This document shows positions 1 through 63,703 of a stretch of 63,703 nt of DNA, one piece after another. The DNA comes from an uncultured Thermotogae bacterium (GTDB lineage: Bacteria; Bipolaricaulota; Bipolaricaulia; CAYUCE01). Each line of letters opens with the position of its first letter. The first letter of the stretch is position 1. The notes under the pieces are model-generated. The model saw only the letters and a list, made by a program, of their open reading frames with translations, made no database searches and was not told the origin of the DNA. The DNA lies in the NCBI GenBank assembly GCA_964443275.1, contig CAYUCE010000003.1, positions 1-63,703 of the forward strand, in the 5' to 3' direction. The translations under genes were made by a program, and so were the position numbers.

Positions 1-33
<33 letters not shown>

Positions 34-100
34 CTTTCAAAACTCACAATATAAGAAGATCGATCAACCTTGAAACAACGCTTAGTAACTGCACTATCTG

Positions 101-126
101 CTTTTCTTTTTTATTTTAAAGAAAAG
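101..126. terminator. AT-rich hairpin just downstream of the 16S end (possible terminator of the 16S unit)
   Basis: CTTTTCTTT / AAAGAAAAG 9-bp inverted repeat with 8-nt T-rich loop, lying between the 16S 3' end and the convergent proS stop. Confidence 0.3.
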
Positions 127-209
127 GCGTAACATAAAAGGGAACATGCGATGGGAATAAGTTTTTATGTTAAGGAAAGGATCTCTAACTAAAAACGGCA
201 GGCCAAAGA

Positions 210-1919
210 TTAGGTAAGTTCTCTCACTTTATTTACTATCTCTTCAATTCCTTTATCCATACTAATAGTTATTTTGCTTCCATTAGCTCTCTTTTGTATT
301 TCCACCTGGTTATTTTCTATTCCCCGCGGACCAATGATAATGCTTACCGGAATTCCTATAAGCTCGGCGTCATTGAATTTTACCCCTGCACTTACCTCTC
401 TATCATCGTATAGGCACTGGATTCCACTGGATTTAAGTTCATCATAAATTTGATCGCCCAACTCTTTTTGCTTTTGTTGGTCCGTATTCAATACCAAGAC
501 GGTGCAGGAAAAGGGGGCAACAGACGGAGGCCAAATTATACCCTTCTGGTCATGGTGTCTTTCAATAGCTGCGGCCATCAGTCTTCCCAACCCTATACCG
601 TAACAGCCCATGATAATGGGGTATTCGCGCCGATCTTGGTCCAGAAAATTGGCCCCTAGGCTGGCGCTGTATTTAGTCCCCAGCTTAAAAATATGTCCCA
701 GTTCTATCCCATTAAGTATTTCTAATTGACTCCCGCATCGCGGGCAGGGGTCACCATCACGTACATAAGCTATATCTACCACTTGATCGGCCTTAAAATC
801 TCGTGGGTAGTTTACGTTTTTGAGATGGTAACCTTCTTTGTTTGCCCCGGCTACCAAATTGGTGCTACAAGCGATGGACTTATCGACTATTACTTTGACC
901 CCCTCTTCTAAACCTATAGGTGAAGCATAGCCCGGAACGGCTCCTACCTTTTTTATATCCCCTTCACTGGCCGCCTCCAGTTCAGCGGACCCCAAAGCCC
1001 GGGCTAATTTACCTTCATTTATAGCCAAATCTCCCCGGATGAGGGCAAAGATGAGTTGATTATCCTCACCTTTGTAAAAAACCACCTTGGCTGTCTTGCT
1101 CTGGGGCATCTCTAGGTAGCCAGCTACTGCTTCTATGCTCCGCATACCCGGGGTGGCAACTTCCTCTATTTCTAGCTCTTCTTCACTGTCTTGGGGGTAA
1201 CCGCTCGATTTGGCGCTGTCCAGATTAGCTGCGTAACTACAGCTTTTACATCTGGCTATGTAATCCTCCCCATCCTCATTTATCTGCATAAATTCATGGG
1301 AATCCGAGCCCCCCATGATGCCCGGATCCGCCTCTACCTCAATGGGGTCCAAACCGCAGCGGCTGAAAATATTAATATATGCCTGACTTATCTTTAGGTA
1401 AAACTGATCCAGATCTTCTTTTGTAGCGTGGAAGCTATAGGCGTCCTTCATGGCAAATTCCCTAGCTCTTATAAGCCCACCTCGGGGACGGGGTTCATCT
1501 CTAAATTTGGTCTGTATTTGATAGAGCATCATGGGCAATTGCCGATAAGAGTTGACAAAGTGGCGTATGATGTCCGTAATCACTTCCTCGTGAGTTATTC
1601 CCAATACCATGTCCCGCTCTTTTCGATCTTTAAATCGGGCAAGCTCTGGTCCTACCGTGTACCATCGCCCGGTTTCCTGCCAGAGTTTGGCCGGATGCAC
1701 TATAGGCATCTGTAGTTCCTGACCCCCAATCTTGTTCATTTCATCCCTGATGATTTCGGCAATGTTAGTTAACACTCGCCATCCCAACGGTAGGTAACTG
1801 TAAATTCCGGCGGCCAGCCTTTTCAGCATTCCGGCCCGAATTAATAGTTTGTGACTTACCATCTGTGCATCTTTTGGATCTTCCTTCAAGGTGGGCATTA
1901 AGTACGTTGAAAGCCTCAT
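210..1919 (-). CDS. proS: prolyl-tRNA synthetase, bacterial type with INS editing domain
   Basis: 569 aa ORF. Class II motif 2 (FRDEPRPRGGLIRAREF) and motif 3 (GCYGIGLGRL) are present, with INS and anticodon-binding domains. GGGAGG SD upstream of the ATG. Confidence 0.95.
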   Translation of the reverse strand: MRLSTYLMPTLKEDPKDAQMVSHKLLIRAGMLKRLAAGIYSYLPLGWRVLTNIAEIIRDEMNKIGGQELQMPIVHPAKLWQETGRWYTVGPELARFKDRKERDMVLGITHEEVITDIIRHFVNSYRQLPMMLYQIQTKFRDEPRPRGGLIRAREFAMKDAYSFHATKEDLDQFYLKISQAYINIFSRCGLDPIEVEADPGIMGGSDSHEFMQINEDGEDYIARCKSCSYAANLDSAKSSGYPQDSEEELEIEEVATPGMRSIEAVAGYLEMPQSKTAKVVFYKGEDNQLIFALIRGDLAINEGKLARALGSAELEAASEGDIKKVGAVPGYASPIGLEEGVKVIVDKSIACSTNLVAGANKEGYHLKNVNYPRDFKADQVVDIAYVRDGDPCPRCGSQLEILNGIELGHIFKLGTKYSASLGANFLDQDRREYPIIMGCYGIGLGRLMAAAIERHHDQKGIIWPPSVAPFSCTVLVLNTDQQKQKELGDQIYDELKSSGIQCLYDDREVSAGVKFNDAELIGIPVSIIIGPRGIENNQVEIQKRANGSKITISMDKGIEEIVNKVRELT

Positions 1920-1940
1920 TGCTTCCTCCCGTTTTGTATT

Positions 1941-3002
1941 TTAGTTTTGATCATAACTTAAAATTAGTTCAACTAGCGCATCAACTGCCTCTTTTTCTTC
2001 TACTTTCTTGACTTTCTGGCCGTGCTGGTAGATCATGGCTTTGCGGTTGCCTCCCACCAGCCCGACATCTGCATCTTTAGCCTCTCCCAGGCCGTTTACT
2101 AAACAACCCATAATAGCCACTTTGATTGGTTTTTCAATGTGGGGTACTCTTCTTTTAGTCTCTTCCACAATCTTTTCTAAGTCTATGCCAATACGCCCGC
2201 AGGTAGGACAGGAGATAAACTGAATTCCTCTTTTTCTAAGCCCCAGGGACCTAAGAATTTCCCAGCCGGCGGTAACTTCCCTTCGGGGATGGCCGGTTAG
2301 TGATACTCGAATTGTATCCCCGATACCTTCTTCTAGCAAGGTGCCGATCCCCAGGGAGGATTTTATTATCCCTGCATCACCTGCTCCCGCCTCGGTAACT
2401 CCCAAATGTAAGGGATAATCTATTTTCGATGCAATTAGCCGATTGGCTTCTATCATCAGAGGTACTGAAGAGGATTTTAGAGAAACCACTATTTGGTGAA
2501 AGCCGTTTTTTTCTAAGAGCAGGACCTCTTTTAACGCACTTTCCACCATACCTTCTGCGGTCACCTCTCCGTATTTGTCTAATATATCCTGAGCCAGAGA
2601 GCCTGAGTTTACTCCCACTCTTATCGGTATTTTACAGGCCTTGGCGCTTTTTGCTACCTTGGTGATGTCACTTTTTTTGGTAATATTTCCGGGGTTTAGC
2701 CGAAGTTTATCCACCCCTTGATTGACGGCTTCTAAAGCTAACCTATAGTCAAAATGAATATCTGCAACCAGCGGGACGTCAATATCTTTTTTAATCTTCC
2801 CTAAAGACTTGGCTGCTTTCATGTCCGGTACCGCAACCCGAACTATTTCACAACCTGCTTTTTCTAGTTCCTTTATCTGCCCTACAGTCTCACCTACCTT
2901 ACGGGTATCTGTGTTGGTCATGGACTGAACAAGGATAGGGTTGTGGCCGCCTATTTTACGATCACCAATTTTAACAACTTTTGATTTTCTGATTTTTTCC
3001 AT
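1941..3002 (-). CDS. ispG: 4-hydroxy-3-methylbut-2-en-1-yl diphosphate synthase
   Basis: GcpE/IspG-like sequence (NPILVQSMTNTDT, CPTCGR). I prefer the ATG at 3002 (MEKIRK), which has a GGAG SD, over the ORF-track start at 3023. Confidence 0.93.
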   Translation of the reverse strand: MEKIRKSKVVKIGDRKIGGHNPILVQSMTNTDTRKVGETVGQIKELEKAGCEIVRVAVPDMKAAKSLGKIKKDIDVPLVADIHFDYRLALEAVNQGVDKLRLNPGNITKKSDITKVAKSAKACKIPIRVGVNSGSLAQDILDKYGEVTAEGMVESALKEVLLLEKNGFHQIVVSLKSSSVPLMIEANRLIASKIDYPLHLGVTEAGAGDAGIIKSSLGIGTLLEEGIGDTIRVSLTGHPRREVTAGWEILRSLGLRKRGIQFISCPTCGRIGIDLEKIVEETKRRVPHIEKPIKVAIMGCLVNGLGEAKDADVGLVGGNRKAMIYQHGQKVKKVEEKEAVDALVELILSYDQN

Positions 3003-4356
3003 GGGAATTCTCCACAATCTCACCTTCTAAAGTGCCGGGGGAGGTGGCTTTGATTTTTGTGGTTACAACTTTGCCCACTAATTTCTTTGCTCCTCTTACC
3101 GATACTGTCTTCATATCTTGGCTCTTTCCATATAGTCTACGGTCCCCATTTCGAGAATGTCCCTCAACTAATACCTTTACCGCCTTTCCCAATTTCTTTC
3201 GGTTATCCTCTTTATTTATCTTTCTCTGTAAATCAAGCAGCTTCTCTAACCGTCTTTGCTTTTCCTCTTCTGGGACATCGTCTTTTCTGTAGAAGCTTCT
3301 GGTATGTTCACGCGGGCAATATTTGAATATGTAAGAACCTCCAAATCTTACCCTCTTCATTAAATCCACTGTCTGGCGGAAATCTTCTTTTGCCTCTCCC
3401 GGATAACCAACTATGATATCAGTGGTGATATTTACATCGCGAATTTCCTCTTGGATATTATCGACTAATTTAATAAATTGCTCCCGCGTATAGCCTCTTT
3501 TCATATCGGTAAGTATTCTGTTGCTCCCAGATTGAACGGGTAAGTGCAGATGGTTGCAAATATTCTCGCTTTTACTTATCACTTCAATGGCACTTGCAGT
3601 AAAATCTTTGGGATGAGGGCTGGTAAATCGTATTCGAGGAATGTCGATTTTGGATATTCGCTCTAAAAGCCGTGCAAAACTCACCTTGGCCAAATCTTTT
3701 CCGTAAGCGTTTACGTTTTGACCCAAGAGGATAACCTCTTGGTAACCTTTTTGAGCAAGCTCGGTCACTTCTTTTAGGATTTCATCCATTGCCCTGCTCC
3801 TTAAAGGACCGCGGGCTCGGGGAACGATACAAAATGAGCAAGAGTTGCTGCATCCTTCGGTGATGGTTACCATAGCTTGGAAGCTGCTTTTTCGAAGGCT
3901 AGGTAAGCTATTTAAGCCGGTAGGAACTTCTTTTATGGCCGTAAGCTTTTGGGTTTTCCGCTTTTGGGCTTCCTCGATCAACCGGGGTACTTTAGCTATC
4001 TTGGAGGTGCCAAATACGAAATCTACCGCCGGGCTTTTTTCAAATAGCTCTTCCCGTCTTACCTGAGCCATACAGCCGCCTATGCCCAACAATATATGAG
4101 GTTTTTCCTCTTTTAGCTGCTTAATGATTCCAATCTCACTATAGACTTTATTTTCGGGCTTTCGACGGACAATACAGGTGTTGAAAATAATAATATCGGC
4201 ATCTTCAAGATTATCTATTATTTGGTAGCCACATGAGTTTAGCATCCCGGCGATGATTTCCGACTGATGTACGTTCATCTGACAGCCCCAGGTATGAATA
4301 TATACTTTTGAATATGGCTTATTATTTCTATTTTGCATGTTTTTTAATATACCCAA
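2971..4356 (-). CDS. miaB: tRNA-i6A37 methylthiotransferase (radical SAM)
   Basis: N-terminal UPF0004 domain (TWGCQMN), radical SAM CxxxCxxC (CSNSCSFC), TRAM C-terminus. An alternative ATG start lies at 4338. Confidence 0.92.
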   Translation of the reverse strand: MGILKNMQNRNNKPYSKVYIHTWGCQMNVHQSEIIAGMLNSCGYQIIDNLEDADIIIFNTCIVRRKPENKVYSEIGIIKQLKEEKPHILLGIGGCMAQVRREELFEKSPAVDFVFGTSKIAKVPRLIEEAQKRKTQKLTAIKEVPTGLNSLPSLRKSSFQAMVTITEGCSNSCSFCIVPRARGPLRSRAMDEILKEVTELAQKGYQEVILLGQNVNAYGKDLAKVSFARLLERISKIDIPRIRFTSPHPKDFTASAIEVISKSENICNHLHLPVQSGSNRILTDMKRGYTREQFIKLVDNIQEEIRDVNITTDIIVGYPGEAKEDFRQTVDLMKRVRFGGSYIFKYCPREHTRSFYRKDDVPEEEKQRRLEKLLDLQRKINKEDNRKKLGKAVKVLVEGHSRNGDRRLYGKSQDMKTVSVRGAKKLVGKVVTTKIKATSPGTLEGEIVENSHGKNQKIKSC

Positions 4357-4528
4357 GAGAGGCGGTTATTTCAACTGCCAGATTAGGTGCAGATTATGTG
4401 AGTCTTTCTCTGGATTAATATAGATATCGAATCTATGTCTTTGCCTATTTGGAGCATATTATTTTATACTTATCCGTTATTTTGTTAAATTTTCGCAAGA
4501 TCATGTATTTATGGAAAGAGGCAATCTT

Positions 4529-5257
4529 ATGAAGGAGATCGTCAGGACTACAGGCTTGACCAAAAAATTTGGCTCTTTAGAAGCAGTGAAGGATTTTAAC
4601 TTTAGGGTCAAAGAAGGGGATATATACGGTTTAATTGGACCAAACGGCTCTGGTAAAACCACCACTGTGCGTATTATCTGCGGCCTTCTCCTTCCCACCA
4701 GTGGTGAAGTGTATGTACTGGGACGTAAGATGCCAGATTACAGCATCTTACCTAAAATTAGTTATATGCCTCAGAAGAACGCAGTTTATACTGATCTTAC
4801 GGTGGAAGAAAACTTACGCTTCTTCGGTCAACTCCAGGGGCTTCCCTCAAAGGAGATAAAGAAAAGAACTGATGAATTACTGGCTTTGGTAAAGTTGGGG
4901 GGTAAGAGATCTGAACTTACCTCGAAATTAAGTGGAGGAATGGAGAGGAGACTTTCATTGATTGTTTCCTTAATTCCCGACCCCAAATTGCTTTTGTTGG
5001 ATGAACCTACTGCCGGGGTTGATCCAGACTTAAGGATTCTTTTTTGGCAGAGCTTACAAAAACTGGCTGAGCAGGGTACTACTTTGCTTATCACTACTCA
5101 TTATCTGGAAGAAGCTGCTCGGTGTGACCGGATAGGCCTGATGAGAAAAGGCCAGTTAATCAGAGAGGCTTCACCTGAGTCGCTTGCTAAAGATACGGGC
5201 AGTAAATCTTTAGAGGAGGCTTTTCTTAAACTTGTAGGCACGGGAGAGGCTAAATGA
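4529..5257 (+). CDS. ABC transporter ATP-binding protein (ABC-2 exporter type)
   Basis: Walker A GPNGSGKTT, signature LSGGMERR, Walker B LLLLDEP. The ATG at 4529 has an AAGAGG SD (ORF track starts at 4511). Confidence 0.9.
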   Translation: MKEIVRTTGLTKKFGSLEAVKDFNFRVKEGDIYGLIGPNGSGKTTTVRIICGLLLPTSGEVYVLGRKMPDYSILPKISYMPQKNAVYTDLTVEENLRFFGQLQGLPSKEIKKRTDELLALVKLGGKRSELTSKLSGGMERRLSLIVSLIPDPKLLLLDEPTAGVDPDLRILFWQSLQKLAEQGTTLLITTHYLEEAARCDRIGLMRKGQLIREASPESLAKDTGSKSLEEAFLKLVGTGEAK

Positions 5258-6492
5258 AGACTTTTGTAATCGCTTGGAATATGCTCAGGCGACTGAGCCA
5301 TGATTGGTTAACTATCTTTTTAATTGGAACTATTCCCATAATATTCATTCTCCTTTTTGGATATGTTTTTCTGGGTACTCCTACCCATATAAGGACAGCT
5401 TTAGTAAATTACGATACGGGGCAAATTCAGGCTAGGACCGAGGAATTTGGACAAATAAAGCTATCTAAGAACCTCTCCCACGGGGTCATCGAAGGTCTTG
5501 ATTCAAAAACTCTGAACTTGCACTCTTTTGAAAGTCTGGAGGAAGCCATAAAAATGCTAAAAGATGGTCGACTGTGGGCGGTAATTTTCTTTGAAAAGGA
5601 CTTTTCAAACTATCTTTTTAACCAGGTTATCCGGATTAAAGGCAAAGATCTGTATCAGTATGAGGGTTCCCAAGTTCACCTTTTGCCACAGGAGGTCACT
5701 GCCCCTTCTCCTCCCATTGATTTATATCTTGATAAGAGCAACTACCCGGTCTCTCAAACGGTAATGGGAACGGTAACCAACCAGATTCAAAAGAATTTTT
5801 ATAACTACCTTAGTGAGGAGGATAAGGATAGAGGTTCGGATTATGATTTTATCCAGGTTAACTACGTATATAGTGAAGAAGCTGGTTTGCTAGATTATTA
5901 CGCTCCGGGGTTGATCGGGTTTGCAGTGACTATCATAACCTCCTTTTTGACCCTTATTTCCATGGTTCGGGAAGAGCGGGATGAAATTTTAGAAAGGATC
6001 CTGACTTTCCCAGTTAGCCCCTGGGAGATCAGCTTAGGTTACACTTTGGCTTTCATAATCATCGGTTTACTTCAAGCTCTTGAGGTAATTGTCATCGCCT
6101 ATTTCATTTTGGGCATGATGTTTATGGGAAGTTTCGTTTTACTACTTTTAGTCATTATAATTTACATAATAGGTTTGCAAGGTTTGGGTACCCTCCTATC
6201 AACTTTGGCCAAAAACGAGTTTCAGGCTGTGCAGTTCACCTTGCTTTTAATTGTTCCCAGCGTTTTTCTGACCGGTGCTTTTTGGCCGCTTGAATCCTTG
6301 CATCCGGTCCTCAGGCCATTGGCCTGGTGTATACCTCTTACCTATCTTAACCAAGCACTTCGCTCCATAATGTTGAGGGGTTGGGGTCTGGCAGATATAA
6401 GTTTAGTGATTTGTGCACTAGCCCTGTTTGCAATTTTGATGTTGGGTGGCAGCATCTGGATTATGTCCAGAAAAAGGGGACATTTGGTATAA
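5254..6492 (+). CDS. ABC-2 family transporter permease
   Basis: ATGA start/stop overlap with the ATPase gene. N-terminal TM helix, large extracytoplasmic loop and C-terminal multi-TM region typical of ABC-2 permeases. Confidence 0.85.
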   Translation: MKTFVIAWNMLRRLSHDWLTIFLIGTIPIIFILLFGYVFLGTPTHIRTALVNYDTGQIQARTEEFGQIKLSKNLSHGVIEGLDSKTLNLHSFESLEEAIKMLKDGRLWAVIFFEKDFSNYLFNQVIRIKGKDLYQYEGSQVHLLPQEVTAPSPPIDLYLDKSNYPVSQTVMGTVTNQIQKNFYNYLSEEDKDRGSDYDFIQVNYVYSEEAGLLDYYAPGLIGFAVTIITSFLTLISMVREERDEILERILTFPVSPWEISLGYTLAFIIIGLLQALEVIVIAYFILGMMFMGSFVLLLLVIIIYIIGLQGLGTLLSTLAKNEFQAVQFTLLLIVPSVFLTGAFWPLESLHPVLRPLAWCIPLTYLNQALRSIMLRGWGLADISLVICALALFAILMLGGSIWIMSRKRGHLV

Positions 6493-6534
6493 ATAAAAAC
6501 CTAAATTGAGCTTGCCCGGTAATCTTTATAATCT

Positions 6535-6768
6535 TCACCTGAAAGCCACATGGGTGGTAGTCTTTTTCACCCCATCTATCTTCTGGATCTTATCAGCAAT
6601 TATTCTGTCCATGTCGGAGACGTTTTCTAGCTTCAAACAAACTATAGCATCGAAATCACCAGTGATTGGATAAGCCTCAAGAACCTCTTCCATTCCTGAT
6701 ATTTCATCTATGACCTGGCTGATCTTTCCGGTTTCTATATTGAGTTTGACAAAGACTCTAACTGGCAT
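6535..6768 (-). CDS. stand-alone Lrp/AsnC ligand-binding (RAM) domain protein
   Basis: 77 aa; ITGDFDAIVCLK and DGVKKTTTHVAF resemble Lrp/AsnC C-terminal domains. Confidence 0.7.
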   Translation of the reverse strand: MPVRVFVKLNIETGKISQVIDEISGMEEVLEAYPITGDFDAIVCLKLENVSDMDRIIADKIQKIDGVKKTTTHVAFR

Positions 6769-7028
6769 GCTCCACCTCCAATTCTCAAAGCATTGATCTA
6801 TCTATATAGTAAAGGTGATCTTCTTTCCCACACATTAAATTTTGTATTCCCTTTGTTAACTTTATCTATTGTAACAGTATTGTGTTGATTGATCAAGAAT
6901 CCGGTTATTCCTCTAAGCTCAGGTTAGTGCATACGCCGGTGGTCTTATGCCAGGCCTTTGGTAATTTGATTTAAACCGCCAAATTGATTAATTTTAAATG
7001 ATACAATTAAAGGTGGGGGTAGAGAGTT

Positions 7029-8195
7029 TTGAAGAGCAGATTATGGTTTATGTTAGCCGTGGTGGCTGTCTTAGTGGGTGCATTTATCTACCTCTGGTTT
7101 CAAGGGGGGTTAAGCCCATTTTCTAAAAGGAGCGAAGTAAATTTACTGATTTTGGGGCTGGATCAGGTGGAGGGAACCAGTAGAAGTGATACCATTATCG
7201 CAACCAAGGTCCGAAGGTCAAATATAGATGCAATATTTGTTCCTCGGGACATGAGAGTAAAATTCCCTAACGGGGAGCTTGACAAAATAAATTTCTCCTA
7301 CCATAGGGGTAAAGTAAAGCTAACTAAAGAGGTTGTTTCCTCCTTTCTAGATTTTCCCTTGCAGTACTATATAATCGTCGATTATCAGGGATTCGAGAAC
7401 ATAATTGATATTTTAGGTGGGGTGACTATTGATGTAGAAAAGGATCTTGACTATGAGGACGAATCTCAAAATTTGTATATTCATATCCCCAAGGGCAGAC
7501 AGCATCTTTCGGGCGAAGAAGCTCTCAATTATGCTCGTTATCGGGGTGAACTAGGGGATCTGGGAAGGATCGAGAGACAGCAAAAATTGATAAAAGCACT
7601 GCTTAATAAAGGAATACAGTTCAAAGGATGGGACAAGTTGAAGGAGCTTGTTAAAACAGCCTATCAATACATCGAAAGTAACCTCTCTTTAGTTGATATG
7701 TACGGGTTAGCCAGATTGTTGGAAGGGATAAGCGTTGATCAGGTCAGGATTGAGAGGGTTCCCGGAACTCCAGTGACCATAGAAGGGGTAAATTTTTTGG
7801 AACCGGACATTGTAGGAACAAAAGAATTGATAAACGAGCTAATGAAGGGGATGGATATACTTACCAATTCCGATATCAAGGTCAGCGTCCTTAACGGAAA
7901 CGGGGTTTACAGAATGGCTCACCAAGTGGGAGAGTATCTAAAAGAGAAAGGGTTCACCATCGACCATATTGGTGATGCTGACACCTATAATTACGAGCAA
8001 AACCATCTGCTTAATTTATGTCAAGATGAGAGAAAACTAACCAAATTAAAAAGAGCCTTGCAGGCTGAACTGAAAGTGGTGCAACCAGAGGGGTTTTCAG
8101 ATCATCTGGACAAGATAAAGAGAATAACCGGTTATACTTTAGGGAGTGAAGATTTCGTATTTATATTCGGGAGTGGGTTTAATATTGGTGAATGA
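7029..8195 (+). CDS. LytR-CpsA-Psr (LCP) family protein
   Basis: N-terminal TM helix, LILGLD...SRSDTII and ALNYARYR motifs of the LCP domain, LytR_C-like C-terminus. Confidence 0.85.
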   Translation: MKSRLWFMLAVVAVLVGAFIYLWFQGGLSPFSKRSEVNLLILGLDQVEGTSRSDTIIATKVRRSNIDAIFVPRDMRVKFPNGELDKINFSYHRGKVKLTKEVVSSFLDFPLQYYIIVDYQGFENIIDILGGVTIDVEKDLDYEDESQNLYIHIPKGRQHLSGEEALNYARYRGELGDLGRIERQQKLIKALLNKGIQFKGWDKLKELVKTAYQYIESNLSLVDMYGLARLLEGISVDQVRIERVPGTPVTIEGVNFLEPDIVGTKELINELMKGMDILTNSDIKVSVLNGNGVYRMAHQVGEYLKEKGFTIDHIGDADTYNYEQNHLLNLCQDERKLTKLKRALQAELKVVQPEGFSDHLDKIKRITGYTLGSEDFVFIFGSGFNIGE

Positions 8196-8532
8196 AAAAG
8201 TGCTGGAAAGTTTAAAGGAAGTAGTTACCTTGATAGATGAGAAGAAGGGAATAGAGACAAAGGTCTTTGACATCAGCGATCTATCAATCATAACTGATTT
8301 TTTTATTATTACCGAAGGTGACAATCCAAAGCAGATAGAGGCTATTGTGGATAACTTACTAGAGAAATTTACTCAAGCTCCAAGAAGTTATGAAGGGTTA
8401 GATAGAAAAAACTGGGTGGTCCTCGATTACGGTGATTTTATAGTTCATATATTTCAGAATGAAACAAGGCAGTTTTATGATCTGGAGTCCCTATGGGGAG
8501 ATAAAGAGGTGGACTTAAACGGGGCGGATTAA
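8188..8532 (+). CDS. rsfS: ribosome silencing factor RsfS (iojap)
   Basis: DYGDFIVHIF...R.FYDLE.LW motif. GTG at 8188 overlaps the LCP stop and is the likely start (ORF track starts at 8146). Confidence 0.85.
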   Translation: MNEKVLESLKEVVTLIDEKKGIETKVFDISDLSIITDFFIITEGDNPKQIEAIVDNLLEKFTQAPRSYEGLDRKNWVVLDYGDFIVHIFQNETRQFYDLESLWGDKEVDLNGAD

Positions 8533-8578
8533 ATTATATTCTAAAACAATTACTTTACTTAAGGAGGGTGATTAAAAT

Positions 8579-8887
8579 ATGAAAGATAGTCTGGAGGAAG
8601 TTGTCAACATAAGTATCGGAGCCTTTTCTTTAATTAAGGATAAATTTATAAAGGAAGTGGAAGATTTTATCGACCAGAAGAATTTTTCCGAAGAAGAAAA
8701 AGAGAAATTTAAACAGAAGCTGCTGGACAAAGCGGATGAGGAAAAAAGGCGGCTAAGAAAGATAATTAGCCAAAAGGTGGAAGACAATCTAGAGAAAATG
8801 GGGTTTGTAAGAAGTGAGAAAATCGAGGATTTAAACGAAAAAATAGAGAAACTAGAGAAGAAGATAAAAGATTTAGAAAAGAAGTAA
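8579..8887 (+). CDS. coiled-coil, phasin-like (COG3937-like) protein
   Basis: 102 aa. GGAGGG SD; N-terminal amphipathic segment then a K/E-rich coiled coil. Family assignment is by resemblance only. Confidence 0.5.
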   Translation: MKDSLEEVVNISIGAFSLIKDKFIKEVEDFIDQKNFSEEEKEKFKQKLLDKADEEKRRLRKIISQKVEDNLEKMGFVRSEKIEDLNEKIEKLEKKIKDLEKK

Positions 8888-8950
8888 TTTATTTTATCAG
8901 ATGATTAATCTGGGCGCGGAAATTACTTACCAAATCTTGACCATAACGTT

Positions 8951-10540
8951 TTGAACCTCCTTTTAGCCAGAGCTAGACGAATACTTGGAGTAGGTAGAAT
9001 CTTTGCTCGCCACGTAATTTCACACCTCTTTCGACGGTTGGTTCACCGAGAAGAAAAGTCCTTTGCTTGCAGGTTTAGGCTAATTTTGGAGGATTTGGGA
9101 CCCCTCTTTGTAAAGTTCGGGCAAGTAATGAGTACCCGTCCGGATTTGCTTCCTTCCGATTACTTGCAAGAGCTACAAAAGCTACAGGATGCAGTCACCC
9201 CTTTTGATTTGCAAAAAGCAAAACAAGCAGTGGAAAGGGAGCTTAACAAACCTCTGTCCGAACTTTTCGTAAAGTTTTATTCACAGCCCAAAGCCAGTGC
9301 CTCTTTAGCCCAGGTGCACAAAGCGGTGTTGCACTCCGGCAAACAAGTAGCAGTGAAAGTGCGAAGACCGGACATAGAAAAGCAGCTAGAAGAAGACATG
9401 GAAACGCTACACTATTTTTCGGTGATTCTTTCTCGATACATTGGATATTTTCGACGTATGAGATTAAAGGAGGCAGTAAGTGAGTTTAGAAGGATAGTCC
9501 AATTGGAGATCGATTTCTCTAACGAAGCCCGCAATATACAACGTCTAAGAAAGGCCTTTAGTGATCGTCCACAGGTGAAAATTCCCCAAGTGCATCACTC
9601 AACTTCCAGCCTGCTGGTATTGGAATGGATTGAAGGAACTAAAATTAGCGATCGGGAGAGGCTTTTAGGTGAAGGTTATTATCCTCCTGATCTGGCCCGT
9701 TTAATAGCCGGGGTTTGGATTGAGCAGATCTTTAAAAAGGGGCTATTCCACGCCGATCCTCACCCGGGTAATATACTCATAATGTCCAAGCGGAAAGTGG
9801 GGTTGGTGGACATGGGGGTAATTGGAGTGTTAAATAAGGAAGATCGGGAGAATTTGGCCAGCTTATTCCGGGCTATCCTTCAAAGAGATGCCGGTCAAAT
9901 TTATCAGCTGCTCATCCGGATGAAAGTTTTTAACCAAAATAATGAAAACAAAAACCTACGAGAGGAAATCTCCAAGCTCCTAAACAAATATTATGGGAAG
10001 AAGCTTCGGGAGATTAATCCGGGAAACTTGATATACGAAATAATGGGCAGATTATTTAGACAGTATGAGATTGATCCCCCTGTTCGATTTATCACTTTGG
10101 CCAAAACACTGGTAACCCTGGAAGCTGTTTGTGAAGACCTCGACCCGGATTTTGAGTGGACAAAGGTACTACAGAAAGAATTTGGTCCCCTCTATCTTAA
10201 AAAACTATTATCAATGAACTTGATTGAACAATTGATAGGCTTTTTTACTTTGCCCCAGCGGGTAGATCGGATATTGGAGCTGATCGAGGAGGATAAAGGC
10301 ACAGATCTGCCGAATTATAGGGCCAGGAAGCAACCGACAAAATCCTACCCTGGTTGGAGCAGGAGTCTTTCCTTGGGGTTGGTGGCTTTTTCGTTGATAT
10401 TAGGTTCAAGTTTTCTTATCACAGAAGGTGCAGGCCCTCTTTGGAAGGGTGTTTCAGTCTTGGGGCTTGCGGGATATCTTGCCGGTGGATTTGTCAGCCT
10501 GCTACTGTTGACAAGAATTTTCATATCTGATAGAATTTAG
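8951..10540 (+). CDS. UbiB/ABC1/AarF family atypical kinase
   Basis: FVKFGQ..STRPDL, ASLAQVH, VAVKV.RP, HADPHPGN motifs; C-terminal TM helices. Confidence 0.85.
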   Translation: MNLLLARARRILGVGRIFARHVISHLFRRLVHREEKSFACRFRLILEDLGPLFVKFGQVMSTRPDLLPSDYLQELQKLQDAVTPFDLQKAKQAVERELNKPLSELFVKFYSQPKASASLAQVHKAVLHSGKQVAVKVRRPDIEKQLEEDMETLHYFSVILSRYIGYFRRMRLKEAVSEFRRIVQLEIDFSNEARNIQRLRKAFSDRPQVKIPQVHHSTSSLLVLEWIEGTKISDRERLLGEGYYPPDLARLIAGVWIEQIFKKGLFHADPHPGNILIMSKRKVGLVDMGVIGVLNKEDRENLASLFRAILQRDAGQIYQLLIRMKVFNQNNENKNLREEISKLLNKYYGKKLREINPGNLIYEIMGRLFRQYEIDPPVRFITLAKTLVTLEAVCEDLDPDFEWTKVLQKEFGPLYLKKLLSMNLIEQLIGFFTLPQRVDRILELIEEDKGTDLPNYRARKQPTKSYPGWSRSLSLGLVAFSLILGSSFLITEGAGPLWKGVSVLGLAGYLAGGFVSLLLLTRIFISDRI

Positions 10541-10607
10541 CTTGAGTTCTAGTAAACCTACTTTAAAATCTGGTAAAAAGTAGGGAAAAATAGTTTATAC
10601 CGAGTCC

Positions 10608-10636
10608 TTGACAAACCAGAGGGTATGTGATATACT
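10608..10636 (+). promoter_or_regulatory. sigma70-type promoter of the 23S-5S-tRNA-Asn unit
   Basis: TTGACA (10608-10613), 17-nt spacer, TATACT (10631-10636), about 105 nt upstream of mature 23S. Confidence 0.6.
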
Positions 10637-10695
10637 GACTTTGCTCACACATACCTTATAAACGATCTTAATAATTAGCTTGTGAAAGAGCCATG

Positions 10696-10707
10696 GTTCT
10701 TTGAAAA
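10696..10707 (+). promoter_or_regulatory. boxA-like antitermination element in the rRNA leader
   Basis: GTTCTTTGAAAA matches 9 of 12 positions of the boxA consensus GCTCTTTAACAA and sits in the expected leader position. Confidence 0.3.
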
Positions 10708-11303
10708 GTTAATACGTCTGTCGAGAAAGGGATTAACAAGAAGGTTTGATGTCCTAAAGGCAGAAAGGGCAGACGGTGGATACCTAGGTAATCAGAGGCG
10801 ATGAAGGACGTGGCTGGCTGCGATAAGCCTCGGGGAGCCGCCAAGCAGGCTTTGATCCGAGGATTTCCGAATGGGGCAACCTGCCTGGATGAAGTCCAGG
10901 TATCTGCTGCCCGAATTACAGTAAGGCGGCAGAGGCAAACCCGGGGAAGTGAAGCATCTTAGTACCCGGAGGAAAAGAAACCAAACGAGATTCCCCTAGT
11001 AGCGGCGAGCGAAGAGGGAGGAGCCCAAACTTGGCTAGCGTCAAGGCTGCATCCGTTGTTAACCAAGGGTTGTAAGTTTGATCCATCTTATCCATGCAGG
11101 GGTAAGGAAGAGAACTTGTATCTAGTCGAACGGCCAGCAAAGTCACTGGAAAGGGCGACCGGAGAAGGTGATAGTCCTGTAGGCAAAAGGTACAAGGAAT
11201 CTTTGTGATCTTACTTGAGTAGCGTCGGGCACGTGAAATCCGGCGTGAAGCTGGGAGGCCCACCTTCCAAGGCTAAATACTCCTGATTGACCGATAGTGG
11301 ACT

Positions 11304-11334
<31 letters not shown>

Positions 11335-11387
11335 GGAAGGGGAGTGAAATAGAACTTAAAACCGTCTGCTTACAGACAGTGGGAGGA

Positions 11388-11471
11388 GAGCAGTGGTTCA
11401 ATGTTCTGAAGTTCAACGTTCGAGGTTTTTTAACTTTGAACTGAGAACTTTGAACTACGAACTAGGCTTTC
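11388..11471 (+). other. helix-25 expansion / IVS-like hairpin inside 23S
   Basis: Lies between conserved CAGTGGGAGG and GACCGCATGCCTTTTG. The E. coli equivalent is about 14-20 nt; here it is 84 nt forming an imperfect long hairpin rich in GTTCAA/TTGAAC. Confidence 0.75.
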
Positions 11472-11879
11472 TGACCGCATGCCTTTTGCAGTATGAGCCG
11501 GTGAGTTACTCTATGTGGCGAGGTTAAGCGTAAAGCGTAGCCGCAGGGAAACCGAATGGTCTGAACAGGGCCAAAGTCATGTGGAGTAGACCCGAAGCCA
11601 GGCGATCTATCCGTGGCCAGGGTGAAGTCTGGGTAACACCAGGTGGAGGCCCGAACCCACCGAAGATGCAACTTCGGGGGAAGAGTTGCGGATAGCGGTG
11701 AAAAGCCAATCGAGCCTGGTTATAGCTGGTTCTCCCCGAAATAGCTTTAGGGCTAGCCTCCTAGTAATCAGTGGGGGGTAGAGCACTGGATGGATGAGGG
11801 CTAACCGATTCCAACCAAACTCCGAATACCTGCTGATGATCTAGGGGAGTCAGAACGCGGGGGATAAACTCCGCGCTCG

Positions 11880-11910
<31 letters not shown>

Positions 11911-12071
11911 CCCCCAAGTCCGGGCTAAGTGGTGAAGGTAGTTCCGTTGCTTAAACAGCTGGGAGGTTGGCTTAGAAGCAGCCATCCTTTAAAGAGTGCG
12001 TAATAGCTCACCAGTCTAGCGGTGGTGCGCCGAAGATTTAACGGGGCTTAAGCCCGGCGCCGAAGCTGCGG

Positions 12072-12145
12072 AAGGTTAGTAATCAGTCTTCAGCTTATAG
12101 CCTTTATGGTTTTTGGCTGATAACTGAGAGCTGATAACTAGCCTT
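12072..12145 (+). other. helix-45 expansion / IVS-like hairpin inside 23S
   Basis: Lies between conserved CGAAGCTGCGG and GGTAGGGGAGC. It is 74 nt versus about 22 nt in E. coli; the arms pair with several G-U wobbles. Confidence 0.75.
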
Positions 12146-12876
12146 GGTAGGGGAGCATTCCGCGGTAGGTCGAAGCCAGATTGCGAGGTCTGGTGGACGA
12201 TGCGGAAGAGAGACTGCCGGCATGAGTAGCGAAATCTGAGTGAGAATCTTGGACACCGAATGCCTAAGGTTTCCTGGGCAACGCTTGTCGTCCCAGGGTT
12301 AGGCGGTCCTAAGCCCAACCCAAAAGGGGTAAGTGATGGACAGCCGGTTAATATTCCGGCCCCTCTCTCAAACGTTGGGACTTGTTCCCTGAAGCGAAGG
12401 GGTGACGCTTTTGGCAAGGCTTTGCATGCTGACGGACGCGCATGCCCAAGCGCCGAGTAAGCGGGTGTAGGCAAATCCGCACCTGCGATGAGCAAGGCGT
12501 GATGGGGAGGGCCTACGGGCCCGAAGAAAGCTAAGTCAGAAGCCAAGAAAAACCTCTAGCGAGTTTGTGAGAGACCGTACCGAAAACCGACACAGGTAGG
12601 CGAGGAGAGAATCCTTAGGTGTACGAGCTAACTCTGGCCAAGGAACTCGGCAAAATGGCCCCGTAAGTTCGCGAGAAGGGGTGCCACCTTCGGGTGGCCG
12701 CAGTGAACAGGCCTGGGCGACTGTTTATCAAAAACACAGGACCCTGCCAACTCGAAAGAGGATGTATAGGGTCTGAAGCCTGCCCACTGCCGGAAGGTCA
12801 AGGGGATGGGTGAGAGCTCTGAACTGAAGCCCCGGTGAAGGGCGGCGGTAACTATAACCGTCCTAAGGTAGCGAAG

Positions 12877-12912
<36 letters not shown>

Positions 12913-12995
12913 CTAACGACTTGGGCGCTGTCTTGGCCAGGGGCTCGGTGAAATTGAAGTGCAGGTGAAAATGCCTGCAACCCGCGGCAGGACGG

Positions 12996-13034
<39 letters not shown>

Positions 13035-13359
13035 CTTGACCTATATCGTGCAGGATAGGTGGGAGGCTGTGAACCGAAGGCGCTAGCTTTCGGGGAGCCA
13101 CCCTTGAAATACCACCCTTTGTAGGTTGGGGTTCTAACCGGGCGTCCTTAATGGGGCGCTGGGACAGTGTCAAGTGGGCAGTTTGACTGGGGCGGTCGAC
13201 TCCTAAATTGTAACGGAGTCGTGCAAAGGTCCCCTCAGGCTGGTCGGTGATCAGCCTACAGAGTGTAAGGGCAAAAGGGGGCTTAACTGCGAGACATACA
13301 AGTCGAGCAGATGCGAAAGCAGGCCCTAGTGACCCGCTGGTTCTTCGTGGTAGGGCCAG

Positions 13360-13397
<38 letters not shown>

Positions 13398-13508
13398 AGT
13401 CCCTCCCGAGAGTTCACATCGACGGAGGGGTTCGGCACCTCGATGTCGGCTCATCTCATCCTGGGGCTGAAGCAGGTCCCAAGGGTCTGGCTGTTCGCCA
13501 GTTAAAGA

Positions 13509-13550
<42 letters not shown>

Positions 13551-13948
13551 CCTATCCGCCGTGGGCGTAGGAGACTTGAGGGGGTCTCTCCCTAGTACGA
13601 GAGGACCGGGAGGGCTGGATCGATGGTGAACCAGTTGTCCCGCCAGGGGCACCGCTGGGTAGCTAAGTCCAGACTAGATAAGGGCTGAAGGCATCTAAGC
13701 CCGAAGCTGACCCCAAGATAAGGTCTCCCTATCAGGTCCCTCCGAGACCAGGAGGTAGATAGGCCGCAGGTGTAAGCATCGTAAGGTGTTAAGCCGAGCG
13801 GTACTAATCGACCGATTGCCTTAATTTGGGCATCAAACCTTCTTGTTGCTTCCTTTCAGAGATTCAGGACCTGGGATTTAGATTCTAGGATTTAATAGGT
13901 TACTTTTAAGTTTTTCTAACCCCTAAATCCCGTATCCTAGCTTATTAA

Positions 13949-14063
<115 letters not shown>

Positions 14064-14167
14064 CTACCTTATTAGTTTTCAGTTACCAGTAGTCAGTTAT
14101 CAGCTTGAAAAAAACTTTATGTTTAAACCTGGTACCTGAAACCTAGTATCTGATACCTAAATCGCCT

Positions 14168-14242
14168 TCCTCGGTAGCTCAACGGCAGAGCGGCCGGCTG
14201 TTAACCGGTAGGTTGCTGGTTCGAATCCAGCCCGAGGAGCCA
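14168..14242 (+). tRNA. tRNA-Asn (GTT), CCA encoded
   Basis: Cloverleaf folded by hand: acceptor TCCTCGG/CCGAGGA, anticodon loop CTGTTAA, T-loop GGTTCGAATCC, 3' GCCA. Confidence 0.95.
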
Positions 14243-14351
14243 ATGATTTGTCTCCTTCCGTTAAATACCTTTAATTTCACAAGCTGTCGAATATGAATAT
14301 GCTTTGACCTAAATAAGCCCCAAAATCTAAAAAATTATATAATAAGAAATC

Positions 14352-15197
14352 ATGGCTGATCTAACTTTTTTCGGTGGAGTAGGCGAGATAGGGGGCAACA
14401 AAATTCTGGTCCAAGATGAAGATACCAGAATATTCTTGGACTTTGGAAGAAGTTTCGGCAAGGAAAAACTTTATTACGAAGAGCCTTTTCTCACTCCCCG
14501 AGAAGAAAAACACCTCCTAAACTTAGGCCTTCTCCCACCCATAAAAGGACTTTACAAGGATTCAGAAGAGCCTCCTGTAAACGGAATTTTCATTTCCCAC
14601 CCTCATCTGGATCATTGGGGATATACGTGTTATGTGGATAATCGAGTTCCTCTCTACTGTGGCGAAACGACCAAAAATATCATCTTAAACTACGAGTACG
14701 TTTCCTCATCCGGGCCCTCCAAGGATTACTACCTGGCCAACTTCACCAAGGACGGGAAAGATGTATTTAAGGAATTCAGAACCTTTAGGACCGGAGATAA
14801 GGTATCGATCGGTCCCTTAAGAATAGAGCCCGTACATGTAGATCACTCCATACCCGGTGCTTACGGATTTATAGTTCATACTTCCTCTGAAACAATTGCT
14901 TATACGGGAGATTTTAGGACCCACGGCCCCAAGTCCCGTATGACCGAGGATTTCATCAATAAGGCAACTCTAGCCAAGCCGGATATTCTTATAACCGAGG
15001 CTACCAATTTATCGCAGATTTCTATTTCCACTGAGGACCAGGTTAAAAATGAGCTAAAGTCGATGATAAAAGAGATAAATCCAAAGACTATCATTCCTAT
15101 CCATACCGAAAGGCCGCTTCTTTTCAAGCGATTTGCCGCCGACCTAAAGAGCGAGATAAGGATACCGTTCCCGGGAGAAAAAATTTCTTCTCCCTAA
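14352..15197 (+). CDS. MBL-fold metallo-hydrolase
   Basis: HPHLDHWG (HxHxDH) motif; the N-terminus resembles RNase J/beta-lactamase-fold proteins but the ORF is short (281 aa). Confidence 0.8.
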   Translation: MADLTFFGGVGEIGGNKILVQDEDTRIFLDFGRSFGKEKLYYEEPFLTPREEKHLLNLGLLPPIKGLYKDSEEPPVNGIFISHPHLDHWGYTCYVDNRVPLYCGETTKNIILNYEYVSSSGPSKDYYLANFTKDGKDVFKEFRTFRTGDKVSIGPLRIEPVHVDHSIPGAYGFIVHTSSETIAYTGDFRTHGPKSRMTEDFINKATLAKPDILITEATNLSQISISTEDQVKNELKSMIKEINPKTIIPIHTERPLLFKRFAADLKSEIRIPFPGEKISSP

Positions 15198-15309
15198 CCT
15201 AATTTGTAATTTCTTCCCCTTTTTAGGTAAGTATATAGCACTGTCTAAGGTCTATTTAAAATTTAATTTTATGATTAGAGTTTAGATAAAATTGACCTAT
15301 TGGTGAAAA

Positions 15310-16764
15310 ATGAACCCAATAAAATATTACAGCACAAATGATAAATCCAAGAGAGTCAGCTTTGAAACTGCGTTGCTGAACGGACAGCCGGAAGATTATG
15401 GCTTGTATATGGTCAAAAGATCAGACTTACCCACTCTGGACCCGGCACAAATTAAGGCTACGGAAGAGCAGTCTTATGCTCAAATTGCATTTCAGGTCTT
15501 GAATCCTTTCTTGGGTTCTGAAATTCCCCAACCTGAACTAAAATCCATACTGCAGGATGCTTATAGAGAAGATAAGATTACCACCCGGGTTGAGAGAGTA
15601 ACCGGTAAAACCTATATTATGTGGTTAACCCGCGGTCCCACTTACTCCTTTAAGGATTATGCAGCCAGATTTTTCGGCCGGGTCTTAAATTACTTTTTGG
15701 ACCGGCGAGGTTTAAGAAGAATTGTGATGGTAGCCACCAGCGGGGATACCGGGGGGGCGGTTGCCGATGCCCTGTACGACCTTGATAATGTGGATAATGT
15801 GGTTTTCTTTCCCACGGGTTCAATCAGCTCCGGCCAAAGAAAGCAGATGACCACCCTGGGCAAAAACATCTACACATTCGAAGTCAACGGTGATTTTGAC
15901 ATCTGTCAAGCCCTGGCTAAAAACATCTTAGGAGACAAGAAATACGCAAACGAAGTATTTAATGATCCGGATCGAATAACTTCGGCAAACTCCATAAGCT
16001 TGGGAAGATTGCTCCCCCAGATAGTGTACCCATTTTATGCATATTCCAGAGTGGCCGAAGATAGCACACCGATGATCGCCAGCATACCGTCCGGAAACTT
16101 TGGGGATATGATGGGCACCGTCTTGGCAAAAGGGATGGGACTTCCCATTTTTAAAATAATATGCGGGGTAAATGAAAACACGGAATTTCCCGATTTTCTT
16201 AAAAGCGGCGAATATAAGGTGCGGTCGACAAAGAGATCCCCTTCAACGGCGATGAATGTATCCCACCCCAGCAATTTAGCTAGACTTATCGACTTCTACG
16301 GTGGGCATATTTACGATGAGAGAGATCCGGTCAGCAAAAAAGTTATCAATCCTGGAGTAATCGATAAGATGCCTGATATGGAAGCTATGAGAAAAGATAT
16401 TTACTCGGTGGGAGTTAGCAACCGTGAGCATTATATGACTATGAAAGAAGTTTTTGATACTCACGGAGTGATACTCGATCCCCATGGAGCGGTGGGCTGG
16501 AAGGCGCTGGAAATTTATAACTTCGGCAACCATGACCGGCCGGCGGTGGTTTATGAAACTGCCGATCCGGGCAAGTTCCCGGGTGATGTACAGAAGGCAA
16601 TCGGGAAAAGGCCAGAAGTCCCCGAAAGGATGAAAAAGCAGGCTAATAAAAAAGAGCGAATTTACTCCATTGGAAATAGCCCGAAAGAAACCGACCAAGG
16701 TTTAAAGCTTACCGATTCTCAAGTCTCAGAAGCCAAGGCCAAAATTAAAGAATTGTTGTCCTAA
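15310..16764 (+). CDS. thrC: threonine synthase (long form)
   Basis: PLP-lysine context PTYSFKDYA, SGDTGGA, SANSISLGRL, SGNFGD motifs. Confidence 0.9.
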   Translation: MNPIKYYSTNDKSKRVSFETALLNGQPEDYGLYMVKRSDLPTLDPAQIKATEEQSYAQIAFQVLNPFLGSEIPQPELKSILQDAYREDKITTRVERVTGKTYIMWLTRGPTYSFKDYAARFFGRVLNYFLDRRGLRRIVMVATSGDTGGAVADALYDLDNVDNVVFFPTGSISSGQRKQMTTLGKNIYTFEVNGDFDICQALAKNILGDKKYANEVFNDPDRITSANSISLGRLLPQIVYPFYAYSRVAEDSTPMIASIPSGNFGDMMGTVLAKGMGLPIFKIICGVNENTEFPDFLKSGEYKVRSTKRSPSTAMNVSHPSNLARLIDFYGGHIYDERDPVSKKVINPGVIDKMPDMEAMRKDIYSVGVSNREHYMTMKEVFDTHGVILDPHGAVGWKALEIYNFGNHDRPAVVYETADPGKFPGDVQKAIGKRPEVPERMKKQANKKERIYSIGNSPKETDQGLKLTDSQVSEAKAKIKELLS

Positions 16765-16829
16765 CTTTAAACGAATTCCGCAACTTTTTGTAAAAAGCCA
16801 GTCCGGCTTATACCAGCCAAAATTAAACT

Positions 16830-17354
16830 TTGTCAAACAAAAGTTTTCTCAAAAGGCACAGAGAGGAATATACGGGAGAACACCGGTTAGGTGATGCCGG
16901 CCAACTGTTCTTTTTCTTGCTATTTATAGCCGTATGGATAGGTGATTCTTTCTTTTTTAAATTCACTACCTTCCCCAATCAATTCTTTCCACAATATATT
17001 CGTATACCGCTTGCCTTGCTTTTGCTAATTTTATCCGGTTATATGGCCAAAACCGGGCTTAGCATCGTATTTGGTGAGAGAAGGGATGAACTTCAGGTTA
17101 TCAGAGAGGGTGTGTTCGGCGTAGTTCGCCATCCTATTTATCTAAGTGAGATAATTTTGTATCTGGGTTTCTTGCTTATTAGTGTCTCGCTTGCTGCCAC
17201 TATTGTATGGATATTTGCCATCTGCTTTTTGCATTATATTTCCAGGCATGAAGAAAAGCTGCTTATAGATCAGTTCGGTGAGGAATATAGGCAGTATATG
17301 CAGAAAGTACCCATGTGGGTTCCTCGTATTAGAAAGAGTAGAAAGCCTGATTGA
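16830..17354 (+). CDS. isoprenylcysteine carboxyl / phospholipid methyltransferase family membrane protein
   Basis: Multi-TM protein with GVFGVVRHPIYLSE...EE..L...FGEEY..Y motif. Confidence 0.75.
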   Translation: MSNKSFLKRHREEYTGEHRLGDAGQLFFFLLFIAVWIGDSFFFKFTTFPNQFFPQYIRIPLALLLLILSGYMAKTGLSIVFGERRDELQVIREGVFGVVRHPIYLSEIILYLGFLLISVSLAATIVWIFAICFLHYISRHEEKLLIDQFGEEYRQYMQKVPMWVPRIRKSRKPD

Positions 17355-17535
17355 GTACGAAGTCGACTTTGAGCAGATATTTGGTCATTATTGAATAGTT
17401 TTAAATCATCCCGTACAGGTGTAGAAGCATGGAGTTAATTACGGTTCCGTTGACTCTTAGTTATGCTAAATTTCGATACTCGATATTTGAAATGCCCCCG
17501 TTTACCCTAAGACGGTACGAACTATGCAATAACAA

Positions 17536-18096
17536 ATGCTTAAAATCATTCTCACAGTAACAATTGTAGCGATCGTCGTGGGAAGCGGAGTATGCTTTTG
17601 GCCGGCTCCACAAACCGCTCAGCTTGCAAGGACACCGGCAGAGCAGAGTAAACAAAACACTATTACTCCTAAGAAAGAAGAGATAACAACTTTAACCATC
17701 CTTGTCCCCAAAAGTATCGAGGAGTACGAGAAGGCCATGACAGAGTGTGTACAAACAGGTAAGGGAAGCGATCCTGCTGAGACGATGCTATTTATTAAAA
17801 AGCAAGTAACCGTTCAAAAACCTATAGATGATATTGTTAAGGCAAGTGCGGAGGCTGCTGCTGGGGTAATAACAACTGGCGGAGGTCCCTCACAAGCGTC
17901 CGTTGTTTACTTAAAAATTAAAAATAAAACGGCATATATCCTGCTGAACATAGATGTTGATGGTTGGGCGGGCGTTTCGGTAAGCCTTGCCAAAATACAT
18001 CCTATTGTTGAAAAAACACTTCTTGAATTTCCGGAGGTTGATAAAGTTGTGTTTGGGGTTGCACCCGGAGATAATAGAGAAAATATCACTGAATAA
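17536..18096 (+). CDS. membrane-anchored hypothetical protein, GerMN-like C-terminus
   Basis: N-terminal TM helix. The C-terminal segment resembles GerMN domains; weak assignment. Confidence 0.5.
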   Translation: MLKIILTVTIVAIVVGSGVCFWPAPQTAQLARTPAEQSKQNTITPKKEEITTLTILVPKSIEEYEKAMTECVQTGKGSDPAETMLFIKKQVTVQKPIDDIVKASAEAAAGVITTGGGPSQASVVYLKIKNKTAYILLNIDVDGWAGVSVSLAKIHPIVEKTLLEFPEVDKVVFGVAPGDNRENITE

Positions 18097-18200
18097 AGGC
18101 TAAGGATATGTAAATGAATTGTAAGCTATGGTTAAAAAATTTGAATAAATGGGTGAAAAGCTAAAATTGGGCTTAGAAAGGCCTTAACGAGGTGTTTACA

Positions 18201-18635
18201 ATGAAGACTTTAATAGTCTATGACTCAAAATACGGGAACACGGAGAAAATTGCGAAATCTACCGGTGACGCCATCACCGGTGATGTCAAAGTGCTCCGAG
18301 CCGATGAAGTAAATCTATCTGAATTGGAATCCATTGACCTTCTCATCGTCGGTTCCCCGACTCATGGTTTCAGAGCCTCAAAGCCGGCACAAAAATTTTT
18401 GGACTCCATTCCACGTAACGCTCTTAAGGGTATTGATGTAGCAGCCTTTGATACCAGGATGCCAGCCAGTGAAGTGGCAATGGGACTGCGTTTACTTATG
18501 AAAATCGGCGGCTATGCCGCCCCGCGCATAGCAGGGGCACTTGAGAAAAAGGGTGGTAACCTGGCAATACCTCCCGAAGGCTTCTTGGTCAAAGGCAGAG
18601 AAGGTCCGTTAAAAAAGGGGGTCAAAGTACGATAA
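18201..18635 (+). CDS. flavodoxin family protein
   Basis: MKTLIVYDSKYGNTEKIA N-terminus and VGSPTH motif. GAGGTG SD before the ATG at 18201. Confidence 0.85.
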   Translation: MKTLIVYDSKYGNTEKIAKSTGDAITGDVKVLRADEVNLSELESIDLLIVGSPTHGFRASKPAQKFLDSIPRNALKGIDVAAFDTRMPASEVAMGLRLLMKIGGYAAPRIAGALEKKGGNLAIPPEGFLVKGREGPLKKGVKVR

Positions 18636-18729
18636 CGAAACCGATAAGAGACAGTTTTTTTAAAATAGCGCGTAAAGAGAAGTAATTTGGATGGAAAGTT
18701 GACTATATAAAAAAAAGAGGAGAAATTCG

Positions 18730-19300
18730 GTGAACGAATCAACCGCTGAGAAAGCAAAATACGGGAATTGGATTCCTACAAGACTTATTCTCATCCCAGG
18801 TGTGTTAACCCTTCTTTTTGCAGGCTTTTCTTTTCTGGTTCCCACCCTGGCTGTTGTCGCGGTTATATTCTTCCTAGGTTTTCTCTACTTTGTATATGCG
18901 CGATATTTGTTCTCACCGAGGGGAAGGAATATCCAGGACAGGGTGCAAGACCTAGTGATACATCATATGGGGGATTGGGACGGTACAGGGAAGGTACTCG
19001 ATATTGGCTGTGGAAGTGGCTCTTTGACCATTCAAATAGCTAAGAGATATCCTCAGGCTGAAGTCACTGGCATAGATCAATGGGGTAAAGGATGGGGGTA
19101 TTCGAAAAGTGTCTGTGAGAGGAATGCGAAAATAGAAGGGGTAGCGGGACAGATCTCCTTTCAGAGAGCAAGTGCTTCCTCATTGCCGTTTGATGACGAG
19201 GCTTTTGATATGGTGACTGGATATGATAAATGGATTTAACCTCACTATATAGGTGCGACAAAGTTCCGTAGGAAAGGGGGCTGTTGAAATAACCTCGCTC
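18730..19300 (+). pseudogene. class I SAM-dependent methyltransferase, C-terminally disrupted
   Basis: The ORF 18730-19239 has two TM helices, motif I VLDIGCGSG and FDMV, then stops. The expected continuation (FNLTI*VR..GKGG) appears in another frame with a stop. Confidence 0.55.
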
Positions 19301-19707
19301 GGGGTTATCTCAAGGGGATTATGGAGGCGGTGACTCTTGTCTAAGCAAAAGTCGCCGCCTTTCACTCTATATTAAAAGTGTTACCAGAATCCAGAGAGTC
19401 TACGAACTTTAGCCATCATAAAAATTACCGGAAGTGCTACATGCCCTAATTTTATCGAGATCATGGGTATTAGTGGAAATCAATTCTGTTAGTGAGTGGG
19501 CTTGCCCTACCGAATGCTATAACGCGCACCTTTTTAGAAATTCGAAATAGTAATTCATAGGAGGAATCATTCTTTTAGACTCCATGCCTACTTGAATAGC
19601 TTGCTTTTTCACCCTTTGCCCACTACTATAAAACTGAAGAAAAAAATAGTAAGTAAAAATATTTACTTCTGTAAGGTTTCAATACTTCATCAAAAGAGGA
19701 AATAGAC

Positions 19708-21300
19708 ATGGGAAAATCGCGAGGGAGAAATTCTGAGATCGGTAAATTTGAAGATAGATATTTACGAGATCTCCCGGTCAAAGCCGCCATTTTAGATGAA
19801 GAATTAAACATCCTTTATATGAACAAGAGATTGGAAGATCGGGTGGGCAAAGACGCCCTGGGGGAAAAATGTTATCTTGCCTATACAGACGATCCTAAGA
19901 AGTGTGAGAACTGTCCATTAATAGAATCAATCCCTCTCAACGAGTCTCGAAGTATCGTATGTGAAGGGGCACTAGGGGGCAAAATCGTAAAATTCAGGCA
20001 TAAAGCTATTGAAGTAGGAAAGAAACGAGTGATTTTGGAAGTTATGGAGGACATCACTCCGCAAATCGCAGCGGAAAGACAGTTTCAACAAGCACATCGG
20101 GCGCTTAGGTTGCTCAGTCAGTGTAACCAAATTTTGGTGAGAGCTGAAGATGAGAGTGAGCTGCTGGAGGAAATATGTGAAGCAATAGTTAATGTTGGGG
20201 GTTACTGCCTCACCTGGGTGGGATTTGCAGAGGATAAAGATGAAAAGATTGTACGGCCGGTGGCCCAGAGAGGGTTTGAAGATGGTTACTTAGAGAACAT
20301 AAAGATTACTTGGGATGATACAAAGGAAGGTAGGGGTCCTACCGGCACGGCAATCAGAAAAGCTGAACCATCTATAGCCAGAAATATACTTACCGATCCC
20401 AACTTTGAGCCTTGGCGGGAAGAAGCGGTTAAAAGGGGGTATGCATCATCCATTGCACTTCCCCTAATAGATGATAATGAGGTTCTGGGGGCTTTGAATA
20501 TCTACTCATCCCAATCGGACGCTTTTGCCAGCGATGAAGAAGATCTACTGATGGAGCTGGCGGATGATCTGGCTTACGGGCTAAAAGCTATCCGGACTAG
20601 AAAAGAAAGAAAAAAAGCTATAAGAAAATTAAGAAAACTCTCCCACCGATTAGTTGATATTCAAGAAACGGAAAGAAAACGTATATCCCGAGAACTACAT
20701 GACGAACTGGGGCAAGCTCTCACCGCCATAAGCGTAGACTTGGCCTTAATTAAGAAAAAACTGCCTTTGGATGATTTTCCCACCGTAAATACCAGAATAA
20801 GAGAGCTTGAGGATCTAGTTGATCAAACAGATGAACAGGTGCGGGATTTTGCTTCTAATTTACGTCCTCCCATGCTGGATGACATGGATTTAATTGCTGC
20901 CTTGAAGTTTTATTTAGGCAAATGCGAGAAAAAATATGGGGTTAACGTTCAATTTGAGGCGCATTTGGATGGTAGATTCAATCAGAATTTGGAAATCACC
21001 TTATTTCGGGCAGTTCAAGAGAGTCTTACCAACGCAGTTCGCCATGGGAAAGCCGATAAGATCTTGGTCGATTTGCGGGGTAAAACAGATTATATAAAGT
21101 TGGAGATAGAGGATAACGGCAAAGGCTTCGATGTACAAGAAGTTCAAAACAATAAGGGTGAGGAAAAAGGAATAGGCTTGATGGGAATGCGGGAGAGGAT
21201 CAACCTCTTAGATGGTGACTTTCAAGTTCAATCAAGCCCGGGAAAAGGGACCAGGATTTCAGTAGCTATACCCATAAGTGAGGGAAGGAAGATTGATTAA
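19708..21300 (+). CDS. sensor histidine kinase (Cys-rich PAS-like N-terminus, GAF, HisKA_3, HATPase_c)
   Basis: RISRELHDELGQ H-box (HisKA_3), N-box QESLTNAVRHG, G-boxes DNGKGF / GIGLMGMRER; GAF-like central region. Confidence 0.9.
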   Translation: MGKSRGRNSEIGKFEDRYLRDLPVKAAILDEELNILYMNKRLEDRVGKDALGEKCYLAYTDDPKKCENCPLIESIPLNESRSIVCEGALGGKIVKFRHKAIEVGKKRVILEVMEDITPQIAAERQFQQAHRALRLLSQCNQILVRAEDESELLEEICEAIVNVGGYCLTWVGFAEDKDEKIVRPVAQRGFEDGYLENIKITWDDTKEGRGPTGTAIRKAEPSIARNILTDPNFEPWREEAVKRGYASSIALPLIDDNEVLGALNIYSSQSDAFASDEEDLLMELADDLAYGLKAIRTRKERKKAIRKLRKLSHRLVDIQETERKRISRELHDELGQALTAISVDLALIKKKLPLDDFPTVNTRIRELEDLVDQTDEQVRDFASNLRPPMLDDMDLIAALKFYLGKCEKKYGVNVQFEAHLDGRFNQNLEITLFRAVQESLTNAVRHGKADKILVDLRGKTDYIKLEIEDNGKGFDVQEVQNNKGEEKGIGLMGMRERINLLDGDFQVQSSPGKGTRISVAIPISEGRKID

Positions 21301-21955
21301 AGTTATTCTAGCTGATGATCATGTGGTAGTGAGAAAGGGGTTGGCCACCCTTATTGAATCCGAGATGGATATTGAGGTAATAGGAGAGGTCAGTGACGGA
21401 AAGGAAGCTATTGAGCTTACCAGAGAAGCTAAGCCGGATGTGGTGATTATGGATATTTCGATGCCCAACTTAAACGGTCTGGAAGCCACCCGCAGGATAA
21501 AAAGTGAAATGCCGGAGGTAAGAGTCTTAGCCCTTACTGTTCACTCCGATGATGAGTATATTTTTCGAATTCTGCGGGCGGGAGCCTCGGGATATTTATT
21601 GAAAAAAACTGCTCCTGATGAACTAATCTCTGCCATTCGTACCTTGCATGGAGGAGGAGCTTATTTAGGATCATCCATTTCCGAGTCGGTGGTACAAGCA
21701 TTCCGAGAACGTCCTTCGCCCTGGGAAGCGGAAAGTAAATACGACGAACTTACGGATAGGGAAAGAGAGATCTTACAGTTAATTGCCGAGGGAAACACCA
21801 CCAAGGATATCGCGGAAAAACTTTATATAAGTACTAATACTGTCTCTACGCACCGGAAGAACCTGATGGAAAAGTTAGGTATTCATTCTATAGCCGGACT
21901 CACTCAATATGCTATTCAAAAGGGATTAGTAGAGGTAGAAGCTACTGAGGAGTGA
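21278..21955 (+). CDS. NarL/LuxR-family response regulator
   Basis: Receiver domain (ILADDH, DVVIMDISMP) plus LuxR HTH (LTDREREIL...GNTTKDIAEKLYIS.NTV..HR.N). The real start may be the TTG near 21290. Confidence 0.9.
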   Translation: MREGRLIKVILADDHVVVRKGLATLIESEMDIEVIGEVSDGKEAIELTREAKPDVVIMDISMPNLNGLEATRRIKSEMPEVRVLALTVHSDDEYIFRILRAGASGYLLKKTAPDELISAIRTLHGGGAYLGSSISESVVQAFRERPSPWEAESKYDELTDREREILQLIAEGNTTKDIAEKLYISTNTVSTHRKNLMEKLGIHSIAGLTQYAIQKGLVEVEATEE

Positions 21956-22170
21956 ATAACGGGGCCAACCTTTATTGAAGTGTACCCCACTGGTCAAGAA
22001 AAATCCCACCGTCTTTAATCACTATTATTATCATCATAAATCACCTGTTTTGGTGATATTCACATTCTCATGTTTGCTTTATCATTGGCATAGTGAAGCA
22101 TAATTTTAGTATGGAAAGTGACCTTTCAAAATTAGTGCCTGTATTCGGTGGAATTTAAAATAGTGATTAG

Positions 22171-23442
22171 ATGAAATTAAATATACCATTTAAAATGCTT
22201 GCCGCAATTTCTTCTAAGGCCTTACTGGCAGCTATCATTTTATCAAAAACCCAGGTGGGTAGCCCCTTGAGCTGGACGGGAAGGGCTAGTCAATATTTAG
22301 GGATGATATATTTAATTCCTGCCTTGCTGAGTCTTCGAAATAGGAGTTTTAATGTAGAAGAAAGCTTGACCAGCTTTTTCCAAGCTTCGGAAGTAAGGTA
22401 TAGAGATCTTATTGAGACCTCTAGCGATGCCATAATTTCTGCCGATCAAGAGGGAAATATATTGATGTGCAACTGGGCAGCGGAAGAGATGTTTGGTTAT
22501 CAAAGGGACGAGATAGTGGGAAAATCAGTTCTAGAGACCATTTTCCCTTCAAAAAAAGTTGCTGACAAGGATGGAAATTTGAGGGAGCTTCTCCAAAAAG
22601 AGAGTGGGATAACCGCTGATACAATACAAAAATTAAGTGCTCAGAAAAAGGACGGGGCTACCTTTCCGGTGACCATTTCTATCTCCCCTACTAAAATTGG
22701 TGATGGTTGGGGTAGCATATGGGTGGTAAGGGATATTAGCGAACAGGTAGAATTAAACGAGCTGACCCAGAGACTGTGGAGAAAGCAAGAAATGGAGAGA
22801 AAAGACGTGGCCCAAGCTCTTCACCATCAATTGGTACAGGATTTGAACGCCTTAACCCTTGGTTTAGCAAATGTCAAACAGGAAATTCCCGATCAAATGC
22901 CTGCTTCAATCAACCGAAAATTGGAATACATAGCTTCTATTGTAAATCGGGTTGAAGAACAAATTAAAGGCTTAACCTGGGGGCTTAGACCCCCGATGTT
23001 GGATGAGTTAGGATTAGTGCCCACCCTGAAATCGTACTTTAAGTACTTTGAGAGCAAAAATGATATTGATATTCATCTGGAGGCTGGAGATTTTCCGGCT
23101 GGGCTGAATCCAGAAATAGGGGTTACTCTATATAGAGTGATTCAAGAAGCCTTAGCAAACTCAGTCGACCACGGGAAAGCTAAAAAAGCCACCGTTACAC
23201 TCCAGAGAAGGGATAAAAATATTTTTCTCACTATTCAAGATAATGGAGTAGGATTTGAACTTAGAGAACTTCAAAAAAAGAAAGATACCAAAAGCAAAGT
23301 TGGGATTTTAAATATGCGAAAAAGGGTAGAAGCCTTTAATGGTGACTTTAAAATCCATGGTAAGCCTGATAAAGGAACAAAGATTAAAATAAAAATCCCT
23401 CTCAAAGAAGCACTTAACCTAGATGAAGAGGGGAATCGGTAA
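22171..23442 (+). CDS. second sensor histidine kinase (PAS, HisKA_3, HATPase_c), no adjacent regulator
   Basis: PAS (SDAIISADQEGNILMCN), HisKA_3 H-box (VAQALHHQLVQDL), QEALANSVDHG, DNGVGF. Confidence 0.88.
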   Translation: MKLNIPFKMLAAISSKALLAAIILSKTQVGSPLSWTGRASQYLGMIYLIPALLSLRNRSFNVEESLTSFFQASEVRYRDLIETSSDAIISADQEGNILMCNWAAEEMFGYQRDEIVGKSVLETIFPSKKVADKDGNLRELLQKESGITADTIQKLSAQKKDGATFPVTISISPTKIGDGWGSIWVVRDISEQVELNELTQRLWRKQEMERKDVAQALHHQLVQDLNALTLGLANVKQEIPDQMPASINRKLEYIASIVNRVEEQIKGLTWGLRPPMLDELGLVPTLKSYFKYFESKNDIDIHLEAGDFPAGLNPEIGVTLYRVIQEALANSVDHGKAKKATVTLQRRDKNIFLTIQDNGVGFELRELQKKKDTKSKVGILNMRKRVEAFNGDFKIHGKPDKGTKIKIKIPLKEALNLDEEGNR

Positions 23443-23637
23443 AACCTTCTTTTCATAGCTGTCAACTAGCTTCTGTCTAACTTCGAAATAAAAAATACCA
23501 ATTATCATTCCGGTAATTCACCAATTATAACTATTCAAATAAATTGTCCAATGGGTTATTTTTATTTTGATGAGAGTTATCAAAAAAATGAGGAGAAAAA
23601 GATAATCAAATAACTGTGCTAAGATAAGGAGGGGGAA

Positions 23638-24378
23638 ATGGCAACAACTCTGGCCTCACAAGATACGGTTAGTAAATTAGCATCAATACTGAATCAGTTA
23701 AAATTAGGAAATAAAGATACCTGCATAAAAAGGAAGGTGGCCGATTATTTAGAACACATCACCGAGGAGGAGCTTTCGTGGGTAATAGATGAACTTGTAC
23801 ATAATGGACTGGGTCTGTCTAGCTTACAGAGATTTTGTGATATACACTCGGAACTCACTGCTTCTGCCCATCGAGTGGAGGGGGTAGAACTACAAAAAGA
23901 TCATCCATTGGAGACTTTCCTCGAGGAACATGAAAAGATTCTGGACCAGTTAGATCTTTTAGCATTGATTTCAGAGCAAATTAGCCAAGCTGACAGTTAT
24001 CAAGAAGCACGAGAAGAAATGGAAAGAATTGGAGAAGTTGTAAATCACCTACTAGAAATAGGAAAGCACTTTGCCCGAGAGGAATTAATTCTCTTTCCCC
24101 GATTCCTAAAGGCTGATTTGCCTGATCCATCGCCAATCCTAGAATTTGAACATGAAAGGGCTAGGAAATTTATAGAGCGTTTGGTTGATTTAACGCAGGA
24201 AGCTTTTGGTATAAACTTTCCAGTTTTTTCGAAATTATTACTTAAGTTATCCGATCAATTGATAACTTTACTGAAAAGGCATATATATAGTGAAAACAGC
24301 ATATTTTACCCGCTGGCCGCAGTTGCGGTGCCAACTGGCAATTGGGAGGAAGTGAAAAGGTTACGGGGAAGCTCCTAG
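23638..24378 (+). CDS. DUF438 plus hemerythrin-like (HHE cation-binding) domain protein
   Basis: N-terminus resembles DUF438 (LQRFCDIHSEL); the following helices carry H/E pairs (HPLETFLEEHEKI, FEHERA) typical of hemerythrin-like domains. Confidence 0.75.
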   Translation: MATTLASQDTVSKLASILNQLKLGNKDTCIKRKVADYLEHITEEELSWVIDELVHNGLGLSSLQRFCDIHSELTASAHRVEGVELQKDHPLETFLEEHEKILDQLDLLALISEQISQADSYQEAREEMERIGEVVNHLLEIGKHFAREELILFPRFLKADLPDPSPILEFEHERARKFIERLVDLTQEAFGINFPVFSKLLLKLSDQLITLLKRHIYSENSIFYPLAAVAVPTGNWEEVKRLRGSS

Positions 24379-24460
24379 AACCTCCGAACTTTCTGCCGCC
24401 ATCTTGCATGAAGAGACAGAGCATGAAGCTTGGTTTGAGGAGCTTCTTACCGGAATTTAA
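24356..24460 (+). pseudogene. C-terminal relic of a ferritin-like/bacterioferritin-like gene
   Basis: Short frame reads ...ELSAAILHEETEHEAWFEELLTGI*. Compare the C-terminus ILDEEIEHEDTFENLLKE of the intact ferritin-like gene at 32968-33456. Confidence 0.4.
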
Positions 24461-24612
24461 AAAATCACCTATTTTGCTGATTGAGGTTTTCCACTATCAG
24501 CCATATATTTAAATTACACTGTGAAAGAGAAAAGAGGGTGTAATTTATAAAGTTTAGTAATTCTCATACTGATAATCTAAATAAAAGCATAGTCCAAGAG
24601 AGGTGATAGCAG

Positions 24613-24813
24613 ATGACTAACTCTGAGTTCGCTCAGTTAAAAGTTGGAGACAAACTTAAGATAAGTCCCGATTTTCTAAAGCAAAAAGTCGGTTCTGAAA
24701 CTAATTTTAAGGTAAAGAAGGTTGACAAGAGTGGATTGTATATCGATAACGGCTCCACCTCCCTTCGTATAGATCCACATGATAGGTGGTTTATAGAAAA
24801 ACCCAATGGCTAA
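24613..24813 (+). CDS. hypothetical small protein
   Basis: 66 aa ORF with GAGAGGTGA SD; no recognisable family. Confidence 0.35.
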   Translation: MTNSEFAQLKVGDKLKISPDFLKQKVGSETNFKVKKVDKSGLYIDNGSTSLRIDPHDRWFIEKPNG

Positions 24814-25071
24814 GTTTGCGGTATCGCTAACTAAAAGTAGGGGAGGGGGATGGAAAAATATGCAAATCATGCCCATTCTCCTCTCTATTCTGGGACATCC
24901 GATAAGGGTTCGGCGAGTCGGTAAGAAGTGTTTGCATTGGAAGTAAACTTTCAAATTATATCCTACAGCATGGATGGCGATATCTATCGGATGACTGAGA
25001 TTGCTAGAAGATTAAAAATCGGTAAGATGGAAGATACTTAAAATAATTAAAGCCTTTATCCGGAGGTGTGT

Positions 25072-25593
25072 ATGATGCTAGAAGGCAAAAAAGTTGTTTT
25101 GTTAGTTGATCAGGGATATGAGGATCTGGAATGCTGGTATCCAAAAATTAGACTAGAAGAGGAGGGGGCTAAAGTTACGGTTTGCAGTAAGAAGGAGGGC
25201 ACCTATCAAAGTAAACATGGTTACCCTATCGAGGTGGAGAAGAAGGCTTCGGATTTGAATCCGGATGATTATGACGGGGTAATAATTCCCGGAGGAAGAG
25301 GCTCTCCGGATAGATTGAGAACTTCCCAAGCTGTCACCGATTTTGTAAAAGAGATAGATGAACAAGGTAAAGTAGTTGCCGCTATATGCCATGCCGGATG
25401 GGTGCCCATTTCCGCTGGGATAATAGAAGGTAGGTCCATGACCTGTTATCACTCCATTAAGGATGATGTTATAAATGCGGGAGCGGACTACAAAGACCAA
25501 TCGGTAGTAGTGGACGGGAACCTGATCTCTTCTCGCCATCCCGGAGATCTTCCCGATTTTTGTCGAGTCATAATCGATAAACTTTCTTCATAG
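25072..25593 (+). CDS. DJ-1/PfpI family intracellular protease/deglycase
   Basis: AAICHAGW nucleophile-elbow motif, GYEDLE, IIPGGRG. Confidence 0.9.
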   Translation: MMLEGKKVVLLVDQGYEDLECWYPKIRLEEEGAKVTVCSKKEGTYQSKHGYPIEVEKKASDLNPDDYDGVIIPGGRGSPDRLRTSQAVTDFVKEIDEQGKVVAAICHAGWVPISAGIIEGRSMTCYHSIKDDVINAGADYKDQSVVVDGNLISSRHPGDLPDFCRVIIDKLSS

Positions 25594-25673
25594 CTTGAGG
25601 TAAATAAGGTAAGCAACAGAAATTTGGTATATTTACCAAAGACATTTTGATACTTTTGAGAGGAGGTTTAATT

Positions 25674-26102
25674 ATGCCTATAAGAAAAGCATCTGCAGTA
25701 TGGAGTGGAGCACTCAAAGGTGGTAAGGGGTCGGTTAAATTAGGTAGTGGTGCTTTTGAAGGAGTCTATTCTTTTGCTTCTCGATTTGAAGAAGGTGAAG
25801 GTACAAACCCGGAAGAACTAATCGGTGCCGCCCATGCGGGTTGTTTCTCTATGGCTTTGGCCCACGAATTGGCTGAAGCCGGCTATTCTCCTAAGCGGGT
25901 GGCAACCGAAGCCAAAGTTAATTTGGTCAAAACTGACGGCGGCTTTGAAATCTCGGGAGTTACCTTGGAAACAGAAGCCGAGGTTGGGGGAATAGAAAAA
26001 GAAACCTTTCTTAAACAGGCCGAAAGTGCCAAGAATAATTGTCCGGTCTCCAAGGCCCTGGCGGGAGTGGAAATTAGCTTACAAGCCAAGTTAATTGATT
26101 AA
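25674..26102 (+). CDS. osmC: OsmC family peroxiredoxin
   Basis: NPEELIGAAHAGCFSMAL and NCPVSKAL motifs holding the two conserved Cys. GAGAGGAGG SD before the ATG at 25674. Confidence 0.9.
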   Translation: MPIRKASAVWSGALKGGKGSVKLGSGAFEGVYSFASRFEEGEGTNPEELIGAAHAGCFSMALAHELAEAGYSPKRVATEAKVNLVKTDGGFEISGVTLETEAEVGGIEKETFLKQAESAKNNCPVSKALAGVEISLQAKLID

Positions 26103-26171
26103 AGCTGGTGGGTACTTACTGAAGAAGGAAGGTAACTAAATAGCGAGAGCATATTTAAAAAGAGGAGTGAT

Positions 26172-27380
26172 ATGAAAATGCCGAAAGAAACATTAGAGAT
26201 TCTTCCCGGGCTACACTGGGTGGGAGTAAAAGACTGGGATCGACGGATGTTCGATCGACTGATACCTTTACCCAAGGGCACCTCTTACAACGCCTATCTT
26301 ATCCAAGGGGAAGGGTCAACAACTCTTATTGACAGCGTTAACCCTGGTTTTGAGGATGATCTGGAAAAAAAGATTAGCCAACTCACAAACATTAAAGAAA
26401 TAGATTATATAGTGATGAACCATGCGGAGCCCGATCATGCACACGCAATTCCTTATTTGCTTTCGAGGTGTGGGAGGGCGAAAGTTTTGACTTCCAAAAT
26501 GGGCAAAAAGATGGCCATCTCTCAGCATCATATTCCAGAAGATCGTATACAAATAGTTTCGGATCAAGAAACAATAGACCTAGGTGGGAAAACTTTGAGA
26601 TTTATTGACGCTCCCTGGCTTCACTGGCCGGAGACCATGTTTACCTTCTACCAAGAAAGGGGAATTCTTTTTCCTTGTGATTTTTTCGGCTGCCATTTGG
26701 CCACTAGCAAGTTCTTCGATCAGGAAATCGGGGAACAATTAGCAAACTATGCCAAGAGCTATTTTGGAGAAATTATGATGCCCTTTAGAAAAAGAGCTAG
26801 AAGAGCTTTGGATAAGCTGGATGAATTAGAATCCTCAGTTGGCAAACTCAAGATGATAGCTCCCAGCCACGGTCCCATATATAAGAATCCCTCTATCATT
26901 ATAAACTTATACCGCAAATGGACAGATGGTCAGGTGGAGAAAAAAGTGCTAATTCCTTATGTTTCTATGTGGGGAAGTACCGAAAGGATGGCTAAAGTGT
27001 TAATAGAGACCATCGCCACCCAGGGTGTAGAAGTGATCCCTTTTAACTTATCCACTGGAGACTTGGGTGATTTAGCTGCTGAGTTAGTGGATAGCGCAGG
27101 GATAATCTTAGGCACTCCTACTATGTTAGGAGGGGCACATCCGCTAATTCATAATATCGCTTATGTAGCCAAGAAACTTAATCCTCCTGTTCGTTACTTT
27201 GGTATAATAGAATCTCACGGCTGGGCTCCTACCGCGGTAAAGCAACTTACAGGTATGCTCGAAGATTTGGATGCAGAGTTAGTAGGAGCGGTAGAGATCC
27301 TCGGGTCTCCTACGGAAGATGATTTAAGCGAAGTAGTTGAATTTGGAAAGAAATTTGCAGAAAAAATTAGCGCACTCTAG
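26172..27380 (+). CDS. fprA: flavodiiron protein (FprA, A-type flavoprotein)
   Basis: N-terminal MBL-like di-iron domain (MNHAEPDHA) fused to a C-terminal flavodoxin domain (YVSMWGSTE). Confidence 0.92.
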   Translation: MKMPKETLEILPGLHWVGVKDWDRRMFDRLIPLPKGTSYNAYLIQGEGSTTLIDSVNPGFEDDLEKKISQLTNIKEIDYIVMNHAEPDHAHAIPYLLSRCGRAKVLTSKMGKKMAISQHHIPEDRIQIVSDQETIDLGGKTLRFIDAPWLHWPETMFTFYQERGILFPCDFFGCHLATSKFFDQEIGEQLANYAKSYFGEIMMPFRKRARRALDKLDELESSVGKLKMIAPSHGPIYKNPSIIINLYRKWTDGQVEKKVLIPYVSMWGSTERMAKVLIETIATQGVEVIPFNLSTGDLGDLAAELVDSAGIILGTPTMLGGAHPLIHNIAYVAKKLNPPVRYFGIIESHGWAPTAVKQLTGMLEDLDAELVGAVEILGSPTEDDLSEVVEFGKKFAEKISAL

Positions 27381-27473
27381 GTTGAGACCCTAGTTAAAAG
27401 ACACTTACTACCATAGGATTAATATCCTCACAGGTGATCAGTAAATCGGATGAGGGAAGCCCAACCCCCTAAT

Positions 27474-27803
27474 TTATTCACCCGATTCCATGGGGTATCC
27501 GGCTTTTTGCCAATCAGCCTTCCCCTCCACGTAGTCCAAAATATTCTTAAAGCCCATTGTCTTCAGCTTTTTGGCTGCTTTTGGGCTAGCTTGACACTCC
27601 TTATCGGCGCAGTAGACTACGATTTCTTGCTCTGGATCAAAGCGCTTTTTTGCCCGGTGGCCAATTTTTTCCAGAGGAATGTTTATCGCTCCCTTGATAT
27701 GGGCTTTCTTGTAAGCATCTGGTCCCAGAACTTCGATTAATACAAAATCGTCTCCCCGATCCATCTTTTTCTTAAGCTCTGTGCGATCGATTGATTTAGC
27801 CAT
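27474..27803 (-). CDS. single-domain rhodanese-like protein
   Basis: 109 aa; active-site loop context VVYCADKECQAS. Confidence 0.85.
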   Translation of the reverse strand: MAKSIDRTELKKKMDRGDDFVLIEVLGPDAYKKAHIKGAINIPLEKIGHRAKKRFDPEQEIVVYCADKECQASPKAAKKLKTMGFKNILDYVEGKADWQKAGYPMESGE

Positions 27804-27843
27804 TAATAAATATCCTATTTTAATTTCATGTGCCTGGATAAGT

Positions 27844-28179
27844 TTACTTCCTAATTTGATCTATCTTGGCGGCCATTATGAAGTCATTTTCATGAAGCCC
27901 GTCAATGGCGTGAGTGTATAGTTCCAATGTGACTTGGTTATAGTAAATGTGGATATTCGGGTGGTGGCCTTCGTTTTGGGCAACTTCAGCTACCTGGTTT
28001 ACAAAATCCATAGCCTCCTTGAAACCATTAAACTCAAACTTTCGCTTGATTTGATAGGTTCCATCTTCAACCAGCTCCCATTGAGGCACTTCTTCCATAT
28101 ATTCTTGAGCTTTCTGTTTAGTTAACGGGGGAATCCCACCTTCGCACGGAACACATTTCTTCTGGGATAGTTCGCTCAA
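27844..28179 (-). CDS. pterin-4-alpha-carbinolamine dehydratase (PCD/DCoH family)
   Basis: KCVPCEGG...L, EGHHPNI and THAI.GL..NDF motifs. The internal TTG at 28179 is preceded by GGAAGGAGGG. Confidence 0.85.
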
Positions 28180-28353
28180 AGCTTCCCTCCTTCCCAAATT
28201 GGGATATACTTTTATTTGTGGGCAATTCCTCTTATCTTTCCGGATGTAAATATCGCAATCCCGACGCGGGTCAATGACCACCGCCTCGTTTTTATCGCCT
28301 ATTAAATAAGAATAATGAGCAAGTCCTTTCGATTCGATACGTTCAAATAGCAT
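28180..28353 (-). pseudogene. 5' relic of an MBL-fold (rhodanese-associated, persulfide-dioxygenase-like) gene, in frame with the PCD gene
   Basis: The first ~37 codons ([37 protein letters not shown]) match the N-termini of MBL-fold hydrolases. The metal-binding HxHxDH region is absent. The relic keeps its own AAAGGAGGGG SD. Confidence 0.55.
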
Positions 28354-28418
28354 GTCCCCTCCTTTATCTAATGATAAGAGCTCAAAAATAACCCGGTACT
28401 TTTTTTTGAAAATACAAT

Positions 28419-29291
28419 CTAACGCGGTTTCTTACCGGTAACGGTTGGATTGTCCGGATGAGAACTCCATTCGGTAAACGAACCTTCATAGATTTTAACC
28501 TTCGGATAGCCCAGATACCATTTGAAAAGTATGAATTCGTTAGTTGCTTCTCGACCGGTTCCACAAGAGCAAATAATGGTCTTATCCTGGGTAATATTGT
28601 GTTTATTTAAGATGTCCTCAATTTCAGGGTCCGATTTAAGCAGGCGTTTGTTATCACCGTCCATTAAACTGGCCCAAGGAAGGTTAACTGCACCCGGGAT
28701 GTGACCCGGCTTCATCCAGGGACCTTGACCTTCATAAACTTTGGGTGGACGGGCATCAAGTAAGATGACTTCATCCTGATCTTTTATCTGGTTGAACTTT
28801 TCATATTGGACGAAGTAACCGTTCTGTATCTCCACCGAGAAATTGGAACTTTCTATTTGAGGAAACTCCTTGGTAAGTGGCTTGTTCTCCTTTTTCCATT
28901 TATCCAATCCCCCATCCAGAACGTATATATTGTGATGTCCAAAGCGAGCCAAGGTGTAGGCTACCATGGTTTGCTCTAAACCGTCTCCCCAGCCCTTGAA
29001 GGCCCCCGTACCGGTATATAAAGCTACCGGCACCTCCGGTTTTAGACCTACCCGACTAAAAACAGCCTCAATCGATTGGGAAGGTACATATTGGGCAGGC
29101 AGCCCTTTTTGTGGAACCCTAAGTAAACCTTCGTTTAGGTATACAGCCCCCGGTATATGTTCAGCAATGTAATCGTGGACATTGGGCTGTGAATCGAGGA
29201 TCATCAAATTTTCTTCATTAAGATGTTCTTCCAACCAATCTGTGGACACCCACTTTACTTTTCCCTCTCCGTAAGGATATTTCTTGTTCAT
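28419..29291 (-). CDS. two-domain thiosulfate/3-mercaptopyruvate sulfurtransferase (rhodanese)
   Basis: Tandem rhodanese domains; catalytic loop [10 protein letters not shown] in the C-terminal domain. Confidence 0.88.
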
Positions 29292-29461
29292 TTTATTCCC
29301 CCTTTATAGAGATTTTGATATTGTAACTACCTTTTGATAGCAAATAGTAACAAGATAGTCGTTTTTTGCGTAGACAAATTTGCCCGCTGCTCACAGTGGA
29401 AAAATCATATAACGAGATTTTCTTTTTACTTAGGTCTGTAGCTGATTTTTTAGTTTAACCA

Positions 29462-30346
29462 CTACATAAAAGTTTCCTTTAAGGCTTTAAAATCTATACC
29501 CTCCCATTTCCTCCTATCTATTTCCTTCTTTACTATAGGGCCATTCTTAAGTGCTGGGACCTGCTCTTCGTAGGTCGGCCTTTTGATCTGGTAAATAACC
29601 CCGATTGGGATTCTTTCCCCCCATTCTTTCCCTTTTTCATAGGCGGCAGTTTCATCGGAGAAATCATAATCCTCCTGACCTAATTTATACACCCTCTCAT
29701 TATAAAATTGGTAGGAAAATTCAGGGTTATAAGTCACACAAGGTTGAAATACGTCAACTAAGGAATACCCCTTATGCTCAATTGCTTTGACGAATATTTG
29801 GGTAAGATGAGGAACATCTCCAGAGTAAGCTCTGGCAATAAAGGTTGCTCCACAGGACAAAGCTACCGTTATTGGATTAAGAGGCGGTTCGATGGTTCCG
29901 GTCGGCGAAGTGGTGGTAATGAACCCTTTGCTGCTGGTGGGTGAATACTGACCTTTGGTTAGCCCATATACCCGGTTGTTCTCTACAATATGCGTAATAT
30001 CTATATTTCTCCGGCAGGCATGAATAAAATGATTTCCGCCAATTCCGTAGCTGTCACCATCCCCAGCAGTCACCATAATGTTCAAATCTGGGTTGGCGAG
30101 TTTGGCTCCGGTTGCCGCTGCCACCGGACGGCCATGAATAGTATGCATCCCGTTTATATTCATGTAATGAGGTAGTTTACTGCCACAACCTATTCCGGTA
30201 AATATGACTGATTTAGAAGGCTTAAGACCCAACTTCACTAGGGCCTGCTTTACAGAACCCAAAATAGCAAAGTCCCCACATCCCGGACACCACGTTGGGG
30301 ATACCGGATACTGATAATCGGCAATGGATACTTCTTTATCTGACAT
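29462..30346 (-). CDS. korB: 2-oxoacid:ferredoxin oxidoreductase, beta subunit (TPP-binding)
   Basis: WCPGCGDF N-terminus and GDGD..GIGGNH TPP motif. Confidence 0.92.
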   Translation of the reverse strand: MSDKEVSIADYQYPVSPTWCPGCGDFAILGSVKQALVKLGLKPSKSVIFTGIGCGSKLPHYMNINGMHTIHGRPVAAATGAKLANPDLNIMVTAGDGDSYGIGGNHFIHACRRNIDITHIVENNRVYGLTKGQYSPTSSKGFITTTSPTGTIEPPLNPITVALSCGATFIARAYSGDVPHLTQIFVKAIEHKGYSLVDVFQPCVTYNPEFSYQFYNERVYKLGQEDYDFSDETAAYEKGKEWGERIPIGVIYQIKRPTYEEQVPALKNGPIVKKEIDRRKWEGIDFKALKETFM

Positions 30347-30347
30347 C

Positions 30348-32102
30348 TTAATTTACCCCCTCAAGATTTTCGAGATTTTCTAAGATATAGTTCGGGCTTA
30401 GAGGCCGGCCATCGTATTTAGAAATCATGTAATCTACCTGTTTGCCAGTACGTTGTCTTATCAATTGTGCTAGCTGGCCAGTGGCATTACCTTCTATCAT
30501 AACTGTATTTTTTGCGTTTTCGATTATCTGGGCTACCCGTTCCTCAGGAAGAGGCCAAGCTTGCGGGAAATGATAGTGGTTGGCTGACTTTCCATTGTCA
30601 TTTAGCGAATCTGCAGCCTCTCGTATGGCTCCATAAGAGGAACCCCAACCTAAGAAGGTTATTTCTGCATTTTCCGGGCCGTAAAGCTTCGGTTTTATGG
30701 CTTCTTTGCGGGCACCTTTCAGCTTCTTCAATCTTTTCTGGACCATCTTGCTTCTTATTACCGGATCCTCGGTTATCTCCCCCTTTTCGTTGTGTTCATT
30801 ACCAGTAGTTTTGTACACTGCCTTTTGGTGTCCAGGCACCGCCCGAGGTGAAATGCCGGAATCGGTAAACTGATGCCTTTTGTACTCCCCCTCAAGGGTG
30901 TCCAAATCTTCTTCGGTAAGAAACTCACCCCGGTCGATGGCCGCTCCTTCCATGTCAATATCTCCCGGATCAACCACTCTAACCGAGTTAGCTAGATGCT
31001 GGTCAGCTAACACTATGACCGGGGTCTGATATTTTTCAGCCAGGTTAAAAGCTTCGACCCCGGCCCGGAAATATTCCTCCGGAGTTCCCGGAGTTAGCAC
31101 TATCCGTGGGAATTCTCCTTGAGAGGCATAAATTACAAATAGCAAATCACCCTGTTCTGTCCGGGTGGGAAGACCTGTGCTAGGCCCCGGTCTTTGTACT
31201 TCAGCTATTACTATCGGTGTCTCGGTCATCCCGGCCAGACCTAGAGCCTCTACCATCAAGGAGAATCCTCCTCCAGAGGTAGAACACATGGACCTAGCTC
31301 CGACAAAAGAAGCTCCTATAGCCATACAAACGGCAGCCAGCTCACTTTCCGTCTGCTTGTTAATTATTCCATATTCCTTGGCATAGCTACTTAACCCTTC
31401 GAAAATTGAAGTTGAAGGGGTCATGGGGTAAGCGGAGATAAAATTGCAGCCAGAAGAAATTGCCCCCAATACAAAAGCCTGATTGCCATCCAATACCATA
31501 CGCCTGGGGGCGTCTTTAACCGGTTTTAGATTATACTCAAATTTAGTGTCCAGGGTCTGAGCATACTCATAACCCGCCTTGGCCACCTGTAAATTATTTT
31601 TTACTACCTGATCGCCTTTTACCTTAAAATTCTCTTCGATTATCTCACCGATATAGTCAAGATCAAAATTGGTAAGACCGGCCGCCACCCCGATGCTTGC
31701 CGTATTAGCCATAACCTTGGCTCCACCTTCTTCTTTTGCAATTTTTGTTAAAGGCACGGGAAAGGGTATAATATCACGATTTTCTAGCTTGTCCTGATCA
31801 TAACCGAAATCCTCATCATATATTATTCCTCCCCCTTCTACTAAATCATCCAAGTGATGGTCGATAGAATCGGGAGTCAAAGCAATTAATAGATCCGCTT
31901 CTCCAAGGTGGGTGTAAATCTGTTCGTCTTTTATCCTGATTTCAAAGAAATTATGACCTCCCCTAATCTGAGAACGATAATCCTCTCTTCCAAACATAAA
32001 CAGGCCGCTTCGCCCTAAAGCTTTACAGAGTCCCAGGCCGGTTGACTGTATACCTTGCCCCGCATCTCCTCCCAGTATTAAGGTCATATCATTTGTTTTC
32101 AT
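30348..32102 (-). CDS. korA: 2-oxoacid:ferredoxin oxidoreductase, alpha subunit (fused gamma-alpha)
   Basis: 584 aa; N-terminal gamma-like domain (GGDAGQGIQS) followed by the alpha (pyrimidine-binding) domain. Adjacent to korB. Confidence 0.92.
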   Translation of the reverse strand: MKTNDMTLILGGDAGQGIQSTGLGLCKALGRSGLFMFGREDYRSQIRGGHNFFEIRIKDEQIYTHLGEADLLIALTPDSIDHHLDDLVEGGGIIYDEDFGYDQDKLENRDIIPFPVPLTKIAKEEGGAKVMANTASIGVAAGLTNFDLDYIGEIIEENFKVKGDQVVKNNLQVAKAGYEYAQTLDTKFEYNLKPVKDAPRRMVLDGNQAFVLGAISSGCNFISAYPMTPSTSIFEGLSSYAKEYGIINKQTESELAAVCMAIGASFVGARSMCSTSGGGFSLMVEALGLAGMTETPIVIAEVQRPGPSTGLPTRTEQGDLLFVIYASQGEFPRIVLTPGTPEEYFRAGVEAFNLAEKYQTPVIVLADQHLANSVRVVDPGDIDMEGAAIDRGEFLTEEDLDTLEGEYKRHQFTDSGISPRAVPGHQKAVYKTTGNEHNEKGEITEDPVIRSKMVQKRLKKLKGARKEAIKPKLYGPENAEITFLGWGSSYGAIREAADSLNDNGKSANHYHFPQAWPLPEERVAQIIENAKNTVMIEGNATGQLAQLIRQRTGKQVDYMISKYDGRPLSPNYILENLENLEGVN

Positions 32103-32170
32103 ATAAACCCCTTTTTCACATATTTTTTAAAAATAGAATATCGAGCGATATAAATAAATTACCGGTGAAT

Positions 32171-32455
32171 CTACACTTTTACTCCCACCCGGGGATTATA
32201 CTGAGGAAGCTTTGCCGCCTCGCACCTTTGTGGAGTGTCTTCCTTCATACACCGGCTTCCTATGGTATTTACCAGCTTAAAATGTTCACAGTTGGGGATC
32301 CCCCTGATTAACCTTACCTTACTCTGGCTTATTTTACACTCAGCTTCTTCACAAGCTATGGGAATACTCTTCAAACTTTTGCCGCAAATCTCACATTTTG
32401 ATAAATTCTGGTCCGCGTAATAAATTCGCCCACATTCAGAACATCTAAACTTCAT
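32171..32455 (-). CDS. hypothetical Cys-rich zinc-ribbon protein
   Basis: N-terminal CSECG-x13-CEICG ribbon plus further Cys pairs; no family recognised. Confidence 0.4.
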   Translation of the reverse strand: MKFRCSECGRIYYADQNLSKCEICGKSLKSIPIACEEAECKISQSKVRLIRGIPNCEHFKLVNTIGSRCMKEDTPQRCEAAKLPQYNPRVGVKV

Positions 32456-32548
32456 CTTTCCTCCCTCCCGTTTATTTTTAGTTAATAATAAGGGGCACCT
32501 TTTGACTTAGATGCCCCCTTTATCTCTAACTCTTTTTGTCAGGTTTTA

Positions 32549-32932
32549 TCAGGTAACACTGATTTTCTTCTCTGTCTCCCACAGACCATGCAGATTACAC
32601 TTTGCCCGTCCTCTAAGTGGGTGCCCGTGGTCTAACATTACCGTAGTTTTCATAACGTAATGACTTCTCTCCGGTGATAAATCCAGGCGAGCTAGGAAAG
32701 TGTCGCCGCTATAAAGCTCCATCCACTCTATGAAATGGCCAATTTCGTTTGGATGCTCCATATATTCACCCACTTTAACAGTAACCTCAAAGGGCTCTCC
32801 TTCTTTGACTGAGTCCGGAGCATCAATTATCACTGTGTGCTTTTTTTCCAGGGCGGACATTTCTTCCGGATCCCAACTTTCCGGTTTGTTTATTCCACAG
32901 AACAGGTCTTCCTCACAGGTTTTTTCTGTCAT
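32549..32932 (-). CDS. sor: superoxide reductase (neelaredoxin/desulfoferrodoxin centre II type)
   Basis: KH.V.I, EHP....HFI.W, and C.LHGLW motifs of the SOR Fe(His)4Cys site. AAAGGGGG SD before the ATG at 32932. Confidence 0.85.
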   Translation of the reverse strand: MTEKTCEEDLFCGINKPESWDPEEMSALEKKHTVIIDAPDSVKEGEPFEVTVKVGEYMEHPNEIGHFIEWMELYSGDTFLARLDLSPERSHYVMKTTVMLDHGHPLRGRAKCNLHGLWETEKKISVT

Positions 32933-32967
32933 TTTACCCCCTTTCATTAAGGTTAAGAAAAATTGAT

Positions 32968-33456
32968 TTACTCTTTGAGTAGATTTTCGAAGGTGTCTTC
33001 GTGTTCTATCTCCTCATCCAGGATATGTCTTATCAGATGAAATGTGGAAGGTCCCTTATAGTAAGGGCCGATTTGTTTAAGAATTTTATTGTAAACGTCG
33101 ATAGCACACCGTTCACCCTCAATGACCGCCTCAACAATTCCATTCAAATCCCCCGGGTCTTCGGGTAGATTAACTCGGGGGCAATTAGCCTGGTTTTCTA
33201 TATCACTCCAGGTTCTAATCGGCTGATCACCTAAAAACAAGATACGTTCGGCCAGTTCTTCGGCGTGCTCCAGTTCTTCTTCCGCTATCCTTTCCAGCTC
33301 TCTTGCCACCATAGGAGAACTCCTCCCCTCGGCAATTTGAGCCCCTAGCCAATAATAATGGTAGGCGATCCATTCATCTGCATATGCCTTTTTTAGGCTG
33401 GCGAGTAACTGATCAACATCCACACCACTGACTATTTCTCGCGCTTTTTTGCCCAT
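32968..33456 (-). CDS. ferritin-like / bacterioferritin-like di-iron protein
   Basis: Four-helix-bundle ExxH pairs (EELEHAEEL, DEEIEHEDT). AAAGGGGG SD before the ATG at 33456. Confidence 0.8.
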   Translation of the reverse strand: MGKKAREIVSGVDVDQLLASLKKAYADEWIAYHYYWLGAQIAEGRSSPMVARELERIAEEELEHAEELAERILFLGDQPIRTWSDIENQANCPRVNLPEDPGDLNGIVEAVIEGERCAIDVYNKILKQIGPYYKGPSTFHLIRHILDEEIEHEDTFENLLKE

Positions 33457-33510
33457 TTTGACCCCCTTTCTTTTTGAAGTAATAGAGTATTTGCTCAATA
33501 GATCAGAAAC

Positions 33511-33777
33511 TTAAGGAGCGATGGTCTGGCCACTCTCCTGATCTATAAGTTCTATGGCCAGCATCGGACATCCATTGGCCGCCTGCTGGGCCGCTTCCTT
33601 ATCCGATTCCTCCACATCTATGGTTTGAATCTTATCCTCTTCCGATTCTCCGACCAAAGCCGCTTTGCCCCCAAATGGTCCCGAACCCTCTTCTTTGAAA
33701 TGGTCCGGATCAACGGCTGTACAGACAAAATTACTTTGACAAGCTTCTCTGTCCAATTTTAGTTGATACTTGGCCAT
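33511..33777 (-). CDS. small single-cluster ferredoxin
   Basis: DREACQSNFVC...GCP pattern of single [3Fe/4Fe-4S] ferredoxins. GAGGAGG SD before the ATG at 33777. Confidence 0.7.
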   Translation of the reverse strand: MAKYQLKLDREACQSNFVCTAVDPDHFKEEGSGPFGGKAALVGESEEDKIQTIDVEESDKEAAQQAANGCPMLAIELIDQESGQTIAP

Positions 33778-33987
33778 GGTACCTCCTCTAGTCAACTTAA
33801 AGGTTTTTGTGTGTAGCTTGAGATTTGATCTATTATAACAAAACAGGAAAGTTTTGACAAGTATTGCCTCCGTAATAATCCCGATGATGTCAATCAGTAG
33901 GGCTATTTAAATTTAAGTTTGCACTCCCGGTCATCTTTTCTTATTTTGAACATGGCTCAAACACTAAAACTCTACGGAGGTATTTTT

Positions 33988-34245
33988 ATGACCGAAAAAG
34001 AAGATAAAGAAAAGAAAAATCAGTCTGGAGAAGAGGATAAAGAGACCCCCGATCTAGGATCGATCATGGGGGGAGGTGCTGGAGAAGGTTTAAGCGGATT
34101 AGGTGGTTTAATGGGGCAGATGAAAGCTATGGGGATGGGCAGTGGAAGGACCAATCCGCAACTTCTCAAGTCCGTACAAGACCTTCAGGCCAGACTATCC
34201 GCCATTGAAGACAAGCTGGATCAGGTTATAGAGAAGCTCGAATAA
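33988..34245 (+). CDS. hypothetical Gly/Met-rich protein with C-terminal coiled coil
   Basis: GGAGG SD 8 nt before the ATG at 33988; low-complexity sequence, no family. Confidence 0.4.
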   Translation: MTEKEDKEKKNQSGEEDKETPDLGSIMGGGAGEGLSGLGGLMGQMKAMGMGSGRTNPQLLKSVQDLQARLSAIEDKLDQVIEKLE

Positions 34246-34262
34246 AACCGTTAAACGCAGGG

Positions 34263-34290
34263 TTGATTTATATCAAAGGTATGCTATAAT
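34263..34290 (+). promoter_or_regulatory. putative promoter of ssrA
   Basis: TTGATT, 16-nt spacer, TATAAT, about 40 nt upstream of the mature tmRNA 5' end. Confidence 0.45.
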
Positions 34291-34329
34291 TTAATTGGTG
34301 CATATCAATTAAGTTCTTTGACATGTGAT

Positions 34330-34699
34330 GGGGGTGTATGGAATCGACGAGTCGTGACGAGAGAAGCTTCAAGTGGAGCGCCTGCCAGCTCCTAAAACTG
34401 GCGGATCTAAACTTAAATGCCAACACTGGCATGACGAACACCGCACCGACAGCCGCAGTAGCGGTTTAACTGGTGCCGCTCCGTTGATCCTCGCCCACGG
34501 GAGCAACCGGAGTGTCGACTAGGTGGGCTAAACCTGCTCTCCTAGTGGCGGGAAAGCAGGTGAGAAAACAAGTCACTCGGGTGATGGGTCTGTGTCCCGT
34601 GAAGGCCCGTTACCTTAAACAAAAAACGCAGGACTAAGCTTGTAAACGTTTCTCTGGAAGCGAGCTCGGACGCGGGTTCGATTCCCGCCACCTCCACCA
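34330..34699 (+). ncRNA. ssrA: tmRNA (SsrA)
   Basis: 5' GGGGGTGTATGGAATCGACG and 3' GGACGCGGGTTCGATTCCCGCCACCTCCACCA form the tRNA-Ala-like domain. The internal tag ORF 34419-34469 reads ANTGMTNTAPTAAVAV*. Confidence 0.93.
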
Positions 34700-34720
34700 A
34701 TTTTATAACTCTGAAGGTGT

Positions 34721-36073
34721 TTGTTTAATTGCACTAACTTTCCTATGTACGCCAAAGAAAATCTTAGAATATTCTTTATAATCTTATCCCTCTCCCTACT
34801 TTTGCTCTTCACATTGGCTTACTCTCAAGGAACGTCGGACAAAGCCACTATATATTGGCTCAAGTTCGATTCCAGCGTCAATCCGGTAACCAAAGACTAT
34901 GTACTTGAGAATATAAGGCAAGCAAACCAGGAAGGTGCAGCCGCTATTATTATCCAGCTAGATACTCCCGGCGGGTTGGGAGCTTCTATGCGGGAGATCG
35001 TTCAGGCCATGCTCAATTCATCCGTTCCCACTATAGTCTATGTGGCCCCGGCGGGAGCTAGAGCCGGATCGGCAGGAGTTTTTATTACTTTGGCTGCCGA
35101 TATAGCGGTGATGGCTCCTGGTACTAACATCGGGGCTGCCCATCCGGTCAATCTGGGCGGTGAATCTCAGGACGAGGATCAACCAACCACGGAGAAAGCG
35201 GTGGAAGATACCGCTGCCTTTGCCCGCTCCTTGGCCGAACAGCAAGGTCGCAATGTAGAATGGGCTGAAAAAGCGGTGCGGGAAAGTTCTTCCATTACCG
35301 CTTCTGAAGCGCTAGCCAAAAATGTCATCGATTTTATGGCCGAAAATCGTGGTGAACTGTTAGAAAAAGTTGACCGCTACAAGTTCGCAAATGGAAGAAA
35401 ACAGGTGGAAGGAAGTAGCCTGGAGATCTCCGGGGCGGATATCAAGGAAATTCAGATGGGCCTCAAGGAACGCCTTTTAAATTATTTAGCCGATCCTAAT
35501 GTAGTCTACCTTCTGCTTATGATCGGAATTTACGGACTTATCTATGAGTTCTTTCAGCCGGGAATAGGGTTTGGGCTGGCCGCCGGGGGGATCTTTTTGC
35601 TGCTTGCCTTTCTGGGACTACAAATCCTGCCCGTCAATTTAGTGGGAGTTGGACTGCTTATCTTTGGGGCCCTTCTAATGGTCTTAGATGCCTTTACTCC
35701 CACCCAGGGCATTTTAACTACCGGCGGGGTGATATCTCTTTTATTTGGTTCATTTACCTTATTTGACATAGAGAGTCCGGCGATTAGTCTGGATTGGTGG
35801 ACGGTAGTGCTCACCGTGGGGACTGTAACTATTTTGTTCATATTTATTATAAGCAAGGGTCTTTTGGTTCAAAGTAGAAAGGTCACCACGGGAGTAAGCG
35901 GAATGATCGGGGCGGTGGGAGTAGCTAGGGAGGACATTTACGGCACCGGGAAAGTGTTTGTTAAAGGTGAGCTGTGGACTGCCCAATCCCCTTATGATGA
36001 AGAGATCAAAAAAGGTGATGAGATTATTGTAGAACAAGTTAAGGACGGTAAACTGGTGGTAAAAAGGAGATAG
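34721..36073 (+). CDS. nfeD: NfeD-family membrane-bound ClpP-class serine protease
   Basis: ClpP-like N-terminal domain (IIQLDTPGG, GSAG), central TM helices, C-terminal NfeD OB-fold. Start uncertain (34721 TTG or 34745 ATG). Confidence 0.88.
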   Translation: MFNCTNFPMYAKENLRIFFIILSLSLLLLFTLAYSQGTSDKATIYWLKFDSSVNPVTKDYVLENIRQANQEGAAAIIIQLDTPGGLGASMREIVQAMLNSSVPTIVYVAPAGARAGSAGVFITLAADIAVMAPGTNIGAAHPVNLGGESQDEDQPTTEKAVEDTAAFARSLAEQQGRNVEWAEKAVRESSSITASEALAKNVIDFMAENRGELLEKVDRYKFANGRKQVEGSSLEISGADIKEIQMGLKERLLNYLADPNVVYLLLMIGIYGLIYEFFQPGIGFGLAAGGIFLLLAFLGLQILPVNLVGVGLLIFGALLMVLDAFTPTQGILTTGGVISLLFGSFTLFDIESPAISLDWWTVVLTVGTVTILFIFIISKGLLVQSRKVTTGVSGMIGAVGVAREDIYGTGKVFVKGELWTAQSPYDEEIKKGDEIIVEQVKDGKLVVKRR

Positions 36074-36079
36074 CCGCCT

Positions 36080-37108
36080 TTAAAATTTTTTAAAGACCCC
36101 ATCAATCTGCGAACCGCATTTCGGACACTTACCATCTTGGATTAAGTTATTGGATAGGCTAAATCCATACCTTTCGATTAAAACCTTACCACAATTGTAA
36201 CAGAACGTATTCTCACCTTTCCCGGGAGTATTGCCTTGGTACACATATCGCAGGCCCACTTTTTTGCCTATATCCATAGCTTTCTTAAGCGTTTTCAACG
36301 GGGTGGGAGGAATATCAGTCATCCGGTAGGCAGGTTGAAAGCGGGATACGTGCCAGGGTATGGCTGGATCGACCGATTTAATGAATTGGGCTATGGATTC
36401 TAGCTCACGATCAGAATCATTATAGTCGGGGATAACCAATGTAGTAACCTCTACCCAGATTCCCAGCTCATGCATAAGTTTAATGTTATCTAGCACCGGT
36501 TGTAATTTGCCCCCCTCAATTTCAGTGTAAAATTCATCTCTGTAACTTTTGAGATCTACATTAGCACCCTCCAGGTAGGGTTGGATGGTTTTTAAAGCTT
36601 CCGCGGTCATAAAGCCGTTGGTTACAAATACGTTCTTGATCCCCTGCTTTTGACAAAGCTTTGCCACCTCGTATGCATATTCGAAAAAAACGGTTGGCTC
36701 TACATAGGTATGGGCTATAGTGTCACAGCCTCTATTGATAGCATCATCAACAATCTCTTCCGGCGAGAAATATTCCCCAATTATTCTTCCGCTGTGCTCC
36801 CTAGGATATTGAGAAATGGAATAGTTTTGGCAGTGCAAACACCTAAAGTTACAACCTACGGTGGCAACAGAGTAAGCTTTCGTTCCGGGCAGGAAGTGAA
36901 ATAAAGGCTTTTTCTCGATTGGATCTATAGCTTTTGACACTAGTTTTCCGTAATTAAGAGAATACAAGGTCCCTTCTCTATTTTCTCTTACCTGGCAGAT
37001 GCCTCTCTTCCCCTCTGGAATCAGGCAGCGATGATTGCAAAGATTGCATCTAACCTTATTATCTTCCTTTTTTTCATAAAGCATCGCTTCTTTTAGCTTC
37101 TGAGACAT
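36080..37108 (-). CDS. AmmeMemoRadiSam-system radical SAM enzyme (PflA-like activase family)
   Basis: N-terminal CNLCNHRC...GICQVR cluster and radical SAM CNFRCLHCQN; C-terminal CYNCG...CPKCG. Confidence 0.85.
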   Translation of the reverse strand: MSQKLKEAMLYEKKEDNKVRCNLCNHRCLIPEGKRGICQVRENREGTLYSLNYGKLVSKAIDPIEKKPLFHFLPGTKAYSVATVGCNFRCLHCQNYSISQYPREHSGRIIGEYFSPEEIVDDAINRGCDTIAHTYVEPTVFFEYAYEVAKLCQKQGIKNVFVTNGFMTAEALKTIQPYLEGANVDLKSYRDEFYTEIEGGKLQPVLDNIKLMHELGIWVEVTTLVIPDYNDSDRELESIAQFIKSVDPAIPWHVSRFQPAYRMTDIPPTPLKTLKKAMDIGKKVGLRYVYQGNTPGKGENTFCYNCGKVLIERYGFSLSNNLIQDGKCPKCGSQIDGVFKKF

Positions 37109-37266
37109 AGACTCATCACTTTTATTATATCACTGCTCTTTGTAGGTCAAAACACGATCTAAGAAACCTAAAGTTTTGATATAAGCTCCCATATTCTTCA
37201 GCAATTCTTTCATTATGCCTTCTGCTTGGGCATCCGAGGGTATCCTGAGAGAAACGCGTATATGTA

Positions 37267-38040
37267 CTAAATATTTTCAATTTTGAGATCACGGGTAGAG
37301 CGGATCTCGGTTCCCAAATCTATAGTGGCTACTCGCCTACCCCCGGCAATTTGTCCGTATGCATTAGAAGTAAAGATAGTAAGACATCGATTATCAAACA
37401 TATCTGTCTTCGCGTGCGGTTGATGAGACCTGATTAATACCTTCTTATTGAATTGATCCATTACCTCTTCAAAGTGATCTCTACCCAGTTGAGGTCTTCC
37501 GCTAATCCCGCCGCCTGTCTCGTATTTTTCCGTCCAATCTCCCCAGGTGATCTGTCGCCACTCAACGCTTCCTAATTTGATATGAGCAATCTCTTTTAGT
37601 TTTCTTACCTTTGGTAGTCCCCCGTGGGCAGCGATAATTCCATTTGGACTATGGGCAACGTAGGGAAGCTTTGCTAAAGTATTAAGATACAGCTCTCTCT
37701 TGCCGGGTGAAAGATTAGCCCAAAAATCGGCCGGTTGAAATCTGGCCACTTTCCATCCTTCATGATTTCCCATCAGGAGATATATTTTTTCCGGCCATTT
37801 TACCTTCTTGGATAGAAGGTACATGAGATTCTCCCATGATTTTGGCCCCCTATCCACGTAATCCCCCAAAAAAACTAGCTGGTCATAAGAATCAAAATAT
37901 TTGTCAAAAACTGTTCTAGTAGCATCCAAATCTCCATGTGTATCTCCGACAAAAACGGCGCTGGAGCCAACCAGCTCTATCAACCGTCCTTCCTTTTCAA
38001 AGATCTGACCGGCTTTATTTAATAGATCTTTTTCTTCCAT
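37267..38040 (-). CDS. metallophosphoesterase (PPP-family Ser/Thr phosphatase-like)
   Basis: GDTHGD, GDYVDRG, GNHE motifs. Confidence 0.85.
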   Translation of the reverse strand: MEEKDLLNKAGQIFEKEGRLIELVGSSAVFVGDTHGDLDATRTVFDKYFDSYDQLVFLGDYVDRGPKSWENLMYLLSKKVKWPEKIYLLMGNHEGWKVARFQPADFWANLSPGKRELYLNTLAKLPYVAHSPNGIIAAHGGLPKVRKLKEIAHIKLGSVEWRQITWGDWTEKYETGGGISGRPQLGRDHFEEVMDQFNKKVLIRSHQPHAKTDMFDNRCLTIFTSNAYGQIAGGRRVATIDLGTEIRSTRDLKIENI

Positions 38041-38087
38041 CTCCTAGCCTCGTTGTAAGATTTTAGTCTGATGTTAGAATTTCTAGA

Positions 38088-39677
38088 TTAATCCAAGGAG
38101 AGGTAAAATGTTTGTCCTCCTCTCATTATAAAAAGCACAGGTGGATTGGCTGGGCTCAATTGAGACACGGCTTTATTCCAATCCTTTACCGACTGGATTT
38201 TTTGCCCATTTACTTCTAAGATAACATCCCCGCTTTTAAGTCCCGCCCAAGCTGCCTCACTGCCCGGTTCTATGCCGATAACAACTACTCCTTGAGCGGT
38301 CTGTAAACCGAGCTTTTCAGCGATTTCATTGGAGTTTTCTTTGACCTGAATTCCGTACTTTTCAACTGCTTCTTCTTCGGTTTCTTTTTCAGTTTGGGGT
38401 TGGGAAGTTACTGTCGGCGGCTCCTCAGGTCTTTTTGCTAAAGTGGCCTCCAGAGTCATCTCCTGGCCATCTCTCAGTAAAGTTATAGTGATAGCCTGGC
38501 CCGCATCTTTATACATGATGGCTTGCTGCAGTTCATCCATGTTGCTGACCTTTTCTCCATCTATTTTCAGCACTATGTCCCCTTGCTTCAACCCGGCTTT
38601 TTCCGCTGGAGAACCCTCGTAAACCTGGCTGATTAGTACGCCGGTGCCCGGTTGGACGCCGAACTTGGTAGCCAAACTTGGAGTAAGATCTTGAATGCCC
38701 ACCCCAATCCAAGCTCGGGTTACTTTCCCTTCATGAATCAATTGAGGAAGGATCTTTTTTACCGAATCTATGGGGATGGCGAAGTTTATACCCTCTGAGG
38801 CTCTAGCAATAGCCGTATTTATCCCTACAACCTCCCCGCCCATATTTATTAAAGGACCGCCCGAATTGCCGAAGTTAACAGCCGCATCGGTTTGGATCAT
38901 ATTTCGAAAGTAACCTTCGTTTTCATCCGGTCTGGGAACGTCTCTATCCAAAGCACTTATTATACCCCAAGTTACCGTGTGCTTAAGACCTAGTGGGTTA
39001 CCTATGGCAATTACCCAGTCTCCGATTTCCGCATTTTTTGATTCCCCTAACGTTACCGCGGGAAGACTATTCCCATTGTTGCCGTTCGGCTTCAATATCG
39101 CCACATCCAACCTGCTGTCGGAGCCCACTATATCAGCCTTAAAAGTGCGGCCCTGAGGGGCGGTAATCCTAATTTCAGTAGCGCCGTGAACCACATGGCG
39201 GTTAGTCACGATATATTTGCTGCCTTCAAAATCTATTGTAAAACCCGATCCTAGTGACCTCTGGACTTGTTTTTCCTCGAAAGGAGGTTCACCGAAGAAT
39301 CGTTTGAAGAAAGGGTCATTGAAGAGATCTTCAAAGGGGCTTTTGACGTCGCTTTCCACCGTAACTTCAATCAAAACCACCGAAGGCTTTACTTTTTTGA
39401 TGGTATCTTTTAAGGCGTTTTGTAAGGCGTTTACGCCGGTTTCCTGGGCTTTGGTGGCTTGGGGTTCAGCACCGGCTTCGCTTTCTCCGGATAAGGTTCT
39501 ACCACCTGTTTGATTTGATTCAGGAGATTTTAGCGATGAACTCTGTTGGGAGTTTGAAACGGTATTTTCCATTCTCGGCGCGTTTTCTGCTACTTGATTG
39601 TTCTGCGATAAACTAAAGGTTATCAATACGCCCAACGCGACGGCAACAATTAGAATTGGTACGGTAATCTTTTTCAT
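38088..39677 (-). CDS. htrA: HtrA/DegP-family serine protease with two PDZ domains
   Basis: TNRHVV (His), D (DVAIL), GNSGGPL (Ser) triad; two PDZ-like repeats; N-terminal TM helix and low-complexity linker. Confidence 0.92.
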   Translation of the reverse strand: MKKITVPILIVAVALGVLITFSLSQNNQVAENAPRMENTVSNSQQSSSLKSPESNQTGGRTLSGESEAGAEPQATKAQETGVNALQNALKDTIKKVKPSVVLIEVTVESDVKSPFEDLFNDPFFKRFFGEPPFEEKQVQRSLGSGFTIDFEGSKYIVTNRHVVHGATEIRITAPQGRTFKADIVGSDSRLDVAILKPNGNNGNSLPAVTLGESKNAEIGDWVIAIGNPLGLKHTVTWGIISALDRDVPRPDENEGYFRNMIQTDAAVNFGNSGGPLINMGGEVVGINTAIARASEGINFAIPIDSVKKILPQLIHEGKVTRAWIGVGIQDLTPSLATKFGVQPGTGVLISQVYEGSPAEKAGLKQGDIVLKIDGEKVSNMDELQQAIMYKDAGQAITITLLRDGQEMTLEATLAKRPEEPPTVTSQPQTEKETEEEAVEKYGIQVKENSNEIAEKLGLQTAQGVVVIGIEPGSEAAWAGLKSGDVILEVNGQKIQSVKDWNKAVSQLSPANPPVLFIMRGGQTFYLSLD

Positions 39678-39802
39678 AATTCATCCCCCTGTTTAAAGTT
39701 TAAGCTTCGAAATTTTCATCAGGAAAAACAGATAGGGTTGATCATTATCCTGCGTTGAATATAATTATATGAAAAACCTACCAGGGTGTAAAGACAAATG
39801 GG

Positions 39803-40852
39803 GTGGATAAAGCTATGACCGAATTGAGCCAAATAAAAGCAGTAGGACTCTTATCCGGTGGCCTGGATAGTACTTTGGCCTGCAAAATTATAAAGGATCT
39901 AGGTATCGAAGTGCAGGGGGTAAATTTTCTCACCGGGTTTTGTACTAAAGCAAATAAACGGAAACTCGGTAAGACCAGTAGTTGCTATCCCCCGCTGAGA
40001 GCCGGAGCTGATATAGGCATAAATGTAGATTTAATCGATGTATCTGGTGAATACTTAGAGGTAATAAAAAACCCTCGGTTTGGTTATGGGCAGGCTTTAA
40101 ACCCCTGCCTGGACTGCCGGATTTTTATGGGCAAGAAGGCAAAGAAATATATGGAAGGAAAAGGTGCCCATTTTGTAATTAGCGGCGAAGTTCTCGGTCA
40201 AAGACCGATGTCCCAACATTACAAAGCCCTCATGACCGTAGCTAGAGAAAGCGGCTTGCAAGACCGGTTACTGAGACCACTTTCGGCTAAACTTCTCCCC
40301 GAAACACTGCCTGAGAAAAAAGGTTGGGTAAAAAGAGAAAGCCTTTTTGACATTCAGGGCAGATCTAGAAAAAGGCAGATTGAGCTGGCAAAAAAAAGAG
40401 GAATCACCGATTGGCCCCAACCGGCGGGAGGTTGCTGCTTTTTAGTAGAAAAGGAGTATGCTAAGAGGGTAAAGGATCTTTTTCAATACAAGGGTAAGGA
40501 GAAGGTAACTAAAAGGGATTTTGATCTTCTCAAAGTGGGAAGACATTTTAGAATGTCCTCACGAGCAAAGGTCGTAGTAGGAAGGGACGAAAATGAAAAT
40601 GCGTTTCTAGAACAATTAAGGGATGGAGAGTGGGAAATTACCATCCCGGAATATCCCTGCCCTGTAACCTTGGTTTCGGCGGATGCCACACAAGAGGGTC
40701 TGGAATTTGCCTCTCGACTTGCCGCTCGCTATAGCGATGGGAGGAATGAAAAGCAGGTCCGAGTAAGGATTGACAAGAATGGGGAAACCCAGTCCTTAAC
40801 GGTTGAACCAGCAGACTTAGAGAATTCTAAAGTAAGAAAGATGCGCATTTGA
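39803..40852 (+). CDS. PP-loop ATP pyrophosphatase superfamily protein (ThiI/MnmA-like sulfurtransferase family)
   Basis: SGGLDST PP-loop, NPCLDCRIFM, SGEVLGQRPMSQ. No THUMP domain. Exact function not assignable. Confidence 0.75.
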   Translation: MDKAMTELSQIKAVGLLSGGLDSTLACKIIKDLGIEVQGVNFLTGFCTKANKRKLGKTSSCYPPLRAGADIGINVDLIDVSGEYLEVIKNPRFGYGQALNPCLDCRIFMGKKAKKYMEGKGAHFVISGEVLGQRPMSQHYKALMTVARESGLQDRLLRPLSAKLLPETLPEKKGWVKRESLFDIQGRSRKRQIELAKKRGITDWPQPAGGCCFLVEKEYAKRVKDLFQYKGKEKVTKRDFDLLKVGRHFRMSSRAKVVVGRDENENAFLEQLRDGEWEITIPEYPCPVTLVSADATQEGLEFASRLAARYSDGRNEKQVRVRIDKNGETQSLTVEPADLENSKVRKMRI

Positions 40853-41079
40853 AGCTGCGATTTGATCCCAAATTTATCTATCAAAACTTTTTCTCACCTT
40901 CAAATCTGGAAGGTATGAGCTCGATTTGTGAATAAATCCTTGAAGTAAGTTATGCACTTGACAGATCAACTCAACTTACTTTGCGCTATTTTGAACCGAA
41001 ATCGTTACTTCTTTCAGCTCATGCTGCTCAGGATTAAATATTTCAACATCAGCTAGACCAACAGCTTCGGACAATTTGA

Positions 41080-42168
41080 CTACCCATAGGTAACAAATTT
41101 TCCCAACTCTGTAAGGTCTAAATCAGCAATTCCCAGCTCTTTTACTGTGCGGCCTTTTTTCCAGTAATCAACTTGATTCATCACAGAAGCTAGCTTTATC
41201 AATGATTTCATAAGTGGACAAGGAATATTGGCTAAGTCACCTATTGACGCTAAGGTCACCAAACCATAAGGTACATCTTCAGTAATATATCTGTACTGAA
41301 GATTCGAAGCTGCTTTAATTTCCTCGCTTCCATAACAATTATTTATTGATTCCAAAAGTGTATCTTTCTCAGGACCAAAACCGACTCTCATATATAAATC
41401 CGCAAATGAAATTTGTTTTAATCCCAAAGCCTCCAGGGTGGCTAACCTCTCCGCATCTATGCCGTTATACACTCTAGCGATGGATGAAGTAACTCCTTCT
41501 TTATAAACGAGGAATTCGCTATTGGGATCCTCAATTCGCCCTGTGTTAAGTATCATGGGTGGTGGATGCAAAACGGCGTTGATATCGTGTAAGGTGGTTT
41601 CCAGGACGTTATCCAGAATGGTAGTGGAAGGATAGATTTCCTCGAGAATCTCCGCTAATTCATCATTGTCTTTTCCCGGAAGAGCTGCCGCAAATAGCTC
41701 ATTTACCGCGATAGATACCTTTACTTTAGCTGGTCCCTGAATACGAGCAGTATATGGTAGAGTATTTCCTTCTCCCAGCAAAATATCCTTGTCCGATCCC
41801 ATGTCCTTCATCGCCTTGGCGAAAACTAAAGAACCTCCGCCTTTCCCTAACAAGATGACTGCCTGGCCATCTTCAAGATGGGGGCCGCAAGCCTGGGCAA
41901 ATAGTTTATGGCCAAAAGCAGGTACCATGATAAGTATAACCTCAACGCCTTTCACTGCCTCCTCAATGTCTGTGGTCACCATATTTAACTTTGCAAATCC
42001 CTCTCCTGCATCCCCGCTAATTTCGATTCCATCACGCTTCAGTACGGGCTCAATATTCTCCTTGAAACGGGGCAGTTCGAATAGGTTTACCTCATAGCCC
42101 CTCAAGGTAAGATCAGCGGAGCCCGCATAGCCCCCATTCCCAGCACCTAAAATTGCAATCTTTCACAT
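41080..42168 (-). pseudogene. NAD(P)-dependent octopine/nopaline (opine) dehydrogenase family gene with ATG-TGA at codons 1-2
   Basis: The Rossmann segment KIAILGAGNGGYAGSADLTLRGYEVNLF is in frame upstream of the ORF-track start. It is preceded by TGA (42163-42165), ATG (42166-42168) and a GGGAGGTG SD. It may still be expressed. Confidence 0.6.
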
Positions 42169-42269
42169 ATACACCTCCCTCGAACTTATATAGTCAGTTC
42201 TACCGTCCTTGGATTAACCTCGAACATTCTAAGAATGGTTTCGAGGATGATAACTCCAAGTATTCTTTA

Positions 42270-43937
42270 TCAAATATCGGACTGATTTTTAAAATCTGTG
42301 TCATAAAATTCCTTAATTTTATCAATGAGTTCGCCTTCAGGGATCAAAATTGCTTCATCAGCTTCTCTTTCTTTCCATTCAATCCGCTCCTTCTCACATG
42401 ATTTCTTGCCTACTACCAACCGAATGGGTATCCCTAAAAGATCAGCATCATTGAACTTTACGCCAGGCTTTTTATTCCTATCGTCCCAAAGCACGTTTAT
42501 TCCGGCTTTCCTTAATTTGTTATAAACCTCTTCCGCTTTTTTTAAGATTTCCCTCTGTCTTCCCAATGAGACTAGATGAACTTGAAAGGGAGAAATTAAT
42601 GGCGGCCAAATAATCCCTTGATCATCCCAGCTATTTTCCAAAGCCAAAGCAAAAATTGTGGAAGTAAATATTTTGCAACTACCTAAAATAAAGGGATGAC
42701 GGTTTCCATCCTCTCCCATATAAGATATTTCCTGGTTAATCCCATCACGCGAGATGGGAGAGAAGGTGGCTAAATTTGCCGCTTTTACCAACTGTAAATC
42801 TCCCTTACCACATTTGCTGCAAGTTTCACCCTCCTTGACCTGTCTAACATCGTAGAATTCCTCGGGTTCAGGGACATCCCTGCCGAAATTTACATTTAAT
42901 AAATGATAATCCTTTTCATTAGCACCACATTCAAAATTTACCCGGCCTTCTGTGGTTAGATCCGCAATTAACTTAAGCTTATCCGGTAAATCCACAACTC
43001 CTGAGTAACCGACTTCAGCTCCGATCTCCTCCTTGATGGTAATGGCAGGTGCTAAATATAAATCCTCACCTACAATATGTTTTAACTTCTCCTCGCTCAC
43101 CTCGTATTCCCCCCTGATCATGACCACAATTAACCTGCGAGTTTCTTCAGTCTCAAAAATAAGAGTCTTGGTTATGGTGGGAACGGAAATGCCGGCAAAA
43201 TCAGCCAGATCTTCTACGCTTGTCAAATCAGGTCCGTAAATTCGCTTTAACGGCTTTTGCTCTTCGTCTTGAGGGTAGGTGGGAAAGCTTGATTTCGCAA
43301 GCTTATAAGGTGCAATATAGTCACACTGATTGCAGCGGAAGTACTCACCAGTACCTGAAGAAGTTTCTCCCAATAGGGAGAAACCAAGCTCGTTTTCGTT
43401 ATTACTAGTAGATGCTGATTCCCTTACTTGTAATCCCAATGATGAAAAAATCTGGGACAGTGCTTCCTTAAATTGAGAGGAGGTTTGCTTTTGTTCTTGG
43501 TTATCTTTATCCACAGAAAGTATGGTATAGGTATAGTTTCCCTCTCTATTTAATAAACAGCTTTTATTAGTAGCTAGGACTCGGCTGTACCCCAACTTTA
43601 CAGGGAGGTCTCGATAGGAGGATATATGATGCTCCAATAGCTCTATTAGAAATGAGAATAGAACTTGGTCATCAACTTGCTTTATGTTTTGATCTTCGGT
43701 TGATCCTTGATCTAGTGGAAGTGGGAATCCCACTTCTTGGACGTCTATTCCCTGAAGGTGCTTTCGAATAAGTCGAAGTAGATTGTTCCAGGCCCTTCGT
43801 CCTATGGGCAGTAGAATAGGTATCCTCTCTTTGGAAGAGTGAAGTAATCCTCCTTGAATTAGGTAAGCTTGGCCCTTTTCCAAGCTCCCACTCGGTAAAT
43901 TATGAGTAGTTCTTCCAAATACTTTGGAATATCTCAT
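42270..43937 (-). CDS. ProRS paralog: full length, INS and anticodon-binding domains retained, class II catalytic motifs degenerate
   Basis: Collinear with proS at 210-1919. Motif 2 FRDEPRPRGGLIRAREF is replaced by ATNKSCLLNREGNY. Motif 3 GCYGIGLGRL is replaced by GSCKIFTSTI. GANEKDYHLLNVN and IWPP..SPF..HLV...VKFNDADLLGIP are conserved. Confidence 0.85.
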   Translation of the reverse strand: MRYSKVFGRTTHNLPSGSLEKGQAYLIQGGLLHSSKERIPILLPIGRRAWNNLLRLIRKHLQGIDVQEVGFPLPLDQGSTEDQNIKQVDDQVLFSFLIELLEHHISSYRDLPVKLGYSRVLATNKSCLLNREGNYTYTILSVDKDNQEQKQTSSQFKEALSQIFSSLGLQVRESASTSNNENELGFSLLGETSSGTGEYFRCNQCDYIAPYKLAKSSFPTYPQDEEQKPLKRIYGPDLTSVEDLADFAGISVPTITKTLIFETEETRRLIVVMIRGEYEVSEEKLKHIVGEDLYLAPAITIKEEIGAEVGYSGVVDLPDKLKLIADLTTEGRVNFECGANEKDYHLLNVNFGRDVPEPEEFYDVRQVKEGETCSKCGKGDLQLVKAANLATFSPISRDGINQEISYMGEDGNRHPFILGSCKIFTSTIFALALENSWDDQGIIWPPLISPFQVHLVSLGRQREILKKAEEVYNKLRKAGINVLWDDRNKKPGVKFNDADLLGIPIRLVVGKKSCEKERIEWKEREADEAILIPEGELIDKIKEFYDTDFKNQSDI

Positions 43938-43994
43938 TGTGAATCCCTCAAGTCTTTTTAAAAATTGTGAGCATGGTGGAAGTAAGACCTTGGT

Positions 43995-44521
43995 CTAATT
44001 ACTTAACCAGTCAAGACCCAGCTTGGATAGGGTTTCTCGAGTGGGGATTCCTTGTTTGTCCCATCCCCGAGCTCGGTAATACTCATCCAACATTAGATCA
44101 AAGTTCGATATTGCGCAGTCGGTCTCATCTTTATACTGTCCAAACTCCGGTACTTGCTTCATTCTTCATAGAAATAGTCGTATAATTCGTCGGCCTTTCC
44201 CCAAGAGTTGGATCGCCAATTTTTAGTTGGCCAATCTCCAGTTTCATCGCTTGCAGGTAAATCCCCGGTGGTGCCATGTTCCCTAAAAGATGAACTGGAT
44301 GGATGGTTAACCACGGTCTTCTTGGTTTCTTTAACTACCTCCAAGAATTCATCTGAATCTGCAATACTTACCTTTTCCGTGCCTTTTACAGCTATTGCCA
44401 GTAGATTCTTAGAACCCATAATTGCACCTGCTCCACATCTTCCGGCAGCACGTTCTCCAAACATGATTGTGGAAAATTTCACCAATTTCTCACCGGCATT
44501 CCCGATCGTAGCGACTTCAAA
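43995..44521 (-). pseudogene. aldehyde:ferredoxin oxidoreductase (AOR, tungstopterin) remnants
   Basis: Fragment 1 (44521-44159) reads VATIGNAGEKLVKFSTIM..AAGRCGAGAIMGSKNLLAIAVKG...WPTKNW. Fragment 2, in another frame (about 44155-43995), reads the AOR C-terminus MLDEYYRARGWDKQGIPTRETLSKLGL. About 300 codons of the catalytic core are missing. Confidence 0.75.
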
Positions 44522-44609
44522 TTACCACTTCTTGCATCTTAGCATTCTTAAAGCTTGCAAGATACAAGTTTTATCCATTAATGACCTTAAGTAGCCTACA
44601 CTATAAGAA

Positions 44610-45893
44610 TTATAGCACAAATTTCGTACCTATCGAAGCACCCTTCTCAGCCGGCTGTGCAAGCTGAGCGTAGGTTTTCAAAAAGCCTTTAGGGGCCTTG
44701 GATTTTGGTTTTTTCCAGCTCTTTAACCTCTTTGTAATTTCTGCCTGGGAAAGCTCTACCTCTAAGCTACGTTCAGGAATGTTTATTTTGATTAAATCTC
44801 CCTCATCGATTATGGCTAGCGGACCTCCTCTCGCTGCTTCAGGAGAGATGTGACCGATAATTGGACCCCGGTTAAAACCAGAGAATCTGCCATCGGTAAT
44901 CAGGGCAGTGGATTTATCCAAATTTCTTGACACTAAAGCTAAAGGTGTAGACATAAGCTCGTTCATGCCCGGTGCGCCACTTGGTCCTTGGTATTTGATC
45001 ACTATCACATCTCCTTGTTTTATTTCACCCTGCTTTACAGCTTGACAAGCCGCCAGATCACCTATAAAAACCTTCGCAGGACCCCTAAACCGTAACATCT
45101 CTTCTTTTATGGCTGAACTTCTAACTATCGAACCATGGGGACAGATATTGCCTTTTAAAACCGCTAATCCACCATCCTTGAGCAAGGGTTTATCAAAGCT
45201 ATAGATGACCTTCTCATCAAACGGCTTTGCGTTGTTTTTAATGTTCTCACCCAAGGTTACTTCATCTACCGTTAGGCAATCGAGGTTTAGAAACCTCTCA
45301 ACCTGATTTAATATGGTAGGCACGCCTCCGCTCTCATGTAAGTCCACTACAGTGTGTTCACCGCTTGGTTTAACGTTACATAAGAAAGGGACTTTCCTGC
45401 TATATCTGTCAAATGTCTCCAAATCAAGGTCTCTTTTAAGCTCATATGAAAAAGCCAAAAGGTGCAAAATTGCGTTAGTAGACCCTCCACTGGCTAAATA
45501 TGCAATCACAGCATTCTCCAGCGCTTTATCAGAAACGACTTTGGAAGGTTTGATATCATTTTCAACCAACTTGACTATCTTTCTTCCGGACTTTTTTGCT
45601 TCCCTGAGTTTCTGGGCAGAGTGGGCGGGAATGGTGGAAGTACCTGAGCGGGTCATACCTATTGCTTCGGATAGGATCTGCATAGTATTTGCTGTGCCCA
45701 TGACTGGGCAGGCCCCAATGCCAGGACAAGTAACCTCCTCCATGGCTAGAATTTCTTCTTCTGTTACCTCAGAAGTTCCTAAAGCGAAGGTAGCTTCCTC
45801 CAAATCCGGTTGAGTTATCACCTGACCTTTGTATCGGCCCGGGGCAGATGGCATTGACTTTACTTCCTTGCTCTTTGATACCTCCGCCTTCAT
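44610..45893 (-). CDS. IlvD/Edd-family dehydratase, N-terminally truncated (about 130-150 residues missing)
   Basis: Good match from ...CPGIGACPVMGTANTM to the C-terminus. It lacks the N-terminal domain, has no SD before the ATG, and no upstream fragment is present. Confidence 0.7.
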   Translation of the reverse strand: MKAEVSKSKEVKSMPSAPGRYKGQVITQPDLEEATFALGTSEVTEEEILAMEEVTCPGIGACPVMGTANTMQILSEAIGMTRSGTSTIPAHSAQKLREAKKSGRKIVKLVENDIKPSKVVSDKALENAVIAYLASGGSTNAILHLLAFSYELKRDLDLETFDRYSRKVPFLCNVKPSGEHTVVDLHESGGVPTILNQVERFLNLDCLTVDEVTLGENIKNNAKPFDEKVIYSFDKPLLKDGGLAVLKGNICPHGSIVRSSAIKEEMLRFRGPAKVFIGDLAACQAVKQGEIKQGDVIVIKYQGPSGAPGMNELMSTPLALVSRNLDKSTALITDGRFSGFNRGPIIGHISPEAARGGPLAIIDEGDLIKINIPERSLEVELSQAEITKRLKSWKKPKSKAPKGFLKTYAQLAQPAEKGASIGTKFVL

Positions 45894-45965
45894 CTAATAA
45901 CTTCATACCGCTTTCATTTTTAATCACTATACGGTTACTAACCGTAAAAGATCAATCGGTTTTCC

Positions 45966-46970
45966 CTAAATGATAAATCCTTCTTTAAATGGATCATTAG
46001 GGTCCACAATAAGTTGCTGAAACCCGGTTATGTAAGCAGCACCTGTGATTTCGGGTTTAACTGCGACATGATTTCCTACCCTCGTTTCTTCTAGAAGCCT
46101 TCCTTCGAAAATACTCCCGATAATACTTTCATGCACGAAAGTTTCATTTAATTCCAGCTTTCCTTTCGAGTATAAAGAAGCCATTCTAGCACAAGTCCCT
46201 GTGCCACAGGGAGATCGATCGACTGAAGATTGACCGAAGATCACTACTTCTTTAGCATCTGCCCGGGGATTAGAGGGCTTATCATAAATCATGGTCCCGT
46301 TAAAAATTGGCTGAATTGAGGGATCGGGATGCTTTAATTTAACCTGCTGTTTAGCAGCTTCACGTATAGCCTTTTCCTCTTTAATAAGCTCGTTTATTAC
46401 CTCCGGCCTTATAGCAATACTTAACTCCTTTGATGAGACAAATATGTACCAATCTCCACCGAATGCTATATCTACCTTTATCACTTTCCCACTCTGTAAC
46501 TGTAATTCAAAGTTCTCTTTATAAAGAAAAGAAGGTACATTTCTAAGGGTGACATTTTCAACGGAGTTATTTTCTATCTTGGCACGAACCTTTACCAAAC
46601 CAGCTGGAGTATCTAACAAAAGAGTTGTTTCAGGTTTTTTAATTTCAACAATCCCTGTCTCAAGCAGCACGGTAGTAGCTCCTATAGTGCCATGGCCACA
46701 CATATCCAAGTAGCCAAGTGAATCAAGGAAAAGAATACCCGCATCGGCTTGGTCAGAGCATGGGTTTACAATAACCGCTGCCACCATGTCGCGATGGCCC
46801 CTCGGCTCACGTACTATCATTTTGCGTAGACTATCGTAATTTTCCTTAAAGTAATCCCTTTTCTCTGCCATCTTTTTCCCATAAATTTTAGGCATCCCGC
46901 TTAACACTACTCTTGTTGGTTCCCCCGCGGTATGAGAATCGACTACGTTTATAATTCTTTCCGATTTCAT
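45966..46970 (-). CDS. proline racemase family protein (Cys/Cys type: proline racemase or 4-hydroxyproline 2-epimerase)
   Basis: DSHTAGEPTR, DMCGHGTIG and SPCGTGTCA motifs. Both catalytic positions are Cys. Confidence 0.9.
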   Translation of the reverse strand: MKSERIINVVDSHTAGEPTRVVLSGMPKIYGKKMAEKRDYFKENYDSLRKMIVREPRGHRDMVAAVIVNPCSDQADAGILFLDSLGYLDMCGHGTIGATTVLLETGIVEIKKPETTLLLDTPAGLVKVRAKIENNSVENVTLRNVPSFLYKENFELQLQSGKVIKVDIAFGGDWYIFVSSKELSIAIRPEVINELIKEEKAIREAAKQQVKLKHPDPSIQPIFNGTMIYDKPSNPRADAKEVVIFGQSSVDRSPCGTGTCARMASLYSKGKLELNETFVHESIIGSIFEGRLLEETRVGNHVAVKPEITGAAYITGFQQLIVDPNDPFKEGFII

Positions 46971-47028
46971 TTCCTTTATCTTCCCCTTTGCAAGCTATAT
47001 TTTACCTGAAACAAGATTACTACTACAT

Positions 47029-47922
47029 TTAGGAAAGTTTCCCTAACTCCCGCAACTCTTTCTCAATATTCGATCTGACCGCATCTGGTACATCAATTAT
47101 AGGGAAAGGAGAAGGTCCCACCGATTCACCTATAAGATTCAGCGCTTCTTTTGTACCGTAGGGATCAGCAGCCGTAGCTTTAATTATAGGTAAAATTTTT
47201 AACTGCATTTCCTTTGCTTCTTCTAGGTTACCCTTTTGGAAATTGTCATAGATGGAAGCAACTTCTTCGGGAATTACATTTGCCACCGTACAGATTGCAC
47301 CAGCCGCTCCCACAATAAGCAATTGTAAGAGTTGGCTGGCAAAGCCTTCTAGAATTGCGATTTTACCCTTGGTAAGTCGGATCAGCTCGGTGGTATGGAC
47401 AATATCGGTGGTGGCGTCTTTCATTCCCGCGATTATTCCTTGATCAGCAAGTCTGGCCACAGTCTCGGGCTCCAGATTAAGCCCAGCATGCTGACCAGGC
47501 CAAGCGTAAACCAATACAGGAATAGAGACGTTTTCGGAAATCATCCTATAATGCTGATATAGACCTTCTTGGGTAGGTTTAGGGTAGTGAGGAACAGCTA
47601 CGGTTACTCCATCTGCACCCACTTCTTCAGCATATTGCGATAGCTCAATGGTTTTTTTGGTGGAGTGAAAACCCGCGCCTGCCAGACAAGGCACGTCCCC
47701 ATCCACTGCTTCTACACCAGCTTTAATTAAATCCTTCAGTTCTGAATCTGACAAAAGAGTATATTCACCAGTACTTCCAGCTACGAATATACCATGTACG
47801 CCTTTGTCGATCTGCCAGCGAATAAATTCAGCGGTTCTGTCCAGATCTAGATTTCTATCTGAGTCGAATGCGGTAACGACTGGTGGAATTACACCTTTGA
47901 ATTCCGTCATGATAGCGATCAC
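47029..47922 (-). CDS. DapA/NAL-family class I aldolase or deaminase (dihydrodipicolinate synthase family)
   Basis: GIFVAGSTGEY motif and Schiff-base lysine context GMKDAT. Confidence 0.88.
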   Translation of the reverse strand: MIAIMTEFKGVIPPVVTAFDSDRNLDLDRTAEFIRWQIDKGVHGIFVAGSTGEYTLLSDSELKDLIKAGVEAVDGDVPCLAGAGFHSTKKTIELSQYAEEVGADGVTVAVPHYPKPTQEGLYQHYRMISENVSIPVLVYAWPGQHAGLNLEPETVARLADQGIIAGMKDATTDIVHTTELIRLTKGKIAILEGFASQLLQLLIVGAAGAICTVANVIPEEVASIYDNFQKGNLEEAKEMQLKILPIIKATAADPYGTKEALNLIGESVGPSPFPIIDVPDAVRSNIEKELRELGKLS

Positions 47923-48141
47923 TCCTTTGTATTTTTATTGGTTAATTTTGGTGACGGAAATTTTACCAAGACTCCTTTTTTAAAACAATTTGTCAATTGA
48001 AGGCGTAAACTCCTCTATCAAGATTCCCCGGAACATGAACATTGCTCGCCCGACTCTATTGACATCCCCTGATTTGGTAAGCAGCTGCTTTCGTGTTAAG
48101 CTAATTCCTGCCTAAAATACATACTATAGGAGGTCCTTTGA

Positions 48142-49311
48142 ATGAAGATAGAAAGTATCCAGAAATTTCCTCTAATGTTAACTACTAAAAAACAGGCATG
48201 GATTGAGGATGAGTATGTATGGCCATCCAAAGTTCCTTCGGTTATTATCAAAATGAATACAGATAAAGGAATCTCCGGGGTCGGTGAGGGGACAAGCCAG
48301 TTATGGTATCTCGGGGAAACACTAGAACACATCATGAAACTAATCGAGTTATTTGAGGAAAGATTAACAGGAGAGGATCCAACCAATATTAGCAAAATAC
48401 ATGAAATCATGAACCATACTGCTTCTGGAGGAGCCCCATCTAGTAAATCCGCCTTCATGGCAATTGACATGGCAGCTTTGGACATAATTGGAAAAGCTCA
48501 GGAAAGGCCAGTTTATGATGTCCTTGGAGGCGCTTATCGTACAAAATTCGAACTATTAACGAACCTTTATCAAAAAGATCCTCAGTCAATGACTGAGGCC
48601 TGTAAAAAATATGTGAGTAGAGGCTTTCGCGGTCTTAAAATTAAAGTTGGAGATGTATTATTAAATAGAGGTTGGAGTAAGCAGAATTTCAATGAAGAAA
48701 TCGATAAATTGTTTGCGGCACTGGAAGCTGTACCTGATGAAACTTATGTAGATGCTGATGCAAATCAGGCTTGGAAAAGCCCTAAATTAACTGTAAACAC
48801 AGTGCAAAGAAAACTGAACGAATTCACTAATCTTTCAATTGAACAACCACTTCAATACTTTAATATTTCAGGACATAGTTATGTGAGAAAGTCTATTGAT
48901 TGCCCAGTAATTCTTGATGAATCTGTACTTTCACCGGAAATGATGATTGAAATTGTTAAGCAAGAGGCGGCTGACAGAATCGTACTGAAATTAAACAGAG
49001 TAGGAGGCCTTTGGCCTTCTCATAAAATAGCAAACATTGCTGAAGCTGCATCCATTGGGATAAGCGTGGATACAAACCCTTTCACAAAAATTGGAGATAC
49101 CGCACTTTGTCATTTAGCCGCAACTATTAAGGACCCTTACCCGGTAGATGCTGAAGGGCATATCTCATTTTTAGAATCGCTTGAGATTGAGTCCTTTCAA
49201 GGAGGTATTGAGATTAAAGATGGATGTGCAGTTTTACCAGATACTCCGGGATTAGGAATAGAAATAGACGAAGATAATCTTAAAACATATGTTACTGAAG
49301 TGGACCATTAG
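48142..49311 (+). CDS. enolase-superfamily enzyme (MLE-subgroup-like racemase/dehydratase)
   Basis: KxK (LKIKVG); metal ligands in DADANQAW, IEQP, ILDES; second-base Lys in VLKLNRVGG. Confidence 0.88.
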   Translation: MKIESIQKFPLMLTTKKQAWIEDEYVWPSKVPSVIIKMNTDKGISGVGEGTSQLWYLGETLEHIMKLIELFEERLTGEDPTNISKIHEIMNHTASGGAPSSKSAFMAIDMAALDIIGKAQERPVYDVLGGAYRTKFELLTNLYQKDPQSMTEACKKYVSRGFRGLKIKVGDVLLNRGWSKQNFNEEIDKLFAALEAVPDETYVDADANQAWKSPKLTVNTVQRKLNEFTNLSIEQPLQYFNISGHSYVRKSIDCPVILDESVLSPEMMIEIVKQEAADRIVLKLNRVGGLWPSHKIANIAEAASIGISVDTNPFTKIGDTALCHLAATIKDPYPVDAEGHISFLESLEIESFQGGIEIKDGCAVLPDTPGLGIEIDEDNLKTYVTEVDH

Positions 49312-49340
49312 GTGTTACTGATCAAACCAACAGTAAATTT

Positions 49341-50210
49341 CTATTTCTTTCCTTCTTCTTCCAGCAATTTATTGTAAGCTTTGCTTTTGCTCATACCTCG
49401 TTTTTCAGCTGTTTCTTTGATAGCTTCCATTTTGCTCATTCCCTGACTTATTAAGTTCTCCACTTGGTTTTTGATGGATATGTCTTTATATTCTTCCCTT
49501 TTTGCTTGGTTGATTTCACCCTCACTGGCTCCGCTAATGACCAAGGTCATCTCCCCCTTAACCTTGTCCCTATCTTTCAGAAACTTCTGAATTTCAAAAG
49601 GTTTCCCCCGGACAATTTCTTCATATCTTTTGGTTAGTTCACGGCATAAGACCATCTCTCTGGGTCCCAAAACTTCTTGGATTATATTTAAGGTCTCGAC
49701 AATTCTATGCGGTGATTCATAAAGGACTATAGTTCTTCTTTCTAATTTTATGGCCTCAAAATAATCTCTTTTCTTTTTAACGCTTTTAGGAAGTGTACCG
49801 TCAAAAATAAAGCTATTCACGGGCAGCCCGGAGGCGGTTAAGCCAGCGATCAAGGCAGCGGGACCGGGAATGGGGATAACCCGGATGCCTTCTTGATGTG
49901 CTCTTCTTACCAAAGGATAGCCGGGATCGGATATAAGTGGGGTACCAGCGTCGGTAATCAGGGCAATATCTAACCCACGTTTCAGTTTTCCTACGATTTG
50001 ACCCGCCCTTTCCTTTTCTACTCCCTGATAGTAACTACCCTCCAATCTGGTCTTTATATTGTAGTGTTCAAAAAGCTTTCGGCTTTGCCGGGTATCTTCG
50101 GCTATAACTGCATCTACTTTTCTTAAAACCTCCACGGCCCTAAATGTGATGTCCTTTAAGTTACCAATAGGGGTGGCCACCAAGTATAGTTTTCCAAAAA
50201 TTTTTCTCAT
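49341..50210 (-). CDS. rsmI: 16S rRNA (cytidine1402-2'-O)-methyltransferase
   Basis: LYLVATPIGNL.DIT.RA...L..VD.I.AEDTR N-terminus, tetrapyrrole-methylase fold. Confidence 0.9.
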   Translation of the reverse strand: MRKIFGKLYLVATPIGNLKDITFRAVEVLRKVDAVIAEDTRQSRKLFEHYNIKTRLEGSYYQGVEKERAGQIVGKLKRGLDIALITDAGTPLISDPGYPLVRRAHQEGIRVIPIPGPAALIAGLTASGLPVNSFIFDGTLPKSVKKKRDYFEAIKLERRTIVLYESPHRIVETLNIIQEVLGPREMVLCRELTKRYEEIVRGKPFEIQKFLKDRDKVKGEMTLVISGASEGEINQAKREEYKDISIKNQVENLISQGMSKMEAIKETAEKRGMSKSKAYNKLLEEEGKK

Positions 50211-50285
50211 GGCCTGATTTTCTCCATTGCATTCTTCTTATTCAAAGTCTATACTTGCGGAAAAAGTTTGGCAACCAAATAAAGA

Positions 50286-51452
50286 ATGAAAGAAAATAAA
50301 TTATTATCCAAAAAGAAGCTTCTTTTGTATTTCTGCTCCACCAGCCACGCCTTTACTCACGCGGTTATGCTTTCTGTACCTCCGCTCATAGCTTTGATCA
50401 GACAGGAGTTTGGGTTTTCTTATACACAAATTTTCACTTACGTCACAATCTCGGGAATGCTCTATGGTTTTGGCGCCGTGCCGGCCGGTTACATCTCTGA
50501 TAGGTGGGGAAGTCTAAAAACCATCCAACTGGGAATTACCGTATCAGTAGCCGGTTTAATGGGCCTATTTTTCTCCTCCACCATATTTACCTTTGCCTTC
50601 TTTTTGATAATGATGGGCATAGGTTCTTCTGTATATCATCCTTCAGGCCTAAACGCTATCTCTAAGGCTTTCACCCAAAAACGTGGGGATGCTATGGGAA
50701 AGCACGGCTTTATTGGAAACTTTGGGCAAGTTATCGCTCCCACTGTTGCCGCTTTCCTGGGGGCTGAATTCGGTTGGAGAAGCGGATTTTTGGTATGGGG
50801 AATCTTAGGTATATTTCTTCTAATTTGGAGCTTCTATCTTATAAAGATGAGAACAGAAAAGGAGGTGGAAGGTCCATCAAAAGGTTACTTTGGATCATTG
50901 CGGGCTATAATCAATTTTTCAGTGGGGTTGGTGTTGATTTTGACCATTTTACGGGGACTTTACTATCGGGGGACAGTAACTATCACCCCCTCTTATATTA
51001 CAGATGTATTAGGTCGGAGCGTAATGCAGGCCGGTTTGCTAACTTCACTACTTTTAGGTGCGGGCGGGGTAGCTCAACTTATCGGAGGTCGATTAGCTGA
51101 TAGGTTAGGAACCAAAAAGCCGATTATAATATTTACCATCCTTTCAATACTATCCCTTAGCTTCATCGTGCTGGCCGCAAACTCTTATCTGTTGATAGCG
51201 GGAGTTATACTGTTTGGTTTTTCATTCTTCGGTGCCCAACCGGCAGTGAATACGCTGATAGCAAAAATTGCCCATGAATCAATCAGGGGAGGGTTTTATG
51301 GATTGACTTTTCTAACCAGGTTTGGGATGAGCTTTTTGTCCCCGCTTTTGGCCGGAGTGATCGCCGACAGCTTCGGTCTTACCTACCCTTACTTTATGTT
51401 TATTTTCTTTACAGCGCTAGCTTTAGGGTCGATTTTCTTGATCAAATGGTAG
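50286..51452 (+). CDS. MFS transporter
   Basis: About 12 predicted TM segments; G..SDRWG and GRLADRLG loop motifs. Confidence 0.85.
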   Translation: MKENKLLSKKKLLLYFCSTSHAFTHAVMLSVPPLIALIRQEFGFSYTQIFTYVTISGMLYGFGAVPAGYISDRWGSLKTIQLGITVSVAGLMGLFFSSTIFTFAFFLIMMGIGSSVYHPSGLNAISKAFTQKRGDAMGKHGFIGNFGQVIAPTVAAFLGAEFGWRSGFLVWGILGIFLLIWSFYLIKMRTEKEVEGPSKGYFGSLRAIINFSVGLVLILTILRGLYYRGTVTITPSYITDVLGRSVMQAGLLTSLLLGAGGVAQLIGGRLADRLGTKKPIIIFTILSILSLSFIVLAANSYLLIAGVILFGFSFFGAQPAVNTLIAKIAHESIRGGFYGLTFLTRFGMSFLSPLLAGVIADSFGLTYPYFMFIFFTALALGSIFLIKW

Positions 51453-51476
51453 CTATTTAGCCGTATGAAAACCTTT

Positions 51477-51605
51477 GGAATGGCACAGAGGCCATTCCCT
51501 ACATCTGGCCTATCATAAAACGTAGGGTTGGGTCTCTGTGCCCAACCGAATGCATGCTTGTATCATAAAACGTAGGGTTGGGTCTCTGTGCCCAACCGAA
51601 TGCAT
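51477..51605. repeat. cluster of three REP-like hairpin elements (one inverted, two in a 50-bp tandem)
   Basis: Identical 45-bp copies at 51511-51555 and 51561-51605, each with a GGTTGGG/CCCAACC stem. An inverted diverged copy at 51477-51502 has a GGAATGGC/GCCATTCC stem. Confidence 0.7.
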
Positions 51606-51607
51606 AC

Positions 51608-52636
51608 TTATTGTAGAGTATTTCTAATCGAATTCTGAAAAGGCTTTTGCAAAACACCTTTTTCGGTGATTATACAACTAATCAACTCATTTGGAGTTAC
51701 ATCAAAAGCCGGGTTTTTGGCCTTCGTTCCTTCCGGGGTTACAAGTTGACCGTTAAAATGGGTAACCTCCTCTGGTGGTCGCTCTTCAATAGGAATCTGG
51801 TTTCCACTCTTTATGGGAAAATCGATAGTAGAGATGGGAGCTGCTACGTAAAAAGGAATATGGTGATAATCAGCCAACACGGCCAATGAATAGGTGCCGA
51901 TCTTATTGGCCGTATCCCCGTTGGCAGCAATCCTGTCTGCCCCTACCACCACCCTGTTCACCTCACCTTTACTCATAAAATAACCAGCCATATTATCAGT
52001 TATCAATCGGTAAGGGATCCCCTCCTTTTCTAGTTCCCAAGCTGTAAGCCTGGCACCTTGGAGAAGGGGTCGGGTTTCATCTACCAGTACCTGGATCATT
52101 TTACCTTCATCAAATGCGGCTCTAATTACTCCCAGGGCGGTACCGTAACCGGCAGTAGCTAATACACCGGCATTGCAGTGAGTAAGCACGGTGTCGTTTT
52201 CCTCGATTAGCTTTGCTCCCTGCCGACCAATTCGTCTGTTAATTTCAACATCTTCGGTTTTTATTCGGTCGGCCTCTTGGAGTAACAGGTTTTTTATTTG
52301 ATCCAAGCTTTTCCGGCTATTTTTTTCAAAAACTTCTCTCATTCTGGTAAGCGCCCATTCGAGATTTACAGCGGTAGGTCGGGTATCTTTTAATTCTTTA
52401 ACTATTTGGTCAAACTGTTCTTTTAGCTTTTCTTTTGATGTAAGCTCATTTACCCCTAAGACTACTCCGTAAGCTGCTGCCACCCCGATAGCCGGGGCTC
52501 CCCGAACGGCAAGCTTTTTGATAGCTTTACATATTTCTTGATAATCACAAGTTTCAATCACTTCTTCTTTCTGGGGAAGTTTAGTTTGATCGATAAGCTT
52601 TACTTTGCCCTTTTCGTAGGTAAGTGGGGTGATCAA
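51608..52636 (-). CDS. mtnA: S-methyl-5-thioribose-1-phosphate isomerase
   Basis: eIF-2B alpha/beta/delta family. VRGAPAIGV, HCNAG.LAT, VDETRP..QGARLTA.EL, GADRIA.NGD.ANKIGTY. Confidence 0.9.
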   Translation of the reverse strand: MITPLTYEKGKVKLIDQTKLPQKEEVIETCDYQEICKAIKKLAVRGAPAIGVAAAYGVVLGVNELTSKEKLKEQFDQIVKELKDTRPTAVNLEWALTRMREVFEKNSRKSLDQIKNLLLQEADRIKTEDVEINRRIGRQGAKLIEENDTVLTHCNAGVLATAGYGTALGVIRAAFDEGKMIQVLVDETRPLLQGARLTAWELEKEGIPYRLITDNMAGYFMSKGEVNRVVVGADRIAANGDTANKIGTYSLAVLADYHHIPFYVAAPISTIDFPIKSGNQIPIEERPPEEVTHFNGQLVTPEGTKAKNPAFDVTPNELISCIITEKGVLQKPFQNSIRNTLQ

Positions 52637-52637
52637 C

Positions 52638-53531
52638 CTACTCTGCTCCTTTCAAAGTCTGAGCGGCCCGTGACAAGTTCTGTAGTTTCCTAAAAGCGGT
52701 TTGCCTTTTTAAATTGCGAAGACCACAATCCGGATTTATTAGCTTGATCTTATCTAGAGGGGCTTTTTTTACCAGACTCACTATTTCGGCCAGTCCTTCT
52801 ATTTCTGAGCTTGTGCTGTTTACACAGCCAAAGGAAAGTAACTTATCGGACTTCCGAAAAGCTTCAGTTTTAAGTAGATCCAAATTCACCGGCGTTCCAG
52901 CAAATTCTAAGGCTAGTAGGTCAAGTCCATCAATCCTCAAGATTTTCTCAAATAAACCGGGGGTGAGCTTCCCACAAACGTGCAAGATACTCGAGGTCTT
53001 AATGAAGGAGAAAAGAGCTTCTAATTGCAAAATCGCCGGCTCCCAAGGTCCTACCATTCCCAAAGTGGGCTCATCGATCTGGATATAGGGAAGGTCTAGC
53101 TTTCCATACTCATCTATCACCCATTTTTGGGCTTGTGTAAGGTCTTCTAAGAGGGTTTGATCAGGATATCCTACCCCGGATTCATAGGGGGCAGATGAGG
53201 AGATGGTCAATCTATAGGCCAAAGTTAAGGGGCCAGTAAGTATCCCTTTGAAGTAAGAGGAATCACCGACATATTGGATAGAAGCTTCCAGATCTGTCAC
53301 CGCAACCGATCTTTCCCGCACCAGTTTGCCGGTGGCGGTAAGACTATCATCTATTTTTTCGATCCCTTCCAAATCATTTAGGAAAAGCTCTCGGAACCCG
53401 ACCCTAACCTGACCATCAGATATAAAATCTATACCTGATTTTAACTGATCATCAATAGCTAATTTTCTGCTGTCTGCGATTGTTTTGCCGGCCGGAGGGT
53501 AACTTCCAATTACCGTGGTATGGACCTTCAT
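52638..53531 (-). CDS. cobalamin-independent methionine synthase (MetE C-terminal domain-like) family protein
   Basis: 297 aa; the MKVHTTVIGSYPP N-terminus and IQIDEP motif resemble short MetE-like proteins. The Zn ligands were not confidently mapped. Confidence 0.6.
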   Translation of the reverse strand: MKVHTTVIGSYPPAGKTIADSRKLAIDDQLKSGIDFISDGQVRVGFRELFLNDLEGIEKIDDSLTATGKLVRERSVAVTDLEASIQYVGDSSYFKGILTGPLTLAYRLTISSSAPYESGVGYPDQTLLEDLTQAQKWVIDEYGKLDLPYIQIDEPTLGMVGPWEPAILQLEALFSFIKTSSILHVCGKLTPGLFEKILRIDGLDLLALEFAGTPVNLDLLKTEAFRKSDKLLSFGCVNSTSSEIEGLAEIVSLVKKAPLDKIKLINPDCGLRNLKRQTAFRKLQNLSRAAQTLKGAE

Positions 53532-53568
53532 TCTACTTCACTCCAGAAGTTAGGGAATAATTTCACTT

Positions 53569-53808
53569 TTATAAATTTGGATAATATACCTCAAAGGAGT
53601 TAGATTGCTCCAACCTTTCCACCATTGCTTCCATAACCTCGCCCCATTCCATGGGCATCCCCAAGAGTATCTGTAGTATCAATTCAGGCTGAGGAGACTT
53701 ATTTACTGAAATACCAACCAAGCCGTATTTTTCTACGACCTGAATTAAAAAATCCCAAAACTCCTCATCTTCCATGGCCTCCACATCTTTTCCGGTCATC
53801 CTATTCAT
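53569..53808 (-). CDS. hypothetical protein
   Basis: 79 aa acidic ORF in an operon-like arrangement; no family recognised. Confidence 0.4.
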   Translation of the reverse strand: MNRMTGKDVEAMEDEEFWDFLIQVVEKYGLVGISVNKSPQPELILQILLGMPMEWGEVMEAMVERLEQSNSFEVYYPNL

Positions 53809-53821
53809 TTATCGCTCATCC

Positions 53822-54013
53822 TCATCTTCGCCTGCTCTCTCTTGGCAAAAATTCACCACAATGTGGGCAGTAGGTAGCACCTTTGCGGTGATATTTTCCG
53901 CATTGCGGGCATCGGGAATATTTTTCCGACTTTGATATAAAGAAACGATTATATATGAATCTGCCTACTAAGTAGACTATCACAAAAAGAAGAGTAAATC
54001 CAATAAAATGCAC
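53822..54013 (-). CDS. small membrane-anchored zinc-ribbon protein
   Basis: N-terminal TM helix followed by CPQCG-x10-CPHCG. Confidence 0.5.
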   Translation of the reverse strand: MHFIGFTLLFVIVYLVGRFIYNRFFISKSEKYSRCPQCGKYHRKGATYCPHCGEFLPRESRRR

Positions 54014-54094
54014 CTGAACTCACAAAACTCCCGGGTTAAAATTGAGAAATCTCGATTTTCCGCATTGGATATATTTTATTATAATGTTCAAGCA

Positions 54095-55111
54095 ATGATC
54101 AACATCGATGGGGCAATTGGTGGAGGTTCGGTAGTAAGAATAGCAATTGGACTGGCCTGCGCTTTAGAAATACCAGTTTGCGTATTTAACATAAGGGAGG
54201 GGCGGTCCAAGCCGGGACTGCAAGCACAGCACCTTGCCGGGGTGAGGGCATGTACTAAACTTACAAACGCCGAGGTAAAAGGAGTAAAACTTGGTGCACA
54301 GGAAATAGAGTTTTATCCAGGTAAAGGTTGTAAGAATCAAATTAAGGTTACCATCCCCACCGCCGGCTCTGTAGGCCTTGCCCTTCAGCCTATTCAATTG
54401 GCGTGCATAAAATCCCCACATAAAGTCGAGGTAAAGGTTAATGGCGGTGCCACATTTGGCAAATGGGCTCCCCCAATTTTTTACCTAGATAAGGTCAACT
54501 TTGCCCTCTTGGAACGCTTTGGATATCCTTCGGAAATTAAAATTCAAAAACACGGCTTTTTCCCCAAAGGTGGAGCCACAATCAAAGCTACATTTCATCC
54601 TTCCTCTGTGGGGAAAAAGATTGAAATTATAAAAAGAGGGCCCATAAAAAGAATCGGGGGTTATTCAATTGCTTCTTATCACCTGGAGAAACCGGAAGTG
54701 GCCAAAAGACAGGCAGAAGCGGCACGCGAGGTCCTTACCAAAAAACTAGCCATTTCAGATTCGGTGGTTCAGATAGATTATGATTACGTTCAGGCTCAAT
54801 GTCCGGGCTCAGGCATAGTCCTATGGGCATTGTGTGAAAATACCATAATTGGTGCTGATTCATTAGGAGAAAGGGGTAAGCCTTCCGAGCAGGTTGGAGC
54901 CGAAGCTGCCCGGGATCTAATTGAAACAATCCAAACCGGAGCCTCCTTTGATAAGTATATGTCCGATCAAATTATGCCCTTCATGGGGCTGTACGGGGGC
55001 GTATTTAGATACGCAGAGCTTACCGATCACATGAAAACCAATATCAAGATAGTGGAGAAAATAACTGAAAAAAAGTTTACAACCGAGGCTGATTTTATTG
55101 AAGCAGTTTGA
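54095..55111 (+). CDS. rtcA: RNA 3'-terminal phosphate cyclase
   Basis: MINIDGAIGGGSVVR, PGLQAQHL, HGFFPKGG and the catalytic His context TDHMKTNI. The ATG at 54095 fits the family N-terminus (ORF track starts at 54008). Confidence 0.85.
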   Translation: MINIDGAIGGGSVVRIAIGLACALEIPVCVFNIREGRSKPGLQAQHLAGVRACTKLTNAEVKGVKLGAQEIEFYPGKGCKNQIKVTIPTAGSVGLALQPIQLACIKSPHKVEVKVNGGATFGKWAPPIFYLDKVNFALLERFGYPSEIKIQKHGFFPKGGATIKATFHPSSVGKKIEIIKRGPIKRIGGYSIASYHLEKPEVAKRQAEAAREVLTKKLAISDSVVQIDYDYVQAQCPGSGIVLWALCENTIIGADSLGERGKPSEQVGAEAARDLIETIQTGASFDKYMSDQIMPFMGLYGGVFRYAELTDHMKTNIKIVEKITEKKFTTEADFIEAV

Positions 55112-55112
55112 T

Positions 55113-55418
55113 TTATTTGTTAAGCTTTTTACCTAATACCTTCTCCACATCTTCTACCTTGCCCTTTATCCTCCCTTTTGCACCTTCCCGGTCATCAATA
55201 TTTATATAGGTCAGGACCCGTGATGATTTTTTTCTCATTTGCTGGTGGCATTTTTTGATCAAATCAAAAACCTGATCGGTATCCCCTTCAATGATGGTGG
55301 CCATAGCAGTAAGCTTGTAGTCCAGACCGCTTTTATCTACCAAATCGAGTATCTTGGCCACGTCTTGAGATAAACTTTCCGTCTTACCTATCGGTACTAC
55401 ACTAAACTGAGCAATCAT
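55113..55418 (-). CDS. MTH1187/YkoF-family (DUF77) thiamine-binding-like protein
   Basis: MIAQFSVVPIGK...S..VA....L...SGL.Y.L..M.T..EG pattern. AAGGAGG SD before the ATG at 55418. Confidence 0.8.
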   Translation of the reverse strand: MIAQFSVVPIGKTESLSQDVAKILDLVDKSGLDYKLTAMATIIEGDTDQVFDLIKKCHQQMRKKSSRVLTYINIDDREGAKGRIKGKVEDVEKVLGKKLNK

Positions 55419-55577
55419 CTCTTTGGCCTCCTTGAGTAAAAGTATCAGTTTAAATTTAAGAAACCAATCTATAACAAGCAACTGTTGGTAACCCCGGATA
55501 GCTTCCAGTAAATTCCGCTAAGAGGTCAAACTACATTCTTAATGTTTAACTTTGGATGAGCGGTTTCACGGAATTTC

Positions 55578-55605
55578 TTGACAAATCGGGAAAAATGCCT
55601 ATAAT
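55578..55605 (+). promoter_or_regulatory. sigma70-type promoter of the LIV substrate-binding-protein gene
   Basis: TTGACA (55578-55583), 16-nt spacer, TATAAT (55600-55605). Confidence 0.55.
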
Positions 55606-55611
55606 TTAAAT

Positions 55612-55901
55612 TCACGTAACTCAAGAACGAATTTGAGGCAGAATTAAAATCATGAAGAAAAATAAGAAATACAGTGAGGTGATGAGGAAGGCAGACATCA
55701 GCTTATCTATACTCTATCTGATTCTGATTAGGTTTATTTAGCCACATCGCTTACTGTTAAGTGATGTCGCTAAACTGGGAAGGCCAAAGCCTGTAAGGCT
55801 TGGCCGCTTTATATTATCAGGAGGTGATAGATGAAAGATTGTTTTTGGGCGTTCTAAAGTGAAAGTTCTTTGTGATACTATAACCAAAAGGAGGTACAAC
55901 A
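55612..55901 (+). promoter_or_regulatory. long structured 5' leader (leader A) with attenuator-like terminator; homologous to leader B
   Basis: About 290-nt leader. 13-bp hairpin at 55741-55770, terminator-like hairpin at 55782-55805 followed by GCTTTATATTAT, and ordered sequence words shared with 61059-60887 on the minus strand. Confidence 0.5.
55782..55817 (+). terminator. leader-internal intrinsic-terminator-like hairpin (attenuator)
   Basis: GGCCAAAGCC-TGTAA-GGCTTGGCC then a U-rich tract, 85 nt upstream of the start codon. Confidence 0.45.
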
Positions 55902-57185
55902 ATGAACAAGGAAGTATTTGAAAAAAATGGAGATAAATCCCTTTCCCGGCGAAGCTTTCTCAAAGGAATGGGAGCCGCGGCCGGAGCGGCAGCAATGAGC
56001 AGTTCATTTGGATTCAGTGTGATGGGGCAGGAGAAGATTAAGCTGGGATGTTTGATGGCCCTTACCGGCGGTTTAGCAAAGTATGGTCCACCAATAGCGG
56101 ATGGAGCCAGGTTTGCGGTAAAGCATATAAATGAGGCCGGCGGGGTATTAGGTAAAGAGGTAGAATTACTAGTTAGGGATACTCAGACCAAGGAAGGAGC
56201 AGGCCGAGACGCAGCCGCAAAACTGGCGGATGTTGAAAATGTACCAGCAATCATTGGGGCACTCTCCAGTGGGACCACAGTAGCAGTCTCCTCAGTTACT
56301 ATACCTAAAGAAGTGGTGTTGATTTCACCTTCTGCAACTGCACCGGCCTTAACAGATTTGGACGATAATGACTACGTTTACCGAACTTGTGTATTAGATA
56401 AGGTTCAGGGAGTCATTCAAGCCAAGCTGGCAGCTTACCTGGAATATGAGACTGTTTCAGTAATCTTCGTCGACAACCCGTATGGGAAGGGATTGGCTGA
56501 AGTTTTCAAGGCCAAGTTTGAGGAACTGGGTGGGGAGGTCACCGCTATGGTCCCCTATCCAGTTGAACTACCTACCTACGGGGGAGAAGCGGCGAAAGCA
56601 GTAGATCCCAACCCGGATGCAATAAACATCATCGGTTATCCAGCAGGAGGAAATAAACTATTGATCAAGACACTGGAGCTTGGTTACCAAGGGGAGTATC
56701 TGTTCCCCGATGGAATGAAAGGTGAAGGTGTGTCTCCCGGCCCCACCTGTGAATTGGATGCTTCACCCGAAGAACAATACATTGAGGGTTCCTTTGGTAC
56801 TGCTCCTGGTTCACCCGCCTTTGGTCCCCCGAAGCAATTTAGAAAAGACTACGAGGCAGAATACGGACCATCCGCAGTACCTTTCTGGGCCCAATGTTAC
56901 GACGCTACCGTCTCTGTTGCACTGGCTATGCAGGCAGCAGGAGAAGCATCCGGTCCAGCTATTAAGACTAACATAAGAAAAGTAGCCAACCCACCGGGTA
57001 CAGAAGTTACCTACGGTGAATTGGATAAGGCCTTAGCCCTGGCAAAAGAAGGAAAGGAAATTAACTGGCAAGGAGTTTCAGGACCGGTAACTTTCGATGA
57101 AAACGGAGACATGGCAGCCGGAATTGTAGAAATATGGGCAATAAGAGACTGCAAAGTCAAAACTGTTTGGCTGGTGGAAATGTAA
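55902..57185 (+). CDS. branched-chain amino acid (LIV-type) ABC transporter substrate-binding protein, Tat signal
   Basis: SRRSFLKGMGAAAGAAA twin-arginine signal; type I periplasmic binding fold motifs; AAGGAGG SD. Confidence 0.9.
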   Translation: MNKEVFEKNGDKSLSRRSFLKGMGAAAGAAAMSSSFGFSVMGQEKIKLGCLMALTGGLAKYGPPIADGARFAVKHINEAGGVLGKEVELLVRDTQTKEGAGRDAAAKLADVENVPAIIGALSSGTTVAVSSVTIPKEVVLISPSATAPALTDLDDNDYVYRTCVLDKVQGVIQAKLAAYLEYETVSVIFVDNPYGKGLAEVFKAKFEELGGEVTAMVPYPVELPTYGGEAAKAVDPNPDAINIIGYPAGGNKLLIKTLELGYQGEYLFPDGMKGEGVSPGPTCELDASPEEQYIEGSFGTAPGSPAFGPPKQFRKDYEAEYGPSAVPFWAQCYDATVSVALAMQAAGEASGPAIKTNIRKVANPPGTEVTYGELDKALALAKEGKEINWQGVSGPVTFDENGDMAAGIVEIWAIRDCKVKTVWLVEM

Positions 57186-57229
57186 AGATAGGATTAATCA
57201 GCACGTCGATTTAATTTAATAATAAAAGA

Positions 57230-57274
57230 ATGCCCGCTCGCTTAACTTAAAAGTGAGTGGGCATCATTTTTTTT
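57230..57274 (+). terminator. rho-independent terminator
   Basis: 14-bp stem ATGCCCGCTCGCTT / AAGTGAGTGGGCAT (two G-U pairs), 7-nt loop, then T8. Confidence 0.8.
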
Positions 57275-57328
57275 AGAGTGATTTAAAGTTACAAAAGGAG
57301 TAGAAAATAGTAAGGCTATTAGGGAGAG

Positions 57329-58357
57329 TTAGCCTTTAAGAATTTTAGAAACGTGCTTTTCTTCACCCAGCAGACCGTGAGGTCGGGTAAGGAGGATCAC
57401 TTCCAGCAAAATACCGATAGTAATTATGCGCAAGGCTGCGGCCCTGGTTTGTGACAGGGGTAAATAACCGGTGATAAATTCAGTCCCTGCCCAAATTCCC
57501 CAAACTACAAAAGCTCCCAAAATAGCACCCTTGTTATTTCCGCTACCTCCGGCGATTAACATGACCCAAACCAAGAAAGTCCCAAAGAGGGGTTCGAAGC
57601 TACTTGGACCTACATACATTGAGAAATGGGCATATAAGCTCCCTCCCATACCCATAATCATGGCTCCTAAAACCAGAGACTGGAGCTTAAAGCGGAATAC
57701 ATCTTTTCCAGACATAGCGGTTACAGTTTCATCTTCTCGGATAGCTCTTAAGACTCTACCCCAAGGAGATCTTATGATCCGTTCGATAGCTAGATAAATA
57801 AGAAAAATAATTATTAAGAGTAAGATTAGGAAAAACCAATTATAAGCACCACCAATTAGGTTTTGTAACCATCCGGGCAGTTGGGGATGGGCTTCCAGAA
57901 AACCTTGGCTGAGCCCTCGAATGGGTCGATAAAGTGGAGATGGAATGTGTTTTATCCCCCAAACCCCGTTGGTAAGCCAACTTTCTTGCTTAATGACTAA
58001 CCTGATTGCTTCCGCTATTCCAATTGTAGCAATTGCCAGATAATCCTCTTTTAAACGTAAGGTAGGTATACCGATTAAAAGCGCAACGATTCCGGCCGCA
58101 GCTGCCGCTCCTAGAAGACCTAATATAAAAGGTAGCTGGTATCCTCCTACGACCCTCCAGGCAGTCGTCTCAGGTGGGAATCCAGAAATAAAAGCTGAAG
58201 TATAAGCGCCAACCGCATAAAAACCAGCGATTCCGATATTGAATAGCCCGGTATAACCCCACTGGATGTTTAAGCCTAAGCAAAGTACTGCATAGATCCC
58301 TGCGGTTATGGAAAAGAATATAATGTAATTGAGAATTCCGATGAACGAATCCATCAA
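57329..58357 (-). CDS. livM: branched-chain amino acid ABC transporter permease (LivM type)
   Basis: Multi-TM protein, LivM-like length and conserved GYTGLFNIG motif. Confidence 0.9.
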   Translation of the reverse strand: MMDSFIGILNYIIFFSITAGIYAVLCLGLNIQWGYTGLFNIGIAGFYAVGAYTSAFISGFPPETTAWRVVGGYQLPFILGLLGAAAAAGIVALLIGIPTLRLKEDYLAIATIGIAEAIRLVIKQESWLTNGVWGIKHIPSPLYRPIRGLSQGFLEAHPQLPGWLQNLIGGAYNWFFLILLLIIIFLIYLAIERIIRSPWGRVLRAIREDETVTAMSGKDVFRFKLQSLVLGAMIMGMGGSLYAHFSMYVGPSSFEPLFGTFLVWVMLIAGGSGNNKGAILGAFVVWGIWAGTEFITGYLPLSQTRAAALRIITIGILLEVILLTRPHGLLGEEKHVSKILKG

Positions 58358-58360
58358 TAT

Positions 58361-59263
58361 CTACCTCCTTCCTAATAATCCAGTGGGCTTCAGCAGCAAC
58401 ATGAGAATCATTATAGCAAAAGAGATCGCCGGTTTATAAGCAGTGGAGATAAAGGCTGTAGAAAGTTCCCCAGAAAGCCCGATAACCATGCCTCCCAGCA
58501 TAGCTCCATATGGACTGCCAATTCCTCCCAAAATTACCGCGGCAAAAATAGGTAACAGCATTTGCCATCCTAAGGGCGGGGTGATAAATCTATTCTCAAT
58601 CCCCACTAATATACCTCCGGCAGCAGCTAGCGCTCCTCCTATTCCCCACGTCCACATTATTACTCTCTCTGTATCAATCCCGGTTATTCTTGCCAGTTCC
58701 ATATTATCCGCCGCCGCGCGCATTGCCTTTCCCATCTTGGTATGCTTTAAAAAAAGGTGCAGGAGAGCCACCAAAACTATGGCAGTTACAATTATAAAGA
58801 TTTCATCCGGCTTAATTCTTACTCCCAGCCATGGTATTTTTCTGGAGATTTGAATTCCCTTGAAAAAATATTGAGGCTGAGGTCCCCAAACAAATTGGAG
58901 AATATTTCTTAGCGAAAATGAGACCCCCACCGCAGCAATCAACAATATAATTGTGCCAGCTTTCCTTAATCTCTTAAATAACAGTCTATCAATCACGATG
59001 ACCGAAACTCCGGTGAAGAACATGGAGATGATTAAAGCCAACACCATAGGTAAGCCAAAAGAAAGGGGGCCAAATGACTGAGCGGAAACCCCCAGTCCCC
59101 TAAACAGGGTCACGCAAGCCAGAGCTAGATAAGCCCCCAAAGCCATGACATCGCCGTGGGCAAAATTGGCAAACCCCATAATTCCGTAGGTTAGGGAAAG
59201 TCCTATCCCTCCCAAGGTCAAGATACTACCCCAGATAATTCCATATACAGCCAGTTGCAACAT
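58361..59263 (-). CDS. livH: branched-chain amino acid ABC transporter permease (LivH type)
   Basis: Multi-TM protein, GM.NFAHG motif. Confidence 0.9.
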   Translation of the reverse strand: MLQLAVYGIIWGSILTLGGIGLSLTYGIMGFANFAHGDVMALGAYLALACVTLFRGLGVSAQSFGPLSFGLPMVLALIISMFFTGVSVIVIDRLLFKRLRKAGTIILLIAAVGVSFSLRNILQFVWGPQPQYFFKGIQISRKIPWLGVRIKPDEIFIIVTAIVLVALLHLFLKHTKMGKAMRAAADNMELARITGIDTERVIMWTWGIGGALAAAGGILVGIENRFITPPLGWQMLLPIFAAVILGGIGSPYGAMLGGMVIGLSGELSTAFISTAYKPAISFAIMILMLLLKPTGLLGRR

Positions 59264-59345
59264 AACTTAGTTCAAATCTCCAGTTTCAGTATTTTACTTG
59301 CTTCAACCAAATAAAAAATTAGACAGCCAAAACCTAAACCTATAT

Positions 59346-60050
59346 TTAACCGCCTAAATAAAGCCTTCCTACTTCTGGGTTATTAAGTAGCGACTCTCCT
59401 GTATCCTCAAACTGCTTTTTCCCCATAGCTAAAACGTACCCCCTTCCGGACATAGCCAGGGCTTCCTGGGCGTTCTGCTCTACCATCAGGATGGCCACTC
59501 CGGACTCATTTATCTCCTCAACTTTGCTCAGCATCATTTCTGCCAGTTTAGGAGCCAATCCGGCGGTGGGTTCATCAAATAGCAAGAGTTTCGGATCTAG
59601 CATTAAAGCCCTCCCCATGGCAACCATCTGCTGCTGACCCCCGGAGAGCTTACCGGTGCGTTGGTTTCTTCTCTCTTTAAGAACCGGGAATATATCATAG
59701 ACCTCAGTGATCTGATCGCTGTAATCATCTTCCCTGGTAAAAGCTCCCATTTCCAAATTCTCCTCCACGGTTAAGGAGGGAAAGACATTGCCTTCCTGAG
59801 GAACGTAACACATCCCTTTTCTCACTATGCGATCGGGTTGAAGGCCGGTTATTTCATCATCGTAGAAAGTTACCTTGCCCTGGAAGGGAGTCAAAAGGCC
59901 AAATATGGTCTTCATTAAAGTTGACTTTCCAGAGCCGTTGGGTCCGATTATGGAGACCACTTCATCCTCGTTTACTTCCACAGATACCCCATGGAGAATT
60001 TCCACTTCTCCGTAACCAGAATATATCCCACTAGCTTTCAGAATAATCAA
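59346..60050 (-). CDS. livF: branched-chain amino acid ABC transporter ATP-binding protein (LivF type)
   Basis: GPNGSGKST, LSGGQQQM, LLFDEP. The TTG at 60050 with a GGAGGGGG SD is the likely start (ORF track starts at 60080). Confidence 0.9.
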   Translation of the reverse strand: MIILKASGIYSGYGEVEILHGVSVEVNEDEVVSIIGPNGSGKSTLMKTIFGLLTPFQGKVTFYDDEITGLQPDRIVRKGMCYVPQEGNVFPSLTVEENLEMGAFTREDDYSDQITEVYDIFPVLKERRNQRTGKLSGGQQQMVAMGRALMLDPKLLLFDEPTAGLAPKLAEMMLSKVEEINESGVAILMVEQNAQEALAMSGRGYVLAMGKKQFEDTGESLLNNPEVGRLYLGG

Positions 60051-60810
60051 TTGCTCTACCCCCTCCCAGATAAGCATCAATTACCGTCTGGTTATTCTTA
60101 ATTTCCTCCGGGGTGCCTTCGGCCAGCTTGGCTCCGGTAGACATGACTATTACCGGGTTGCATAAGTTCATCACCAGATCCATATCGTGTTCCACTAAGA
60201 AGAAGGTAACCCCTTTTTTATCTTTTAGTTGGTTTATATCTCTCATTAATTTCTTCATTAATGTGGGGTTGATTCCAGCTCCCGGTTCGTCAAGTAAAAC
60301 CAACCTGGGATCGGACATCATGGTTCTGGCCAGTTCTAGCAGCTTCTTTTGTCCCCCGGATAAGTTCTTGGCGTATTCCTCCTTTAAATCAATTAATTCA
60401 ACAAATTCCAGTACTTCTAAAGCCTTATCTCTTATTTGTTCTTCCTGTTTTCTGACTGATCCGGGTCTGATCCACGGATTCCAAATTCTCTCCCCCATCT
60501 GATGGGGTGGAACCAGCATAAGATTCTCTAAAACGGTCATCATCTTTAATTCCCTGGTGATCTGGAAGGTCCGGGAAATCTTTTTGTGAAATATCTGGTG
60601 AGGAGGTAGGCCGTCAATTCGTTCATTATCGAATAGTATTTCCCCTCCGTCCGGGCGATAAAAGCCGGTGATCAAATTAAAAAGGGTGGTTTTCCCTGCT
60701 CCGTTAGGACCTATTAATCCAGTAATTGTATTTTTCTTAACTTCTAGGGAACAGCGATTTACTGCCCTAATTCCTCCAAAATCTTTTACCAAATCCTTTA
60801 TTGCTAACAT
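60031..60810 (-). CDS. livG: branched-chain amino acid ABC transporter ATP-binding protein (LivG type)
   Basis: GPNGAGKTT, LSGGQKKLLELAR, VLLDEP, C-terminal BCA_ABC_TP_C-like tail. Confidence 0.9.
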   Translation of the reverse strand: MLAIKDLVKDFGGIRAVNRCSLEVKKNTITGLIGPNGAGKTTLFNLITGFYRPDGGEILFDNERIDGLPPHQIFHKKISRTFQITRELKMMTVLENLMLVPPHQMGERIWNPWIRPGSVRKQEEQIRDKALEVLEFVELIDLKEEYAKNLSGGQKKLLELARTMMSDPRLVLLDEPGAGINPTLMKKLMRDINQLKDKKGVTFFLVEHDMDLVMNLCNPVIVMSTGAKLAEGTPEEIKNNQTVIDAYLGGGRAIDYSES

Positions 60811-61059
60811 GATTTAGTCTCTAATTTGATCGAAGCTAATTTAACGAAAGCTGATAAGTTTTATTATATAGATAAGAGCTTGCCTTATAAAAAAATTTGC
60901 CCCAAGCCCTCAAGGCTTCAGGCCTTTTCGATAGCGGTTTAGCTTTTAAAAAGCGAGACCACTAAGCAATTATAAAATCCACATAAAGTAACAGTTGCCT
61001 AATCCGCTACCAATCACCACCTCGTTAGTTCTATTTCCGTGCATCCTATCACCAGCTTA
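60811..61059 (-). promoter_or_regulatory. long structured 5' leader (leader B) of livGFHM; homologous to leader A
   Basis: About 250-nt leader between the promoter and the livG ATG. It contains an intrinsic terminator and the same ordered words as leader A. Confidence 0.5.
60887..60924 (-). terminator. leader-internal intrinsic terminator (attenuator)
   Basis: Minus strand: GGCCTGAAGCC-TTGAG-GGCTTGGGGC, then AAATTTTTTTAT, about 75 nt upstream of the livG start. Confidence 0.55.
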
Positions 61060-61065
61060 GAAGAA

Positions 61066-61094
61066 ATAATAGCACACTCATCTTAGATTGTCAA
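61066..61094 (-). promoter_or_regulatory. sigma70-type promoter of livGFHM
   Basis: Minus strand TTGACA (61094-61089), 17-nt spacer, TATTAT (61071-61066). Confidence 0.55.
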
Positions 61095-61212
61095 GATCAC
61101 GGCTCTTCACCGAATCTACACCGCTATATAACACTGCTTGTAAAGTAATATCCGCCCCCTGCTGTGAATGGAGAACCTCCTTTACTATAATGAATGTAAT
61201 AGTGGTGATTCG

Positions 61213-62655
61213 ATGAGAGTAAGAGTTCGATTTGCCCCCAGCCCTACAGGTAATTTACACGTTGGCGGGGCTAGAACAGCTTATTATAATTGGTTGTTTG
61301 CCAGAAAAAATGGGGGAGAATTTGTGTTGCGAATCGAGGATACGGACCGTAAGCGTTCCAAAAGAACCTATGAAGAAAATATTATTGAAGACTTAGAATG
61401 GCTGGGTATCGATTGGGACGATTTTTACCGGCAGTCGGAGCGATTTGATATATACAGAGATTATGCAGACCGCCTTTTGGATGAAGGCAGAGCCTATCAC
61501 TGCTATTGCCGAGACGAAGAACTAAAAGAAATGCGGCGAAAGGCACAAAGTGAAGGACGCCCTCCCGGCTATGATGGCAGATGTCGAAATTTAACTTCCC
61601 AAGAAAAGAAGAAATTCCAAAAGGAAGGAAGAGAACCCACCATCAGATTTAAGATCTCGGAGCCGGATAAAAGCGTGGTAATTTCGGATCTTATAAAAGG
61701 TGAGGTGGAATTTGACCGGGTAATGACCGGAGATTTTATTTTAATTAAGTCAGATGGTACCCCCACCTATAATTTAGCAGCCACCATCGATGATCATCTG
61801 ATGGGGATAACTCACGTACTGAGAGCTGAAGAACATTTATCTAACACACCCAAGCAAAAAATGCTTTATCAGGCTCTGGGTTTTACTCCCCCGAAGTTTG
61901 GTCACCTCCCGCTTCTGCTGGGGGAGGATCGCAAAAAGCTTTCCAAAAGACACGGCTCAGTAATGGTAAGGGAACTTCGAGAGAAAGGTTATCTGCCGGA
62001 GACTTTAAAAAATTACTTTGCCCTTTTAGGCTGGTCTTCCAAGGATGAACAGGAGATTTTTTCCGAAAGCGAGCTATTGATGTGCTTTTCATTAGAAAAT
62101 ATGATGAGAAGCCCGCAGGTTTTTGATTTTGATAAGTTGGACTGGTTGAATAACCACTATTTACAAAAAGCCGATCTAGAAAGAATAACCAAGTTAGCAA
62201 TCCCTTGGATAAAGAAGGCCGGTTATTTAAAAGATAACCAGCTATCAAATAAAGAGAGCCAAAAGCTTAAACGGATCGTCGATTTACTGCGCCCTTCAAT
62301 TAGCAATTTATCTGAGCTCAAAGAGCATAAGGATTTGAATATATTTTTCGAAATTCCACTCCTAACTCCGGAAGCCAAAGAAATCCTAAACGATGATATT
62401 TCAGCCCAGGTACTGGAAAGCTTTCTTCAGACTCTAGAGGGGAGGGTCGAAATATCCCCCAGCCAAGTGACTAAGTTGATTAAGAAGGTAAAAGAAGAAC
62501 TGGATGTAGGTTTTAGACAAGTTTATGAGCCGCTGCGGGCTGCTATTACCGGCAAAACCAGCGGCCCGGAGATAAATCAGGTAATATCGATACTGGGAAC
62601 GACTGAAACCCAAAAAAGGTTGCAAACTCAGTTTGACACTGCTCAAACAAACTGA
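61213..62655 (+). CDS. gltX: glutamyl-tRNA synthetase
   Basis: RFAPSPTGNLHVGG (HIGH) and KLSKRHG (KMSKS). The ATG at 61213 fits the family N-terminus (ORF track starts at 61168). Confidence 0.93.
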   Translation: MRVRVRFAPSPTGNLHVGGARTAYYNWLFARKNGGEFVLRIEDTDRKRSKRTYEENIIEDLEWLGIDWDDFYRQSERFDIYRDYADRLLDEGRAYHCYCRDEELKEMRRKAQSEGRPPGYDGRCRNLTSQEKKKFQKEGREPTIRFKISEPDKSVVISDLIKGEVEFDRVMTGDFILIKSDGTPTYNLAATIDDHLMGITHVLRAEEHLSNTPKQKMLYQALGFTPPKFGHLPLLLGEDRKKLSKRHGSVMVRELREKGYLPETLKNYFALLGWSSKDEQEIFSESELLMCFSLENMMRSPQVFDFDKLDWLNNHYLQKADLERITKLAIPWIKKAGYLKDNQLSNKESQKLKRIVDLLRPSISNLSELKEHKDLNIFFEIPLLTPEAKEILNDDISAQVLESFLQTLEGRVEISPSQVTKLIKKVKEELDVGFRQVYEPLRAAITGKTSGPEINQVISILGTTETQKRLQTQFDTAQTN

Positions 62656-62673
62656 TAATATACAAAGGAGATT

Positions 62674-62751
<78 letters not shown>

Positions 62752-62889
62752 CTTCCCACAGTTTTTAAAGTTGGTCTTTTGTTAATTGATCGTCTTTTGA
62801 ATTTCGCATGTTAGATCCTCGTTTTGTAAAACACTTCTGTTAAGAATGGCGCCGGTAGTCTTTGGTGTGAGCTGGAAGGTGGATTCAAG

Positions 62890-63009
62890 ATGACCTGGTT
62901 AAGCGAAAAGGAATGGAACTGTGGGTTATTGCTGAGTTTATTTTTGGTTCCTGTAGTGCTGAAAGAGTGGGACCAAACAAGGATATTCACGTGCCTCTAT
63001 GTTTTTTAA
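62890..63009 (+). CDS. possible 39-aa hydrophobic small protein
   Basis: GGAAGGTGG SD 7 nt before the ATG. MTWLSEKEWNCGLLLSLFLVPVVLKEWDQTRIFTCLYVF has one predicted TM helix. No homology evidence. Confidence 0.3.
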   Translation: MTWLSEKEWNCGLLLSLFLVPVVLKEWDQTRIFTCLYVF

Positions 63010-63117
63010 GATCGTTATTCAAAGGTCATCTAGCTGCTCTTGTATGGTTAGCTAAATTTACTTCCAGTTACTAAACTGACATTGGTAGGGAGAATAATAG
63101 AAAAAGGCAGAATTGAT

Positions 63118-63486
63118 TTATGTTTCCTCTGCTTTCCTTAAGGTTTCTTTGTAAATATCAGAGGTGATGTAAAAACCCACATCAATGAAATCTTCTAAGG
63201 TTTTTTTGACTTCAGATATAATTCCACGTGCTTTAGCTTCCTGGAGGATATCTAGAGAGCTGATTAACTTTAAATTAAGTTTCCTTGCTTCTCTACGAGC
63301 TAAACTGTCGTCAGTAACCAGGGGAAGCTGTTTTTCATTGGCGAGAATAATGCTCTCTTTTTCTCCTAGCCCTAAACGGTCGGATAATGCTACAAGCTTA
63401 GATTTTGATTTTATTTCTACTCTTTTAATCCAGGATGCGGATTTAATCTTCCTTGACCCAGGTTTACCCTTTCCTTTCACTACCAC
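63118..63486 (-). CDS. DUF3368 (PIN-like) toxin-family protein, N-terminally truncated
   Basis: VVVKGKGKPGS...WIK..., LGLGEKESIILA and LPLVTDD match the family core. The N-terminal ~35 residues of the family are absent. Confidence 0.7.
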   Translation of the reverse strand: MVVKGKGKPGSRKIKSASWIKRVEIKSKSKLVALSDRLGLGEKESIILANEKQLPLVTDDSLARREARKLNLKLISSLDILQEAKARGIISEVKKTLEDFIDVGFYITSDIYKETLRKAEET

Positions 63487-63689
63487 TTCATGGTATACAG
63501 CTTCTTCAATCCCTCATCCAACTCTTCTGGTTTTATAACTAGAGATAAGATACCATGTTTCTTCATAATATCTGCTAATACCCATCGGTCTACATTCAAG
63601 AGTTCCGCCGCTTTTCCTTGGGATATTTTCTTTTGTCGAAGTAAATCTAAGACGAATGCTTCTTTAGCTTGTTTATCCATCTCTTCCAA
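63480..63689 (-). CDS. UPF0175-family antitoxin-like protein
   Basis: 69 aa; ISQGKAAELL HTH-like core typical of UPF0175. It overlaps the DUF3368 gene. Confidence 0.75.
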   Translation of the reverse strand: MEEMDKQAKEAFVLDLLRQKKISQGKAAELLNVDRWVLADIMKKHGILSLVIKPEELDEGLKKLYTMKW

Positions 63690-63703
63690 AGAATCTATCA
63701 GGT

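Follow-up and report, generated by a model that had tools for sequence, protein, structure and literature searches.

A full-length prolyl-tRNA synthetase paralog with a degenerate charging site, conserved editing and anticodon-binding domains, and catabolic gene neighbours

Introduction

Bacterial P-type prolyl-tRNA synthetases (ProRS), such as E. coli ProS and the E. faecalis enzyme (PDB 2J3L), have a catalytic core split by the INS editing domain, CxxC hinges and a C-terminal class IIa anticodon-binding domain. Deacylation by INS needs the anticodon-binding domain of ProRS, which reads G35/G36, and acceptor-stem mutations are without effect on it; the INS residue H369 blocks hydrolysis of Pro-tRNA-Pro (PMC11295145; bioRxiv 10.1101/2020.09.11.293571). 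Free-standing trans-editors (YbaK, ProXp-ala/PrdX, ProXp-x and ProXp-ST1/2) contain a homologous domain with the signature Lys and His. In C. sticklandii, ProXp-ala (PrdX) is encoded in the proline-metabolism (prd) operon. Trans-editing of tRNA-Pro is ascribed to these small single-domain INS homologs, which read the acceptor stem or rely on ProRS (PMC11295145, PMC7373986), and according to a 2024 review all members of the INS superfamily besides the INS domain of ProRS are single-domain proteins (PMC11295145). The INS/ProXp-ala signature is given as GXXXP/A (bioRxiv 10.1101/2020.09.11.293571).

Synthetase paralogs with other tasks are known as well. In Crenarchaeota, the editing paralog ThrRS-ed, a Ser-tRNA-Thr hydrolase, retains an anticodon-binding domain and corrects in trans what the charging enzyme has produced (PMC3592468, PMC11295145). 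CtdA, a canavanyl-tRNA-Arg deacylase, is a descendant of a synthetase editing domain deployed with the metabolism of a toxic analogue; this stand-alone enzyme is induced by the arginine analogue canavanine and protects against it by excluding it from proteins (PMC10018355). HisZ serves as the regulatory subunit of ATP-phosphoribosyltransferase. It is without an anticodon-binding domain and keeps its histidine-binding pocket. As a class IIa paralog without aminoacylation, HisZ is tied to amino-acid metabolism (PMC7373986).

Here we describe a 555-aa protein, called pseudo-ProRS below, which is encoded in a stretch of 63,703 nucleotides (contig CAYUCE010000003.1; the window). We searched the literature on inactive ProRS paralogs and on ProRS genes in hydroxyproline clusters and found no description of such an architecture, just as the preliminary description of this DNA had known of no such family.

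Results

Two ProRS-like genes in one window

Besides the canonical proS, the window contains the pseudo-ProRS gene (Table 1). BLASTP aligned the two proteins from end to end with 27% identity (E 3e-60), so that the collinearity reported in the preliminary description was reproduced, and all the motif strings quoted there were found as given in the two sequences. The nearest named homologs of the window proS are ProRS of Candidatus Bipolaricaulia (62%), and its INS has the equivalents of K279, D350 and H369 (E. coli numbering). Pseudo-ProRS is more similar to ProRS of other phyla (35-38%) than to this host enzyme. Its start codon is ATG with GAGGGA ahead of it, a good Shine-Dalgarno sequence.

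Table 1. Coordinates of the pseudo-ProRS gene, its domains and the other genes discussed
Feature	Position	Strand	Basis or remark
Pseudo-ProRS gene	42270..43937	(-)	555 aa; full ProRS fold, aminoacylation site dead
Degenerate N-terminal class II core, aa 1-215	43293..43937	(-)	Alignments; no PF00587 match
INS editing domain, aa 216-399	42741..43292	(-)	Pfam tRNA_edit, aa 236-350, E 2e-16
C-terminal part of catalytic core, aa 400-445	42603..42740	(-)	Motif 3 replaced; alignments
Class IIa anticodon-binding domain, aa 446-555	42270..42602	(-)	Pfam HGTP_anticodon, aa 452-543, E 4e-21
Canonical proS	210..1919	(-)	569 aa; adjoins ispG; all catalytic motifs and own INS intact
Octopine/opine-dehydrogenase-family gene	41080..42167	(-)	Directly downstream; Pfam Octopine_DH, E 2e-39
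Aldehyde:ferredoxin oxidoreductase (AOR) remnants	43998..44521	(-)	aa 159-277 and 569-622 only; phmmer against intact AOR of locus L009
IlvD/EDD-family dehydratase	44610..45893	(-)	Without about 130 N-terminal residues
Proline racemase/4-hydroxyproline epimerase family gene (Cys/Cys type)	45966..46970	(-)	Upstream; Pfam Pro_racemase, E 1e-118
DHDPS-family gene	47029..47922	(-)	Pfam DHDPS, E 1.5e-66

Loss of the charging site

In the alignment to E. coli ProRS, pseudo-ProRS keeps none of nine catalytic positions (T109, E111, R140, E142, R151, R153, G445, G447 and R450). The canonical motif 2, FRDEPRPRGGLIRAREF, is changed to ATNKSCLLNREGNY, with all four Arg and Glu residues (R140, E142, R151 and R153) substituted, and the motif 2 region is 4 aa shorter than the canonical one and variable within the family. 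Motif 3 reads GSCKIFTSTI instead of GCYGIGLGRL, and G445, G447 and R450 are all gone. Besides, a deletion of ~21 residues, which includes the proline-binding THEE loop, is common to all members of the family. The preliminary description had called motifs 2 and 3 dead and the ATP-binding arginines lost, which agrees with this alignment. It had also called motif 1 unrecognisable, which holds for the ‘LWxETGR’ segment (deleted) but not for the strand and proline ahead of it (‘VQEVGFPL’), which are kept.

The Pfam search that had been proposed along with these claims found tRNA_edit and HGTP_anticodon in pseudo-ProRS, and tRNA-synt_2b (PF00587) had no match at E <= 0.1; in the window proS all three domains were found, tRNA-synt_2b included. 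For the NCBIfam ProRS equivalog models NF006625 and TIGR00409, pseudo-ProRS scores 271.9 bits vs a cutoff of 558 and 206.9 vs 306.7. The pocket-forming regions are the least conserved of the family (identity 0.28-0.38, dN/dS up to 0.54) and vary among members. Within-family identity is 0.28-0.48 for aa 1-215 (dN/dS 0.15-0.31) and 0.35 for aa 400-445 (dN/dS 0.15-0.54). The N-terminal helix and the motif-1 strand (LLPxGxxAW, VQExxFP), with an identity of 0.48, are among the better-conserved parts of this dead core, and aa 1-215 are likely a scaffold or dimer interface. Judged from its sequence, pseudo-ProRS should be unable to make prolyl-adenylate or to charge tRNA.

Conserved editing and anticodon-binding domains

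The INS domain of pseudo-ProRS is flanked by CxxC...CxxC and contains the editing block GANEKDYHLLNVN. It carries the catalytic Lys257 (E. coli K279), Asp326 (D350), the gatekeeper His345 (H369) and Leu244 (L266), and the equivalents of these four residues are invariant in all 11 full-length family members. INS is the most conserved domain of the family, with a within-family identity of 0.67 vs 0.38 in canonical ProRS, and it has the lowest dN/dS of the pseudo-ProRS domains (0.065-0.15). Such conservation of INS above the core is the inverse of the pattern in canonical ProRS. In the anticodon-binding domain, IWPP..SPF and VKFNDADLLGIP are present, and the anticodon-binding loop WDDRxKKPGVKFNDADLLGIP is intact, with invariant residues common to canonical ProRS. 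The earlier statement that both domains are conserved is thus borne out by the Pfam matches as well as by the kept editing residues. The NCBIfam model for Ser-tRNA(Thr) hydrolase gave a weak match to the anticodon-binding domain.

Some residues of INS are specific to the family, namely A248 (E. coli position 270) and V314 (Pro340 of GXXXP). In total, all members share three changes in the pocket region: L270A, GXXXP Pro to Val, and I371L. The GXXXP loop reads GY[S/T/V]GV with an invariant terminal Val, vs Pro in 74% of 177 canonical ProRS. These changes were also considered as a general mark of catabolic association, which was rejected since operon-linked paralogs of Desulfobacterota keep L270 and P340.

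An AF2 model of pseudo-ProRS, calculated with an alignment of 115 sequences, has a pLDDT of 92.7 and presents the whole ProRS fold, with the INS insert and the C-terminal anticodon-binding domain. Its best match in the PDB is E. faecalis ProRS (2j3l, TM 0.80), and the top Foldseek matches are all bacterial ProRS (TM 0.75-0.81). A first model from the family alignment of 11 sequences was poor (pLDDT 62.6) and was discarded.

Family members and selection

We found about 13 relatives of pseudo-ProRS with 43-70% identity, all of them intact ORFs, and the named ones come from Candidatus Bipolaricaulota. These identities exclude assembly duplicates of one population. All the sequenced family members (10 of 10) have intact genes, and whole-gene dN/dS is 0.11-0.20 for unsaturated pairs, only closer pairs being used because synonymous sites are saturated between the window copy and its nearest relative. 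Of the 113 positions that are otherwise invariant, 5 differ in the window copy (family range 0-11). The preliminary description had taken the open ORF as a sign of selection, and had named frameshifts and elevated dN/dS in homologs as signs of decay; the intact genes and the low ratios demonstrate that pseudo-ProRS is under purifying selection and is not a decaying duplicate.

Catabolic genes around pseudo-ProRS

The proline-racemase-type gene that had been noticed nearby belongs to the Pro_racemase family (Table 1), and the NCBIfam scores of its protein are 419 vs a cutoff of 556 for proline racemase, 343 vs 540 for t3Hyp dehydratase and 338 vs 376 for Hyp epimerase. The DHDPS-family gene is a candidate pyrroline-4-hydroxy-2-carboxylate deaminase, and a DHDPS gene also adjoins pseudo-ProRS in loci L007, L090 and L094. 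In the same three loci an octopine-dehydrogenase-family gene has the same position as in the window, where it likely starts at GTG 42167. The catabolic locus of the window is partly eroded: of AOR there are only remnants, with fragments of Pfam AFOR_N/AFOR_C, and the dehydratase is truncated, its Pfam ILVD_EDD_N match running from profile position 124 of 316 and its NCBIfam matches from about 131-150.

For the relatives, pseudo-ProRS lies beside Pro_racemase and/or DHDPS in loci L001, L004, L007, L008/L009, L090, L091, L092 and L094. Further neighbours, variously present among these loci, are AOR, GntR, an M24 prolidase and a DAO/Fe-S dehydrogenase complex. The complete set (racemase-family epimerase, DHDPS deaminase, multi-subunit D-amino-acid dehydrogenase and an aldehyde-oxidising enzyme) is found in L001 and L009, and partial sets in L004, L007, L008, L090-L092, L094 and the window. 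Two divergent members (P0010 and P0012) have no catabolic neighbours on their short contigs. In one subclade the pseudo-ProRS gene is followed by a conserved protein of 174-178 aa from an unknown family. Generally, the gene set around most of the examined family members resembles a hydroxyproline/proline catabolic cluster, whose pathway we presume to be of the lhp type known from the P. aeruginosa lhp cluster. The neighbourhood survey called for in the preliminary description revealed a link to catabolic genes that is conserved across most of the family.

To summarize 161 ProRS-like loci, a catabolic neighbour occurs at none of the 99 canonical genes vs 29 of the 62 non-canonical ones; for Pro_racemase alone the counts are 0 of 99 vs 18 of 62 (Fisher p 6e-9). 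An Rfam scan near the pseudo-ProRS gene gave no T-box and no other regulatory RNA, and scans for promoters and terminators at this locus gave matches at chance level.

Other degenerate ProRS paralogs

The pseudo-ProRS family belongs to a much larger and diverse group, the ProRS paralogs whose synthetic sites are damaged. Clustering of ProRS-like proteins at 50% identity gives at least 77 more clusters in which the catalytic sites are ruined and the editing residues are intact. In some paralogs, L015, L100 and L102 among them, motif 3 carries the change G445C/R. In public data such proteins bear labels such as “prolyl-tRNA synthetase”, “YbaK/EbsC family protein” or “hypothetical protein”. The neighbours of degenerate paralogs from Acidobacteriota and Planctomycetota (L010, L041 and L074) are housekeeping genes and uninformative. 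The NJ tree is too weak to set the number of degeneration events.

Discussion

Comparison with described systems

Pseudo-ProRS shares with bacterial P-type ProRS the INS-split core, the C-terminal class IIa anticodon domain, the CxxC hinges and the overall fold, as well as the catalytic Lys, Asp and His of INS and the anticodon-binding loop. It differs from them in the loss of the tested ATP, proline and motif 2/3 residues, in the deletion of the THEE loop, in an equivalog score of half the cutoff, in an INS conserved above the core, and in a gene placed in a catabolic operon and not beside ispG. With the free-standing trans-editors it has in common the homologous domain with the signature Lys and His, and its predicted job is likewise the clearing of mischarged tRNA in trans; unlike these, it is a protein of 555 aa that brings along a dead synthetase and an anticodon-binding domain of its own, and its GXXXP loop ends in Val, not in Pro or Ala.

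Like ThrRS-ed, of which it is an analogue and not a homologue, pseudo-ProRS combines an editing domain with an anticodon-binding domain and, according to its sequence and model, does not aminoacylate. However, ThrRS-ed comes from another synthetase family and has an unrelated (DTD-like) editing fold, its partner ThrRS-cat is without editing whereas the window proS keeps its own INS, and ThrRS-ed has not been described as linked to a catabolic operon. CtdA offers the closest functional logic to a tRNA-Pro editor linked to a catabolic operon, but it has the PheRS B3/B4 fold in a single domain, works on tRNA-Arg, and has a demonstrated activity where that of pseudo-ProRS is predicted. In contrast to HisZ, pseudo-ProRS has a decayed pocket and keeps the editing and anticodon-binding domains.

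Proposed function and alternatives

We consider it moderately probable that pseudo-ProRS is a trans-acting, tRNA-Pro-specific aminoacyl-tRNA deacylase which is co-expressed with proline/hydroxyproline catabolism; its location in proline/hydroxyproline-degradation operons makes a stand-alone tRNA-Pro proofreader the most likely role. In this mechanism, the anticodon-binding domain would pick tRNA-Pro via G35/G36, the dead catalytic core would serve as a scaffold and probably as a dimer interface, and INS would cut the wrong amino acid off the 3' end of tRNA-Pro already released by the genuine ProRS, with the conserved gatekeeper His leaving Pro-tRNA-Pro untouched. Since INS editing depends on the anticodon domain and not on the acceptor stem, the combination of INS and anticodon-binding domain would be sufficient in principle. 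The gene would be co-transcribed with the degradation operon, so that proofreading is added just when proline analogues flood the cell or the Pro:Ala ratio shifts. The deacylase activity is inferred from conserved residues, and action in trans is likewise a prediction. The removed amino acid could be Ala, the substrate of canonical INS; in view of the pocket changes specific to the family, it could also be hydroxyproline or another analogue. E. coli puts hydroxyproline in at Pro codons when it accumulates (PMC7934785).

It is possible, though doubtful, that pseudo-ProRS is a dedicated deacylase of hydroxyprolyl-tRNA-Pro (or of another proline analogue), with a pocket remodelled by Leu270 to Ala and GXXXP Pro to Val for a ring larger than alanine and a His that still spares proline, and that ProRS paralogs with killed sites make up a class of proofreaders which is widespread, has gone unrecognised, is encoded in operons and is switched on when microbes live on proline analogues. 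The gatekeeper His and Leu266, however, point to a small Ala-like substrate pocket and not to hydroxyproline. Several points speak against the proposed proofreader: the window proS has an apparently functional INS, so that it is not evident why a second editor would be needed, and the Val at the end of GXXXP could alter or weaken catalysis. The eroded flanking pathway in the window and the lack of catabolic neighbours for P0010 and P0012 were also counted here.

The preliminary description had offered two roles, a trans-editing factor that binds tRNA-Pro or a sensor with ties to the racemase-type genes, and the purifying selection, the dead synthetic site, the kept editing site and the conserved catabolic linkage support this range of roles. 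Trans-editing fits better than a proline sensor, because no part of the family is less conserved than what is left of the amino-acid/ATP pocket. A HisZ-like pseudo-synthetase, which binds tRNA-Pro (charged or uncharged) or proline/hydroxyproline and modulates catabolic enzymes or their expression with hydrolysis beside the point, seems unlikely: it could draw on the operons, in which catabolic enzymes and a GntR regulator are tightly and repeatedly linked to the gene, on the intact anticodon-binding domain and on the precedent set in histidine biosynthesis by HisZ, a HisRS paralog that is inactive (PMC7373986), yet pocket remains that differ among members make a conserved small-molecule site there improbable, the strongest constraint falls on the hydrolytic Lys, Asp and His of INS, which a pure binder would not need, and the Rfam scan gave neither a T-box nor another RNA element in the vicinity. 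Distinctly unlikely, too, is a subunit that heterodimerises with or docks on the genuine ProRS and provides a second editing site or tunes activity during Pro/Hyp catabolism. Class II synthetases form dimers, the N-terminal helix and the strand of motif 1 are among the better-kept parts of the core, and YbaK depends on ProRS for finding its substrate (PMC7373986), but the identity to the host ProRS is lower than that to ProRS of other phyla, and the protein has its own anticodon-binding domain and hence no need of ProRS for tRNA selection.

A non-hydrolytic, tRNA-dependent role in metabolism, such as holding aminoacyl-tRNA-Pro or delivering it to a cluster enzyme, or action on a non-tRNA ester, is quite improbable. 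The three invariant pocket-region changes show that the INS site is not simply canonical, and in one subclade the conserved 174-178 aa protein is encoded after the gene; the catalytic Lys and gatekeeper His are kept, however, and such a role is without precedent in the INS superfamily, whose characterised members are all aminoacyl-tRNA deacylases (PMC11295145). That pseudo-ProRS is a functionless duplicate or pseudogene with an ORF open by chance is highly improbable, although its catalytic motifs are destroyed and the AOR and IlvD-like neighbours are truncated in the window: ten independent orthologous genes are intact despite their divergence, dN/dS is low overall and lowest in INS, the deviations of the window copy stay within the range of its fellow members, and a good Shine-Dalgarno sequence precedes the ATG.

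Significance

In conclusion, a full-length, anticodon-reading pseudo-synthetase would, if true, be a new solution for tRNA-Pro trans-editing and a bacterial ProRS counterpart of the archaeal ThrRS-ed. Its placement in proline/hydroxyproline-catabolic operons ties translational quality control to nutrient choice, and it yields a directly testable hypothesis on how mistranslation is avoided in cells whose food includes collagen-derived or osmolyte proline analogues. Besides, since dozens of divergent clusters are filed under misleading names, aaRS gene counts and the metabolic reconstructions of these organisms have likely been misled. If the proline-analogue reading is true, it would point to a general principle by which an analogue is catabolised and yet excluded from proteins, in parallel to CtdA for canavanine.

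A ProRS paralog with a degenerate synthetic site

The window's two ProRS-like proteins align end to end with 27% identity (E 3e-60). In the canonical proS, tRNA-synt_2b, tRNA_edit and HGTP_anticodon were all matched in Pfam, while the matches of the paralog (pseudo-ProRS) are limited to tRNA_edit (aa 236-350) and HGTP_anticodon (aa 452-543), with tRNA-synt_2b absent. Against the NCBIfam ProRS equivalog (cutoff 558 bits), proS scores 760 bits and pseudo-ProRS 272. Both were aligned to E. coli ProRS (NC_000913), whose numbering is used here. None of nine catalytic residues (T109, E111, R140, E142, R151, R153, G445, G447, R450) is kept by pseudo-ProRS, and all four editing-site residues (L266, K279, D350, H369) are retained. 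The THEE proline-binding loop is lost within a deletion of about 21 residues, 4 residues are missing from the motif 2 region, and GAGGGA stands before the ATG. The preliminary description had reported a dead class II site beside kept editing and anticodon-binding domains, which agrees with these results, and every motif string it quoted is found as quoted in the two proteins; motif 1, which it called unrecognisable, is half lost, with the strand VQEVGFPL surviving and the remainder gone. Since none of the defining motifs tested is present, pseudo-ProRS is not a functional ProRS and lies outside that family.

The whole ProRS body is retained in the AlphaFold model (115-sequence alignment; pLDDT 92.7, pTM 0.90), and INS, the editing domain, still has both CxxC pairs at its base. 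Foldseek matched the model over its full length to bacterial ProRS structures, such as 2J3L, 5UCM and 8W8J (TM ~0.8).

Features of the window and of other genomic loci with ProRS-like genes (L-handles)
Sequence	Feature	Position	Strand	Remarks
Window	canonical proS	210-1919	minus	569 aa, directly downstream of ispG
Window	529-aa ORF	8951-10540		immediately upstream of 23S rRNA
Window	23S rRNA, 5S rRNA, tRNA-Asn	10753-14242	plus	consecutive
Window	tmRNA	34330-34699	plus	tag ANTGMTNTAPTAAVAV
Window	opine/octopine-dehydrogenase-family gene	41080-42167	minus	downstream of pseudo-ProRS, conserved there in L007, L090, L094
Window	pseudo-ProRS	42270-43937	minus	555 aa, second ProRS-like ORF
Window	AOR remnants	43998-44521	minus	two pieces, matching aa 159-277 and 569-622 of 624-aa homolog
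Window	IlvD/EDD-family dehydratase	44610-45893	minus	without ~130 N-terminal residues; adjacent to AOR remnants
Window	MR/MLE-superfamily gene	48142-49311	plus	divergent orientation
L009	174-178 aa ORF	11747-12280		directly after pseudo-ProRS
L004	174-178 aa ORF	3547-4074		directly after pseudo-ProRS
L091	174-178 aa ORF	2203-2727		directly after pseudo-ProRS
L092	174-178 aa ORF	2021-2545		directly after pseudo-ProRS
L004	glycyl-radical enzyme and radical-SAM activase	4225-7463	minus	just downstream of pseudo-ProRS locus
L015	single-change ProRS paralog	9983-11713
L018	single-change ProRS paralog	1643-3373
L100, L101, L102, L109, L117, L130	single-change ProRS paralogs	~10001-11704		match position in long loci

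Relatives and selective constraint

In a search of 5.8 billion proteins, we got 13 clusters with 43-100% identity to pseudo-ProRS, and the next matches were canonical ProRS (at most 36% identity). In the precomputed Pfam annotation of these clusters, tRNA_edit is present, PF00587 never is, and HGTP_anticodon is found in all but one 376-aa fragment. One member, from a Candidatus Bipolaricaulota MAG, is annotated "hypothetical protein". Among GTDB species representatives, the sole close relative is L009, from another Bipolaricaulota MAG, and proS is closest to Bipolaricaulia ProRS, which assigns the host to this phylum.

The ORF is uninterrupted in all 10 family genes with DNA recovered. For unsaturated family pairs, dN/dS (Nei-Gojobori) is 0.11-0.20 over the whole gene, 0.065-0.15 in INS, 0.15-0.31 in the N-terminal core remnant and 0.15-0.54 in the C-terminal one. 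Between family members INS is the most alike (mean pairwise identity 0.67), followed by the anticodon-binding domain (0.54) and the pieces of the core (0.28-0.48), the reverse of the order in canonical ProRS (reference set, n=5; motif 2 region 0.61, INS 0.38). The window copy deviates at 5 of 113 otherwise-invariant positions, and other members at 0-11. A pseudogene or decaying duplicate is excluded, because the genes are intact, dN/dS is low and the window copy is no outlier; neither frameshifts nor elevated dN/dS were seen in the homologs, so the selection that had been proposed from the open frame alone is borne out. A HisZ-like sensor is disfavoured by where the constraint falls: it is strongest on the hydrolytic residues and weakest in what was once the amino-acid/ATP pocket.

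Catabolic gene neighbourhoods

L001 and L009 carry orthologs 48-50% identical to pseudo-ProRS. In both, a divergent GntR-family regulator gene precedes a same-strand array of Fer2_4, Pyr_redox_2, Fer2_BFD, DAO, DHDPS family, aldehyde:ferredoxin oxidoreductase (AOR), Pro_racemase family, pseudo-ProRS (penultimate) and M24 prolidase, with an extra 174-178 aa ORF before the prolidase in L009, absent from L001. Pro_racemase is immediately upstream of pseudo-ProRS in L004, L008, L091 and L092, and the window's closer relatives (L007, L090, L094) have the order (Pro_racemase)-DHDPS-pseudo-ProRS-opine-dehydrogenase-like. The tie to proline-racemase-type genes drawn in the preliminary description thus recurs across the relatives' loci, the sole members with no catabolic neighbours being protein clusters P0010 and P0012, the two most divergent (contigs of 2.7 and 8.1 kb). 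NCBIfam does not separate Pro from Hyp for the racemase-family enzyme, and we therefore speak of Pro/Hyp catabolism. The gene set fits the hydroxyproline pathway of the P. aeruginosa lhp cluster (epimerase, three-subunit D-Hyp dehydrogenase, DHDPS-type deaminase); in an anaerobe, AOR would stand in for the semialdehyde dehydrogenase, and the prolidase would feed the pathway.

The 174-178 aa ORF, without a match in Pfam or NCBIfam, belongs to the P0005-P0008 subclade; in the window's subclade it is absent and the opine-dehydrogenase-like gene takes its place. The glycyl-radical enzyme (PFL-like and Gly_radical) of L004, a Bipolaricaulota MAG, could be of the trans-4-hydroxy-L-proline dehydratase type, which would give a second route for Hyp.

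In the window, the catabolic locus is eroded while pseudo-ProRS is intact, and no DAO complex was found in the locus. For the opine/octopine-dehydrogenase-family gene, GTG 42167 is the probable start, supported by the MKIAILGAGNGG Rossmann motif and SD GGGAGG, rather than TTG 42105 of the ORF list. The best named match of the MR/MLE gene, cis-3-hydroxy-L-proline dehydratase, is weak, scoring 135 bits where the cutoff is 500. No riboswitch or T-box was found near pseudo-ProRS. Elsewhere, the 16S rRNA gene appears unlinked, because the 529-aa ORF occupies the stretch where it would be expected.

Degenerate ProRS paralogs in other lineages

In a search with the family profile through 1.84 billion representatives clustered at 50% identity, the family came first (3 representatives, 654-935 bits), followed by a continuum of ProRS-like proteins. 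Four or fewer of the nine catalytic residues are kept in 77 of the 137 full-length matches (480-700 aa) beyond the family, which make at least 77 clusters at 50% identity. All 77 keep K279, D350 and H369 and contain tRNA_edit and HGTP_anticodon; tRNA-synt_2b is still matched in 30 and gone in 47. In the source records they carry names such as "prolyl-tRNA synthetase" and, for one (by NCBI), "YbaK/EbsC family protein". These paralogs (P0121-P0267; L010, L041, L053, L064, L074, L075) come from Acidobacteriota, Planctomycetota, Clostridiales and others, with non-catabolic neighbours. Those of Acidobacteriota and Planctomycetota, whose neighbours are unrelated to Pro/Hyp catabolism, may have other roles, such as editing for INS-less ProRS.

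We also classed every ProRS-like gene in the gathered loci (most from two collection scans with one pattern pair) and searched operon-gene homologs within 8 kb. At least one catabolic neighbour was found for 29 of 62 non-canonical genes and 0 of 99 canonical ones (9/9 catalytic residues); for Pro_racemase the counts are 18 of 62 and 0 of 99 (Fisher's exact p = 6e-9, for loci that are not phylogenetically independent). In one group, motif 3 reads GCYCLGVSR or GSYRMGVSR, so that G445 is changed to C or R and the other eight catalytic residues are kept. Its named sources are mostly Desulfobacterota, and a Pro_racemase gene adjoins in 8 of 9 loci; these may be ProRS with a minimal inactivation or an altered specificity. 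Other non-canonical genes show intermediate decay. MR/MLE genes recur beside Desulfobacterota paralogs (L018, L100, L110, L117, L130).

Predicted function

INS deacylation of Ala-tRNA-Pro needs the ProRS anticodon-binding domain reading G35/G36, and acceptor-stem mutations have no effect (PMC11295145). Because pseudo-ProRS keeps INS and the anticodon-binding module and has lost the synthetic one, the most economical reading, towards which we lean with some reserve, is a trans-acting, tRNA-Pro-specific aminoacyl-tRNA deacylase. The dead core would serve as scaffold, and the operon linkage suggests that the protein would be made during Pro/Hyp consumption. That pseudo-ProRS instead forms a heterodimer with a genuine ProRS seems improbable.

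One candidate substrate of the putative deacylase is Ala-tRNA-Pro, the canonical INS substrate, which is plausible because L266 and H369 remain in place and the Pro:Ala ratio falls with catabolism; L266 tunes the side-chain specificity of INS and H369 is the gatekeeper blocking Pro-tRNA-Pro hydrolysis (bioRxiv 10.1101/2020.09.11.293571). Another candidate is hydroxyprolyl- or other analogue-tRNA-Pro. Larger analogues pass ProRS, whose editing clears smaller ones only, and Hyp accumulating under high salt is incorporated by E. coli (PMC7934785). Compared with 177 canonical ProRS, three INS changes are invariant in the family: Leu to Ala at position 270 (family residue in 0% of canonical ProRS), Pro to Val at 340, the terminal Pro of GXXXP (3%), and Ile to Leu at 371 (10%). 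Position 270 is one to two helical turns in sequence from I263 and L266 and may share a helix with these pocket residues. The Desulfobacterota paralogs lack the family's pocket changes, which are therefore not a general signature of catabolic association. That pseudo-ProRS is a tRNA-Pro deacylase specific for hydroxyproline or another analogue, and stands for a general class of proofreaders encoded in catabolic operons, is a rather doubtful proposal.

By its domain, pseudo-ProRS would be placed in the INS superfamily, whose described free-standing members are all single-domain (PMC11295145); it departs from them in its whole synthetase body, and a GXXXP loop ending in Val is atypical for the superfamily. 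Given the predicted activity of pseudo-ProRS, the closest parallel in mode of working is ThrRS-ed of archaea, a paralog that edits and has an anticodon-binding domain, but the genuine ProRS beside pseudo-ProRS keeps its own editor, unlike the ThrRS-ed case. CtdA, a canavanine-induced stand-alone canavanyl-tRNA-Arg deacylase (PMC10018355), is closest in regulatory logic and a direct precedent for clearing an analogue. No description of such proteins was found in 8.3 million full texts, in line with the preliminary description, which knew of no described family with the architecture; the distribution of the type is sizeable and, it appears, unrecognised. In conclusion, ProRS paralogs form a gradient from slightly altered to fully ruined synthetic sites, in which INS is always intact and linkage to Pro/Hyp catabolism is recurrent.

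Follow-up and report, generated by a model that had tools for sequence, protein, structure and literature searches.

The window, a stretch of 63,703 nucleotides from an uncultured Thermotogae bacterium (Bipolaricaulota in the GTDB lineage), carries a gene for a substrate-binding protein with a TAT-type signal and, convergent with it, a unit of livM-, livH-, livF-, and livG-like genes (Table 1). Both units are headed by near-consensus promoters, as the initial annotation had described, with a match of 12/12 for promoter A and of 11/12 plus a TG extension for promoter B, and these are the two top-scoring sites in a promoter scan of 49-63.7 kb. Judging from the position of the -10 element, transcript A would begin at approximately 55612, and transcript B probably begins at approximately 61059. 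The leaders that follow have the previously described length of 250-290 nt, and the distance from the U tract to the start codon, formerly given as 75-85 nt, is 84 nt in leader A and 79 nt in leader B. A promoter-like site directly 3′ of terminator B could serve as a secondary promoter for the livG unit; it is not kept in the closest relatives, L045 and L108. No candidate regulator gene linked to the locus was found in the window or in relatives.

Table 1. Features of the two transporter units and their leaders, with positions in the window.
Feature	Position	Strand	Details
Promoter A	55578-55605	+	TTGACA, 16-nt spacer, TATAAT; 12/12
Leader ORF A1	55652-55741	+	MKKNKKYSEVMRKADISLSILYLILIRFI, TAG stop, 29 codons; analogous ORFs in relatives
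Hairpin 1 of leader A	55737-55774	+	UUUAGC-C-ACAUCGCUUA / UAAGUGAUGU-C-GCUAAA; -17.6 kcal/mol
Terminator A	55782-55818	+	stem-loop 55782-55805, then U-rich GCUUUAUAUUAUC; -14.2 kcal/mol
SD word and mini-ORF A2	55819-55857	+	perfect Shine-Dalgarno (SD) word AGGAGGTGAT (55819-55828), then ORF 55831-55857 (MKDCFWAF, stop); ORF list and exact-word search
Substrate-binding-protein gene with RBS	55887-57185	+	RBS AAAGGAGGT (55887-55895); HAAT / Peripla_BP_6 family
livM-, livH-, livF-, livG-like genes	57329-60810	-	unit convergent with the binding-protein gene
Promoter-like site	60863-60891	-	TTTATA, 17-nt spacer, TATAAT; 10/12; directly 3′ of terminator B
Terminator B	60889-60924	-	stem-loop 60924-60899, then AAAUUUUUUU (60898-60889); -15.4 kcal/mol
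Hairpin 1 of leader B	60931-60964	-	UAGUGGU...ACCGCUA, inner stem GCUUU/AAAGC; -11.8 kcal/mol
SD word and leader ORF B	60970-61053	-	SD word GGTGAT, then ORF 61044-60970, 24 codons, MHGNRTNEVVIGSGLGNCYFMWIL, stop; homologous ORFs in L045, L108, L104, L107, L055
Promoter B	61066-61094	-	TTGACA, 17-nt spacer, TG-n-TATTAT; 11/12, TG extension

The two leaders were reported to share a series of words in the same order, and all of these are present where they had been placed, except that the word opening with TTAAGTG starts at 55757 and not at 55758. The best colinear chain of exact shared words of at least 6 bases comprised 65 bases, a length reached by none of 1000 dinucleotide shuffles (mean 39, maximum 63) and by 7 of 1000 actual 255-nt pieces of the window; in a global alignment, 5 of 500 shuffles attained the score of the real pair. 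Locally, the leaders align best over the terminator hairpin alone (20 of 25 positions identical), with a score reached by 75 of 1000 shuffles, and an nhmmer search with one leader as the query did not retrieve the other. The resemblance between leaders A and B is weak, though the colinear word sharing exceeds chance. Together with the conserved arrangement described below, this sharing supports the initial view of two related, terminator-containing, regulatory leaders, one heading each transporter unit.

In each leader, hairpin 1 is followed after 7 nt by a terminator-like hairpin, which lies where it had been proposed. The U tract of terminator A is poor and interrupted, and the site is not listed by a simple terminator scan. 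Folding z-scores are modest, i.e., -2.1 for leader A and -1.2 for leader B. Compensatory changes are found in 5 of the 19 base pairs of hairpin 1 and the terminator among nine aligned leaders, and the stem cores GCUCC / GGAGC are invariant in nine Bipolaricaulota leaders, with covarying flanking pairs. We take both hairpin 1 and the terminator to be genuine structures. Downstream of terminator A, the SD word AGGAGGTGAT, of which the window holds just two exact copies, leads into mini-ORF A2; L055 and L103 likewise have this word ahead of a short ORF, and a slightly variant word with no ATG after it occurs in L104, L107, L012, L008-L010, and the L001 group.

Both leaders contain a short ORF upstream of hairpin 1. 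The stop codon of ORF A1 (55739-55741) lies inside the 5′ foot of hairpin 1, and hairpin 1 of leader B starts 5 nt past the stop codon of ORF B; ORFs placed like A1 and like B occurred in 160 and 177, respectively, of 2000 shuffles of the window leaders (8-9%). Ten of the final 14 codons of ORF A1 encode Ile or Leu, a richness that is partly expected in any frame of A+T-rich sequence. The ORFs carry the in-frame words GAGGTGATGA (55676-55685, A1) and GAGGTGGTGAT (61023-61013, B), and the shared word GAGGTG(G)TGA, formerly counted toward a riboswitch-like element, proved to be an in-frame Glu-Val codon pair with an SD-like word within the ORF. These intra-ORF SD-like words (GAGGUGAU, GAGGUGGUGAU) probably pair with 16S rRNA and thereby hold or pace the ribosome, or else they may act as a pairing partner.

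Orthologous loci yielded a set of 23 leaders, including both window leaders, of which 14 are of the binding-protein type and nine of the livG type; they were sorted by eye into 12 sequence groups. The conservation of the arrangement upstream of LIV genes in relatives was borne out by the 21 leaders beyond the window, from L045, L108, and several Bipolaricaulota lineages, in which the order of promoter, ORF, hairpin at the stop codon, terminator, and gene recurs at the binding-protein gene and at livG. An ATG-started ORF of 15-35 codons is present in all 23 leaders, and in all 23 its stop codon falls within the pre-terminator hairpin or at most 5 nt before it. L045 (71% identical to the window in GltX and 86% in LivG) and L108 (87% in LivG) keep the promoter, hairpin 1, and terminator position of leader B; one U-A pair of hairpin 1 is changed to U-G, and the terminator stem is completely different in sequence. 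The SD word of leader B is likewise kept in both, and its ATG in L045; L108 has lost the upstream ATG, and its frame is still open from an internal ATG (MAVIESKQLKCSFLWFIIT, stop). In Bipolaricaulota livG leaders, approximately 20 nt separate the end of the terminator from the start codon, too few to accommodate another promoter, so that read-through is needed. Translation apparently starts at or very near the transcript 5′ end in several relatives. The nearest binding-protein homologues (L014, L041, L098, and L100; 62-66% identical) are without such leaders. In the L001/L049 lineage, both positions hold ykkC-fold aptamers with terminators, at scores of 50-56 against the Rfam curated threshold of 63 bits; the two-leader layout recurs there with a different sensor. 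Such swaps of the sensor from one lineage to another are known for attenuation systems (PMC2965389).

The encoded peptides are basic and variable at the N-terminus and abound in hydrophobic and aromatic residues toward the C-terminus. Their last 12 residues are 58% I, L, V, M, F, W, or Y and 27% F, W, or Y (13-15% F, W, or Y in the other two frames of the same bases); K or R make up 21% of the N-terminal parts, and aromatic residues 5%. The motif E-V-x7-N-C-Y-F-M is common to window B and L104, whose N-C-Y codons differ by three synonymous changes, and kindred tails (YFMW, CFTWM, HWFMG, and GYWFLM) are found in other leaders. The residues just before the stop codon are not conserved, and lineages differ in which aromatic residues they have and in what order. 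All 14 binding-protein-type ORFs stop with TAG, a codon that ends 21-38% of long ORFs in the same sequences. Substitutions in the Bipolaricaulota leader ORFs number 55, 53, and 58 at codon positions 1, 2, and 3, and this even distribution implies that these ORFs evolve unlike ordinary coding sequence; some of their codons (GTG and CTT) are invariant, which points to a constraint at the nucleotide level.

Neither leader matched any Rfam family at the gathering threshold or at E≤10, so that no known class accounts for them. The earlier failure to recognize a T-box consensus or a riboswitch core was upheld: the Rfam T-box model gave no match at E≤10, the T-box sequence is absent, and no Stem I or specifier loop was identified. 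No CodY box accounting for leaders A and B was found. Consensus folding of nine relatives returned only hairpin 1 and the terminator, and no multi-helix domain is conserved ahead of the terminator; the hairpins are preceded by an open frame whose 5′ half varies. Of the duplicated "attenuator or riboswitch-like element" originally put forward, the attenuator half stands in a leader-peptide form, and the riboswitch-like half is not supported, for want of an Rfam match and a conserved fold.

The reading that we prefer, and to which we give about an even chance, is that the leaders are paired ribosome-mediated (leader-peptide) attenuators that put both HAAT-family importer units under one signal. 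That signal would be the speed of the ribosome across a short ORF with many hydrophobic and aromatic codons. A ribosome ending or stalled at the last codons would melt or mask the 5′ arm of hairpin 1, and its position would set the partners open to the 5′ arm of the terminator; the candidate antiterminator would pair this arm with the stop-codon sequence, i.e., the 5′ arm of hairpin 1. Scarcity of a charged tRNA (Ile, Leu, Val, Phe, Tyr, or Trp) would cause stalling, read-through, and more importer, and with plentiful charged tRNAs the terminator would form. If so, the supply of hydrophobic amino acids would be reported to both importer units. The host phylum, Bipolaricaulota, is poorly known. 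This leader-peptide reading fits its physiology, since a closed Acetothermia genome has little coding capacity for amino-acid synthesis and implies reliance on amino-acid import (PMC6092417). The best upstream partner of the terminator 5′ arm adjoins the stop codon in 15 of the 23 leaders (-8.0 kcal/mol in window A and -10.2 kcal/mol in window B), which is weak evidence because the arms of hairpin 1 are the sole G+C-rich upstream segments. No convincing conserved antiterminator emerged among the leaders examined; hairpin 1 (-12 to -31 kcal/mol) is stabler than the alternative pairing of the terminator arm (-5 to -14 kcal/mol), and the terminator still forms when simple ribosome-masking constraints are imposed on folding. 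Further points against this reading are the even spread of substitutions over codon positions, the A+T effect on the Ile/Leu content of ORF A1, the poor U tract of terminator A, and the lack of such leaders at the nearest binding-protein homologues.

The alternative pairing requires the 3′ arm of hairpin 1 to be held, for which ribosome position was insufficient in the folding tests, and this speaks for factor-dependent antitermination, in which a protein, tRNA, or small RNA on hairpin 1 or its 3′ arm frees the 5′ arm for the terminator and the short ORFs are secondary, e.g., through ribosome loading that stabilizes the 5′ end. The invariant stem cores with covarying flanks and the codon-position counts, which are not protein-like, point the same way. 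Such a factor is nevertheless unlikely, given that no regulator gene is linked to the locus and no T-box or other Rfam family matches, and it would leave unexplained why the open frame always stops exactly at the hairpin foot and why L108 keeps the frame despite the loss of its first ATG. The position of the stop codon, fixed in every leader, would also suit a TnaC-like arrest peptide, whose aromatic C-terminal motif stalls the ribosome near the stop codon given a free hydrophobic or aromatic amino acid; the stalled ribosome would hold hairpin 1 open, altering termination or downstream translation, and the importer would be substrate-induced. The motif shared by window B and L104 through synonymous changes, the related tails, and the uniform TAG agree with arrest, but the unconserved residues before the stop codon, the shifting aromatic residues, the lack of a third-position bias, and the Ile/Leu-rich, motif-free tail of window A make it decidedly improbable.

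Each unit is also complete in promoter, ORF, and terminator, as it would be if stand-alone small genes gave rise to an independently functioning short mRNA or small RNA and the transporter relied on constitutive partial read-through or on secondary promoters, with no regulated attenuation. The promoter-like site after terminator B and the approximately 80 nt and second mini-ORF that separate terminator A from the binding-protein gene are in line with this. We regard it as quite doubtful: that site has no conserved counterpart in L045 or L108, the terminator of Bipolaricaulota relatives directly adjoins the gene's ribosome-binding site, variable peptides of 15-17 residues are unlikely as functional proteins, and the link between the units and these two genes is constant. 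The sub-threshold ykkC-fold aptamers at the same positions in another lineage likewise count against independent genes, and they favor the novel reading preferred in the initial annotation, namely a metabolite riboswitch for branched-chain amino acids or a related signal, as do the length of both terminator-containing leaders and their lack of a known-family match. A riboswitch is nonetheless highly improbable, with a consensus fold limited to hairpin 1 and the terminator, an upstream part made up of a variable open frame, and modest z-scores.

T-box leaders, which are long, terminator-containing, and common at branched-chain amino-acid transporters in Firmicutes, resemble the leaders described here in their length and position upstream of amino-acid genes and differ in that no T-box match is present. 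The ppGpp riboswitch (ykkC subtype 2a) controls branched-chain amino-acid genes via a terminator (PMC6003355). The L001/L049 elements occupy the same two positions as the window leaders, which have no ykkC-fold match, and their likeness to ykkC is at the level of the fold, below the curated score. The perfect SD word AGGAGGTGAT far upstream of the RBS of the gene, and the similar words in many orthologous leaders, recall STAB-SD, in which an SD word in the 5′ UTR stabilizes the mRNA (Agaisse and Lereclus, 1996, as listed in PMC3997798); unlike STAB-SD, the window word leads into a start codon and an 8-codon ORF, and an mRNA-stabilizing role is putative. As in translational attenuation of the ermC and cat type, a ribosome pausing in the leader ORF would remodel downstream hairpins, but a terminator with a U tract is present here and no antibiotic is involved. 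Several relatives have, at the 3′ end of the leader ORF, a sequence (UUCCUU) complementary to the SD sequence of the gene; for most leaders, both window leaders included, this complementarity is no better than in shuffles. The tnaC-tnaAB system shares the short leader ORF with an aromatic motif, the importance of the stop-codon position, and an amino-acid transporter among the regulated genes. TnaC works by blocking Rho; here, an intrinsic terminator lies downstream, the peptide sequence is only loosely conserved, and stalling is hypothetical. The known kind to which the preferred reading belongs is the classical leader-peptide attenuator of amino-acid operons (trp, leu, ilvGMEDA, ilvBN, pheA, and his in Proteobacteria, with similar cases in Actinobacteria and Firmicutes). 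Unlike in those, an importer and not a biosynthetic operon is concerned, with two copies, one per transcription unit; the enriched codons are mixed hydrophobic and aromatic, with no single-amino-acid run; the stop codon is fixed at the base of a hairpin that is self-contained and has no overlap with the terminator, the usual 1:2 / 2:3 / 3:4 overlap not being found in these leaders; and the ORF has a conserved internal SD-like word and, in several relatives, apparent initiation at or very near the transcript 5′ end. Common to both are a short leader ORF, putatively translated here, with an excess of codons for the relevant amino acids, an intrinsic terminator preceding the first structural gene, and, as proposed here, hairpins dependent on ribosome position. 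In other lineages, T-boxes or riboswitches have taken the place of leader-peptide sensors of this kind (PMC2965389).

Two convergent transcription units of the window are predicted to encode one HAAT-family ABC importer, with the substrate-binding protein in one unit and the livM-, livH-, livF-, and livG-like components in the other. Every component scores under the NCBIfam curated cut-offs, so the substrate is assignable at the family level (HAAT) only. The two promoters named in the initial annotation are the top sigma-70-like sites within 49-63.7 kb, and, from the inferred transcription starts, they are followed by leader A (upstream of the binding-protein gene, approximately 290 nt) and leader B (upstream of the livG unit, 249 nt). 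Several features of the surrounding sequence were recorded in addition. A promoter-like TTTATA-17-TATAAT lies directly 3′ of terminator B (60863-60891, - strand) and is kept in neither L045 nor L108, two related contigs described below. The start codon of gltX, the gene beside leader B, is probably the ATG at 61213 and not that at 61168, with GGTGAT 5 nt upstream of 61213 and homologues spanning only 95% of the longer ORF. Downstream of an IF-2B-family gene, a 22-nt hairpin (GGTTGGGCACAGAGACCCAACC, then CTACGTTTTA) occurs in two copies 50 nt apart (51526-51547 and 51576-51597, - strand), and the 23S rRNA (10753-13828) exceeds the Rfam model by approximately 150 nt, with sizeable insertions near 11040-11100 and 11390-11460.

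Features of the two leaders and of the aptamers found at related loci. Coordinates refer to the window unless a related locus (L-number) is named.
Feature	Coordinates	Strand	Remarks
Promoter A	55578-55605	+	12/12 match
Leader ORF A1	55652-55741	+	Peptide MKKNKKYSEVMRKADISLSILYLILIRFI, then stop; ATG 55652, GAGG 13 nt upstream
Hairpin 1 of leader A	55737-55774	+	-17.6 kcal/mol
Terminator A stem	55782-55805	+	-14.2 kcal/mol, then interrupted (weak) U tract
Candidate antiterminator A	55730-55743 with 55780-55793	+	-8.0 kcal/mol
Substrate-binding-protein gene	55902-57185	+	Peripla_BP_6 / ANF_receptor, TAT-type signal
livM-, livH-, livF-, livG-like genes	57329-60810	-	Convergent with binding-protein unit
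Terminator B stem	60924-60899	-	-15.4 kcal/mol, then AAAUUUUUUU
Hairpin 1 of leader B	60964-60931	-	-11.8 kcal/mol
Candidate antiterminator B	60968-60955 with arm starting at 60924	-	-10.2 kcal/mol
Leader ORF B	61044-60970	-	Peptide MHGNRTNEVVIGSGLGNCYFMWIL, then stop; ATG 61044, GGTGAT 3 nt upstream
Promoter B	61094-61066	-	11/12 match + TG extension
ykkC-fold aptamer + terminator, upstream of binding-protein gene	L001 789-891; L049 1026-1129	+	Guanidine-I model
ykkC-fold aptamer + terminator, upstream of livG	L001 6246-6355; L049 6495-6605	-	Guanidine-I model

The key feature overlooked in the initial annotation is a short ORF in each leader, referred to as ORF A1 and ORF B. The stop codon of ORF A1 lies inside the 5′ foot of hairpin 1, the hairpin preceding the terminator, and that of ORF B lies 5 nt ahead of this hairpin; hairpin 1 is separated from the terminator-like hairpin by 7 nt in both leaders. 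The word GAGGTG(G)TGA, previously listed among the words common to the leaders, is in frame in both ORFs, where it encodes Glu-Val, and is also Shine-Dalgarno-like; this internal word, written as GAGGUGAU, presumably pairs with the 3′ end of a 16S rRNA, whose gene lies outside the window. A further frame (MSLNWEGQSL, then stop) that opens at ATG 55764 in the 3′ arm of hairpin 1 and extends across terminator A was rejected, as it has neither a Shine-Dalgarno sequence nor a counterpart in other leaders. Separately, a Shine-Dalgarno-like word of the type (A/G)GG(A/G)GGTGA is found downstream of the attenuator and ahead of the ribosome-binding site belonging to the binding-protein gene itself in many lineages, including a riboswitch-controlled one (the window, L055, L103, L104, L107, L012, L008-L010, and the L001 group). 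The copy in the window is exactly AGGAGGTGAT and stands ahead of mini-ORF A2, an 8-codon frame encoding MKDCFWAF; the word and this frame (together 55819-55857) may represent a STAB-SD-like stabiliser or a relay ORF.

The initial annotation had presented the two leaders as similar, and this observation holds, although their direct similarity is weak. All the shared words were recovered, one of them off by a single base, and in colinear order they cover 65 bases, compared with 39 on average and 63 at most in shuffles; this coverage is attained in 0/1000 shuffles and in 7/1000 real segments taken from the window. For global alignment, 5/500 shuffles attain the observed score, the best local alignment comprises the terminator hairpin only (20/25 identical; score reached by 75/1000 shuffles), and nhmmer searches of the window and all loci with a single leader as the query yielded no cross-match between A and B. 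Judged by sequence, the two leaders are either distantly related or under the same constraints.

The layout of both leaders is conserved in relatives. GltX is 55-59% identical to Bipolaricaulota (Acetothermia) proteins and 71% identical to that of contig L045, which indicates that the window derives from a lineage that is either a divergent member of this phylum or related to it. In L045 the gltX/livG synteny is kept and the intergenic leader has the same promoter, GGTGAT-nnn-ATG start, ORF, hairpin 1, and a terminator positioned as in leader B with a different stem sequence. In its sister contig L108 (LivG 87% identical), the leader ATG is lost and an in-frame TAG is gained; the frame open from an internal ATG encodes MAVIESKQLKCSFLWFIIT up to its stop and restores the Cys-x-Phe-x-Trp register of leader B. 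In addition to the loss of the first ATG, the livG leaders of L045 and L108 show a one-T length difference in a T run within the ORF, so that the peptides end differently (FFVVYNYLMVVSV in L045 and FLWFIIT in L108), the L108 frame agreeing with that of leader B. A wider set was obtained through binding-protein scans of genomes and metagenomes (loci 52-67% identical) and through contig look-ups, resulting in 23 compiled leaders, including both leaders of the window, of which 14 precede a binding-protein gene and 9 precede livG (approximately 12 sequence groups, by eye). In 23/23 leaders, a promoter of the TTGAC type is followed by an ORF of 15-35 codons that begins with ATG, then by a strong hairpin, 2-7 nt, a terminator, and the gene, and the stop codon lies within the hairpin or at most 5 nt before it in all 23; the layout seen in the window is found in 21 further leaders, before both genes. 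A similarly placed ORF arises in only 8-9% of shuffles of the window leaders, yet it occurs in every lineage, a frequency well in excess of chance expectation. For several relatives, the ATG is located just 7-12 nt past the -10 box, and these ORFs are probably translated from leaderless or near-leaderless transcripts. An intrinsic-terminator-like hairpin lies between leader ORF and structural gene in the window and in relatives, and the predicted hairpin 1 and terminator are backed by compensatory changes in 5/19 base pairs (9 sequences). In the livG leaders of Bipolaricaulota, the terminator ends approximately 20 nt ahead of the start codon, and expression must therefore come from read-through.

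A profile of 9 Bipolaricaulota leaders detected no additional copy in 0.96 Mb of fetched loci or in the window. The regions upstream of the closest binding-protein homologues (P0002/L041-44, P0007/L098, P0006/L100, L014, and P0005/L099) are short or different and lack the element, and two other homologues (P0113/L102 and P0245/L109) are located within other operons. Among the nearest homologues (62-66% identical), three regions devoid of leader ORF and terminator (L014 1-203, L098 430-525, and L100 510-620) have in common a long promoter region consisting of TTGACAT, then TTGA.A.GTTGTA, and then ATTATAATAA, which may serve as an operator bound by a protein regulator. At L055 2067-2128, on a contig with a related locus, a fluoride riboswitch (Rfam RF01734, 48 bits) was additionally noted.

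In the peptides encoded by the leader ORFs, the N-terminal parts differ in both length and sequence and are basic (21% K or R) with only 5% aromatic residues, whereas 58% of the last 12 residues belong to the set I, L, V, M, F, W, Y and 27% to the set F, W, Y, as compared with 13-15% F, W, or Y in the two other frames of the same bases; leader A, being A+T-rich, is also rich in hydrophobic residues in its other frames. Recurrent tails include NCYFMW(IL), NCYFMIHW, LFYFMW, GYCFTWM, GYYFTWL, FYWTI, GYWFLM, FVYFLW, and HWFMG; the aromatic motif is only loosely shared across leaders, and no run of a single amino acid is present in the leader peptides. E-V-x7-N-C-Y-F-M is common to leader B and L104, with three synonymous differences. 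Certain codons do not vary in nucleotide sequence, e.g., AAGG(A/G)GGTG(A/G)T and (T/G)T(C/T)CTT, and TAG is the stop codon in 14/14 ORFs of the binding-protein type (55739-55741 in the window; L002-L107), while only 21-38% of the long ORFs in these sequences have this stop. The view of the leader ORFs as genes for ordinary conserved small proteins was discarded because substitutions within Bipolaricaulota groups are evenly distributed over codon positions 1, 2, and 3 (55, 53, and 58).

In another lineage, the same two positions are occupied by ykkC-fold aptamers with terminators, which precede the binding-protein gene as well as livG in L001 and L049 and, by sequence, in the same arrangement in L046-L048; parallel control of both transporter halves, as initially proposed, is supported by this arrangement. 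The matches of L001 and L049 to the Rfam Guanidine-I model score 50-56 bits against a curated threshold of 63 (E ~1e-7) and depart from the consensus at several positions toward the 3′ end of the model; we take these to be binding-site positions of the ykkC fold. Because of these differences, the candidate aptamers are probably ykkC subtype 2. The ligand of subtype-2a ykkC RNAs, which occur in association with genes for branched-chain amino acids, is ppGpp (PMC6003355), and there are well-documented cases in which one attenuator sensor has taken the place of another at the same genes (PMC2965389).

Known regulators were weighed against this background. Rfam searches, which included the T-box, ykkC-fold, and amino-acid leader models, covered the whole window at the gathering threshold and, at E<=10, the individual leaders; leader A gave only chance-level snoRNA/sRNA matches and leader B gave none, and thus no known family accounts for either leader. 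A UGGU/ACCG pairing reminiscent of a T-box is present in hairpin 1 of leader B; it is accompanied by neither a Stem I nor a model match, and no T-box covariance-model match was obtained in either leader at either threshold. Known metabolite riboswitches, including the ykkC-fold guanidine-I, ppGpp, and PRPP classes, likewise gave no Rfam match in the window leaders, and the same search detects the ykkC fold in L001 and L049, demonstrating that it is able to find such aptamers. The riboswitch-like element of a new class envisaged in the initial annotation is disfavoured: consensus folding of 9 related leaders, a small sample, yields only hairpin 1 and the terminator, and the region upstream of hairpin 1 in these leaders is an ORF of variable sequence with no conserved covarying multi-helix domain. 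Control by CodY was rejected, as the CodY box AATTTTCWGAAAATT with at most 3 mismatches has 4 matches in the window, none near the promoters, against a shuffle mean of 7.4. Pairing between the 3′ end of the ORF and the downstream ribosome-binding site is predicted in several minimum-energy folds, but for most leaders, leaders A and B among them, it does not surpass that of shuffles.

In their anatomy the paired leaders match a leader-peptide attenuator, and ribosome-mediated (leader-peptide) attenuation is the class to which we assign them, although we consider the chances of this assignment to be no better than even. A ribosome in the last leader codons would have to disrupt hairpin 1 by opening its 5′ arm, and this stop-proximal segment, paired with the 5′ arm of the terminator, would constitute the candidate antiterminator. 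The search for antiterminators included folds of truncated or ribosome-masked leaders, consensus folding in which segments were blocked, and scans for duplexes between the terminator arms and every upstream window. In 15/23 leaders, no upstream segment pairs better with the terminator 5′ arm than the 5′ arm of hairpin 1 does, and this pairing is the sole recurrent alternative, not clearly favoured; the invariant words GCUCC and GGAGC form the cores of both stems in 9 Bipolaricaulota binding-protein leaders, and such identical cores are what the cross-pairing would require. The candidate is weakened because it is less stable than hairpin 1, the 3′ arm of which sits between the two partners, because constrained folds form it only when this 3′ arm is blocked, and because G+C-rich arms are the likeliest partners anyway. 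The switch would be starvation-ON, as suggested by the ykkC-fold aptamers at orthologous loci of the other lineage and by a closed Acetothermia genome, which has little amino-acid biosynthesis and relies on uptake (PMC6092417). Alternatively, the leader peptides might be nascent-chain sensors, in which the ribosome serves as a receptor for free hydrophobic/aromatic amino acids or for release-factor/tRNA status and controls both halves of the importer. The aromatic C-terminal motif, the super-strong internal Shine-Dalgarno word, and the obligatory UAG at the hairpin foot would then act jointly, in accordance with a TnaC-like principle but coupled here to an intrinsic terminator; we regard this possibility as improbable.

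The element is real, conserved, and unannotated, derives from a phylum without genetics, and has some features outside the standard model. If ribosome-mediated attenuation is correct, a deep-branching, uncultivated Bipolaricaulota-like lineage would tune the import of hydrophobic amino acids through ribosome speed, the two matched attenuators would cause the binding protein and the membrane components to rise in step, and the ykkC-fold aptamers at the same two control points would provide a clean natural case of sensor exchange at fixed positions. For annotation, these intergenic regions would hold mini-ORFs predicted to be translated rather than unexplained non-coding RNA. Furthermore, the internal Shine-Dalgarno word, the stop codon at the hairpin foot, and the UAG in 14/14 binding-protein leaders would misfit the textbook four-segment model, and these three conserved details could reveal another coupling of ribosome position to termination. 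Leader-peptide attenuation is rarely documented beyond Proteobacteria, Actinobacteria, and a few Firmicutes, and to our knowledge no such system is known for an amino-acid importer. Among known kinds, the classical leader-peptide attenuator comes closest, and the general principle is already established. By contrast with the classical attenuator, which governs a biosynthetic operon, the present element precedes an importer, is present twice, once per transcription unit, and has a mixed set of hydrophobic and aromatic codons, a stop codon whose position is fixed at a hairpin with no overlap with the terminator, an internal Shine-Dalgarno word, and, in one leader type, a strong preference for the TAG stop.
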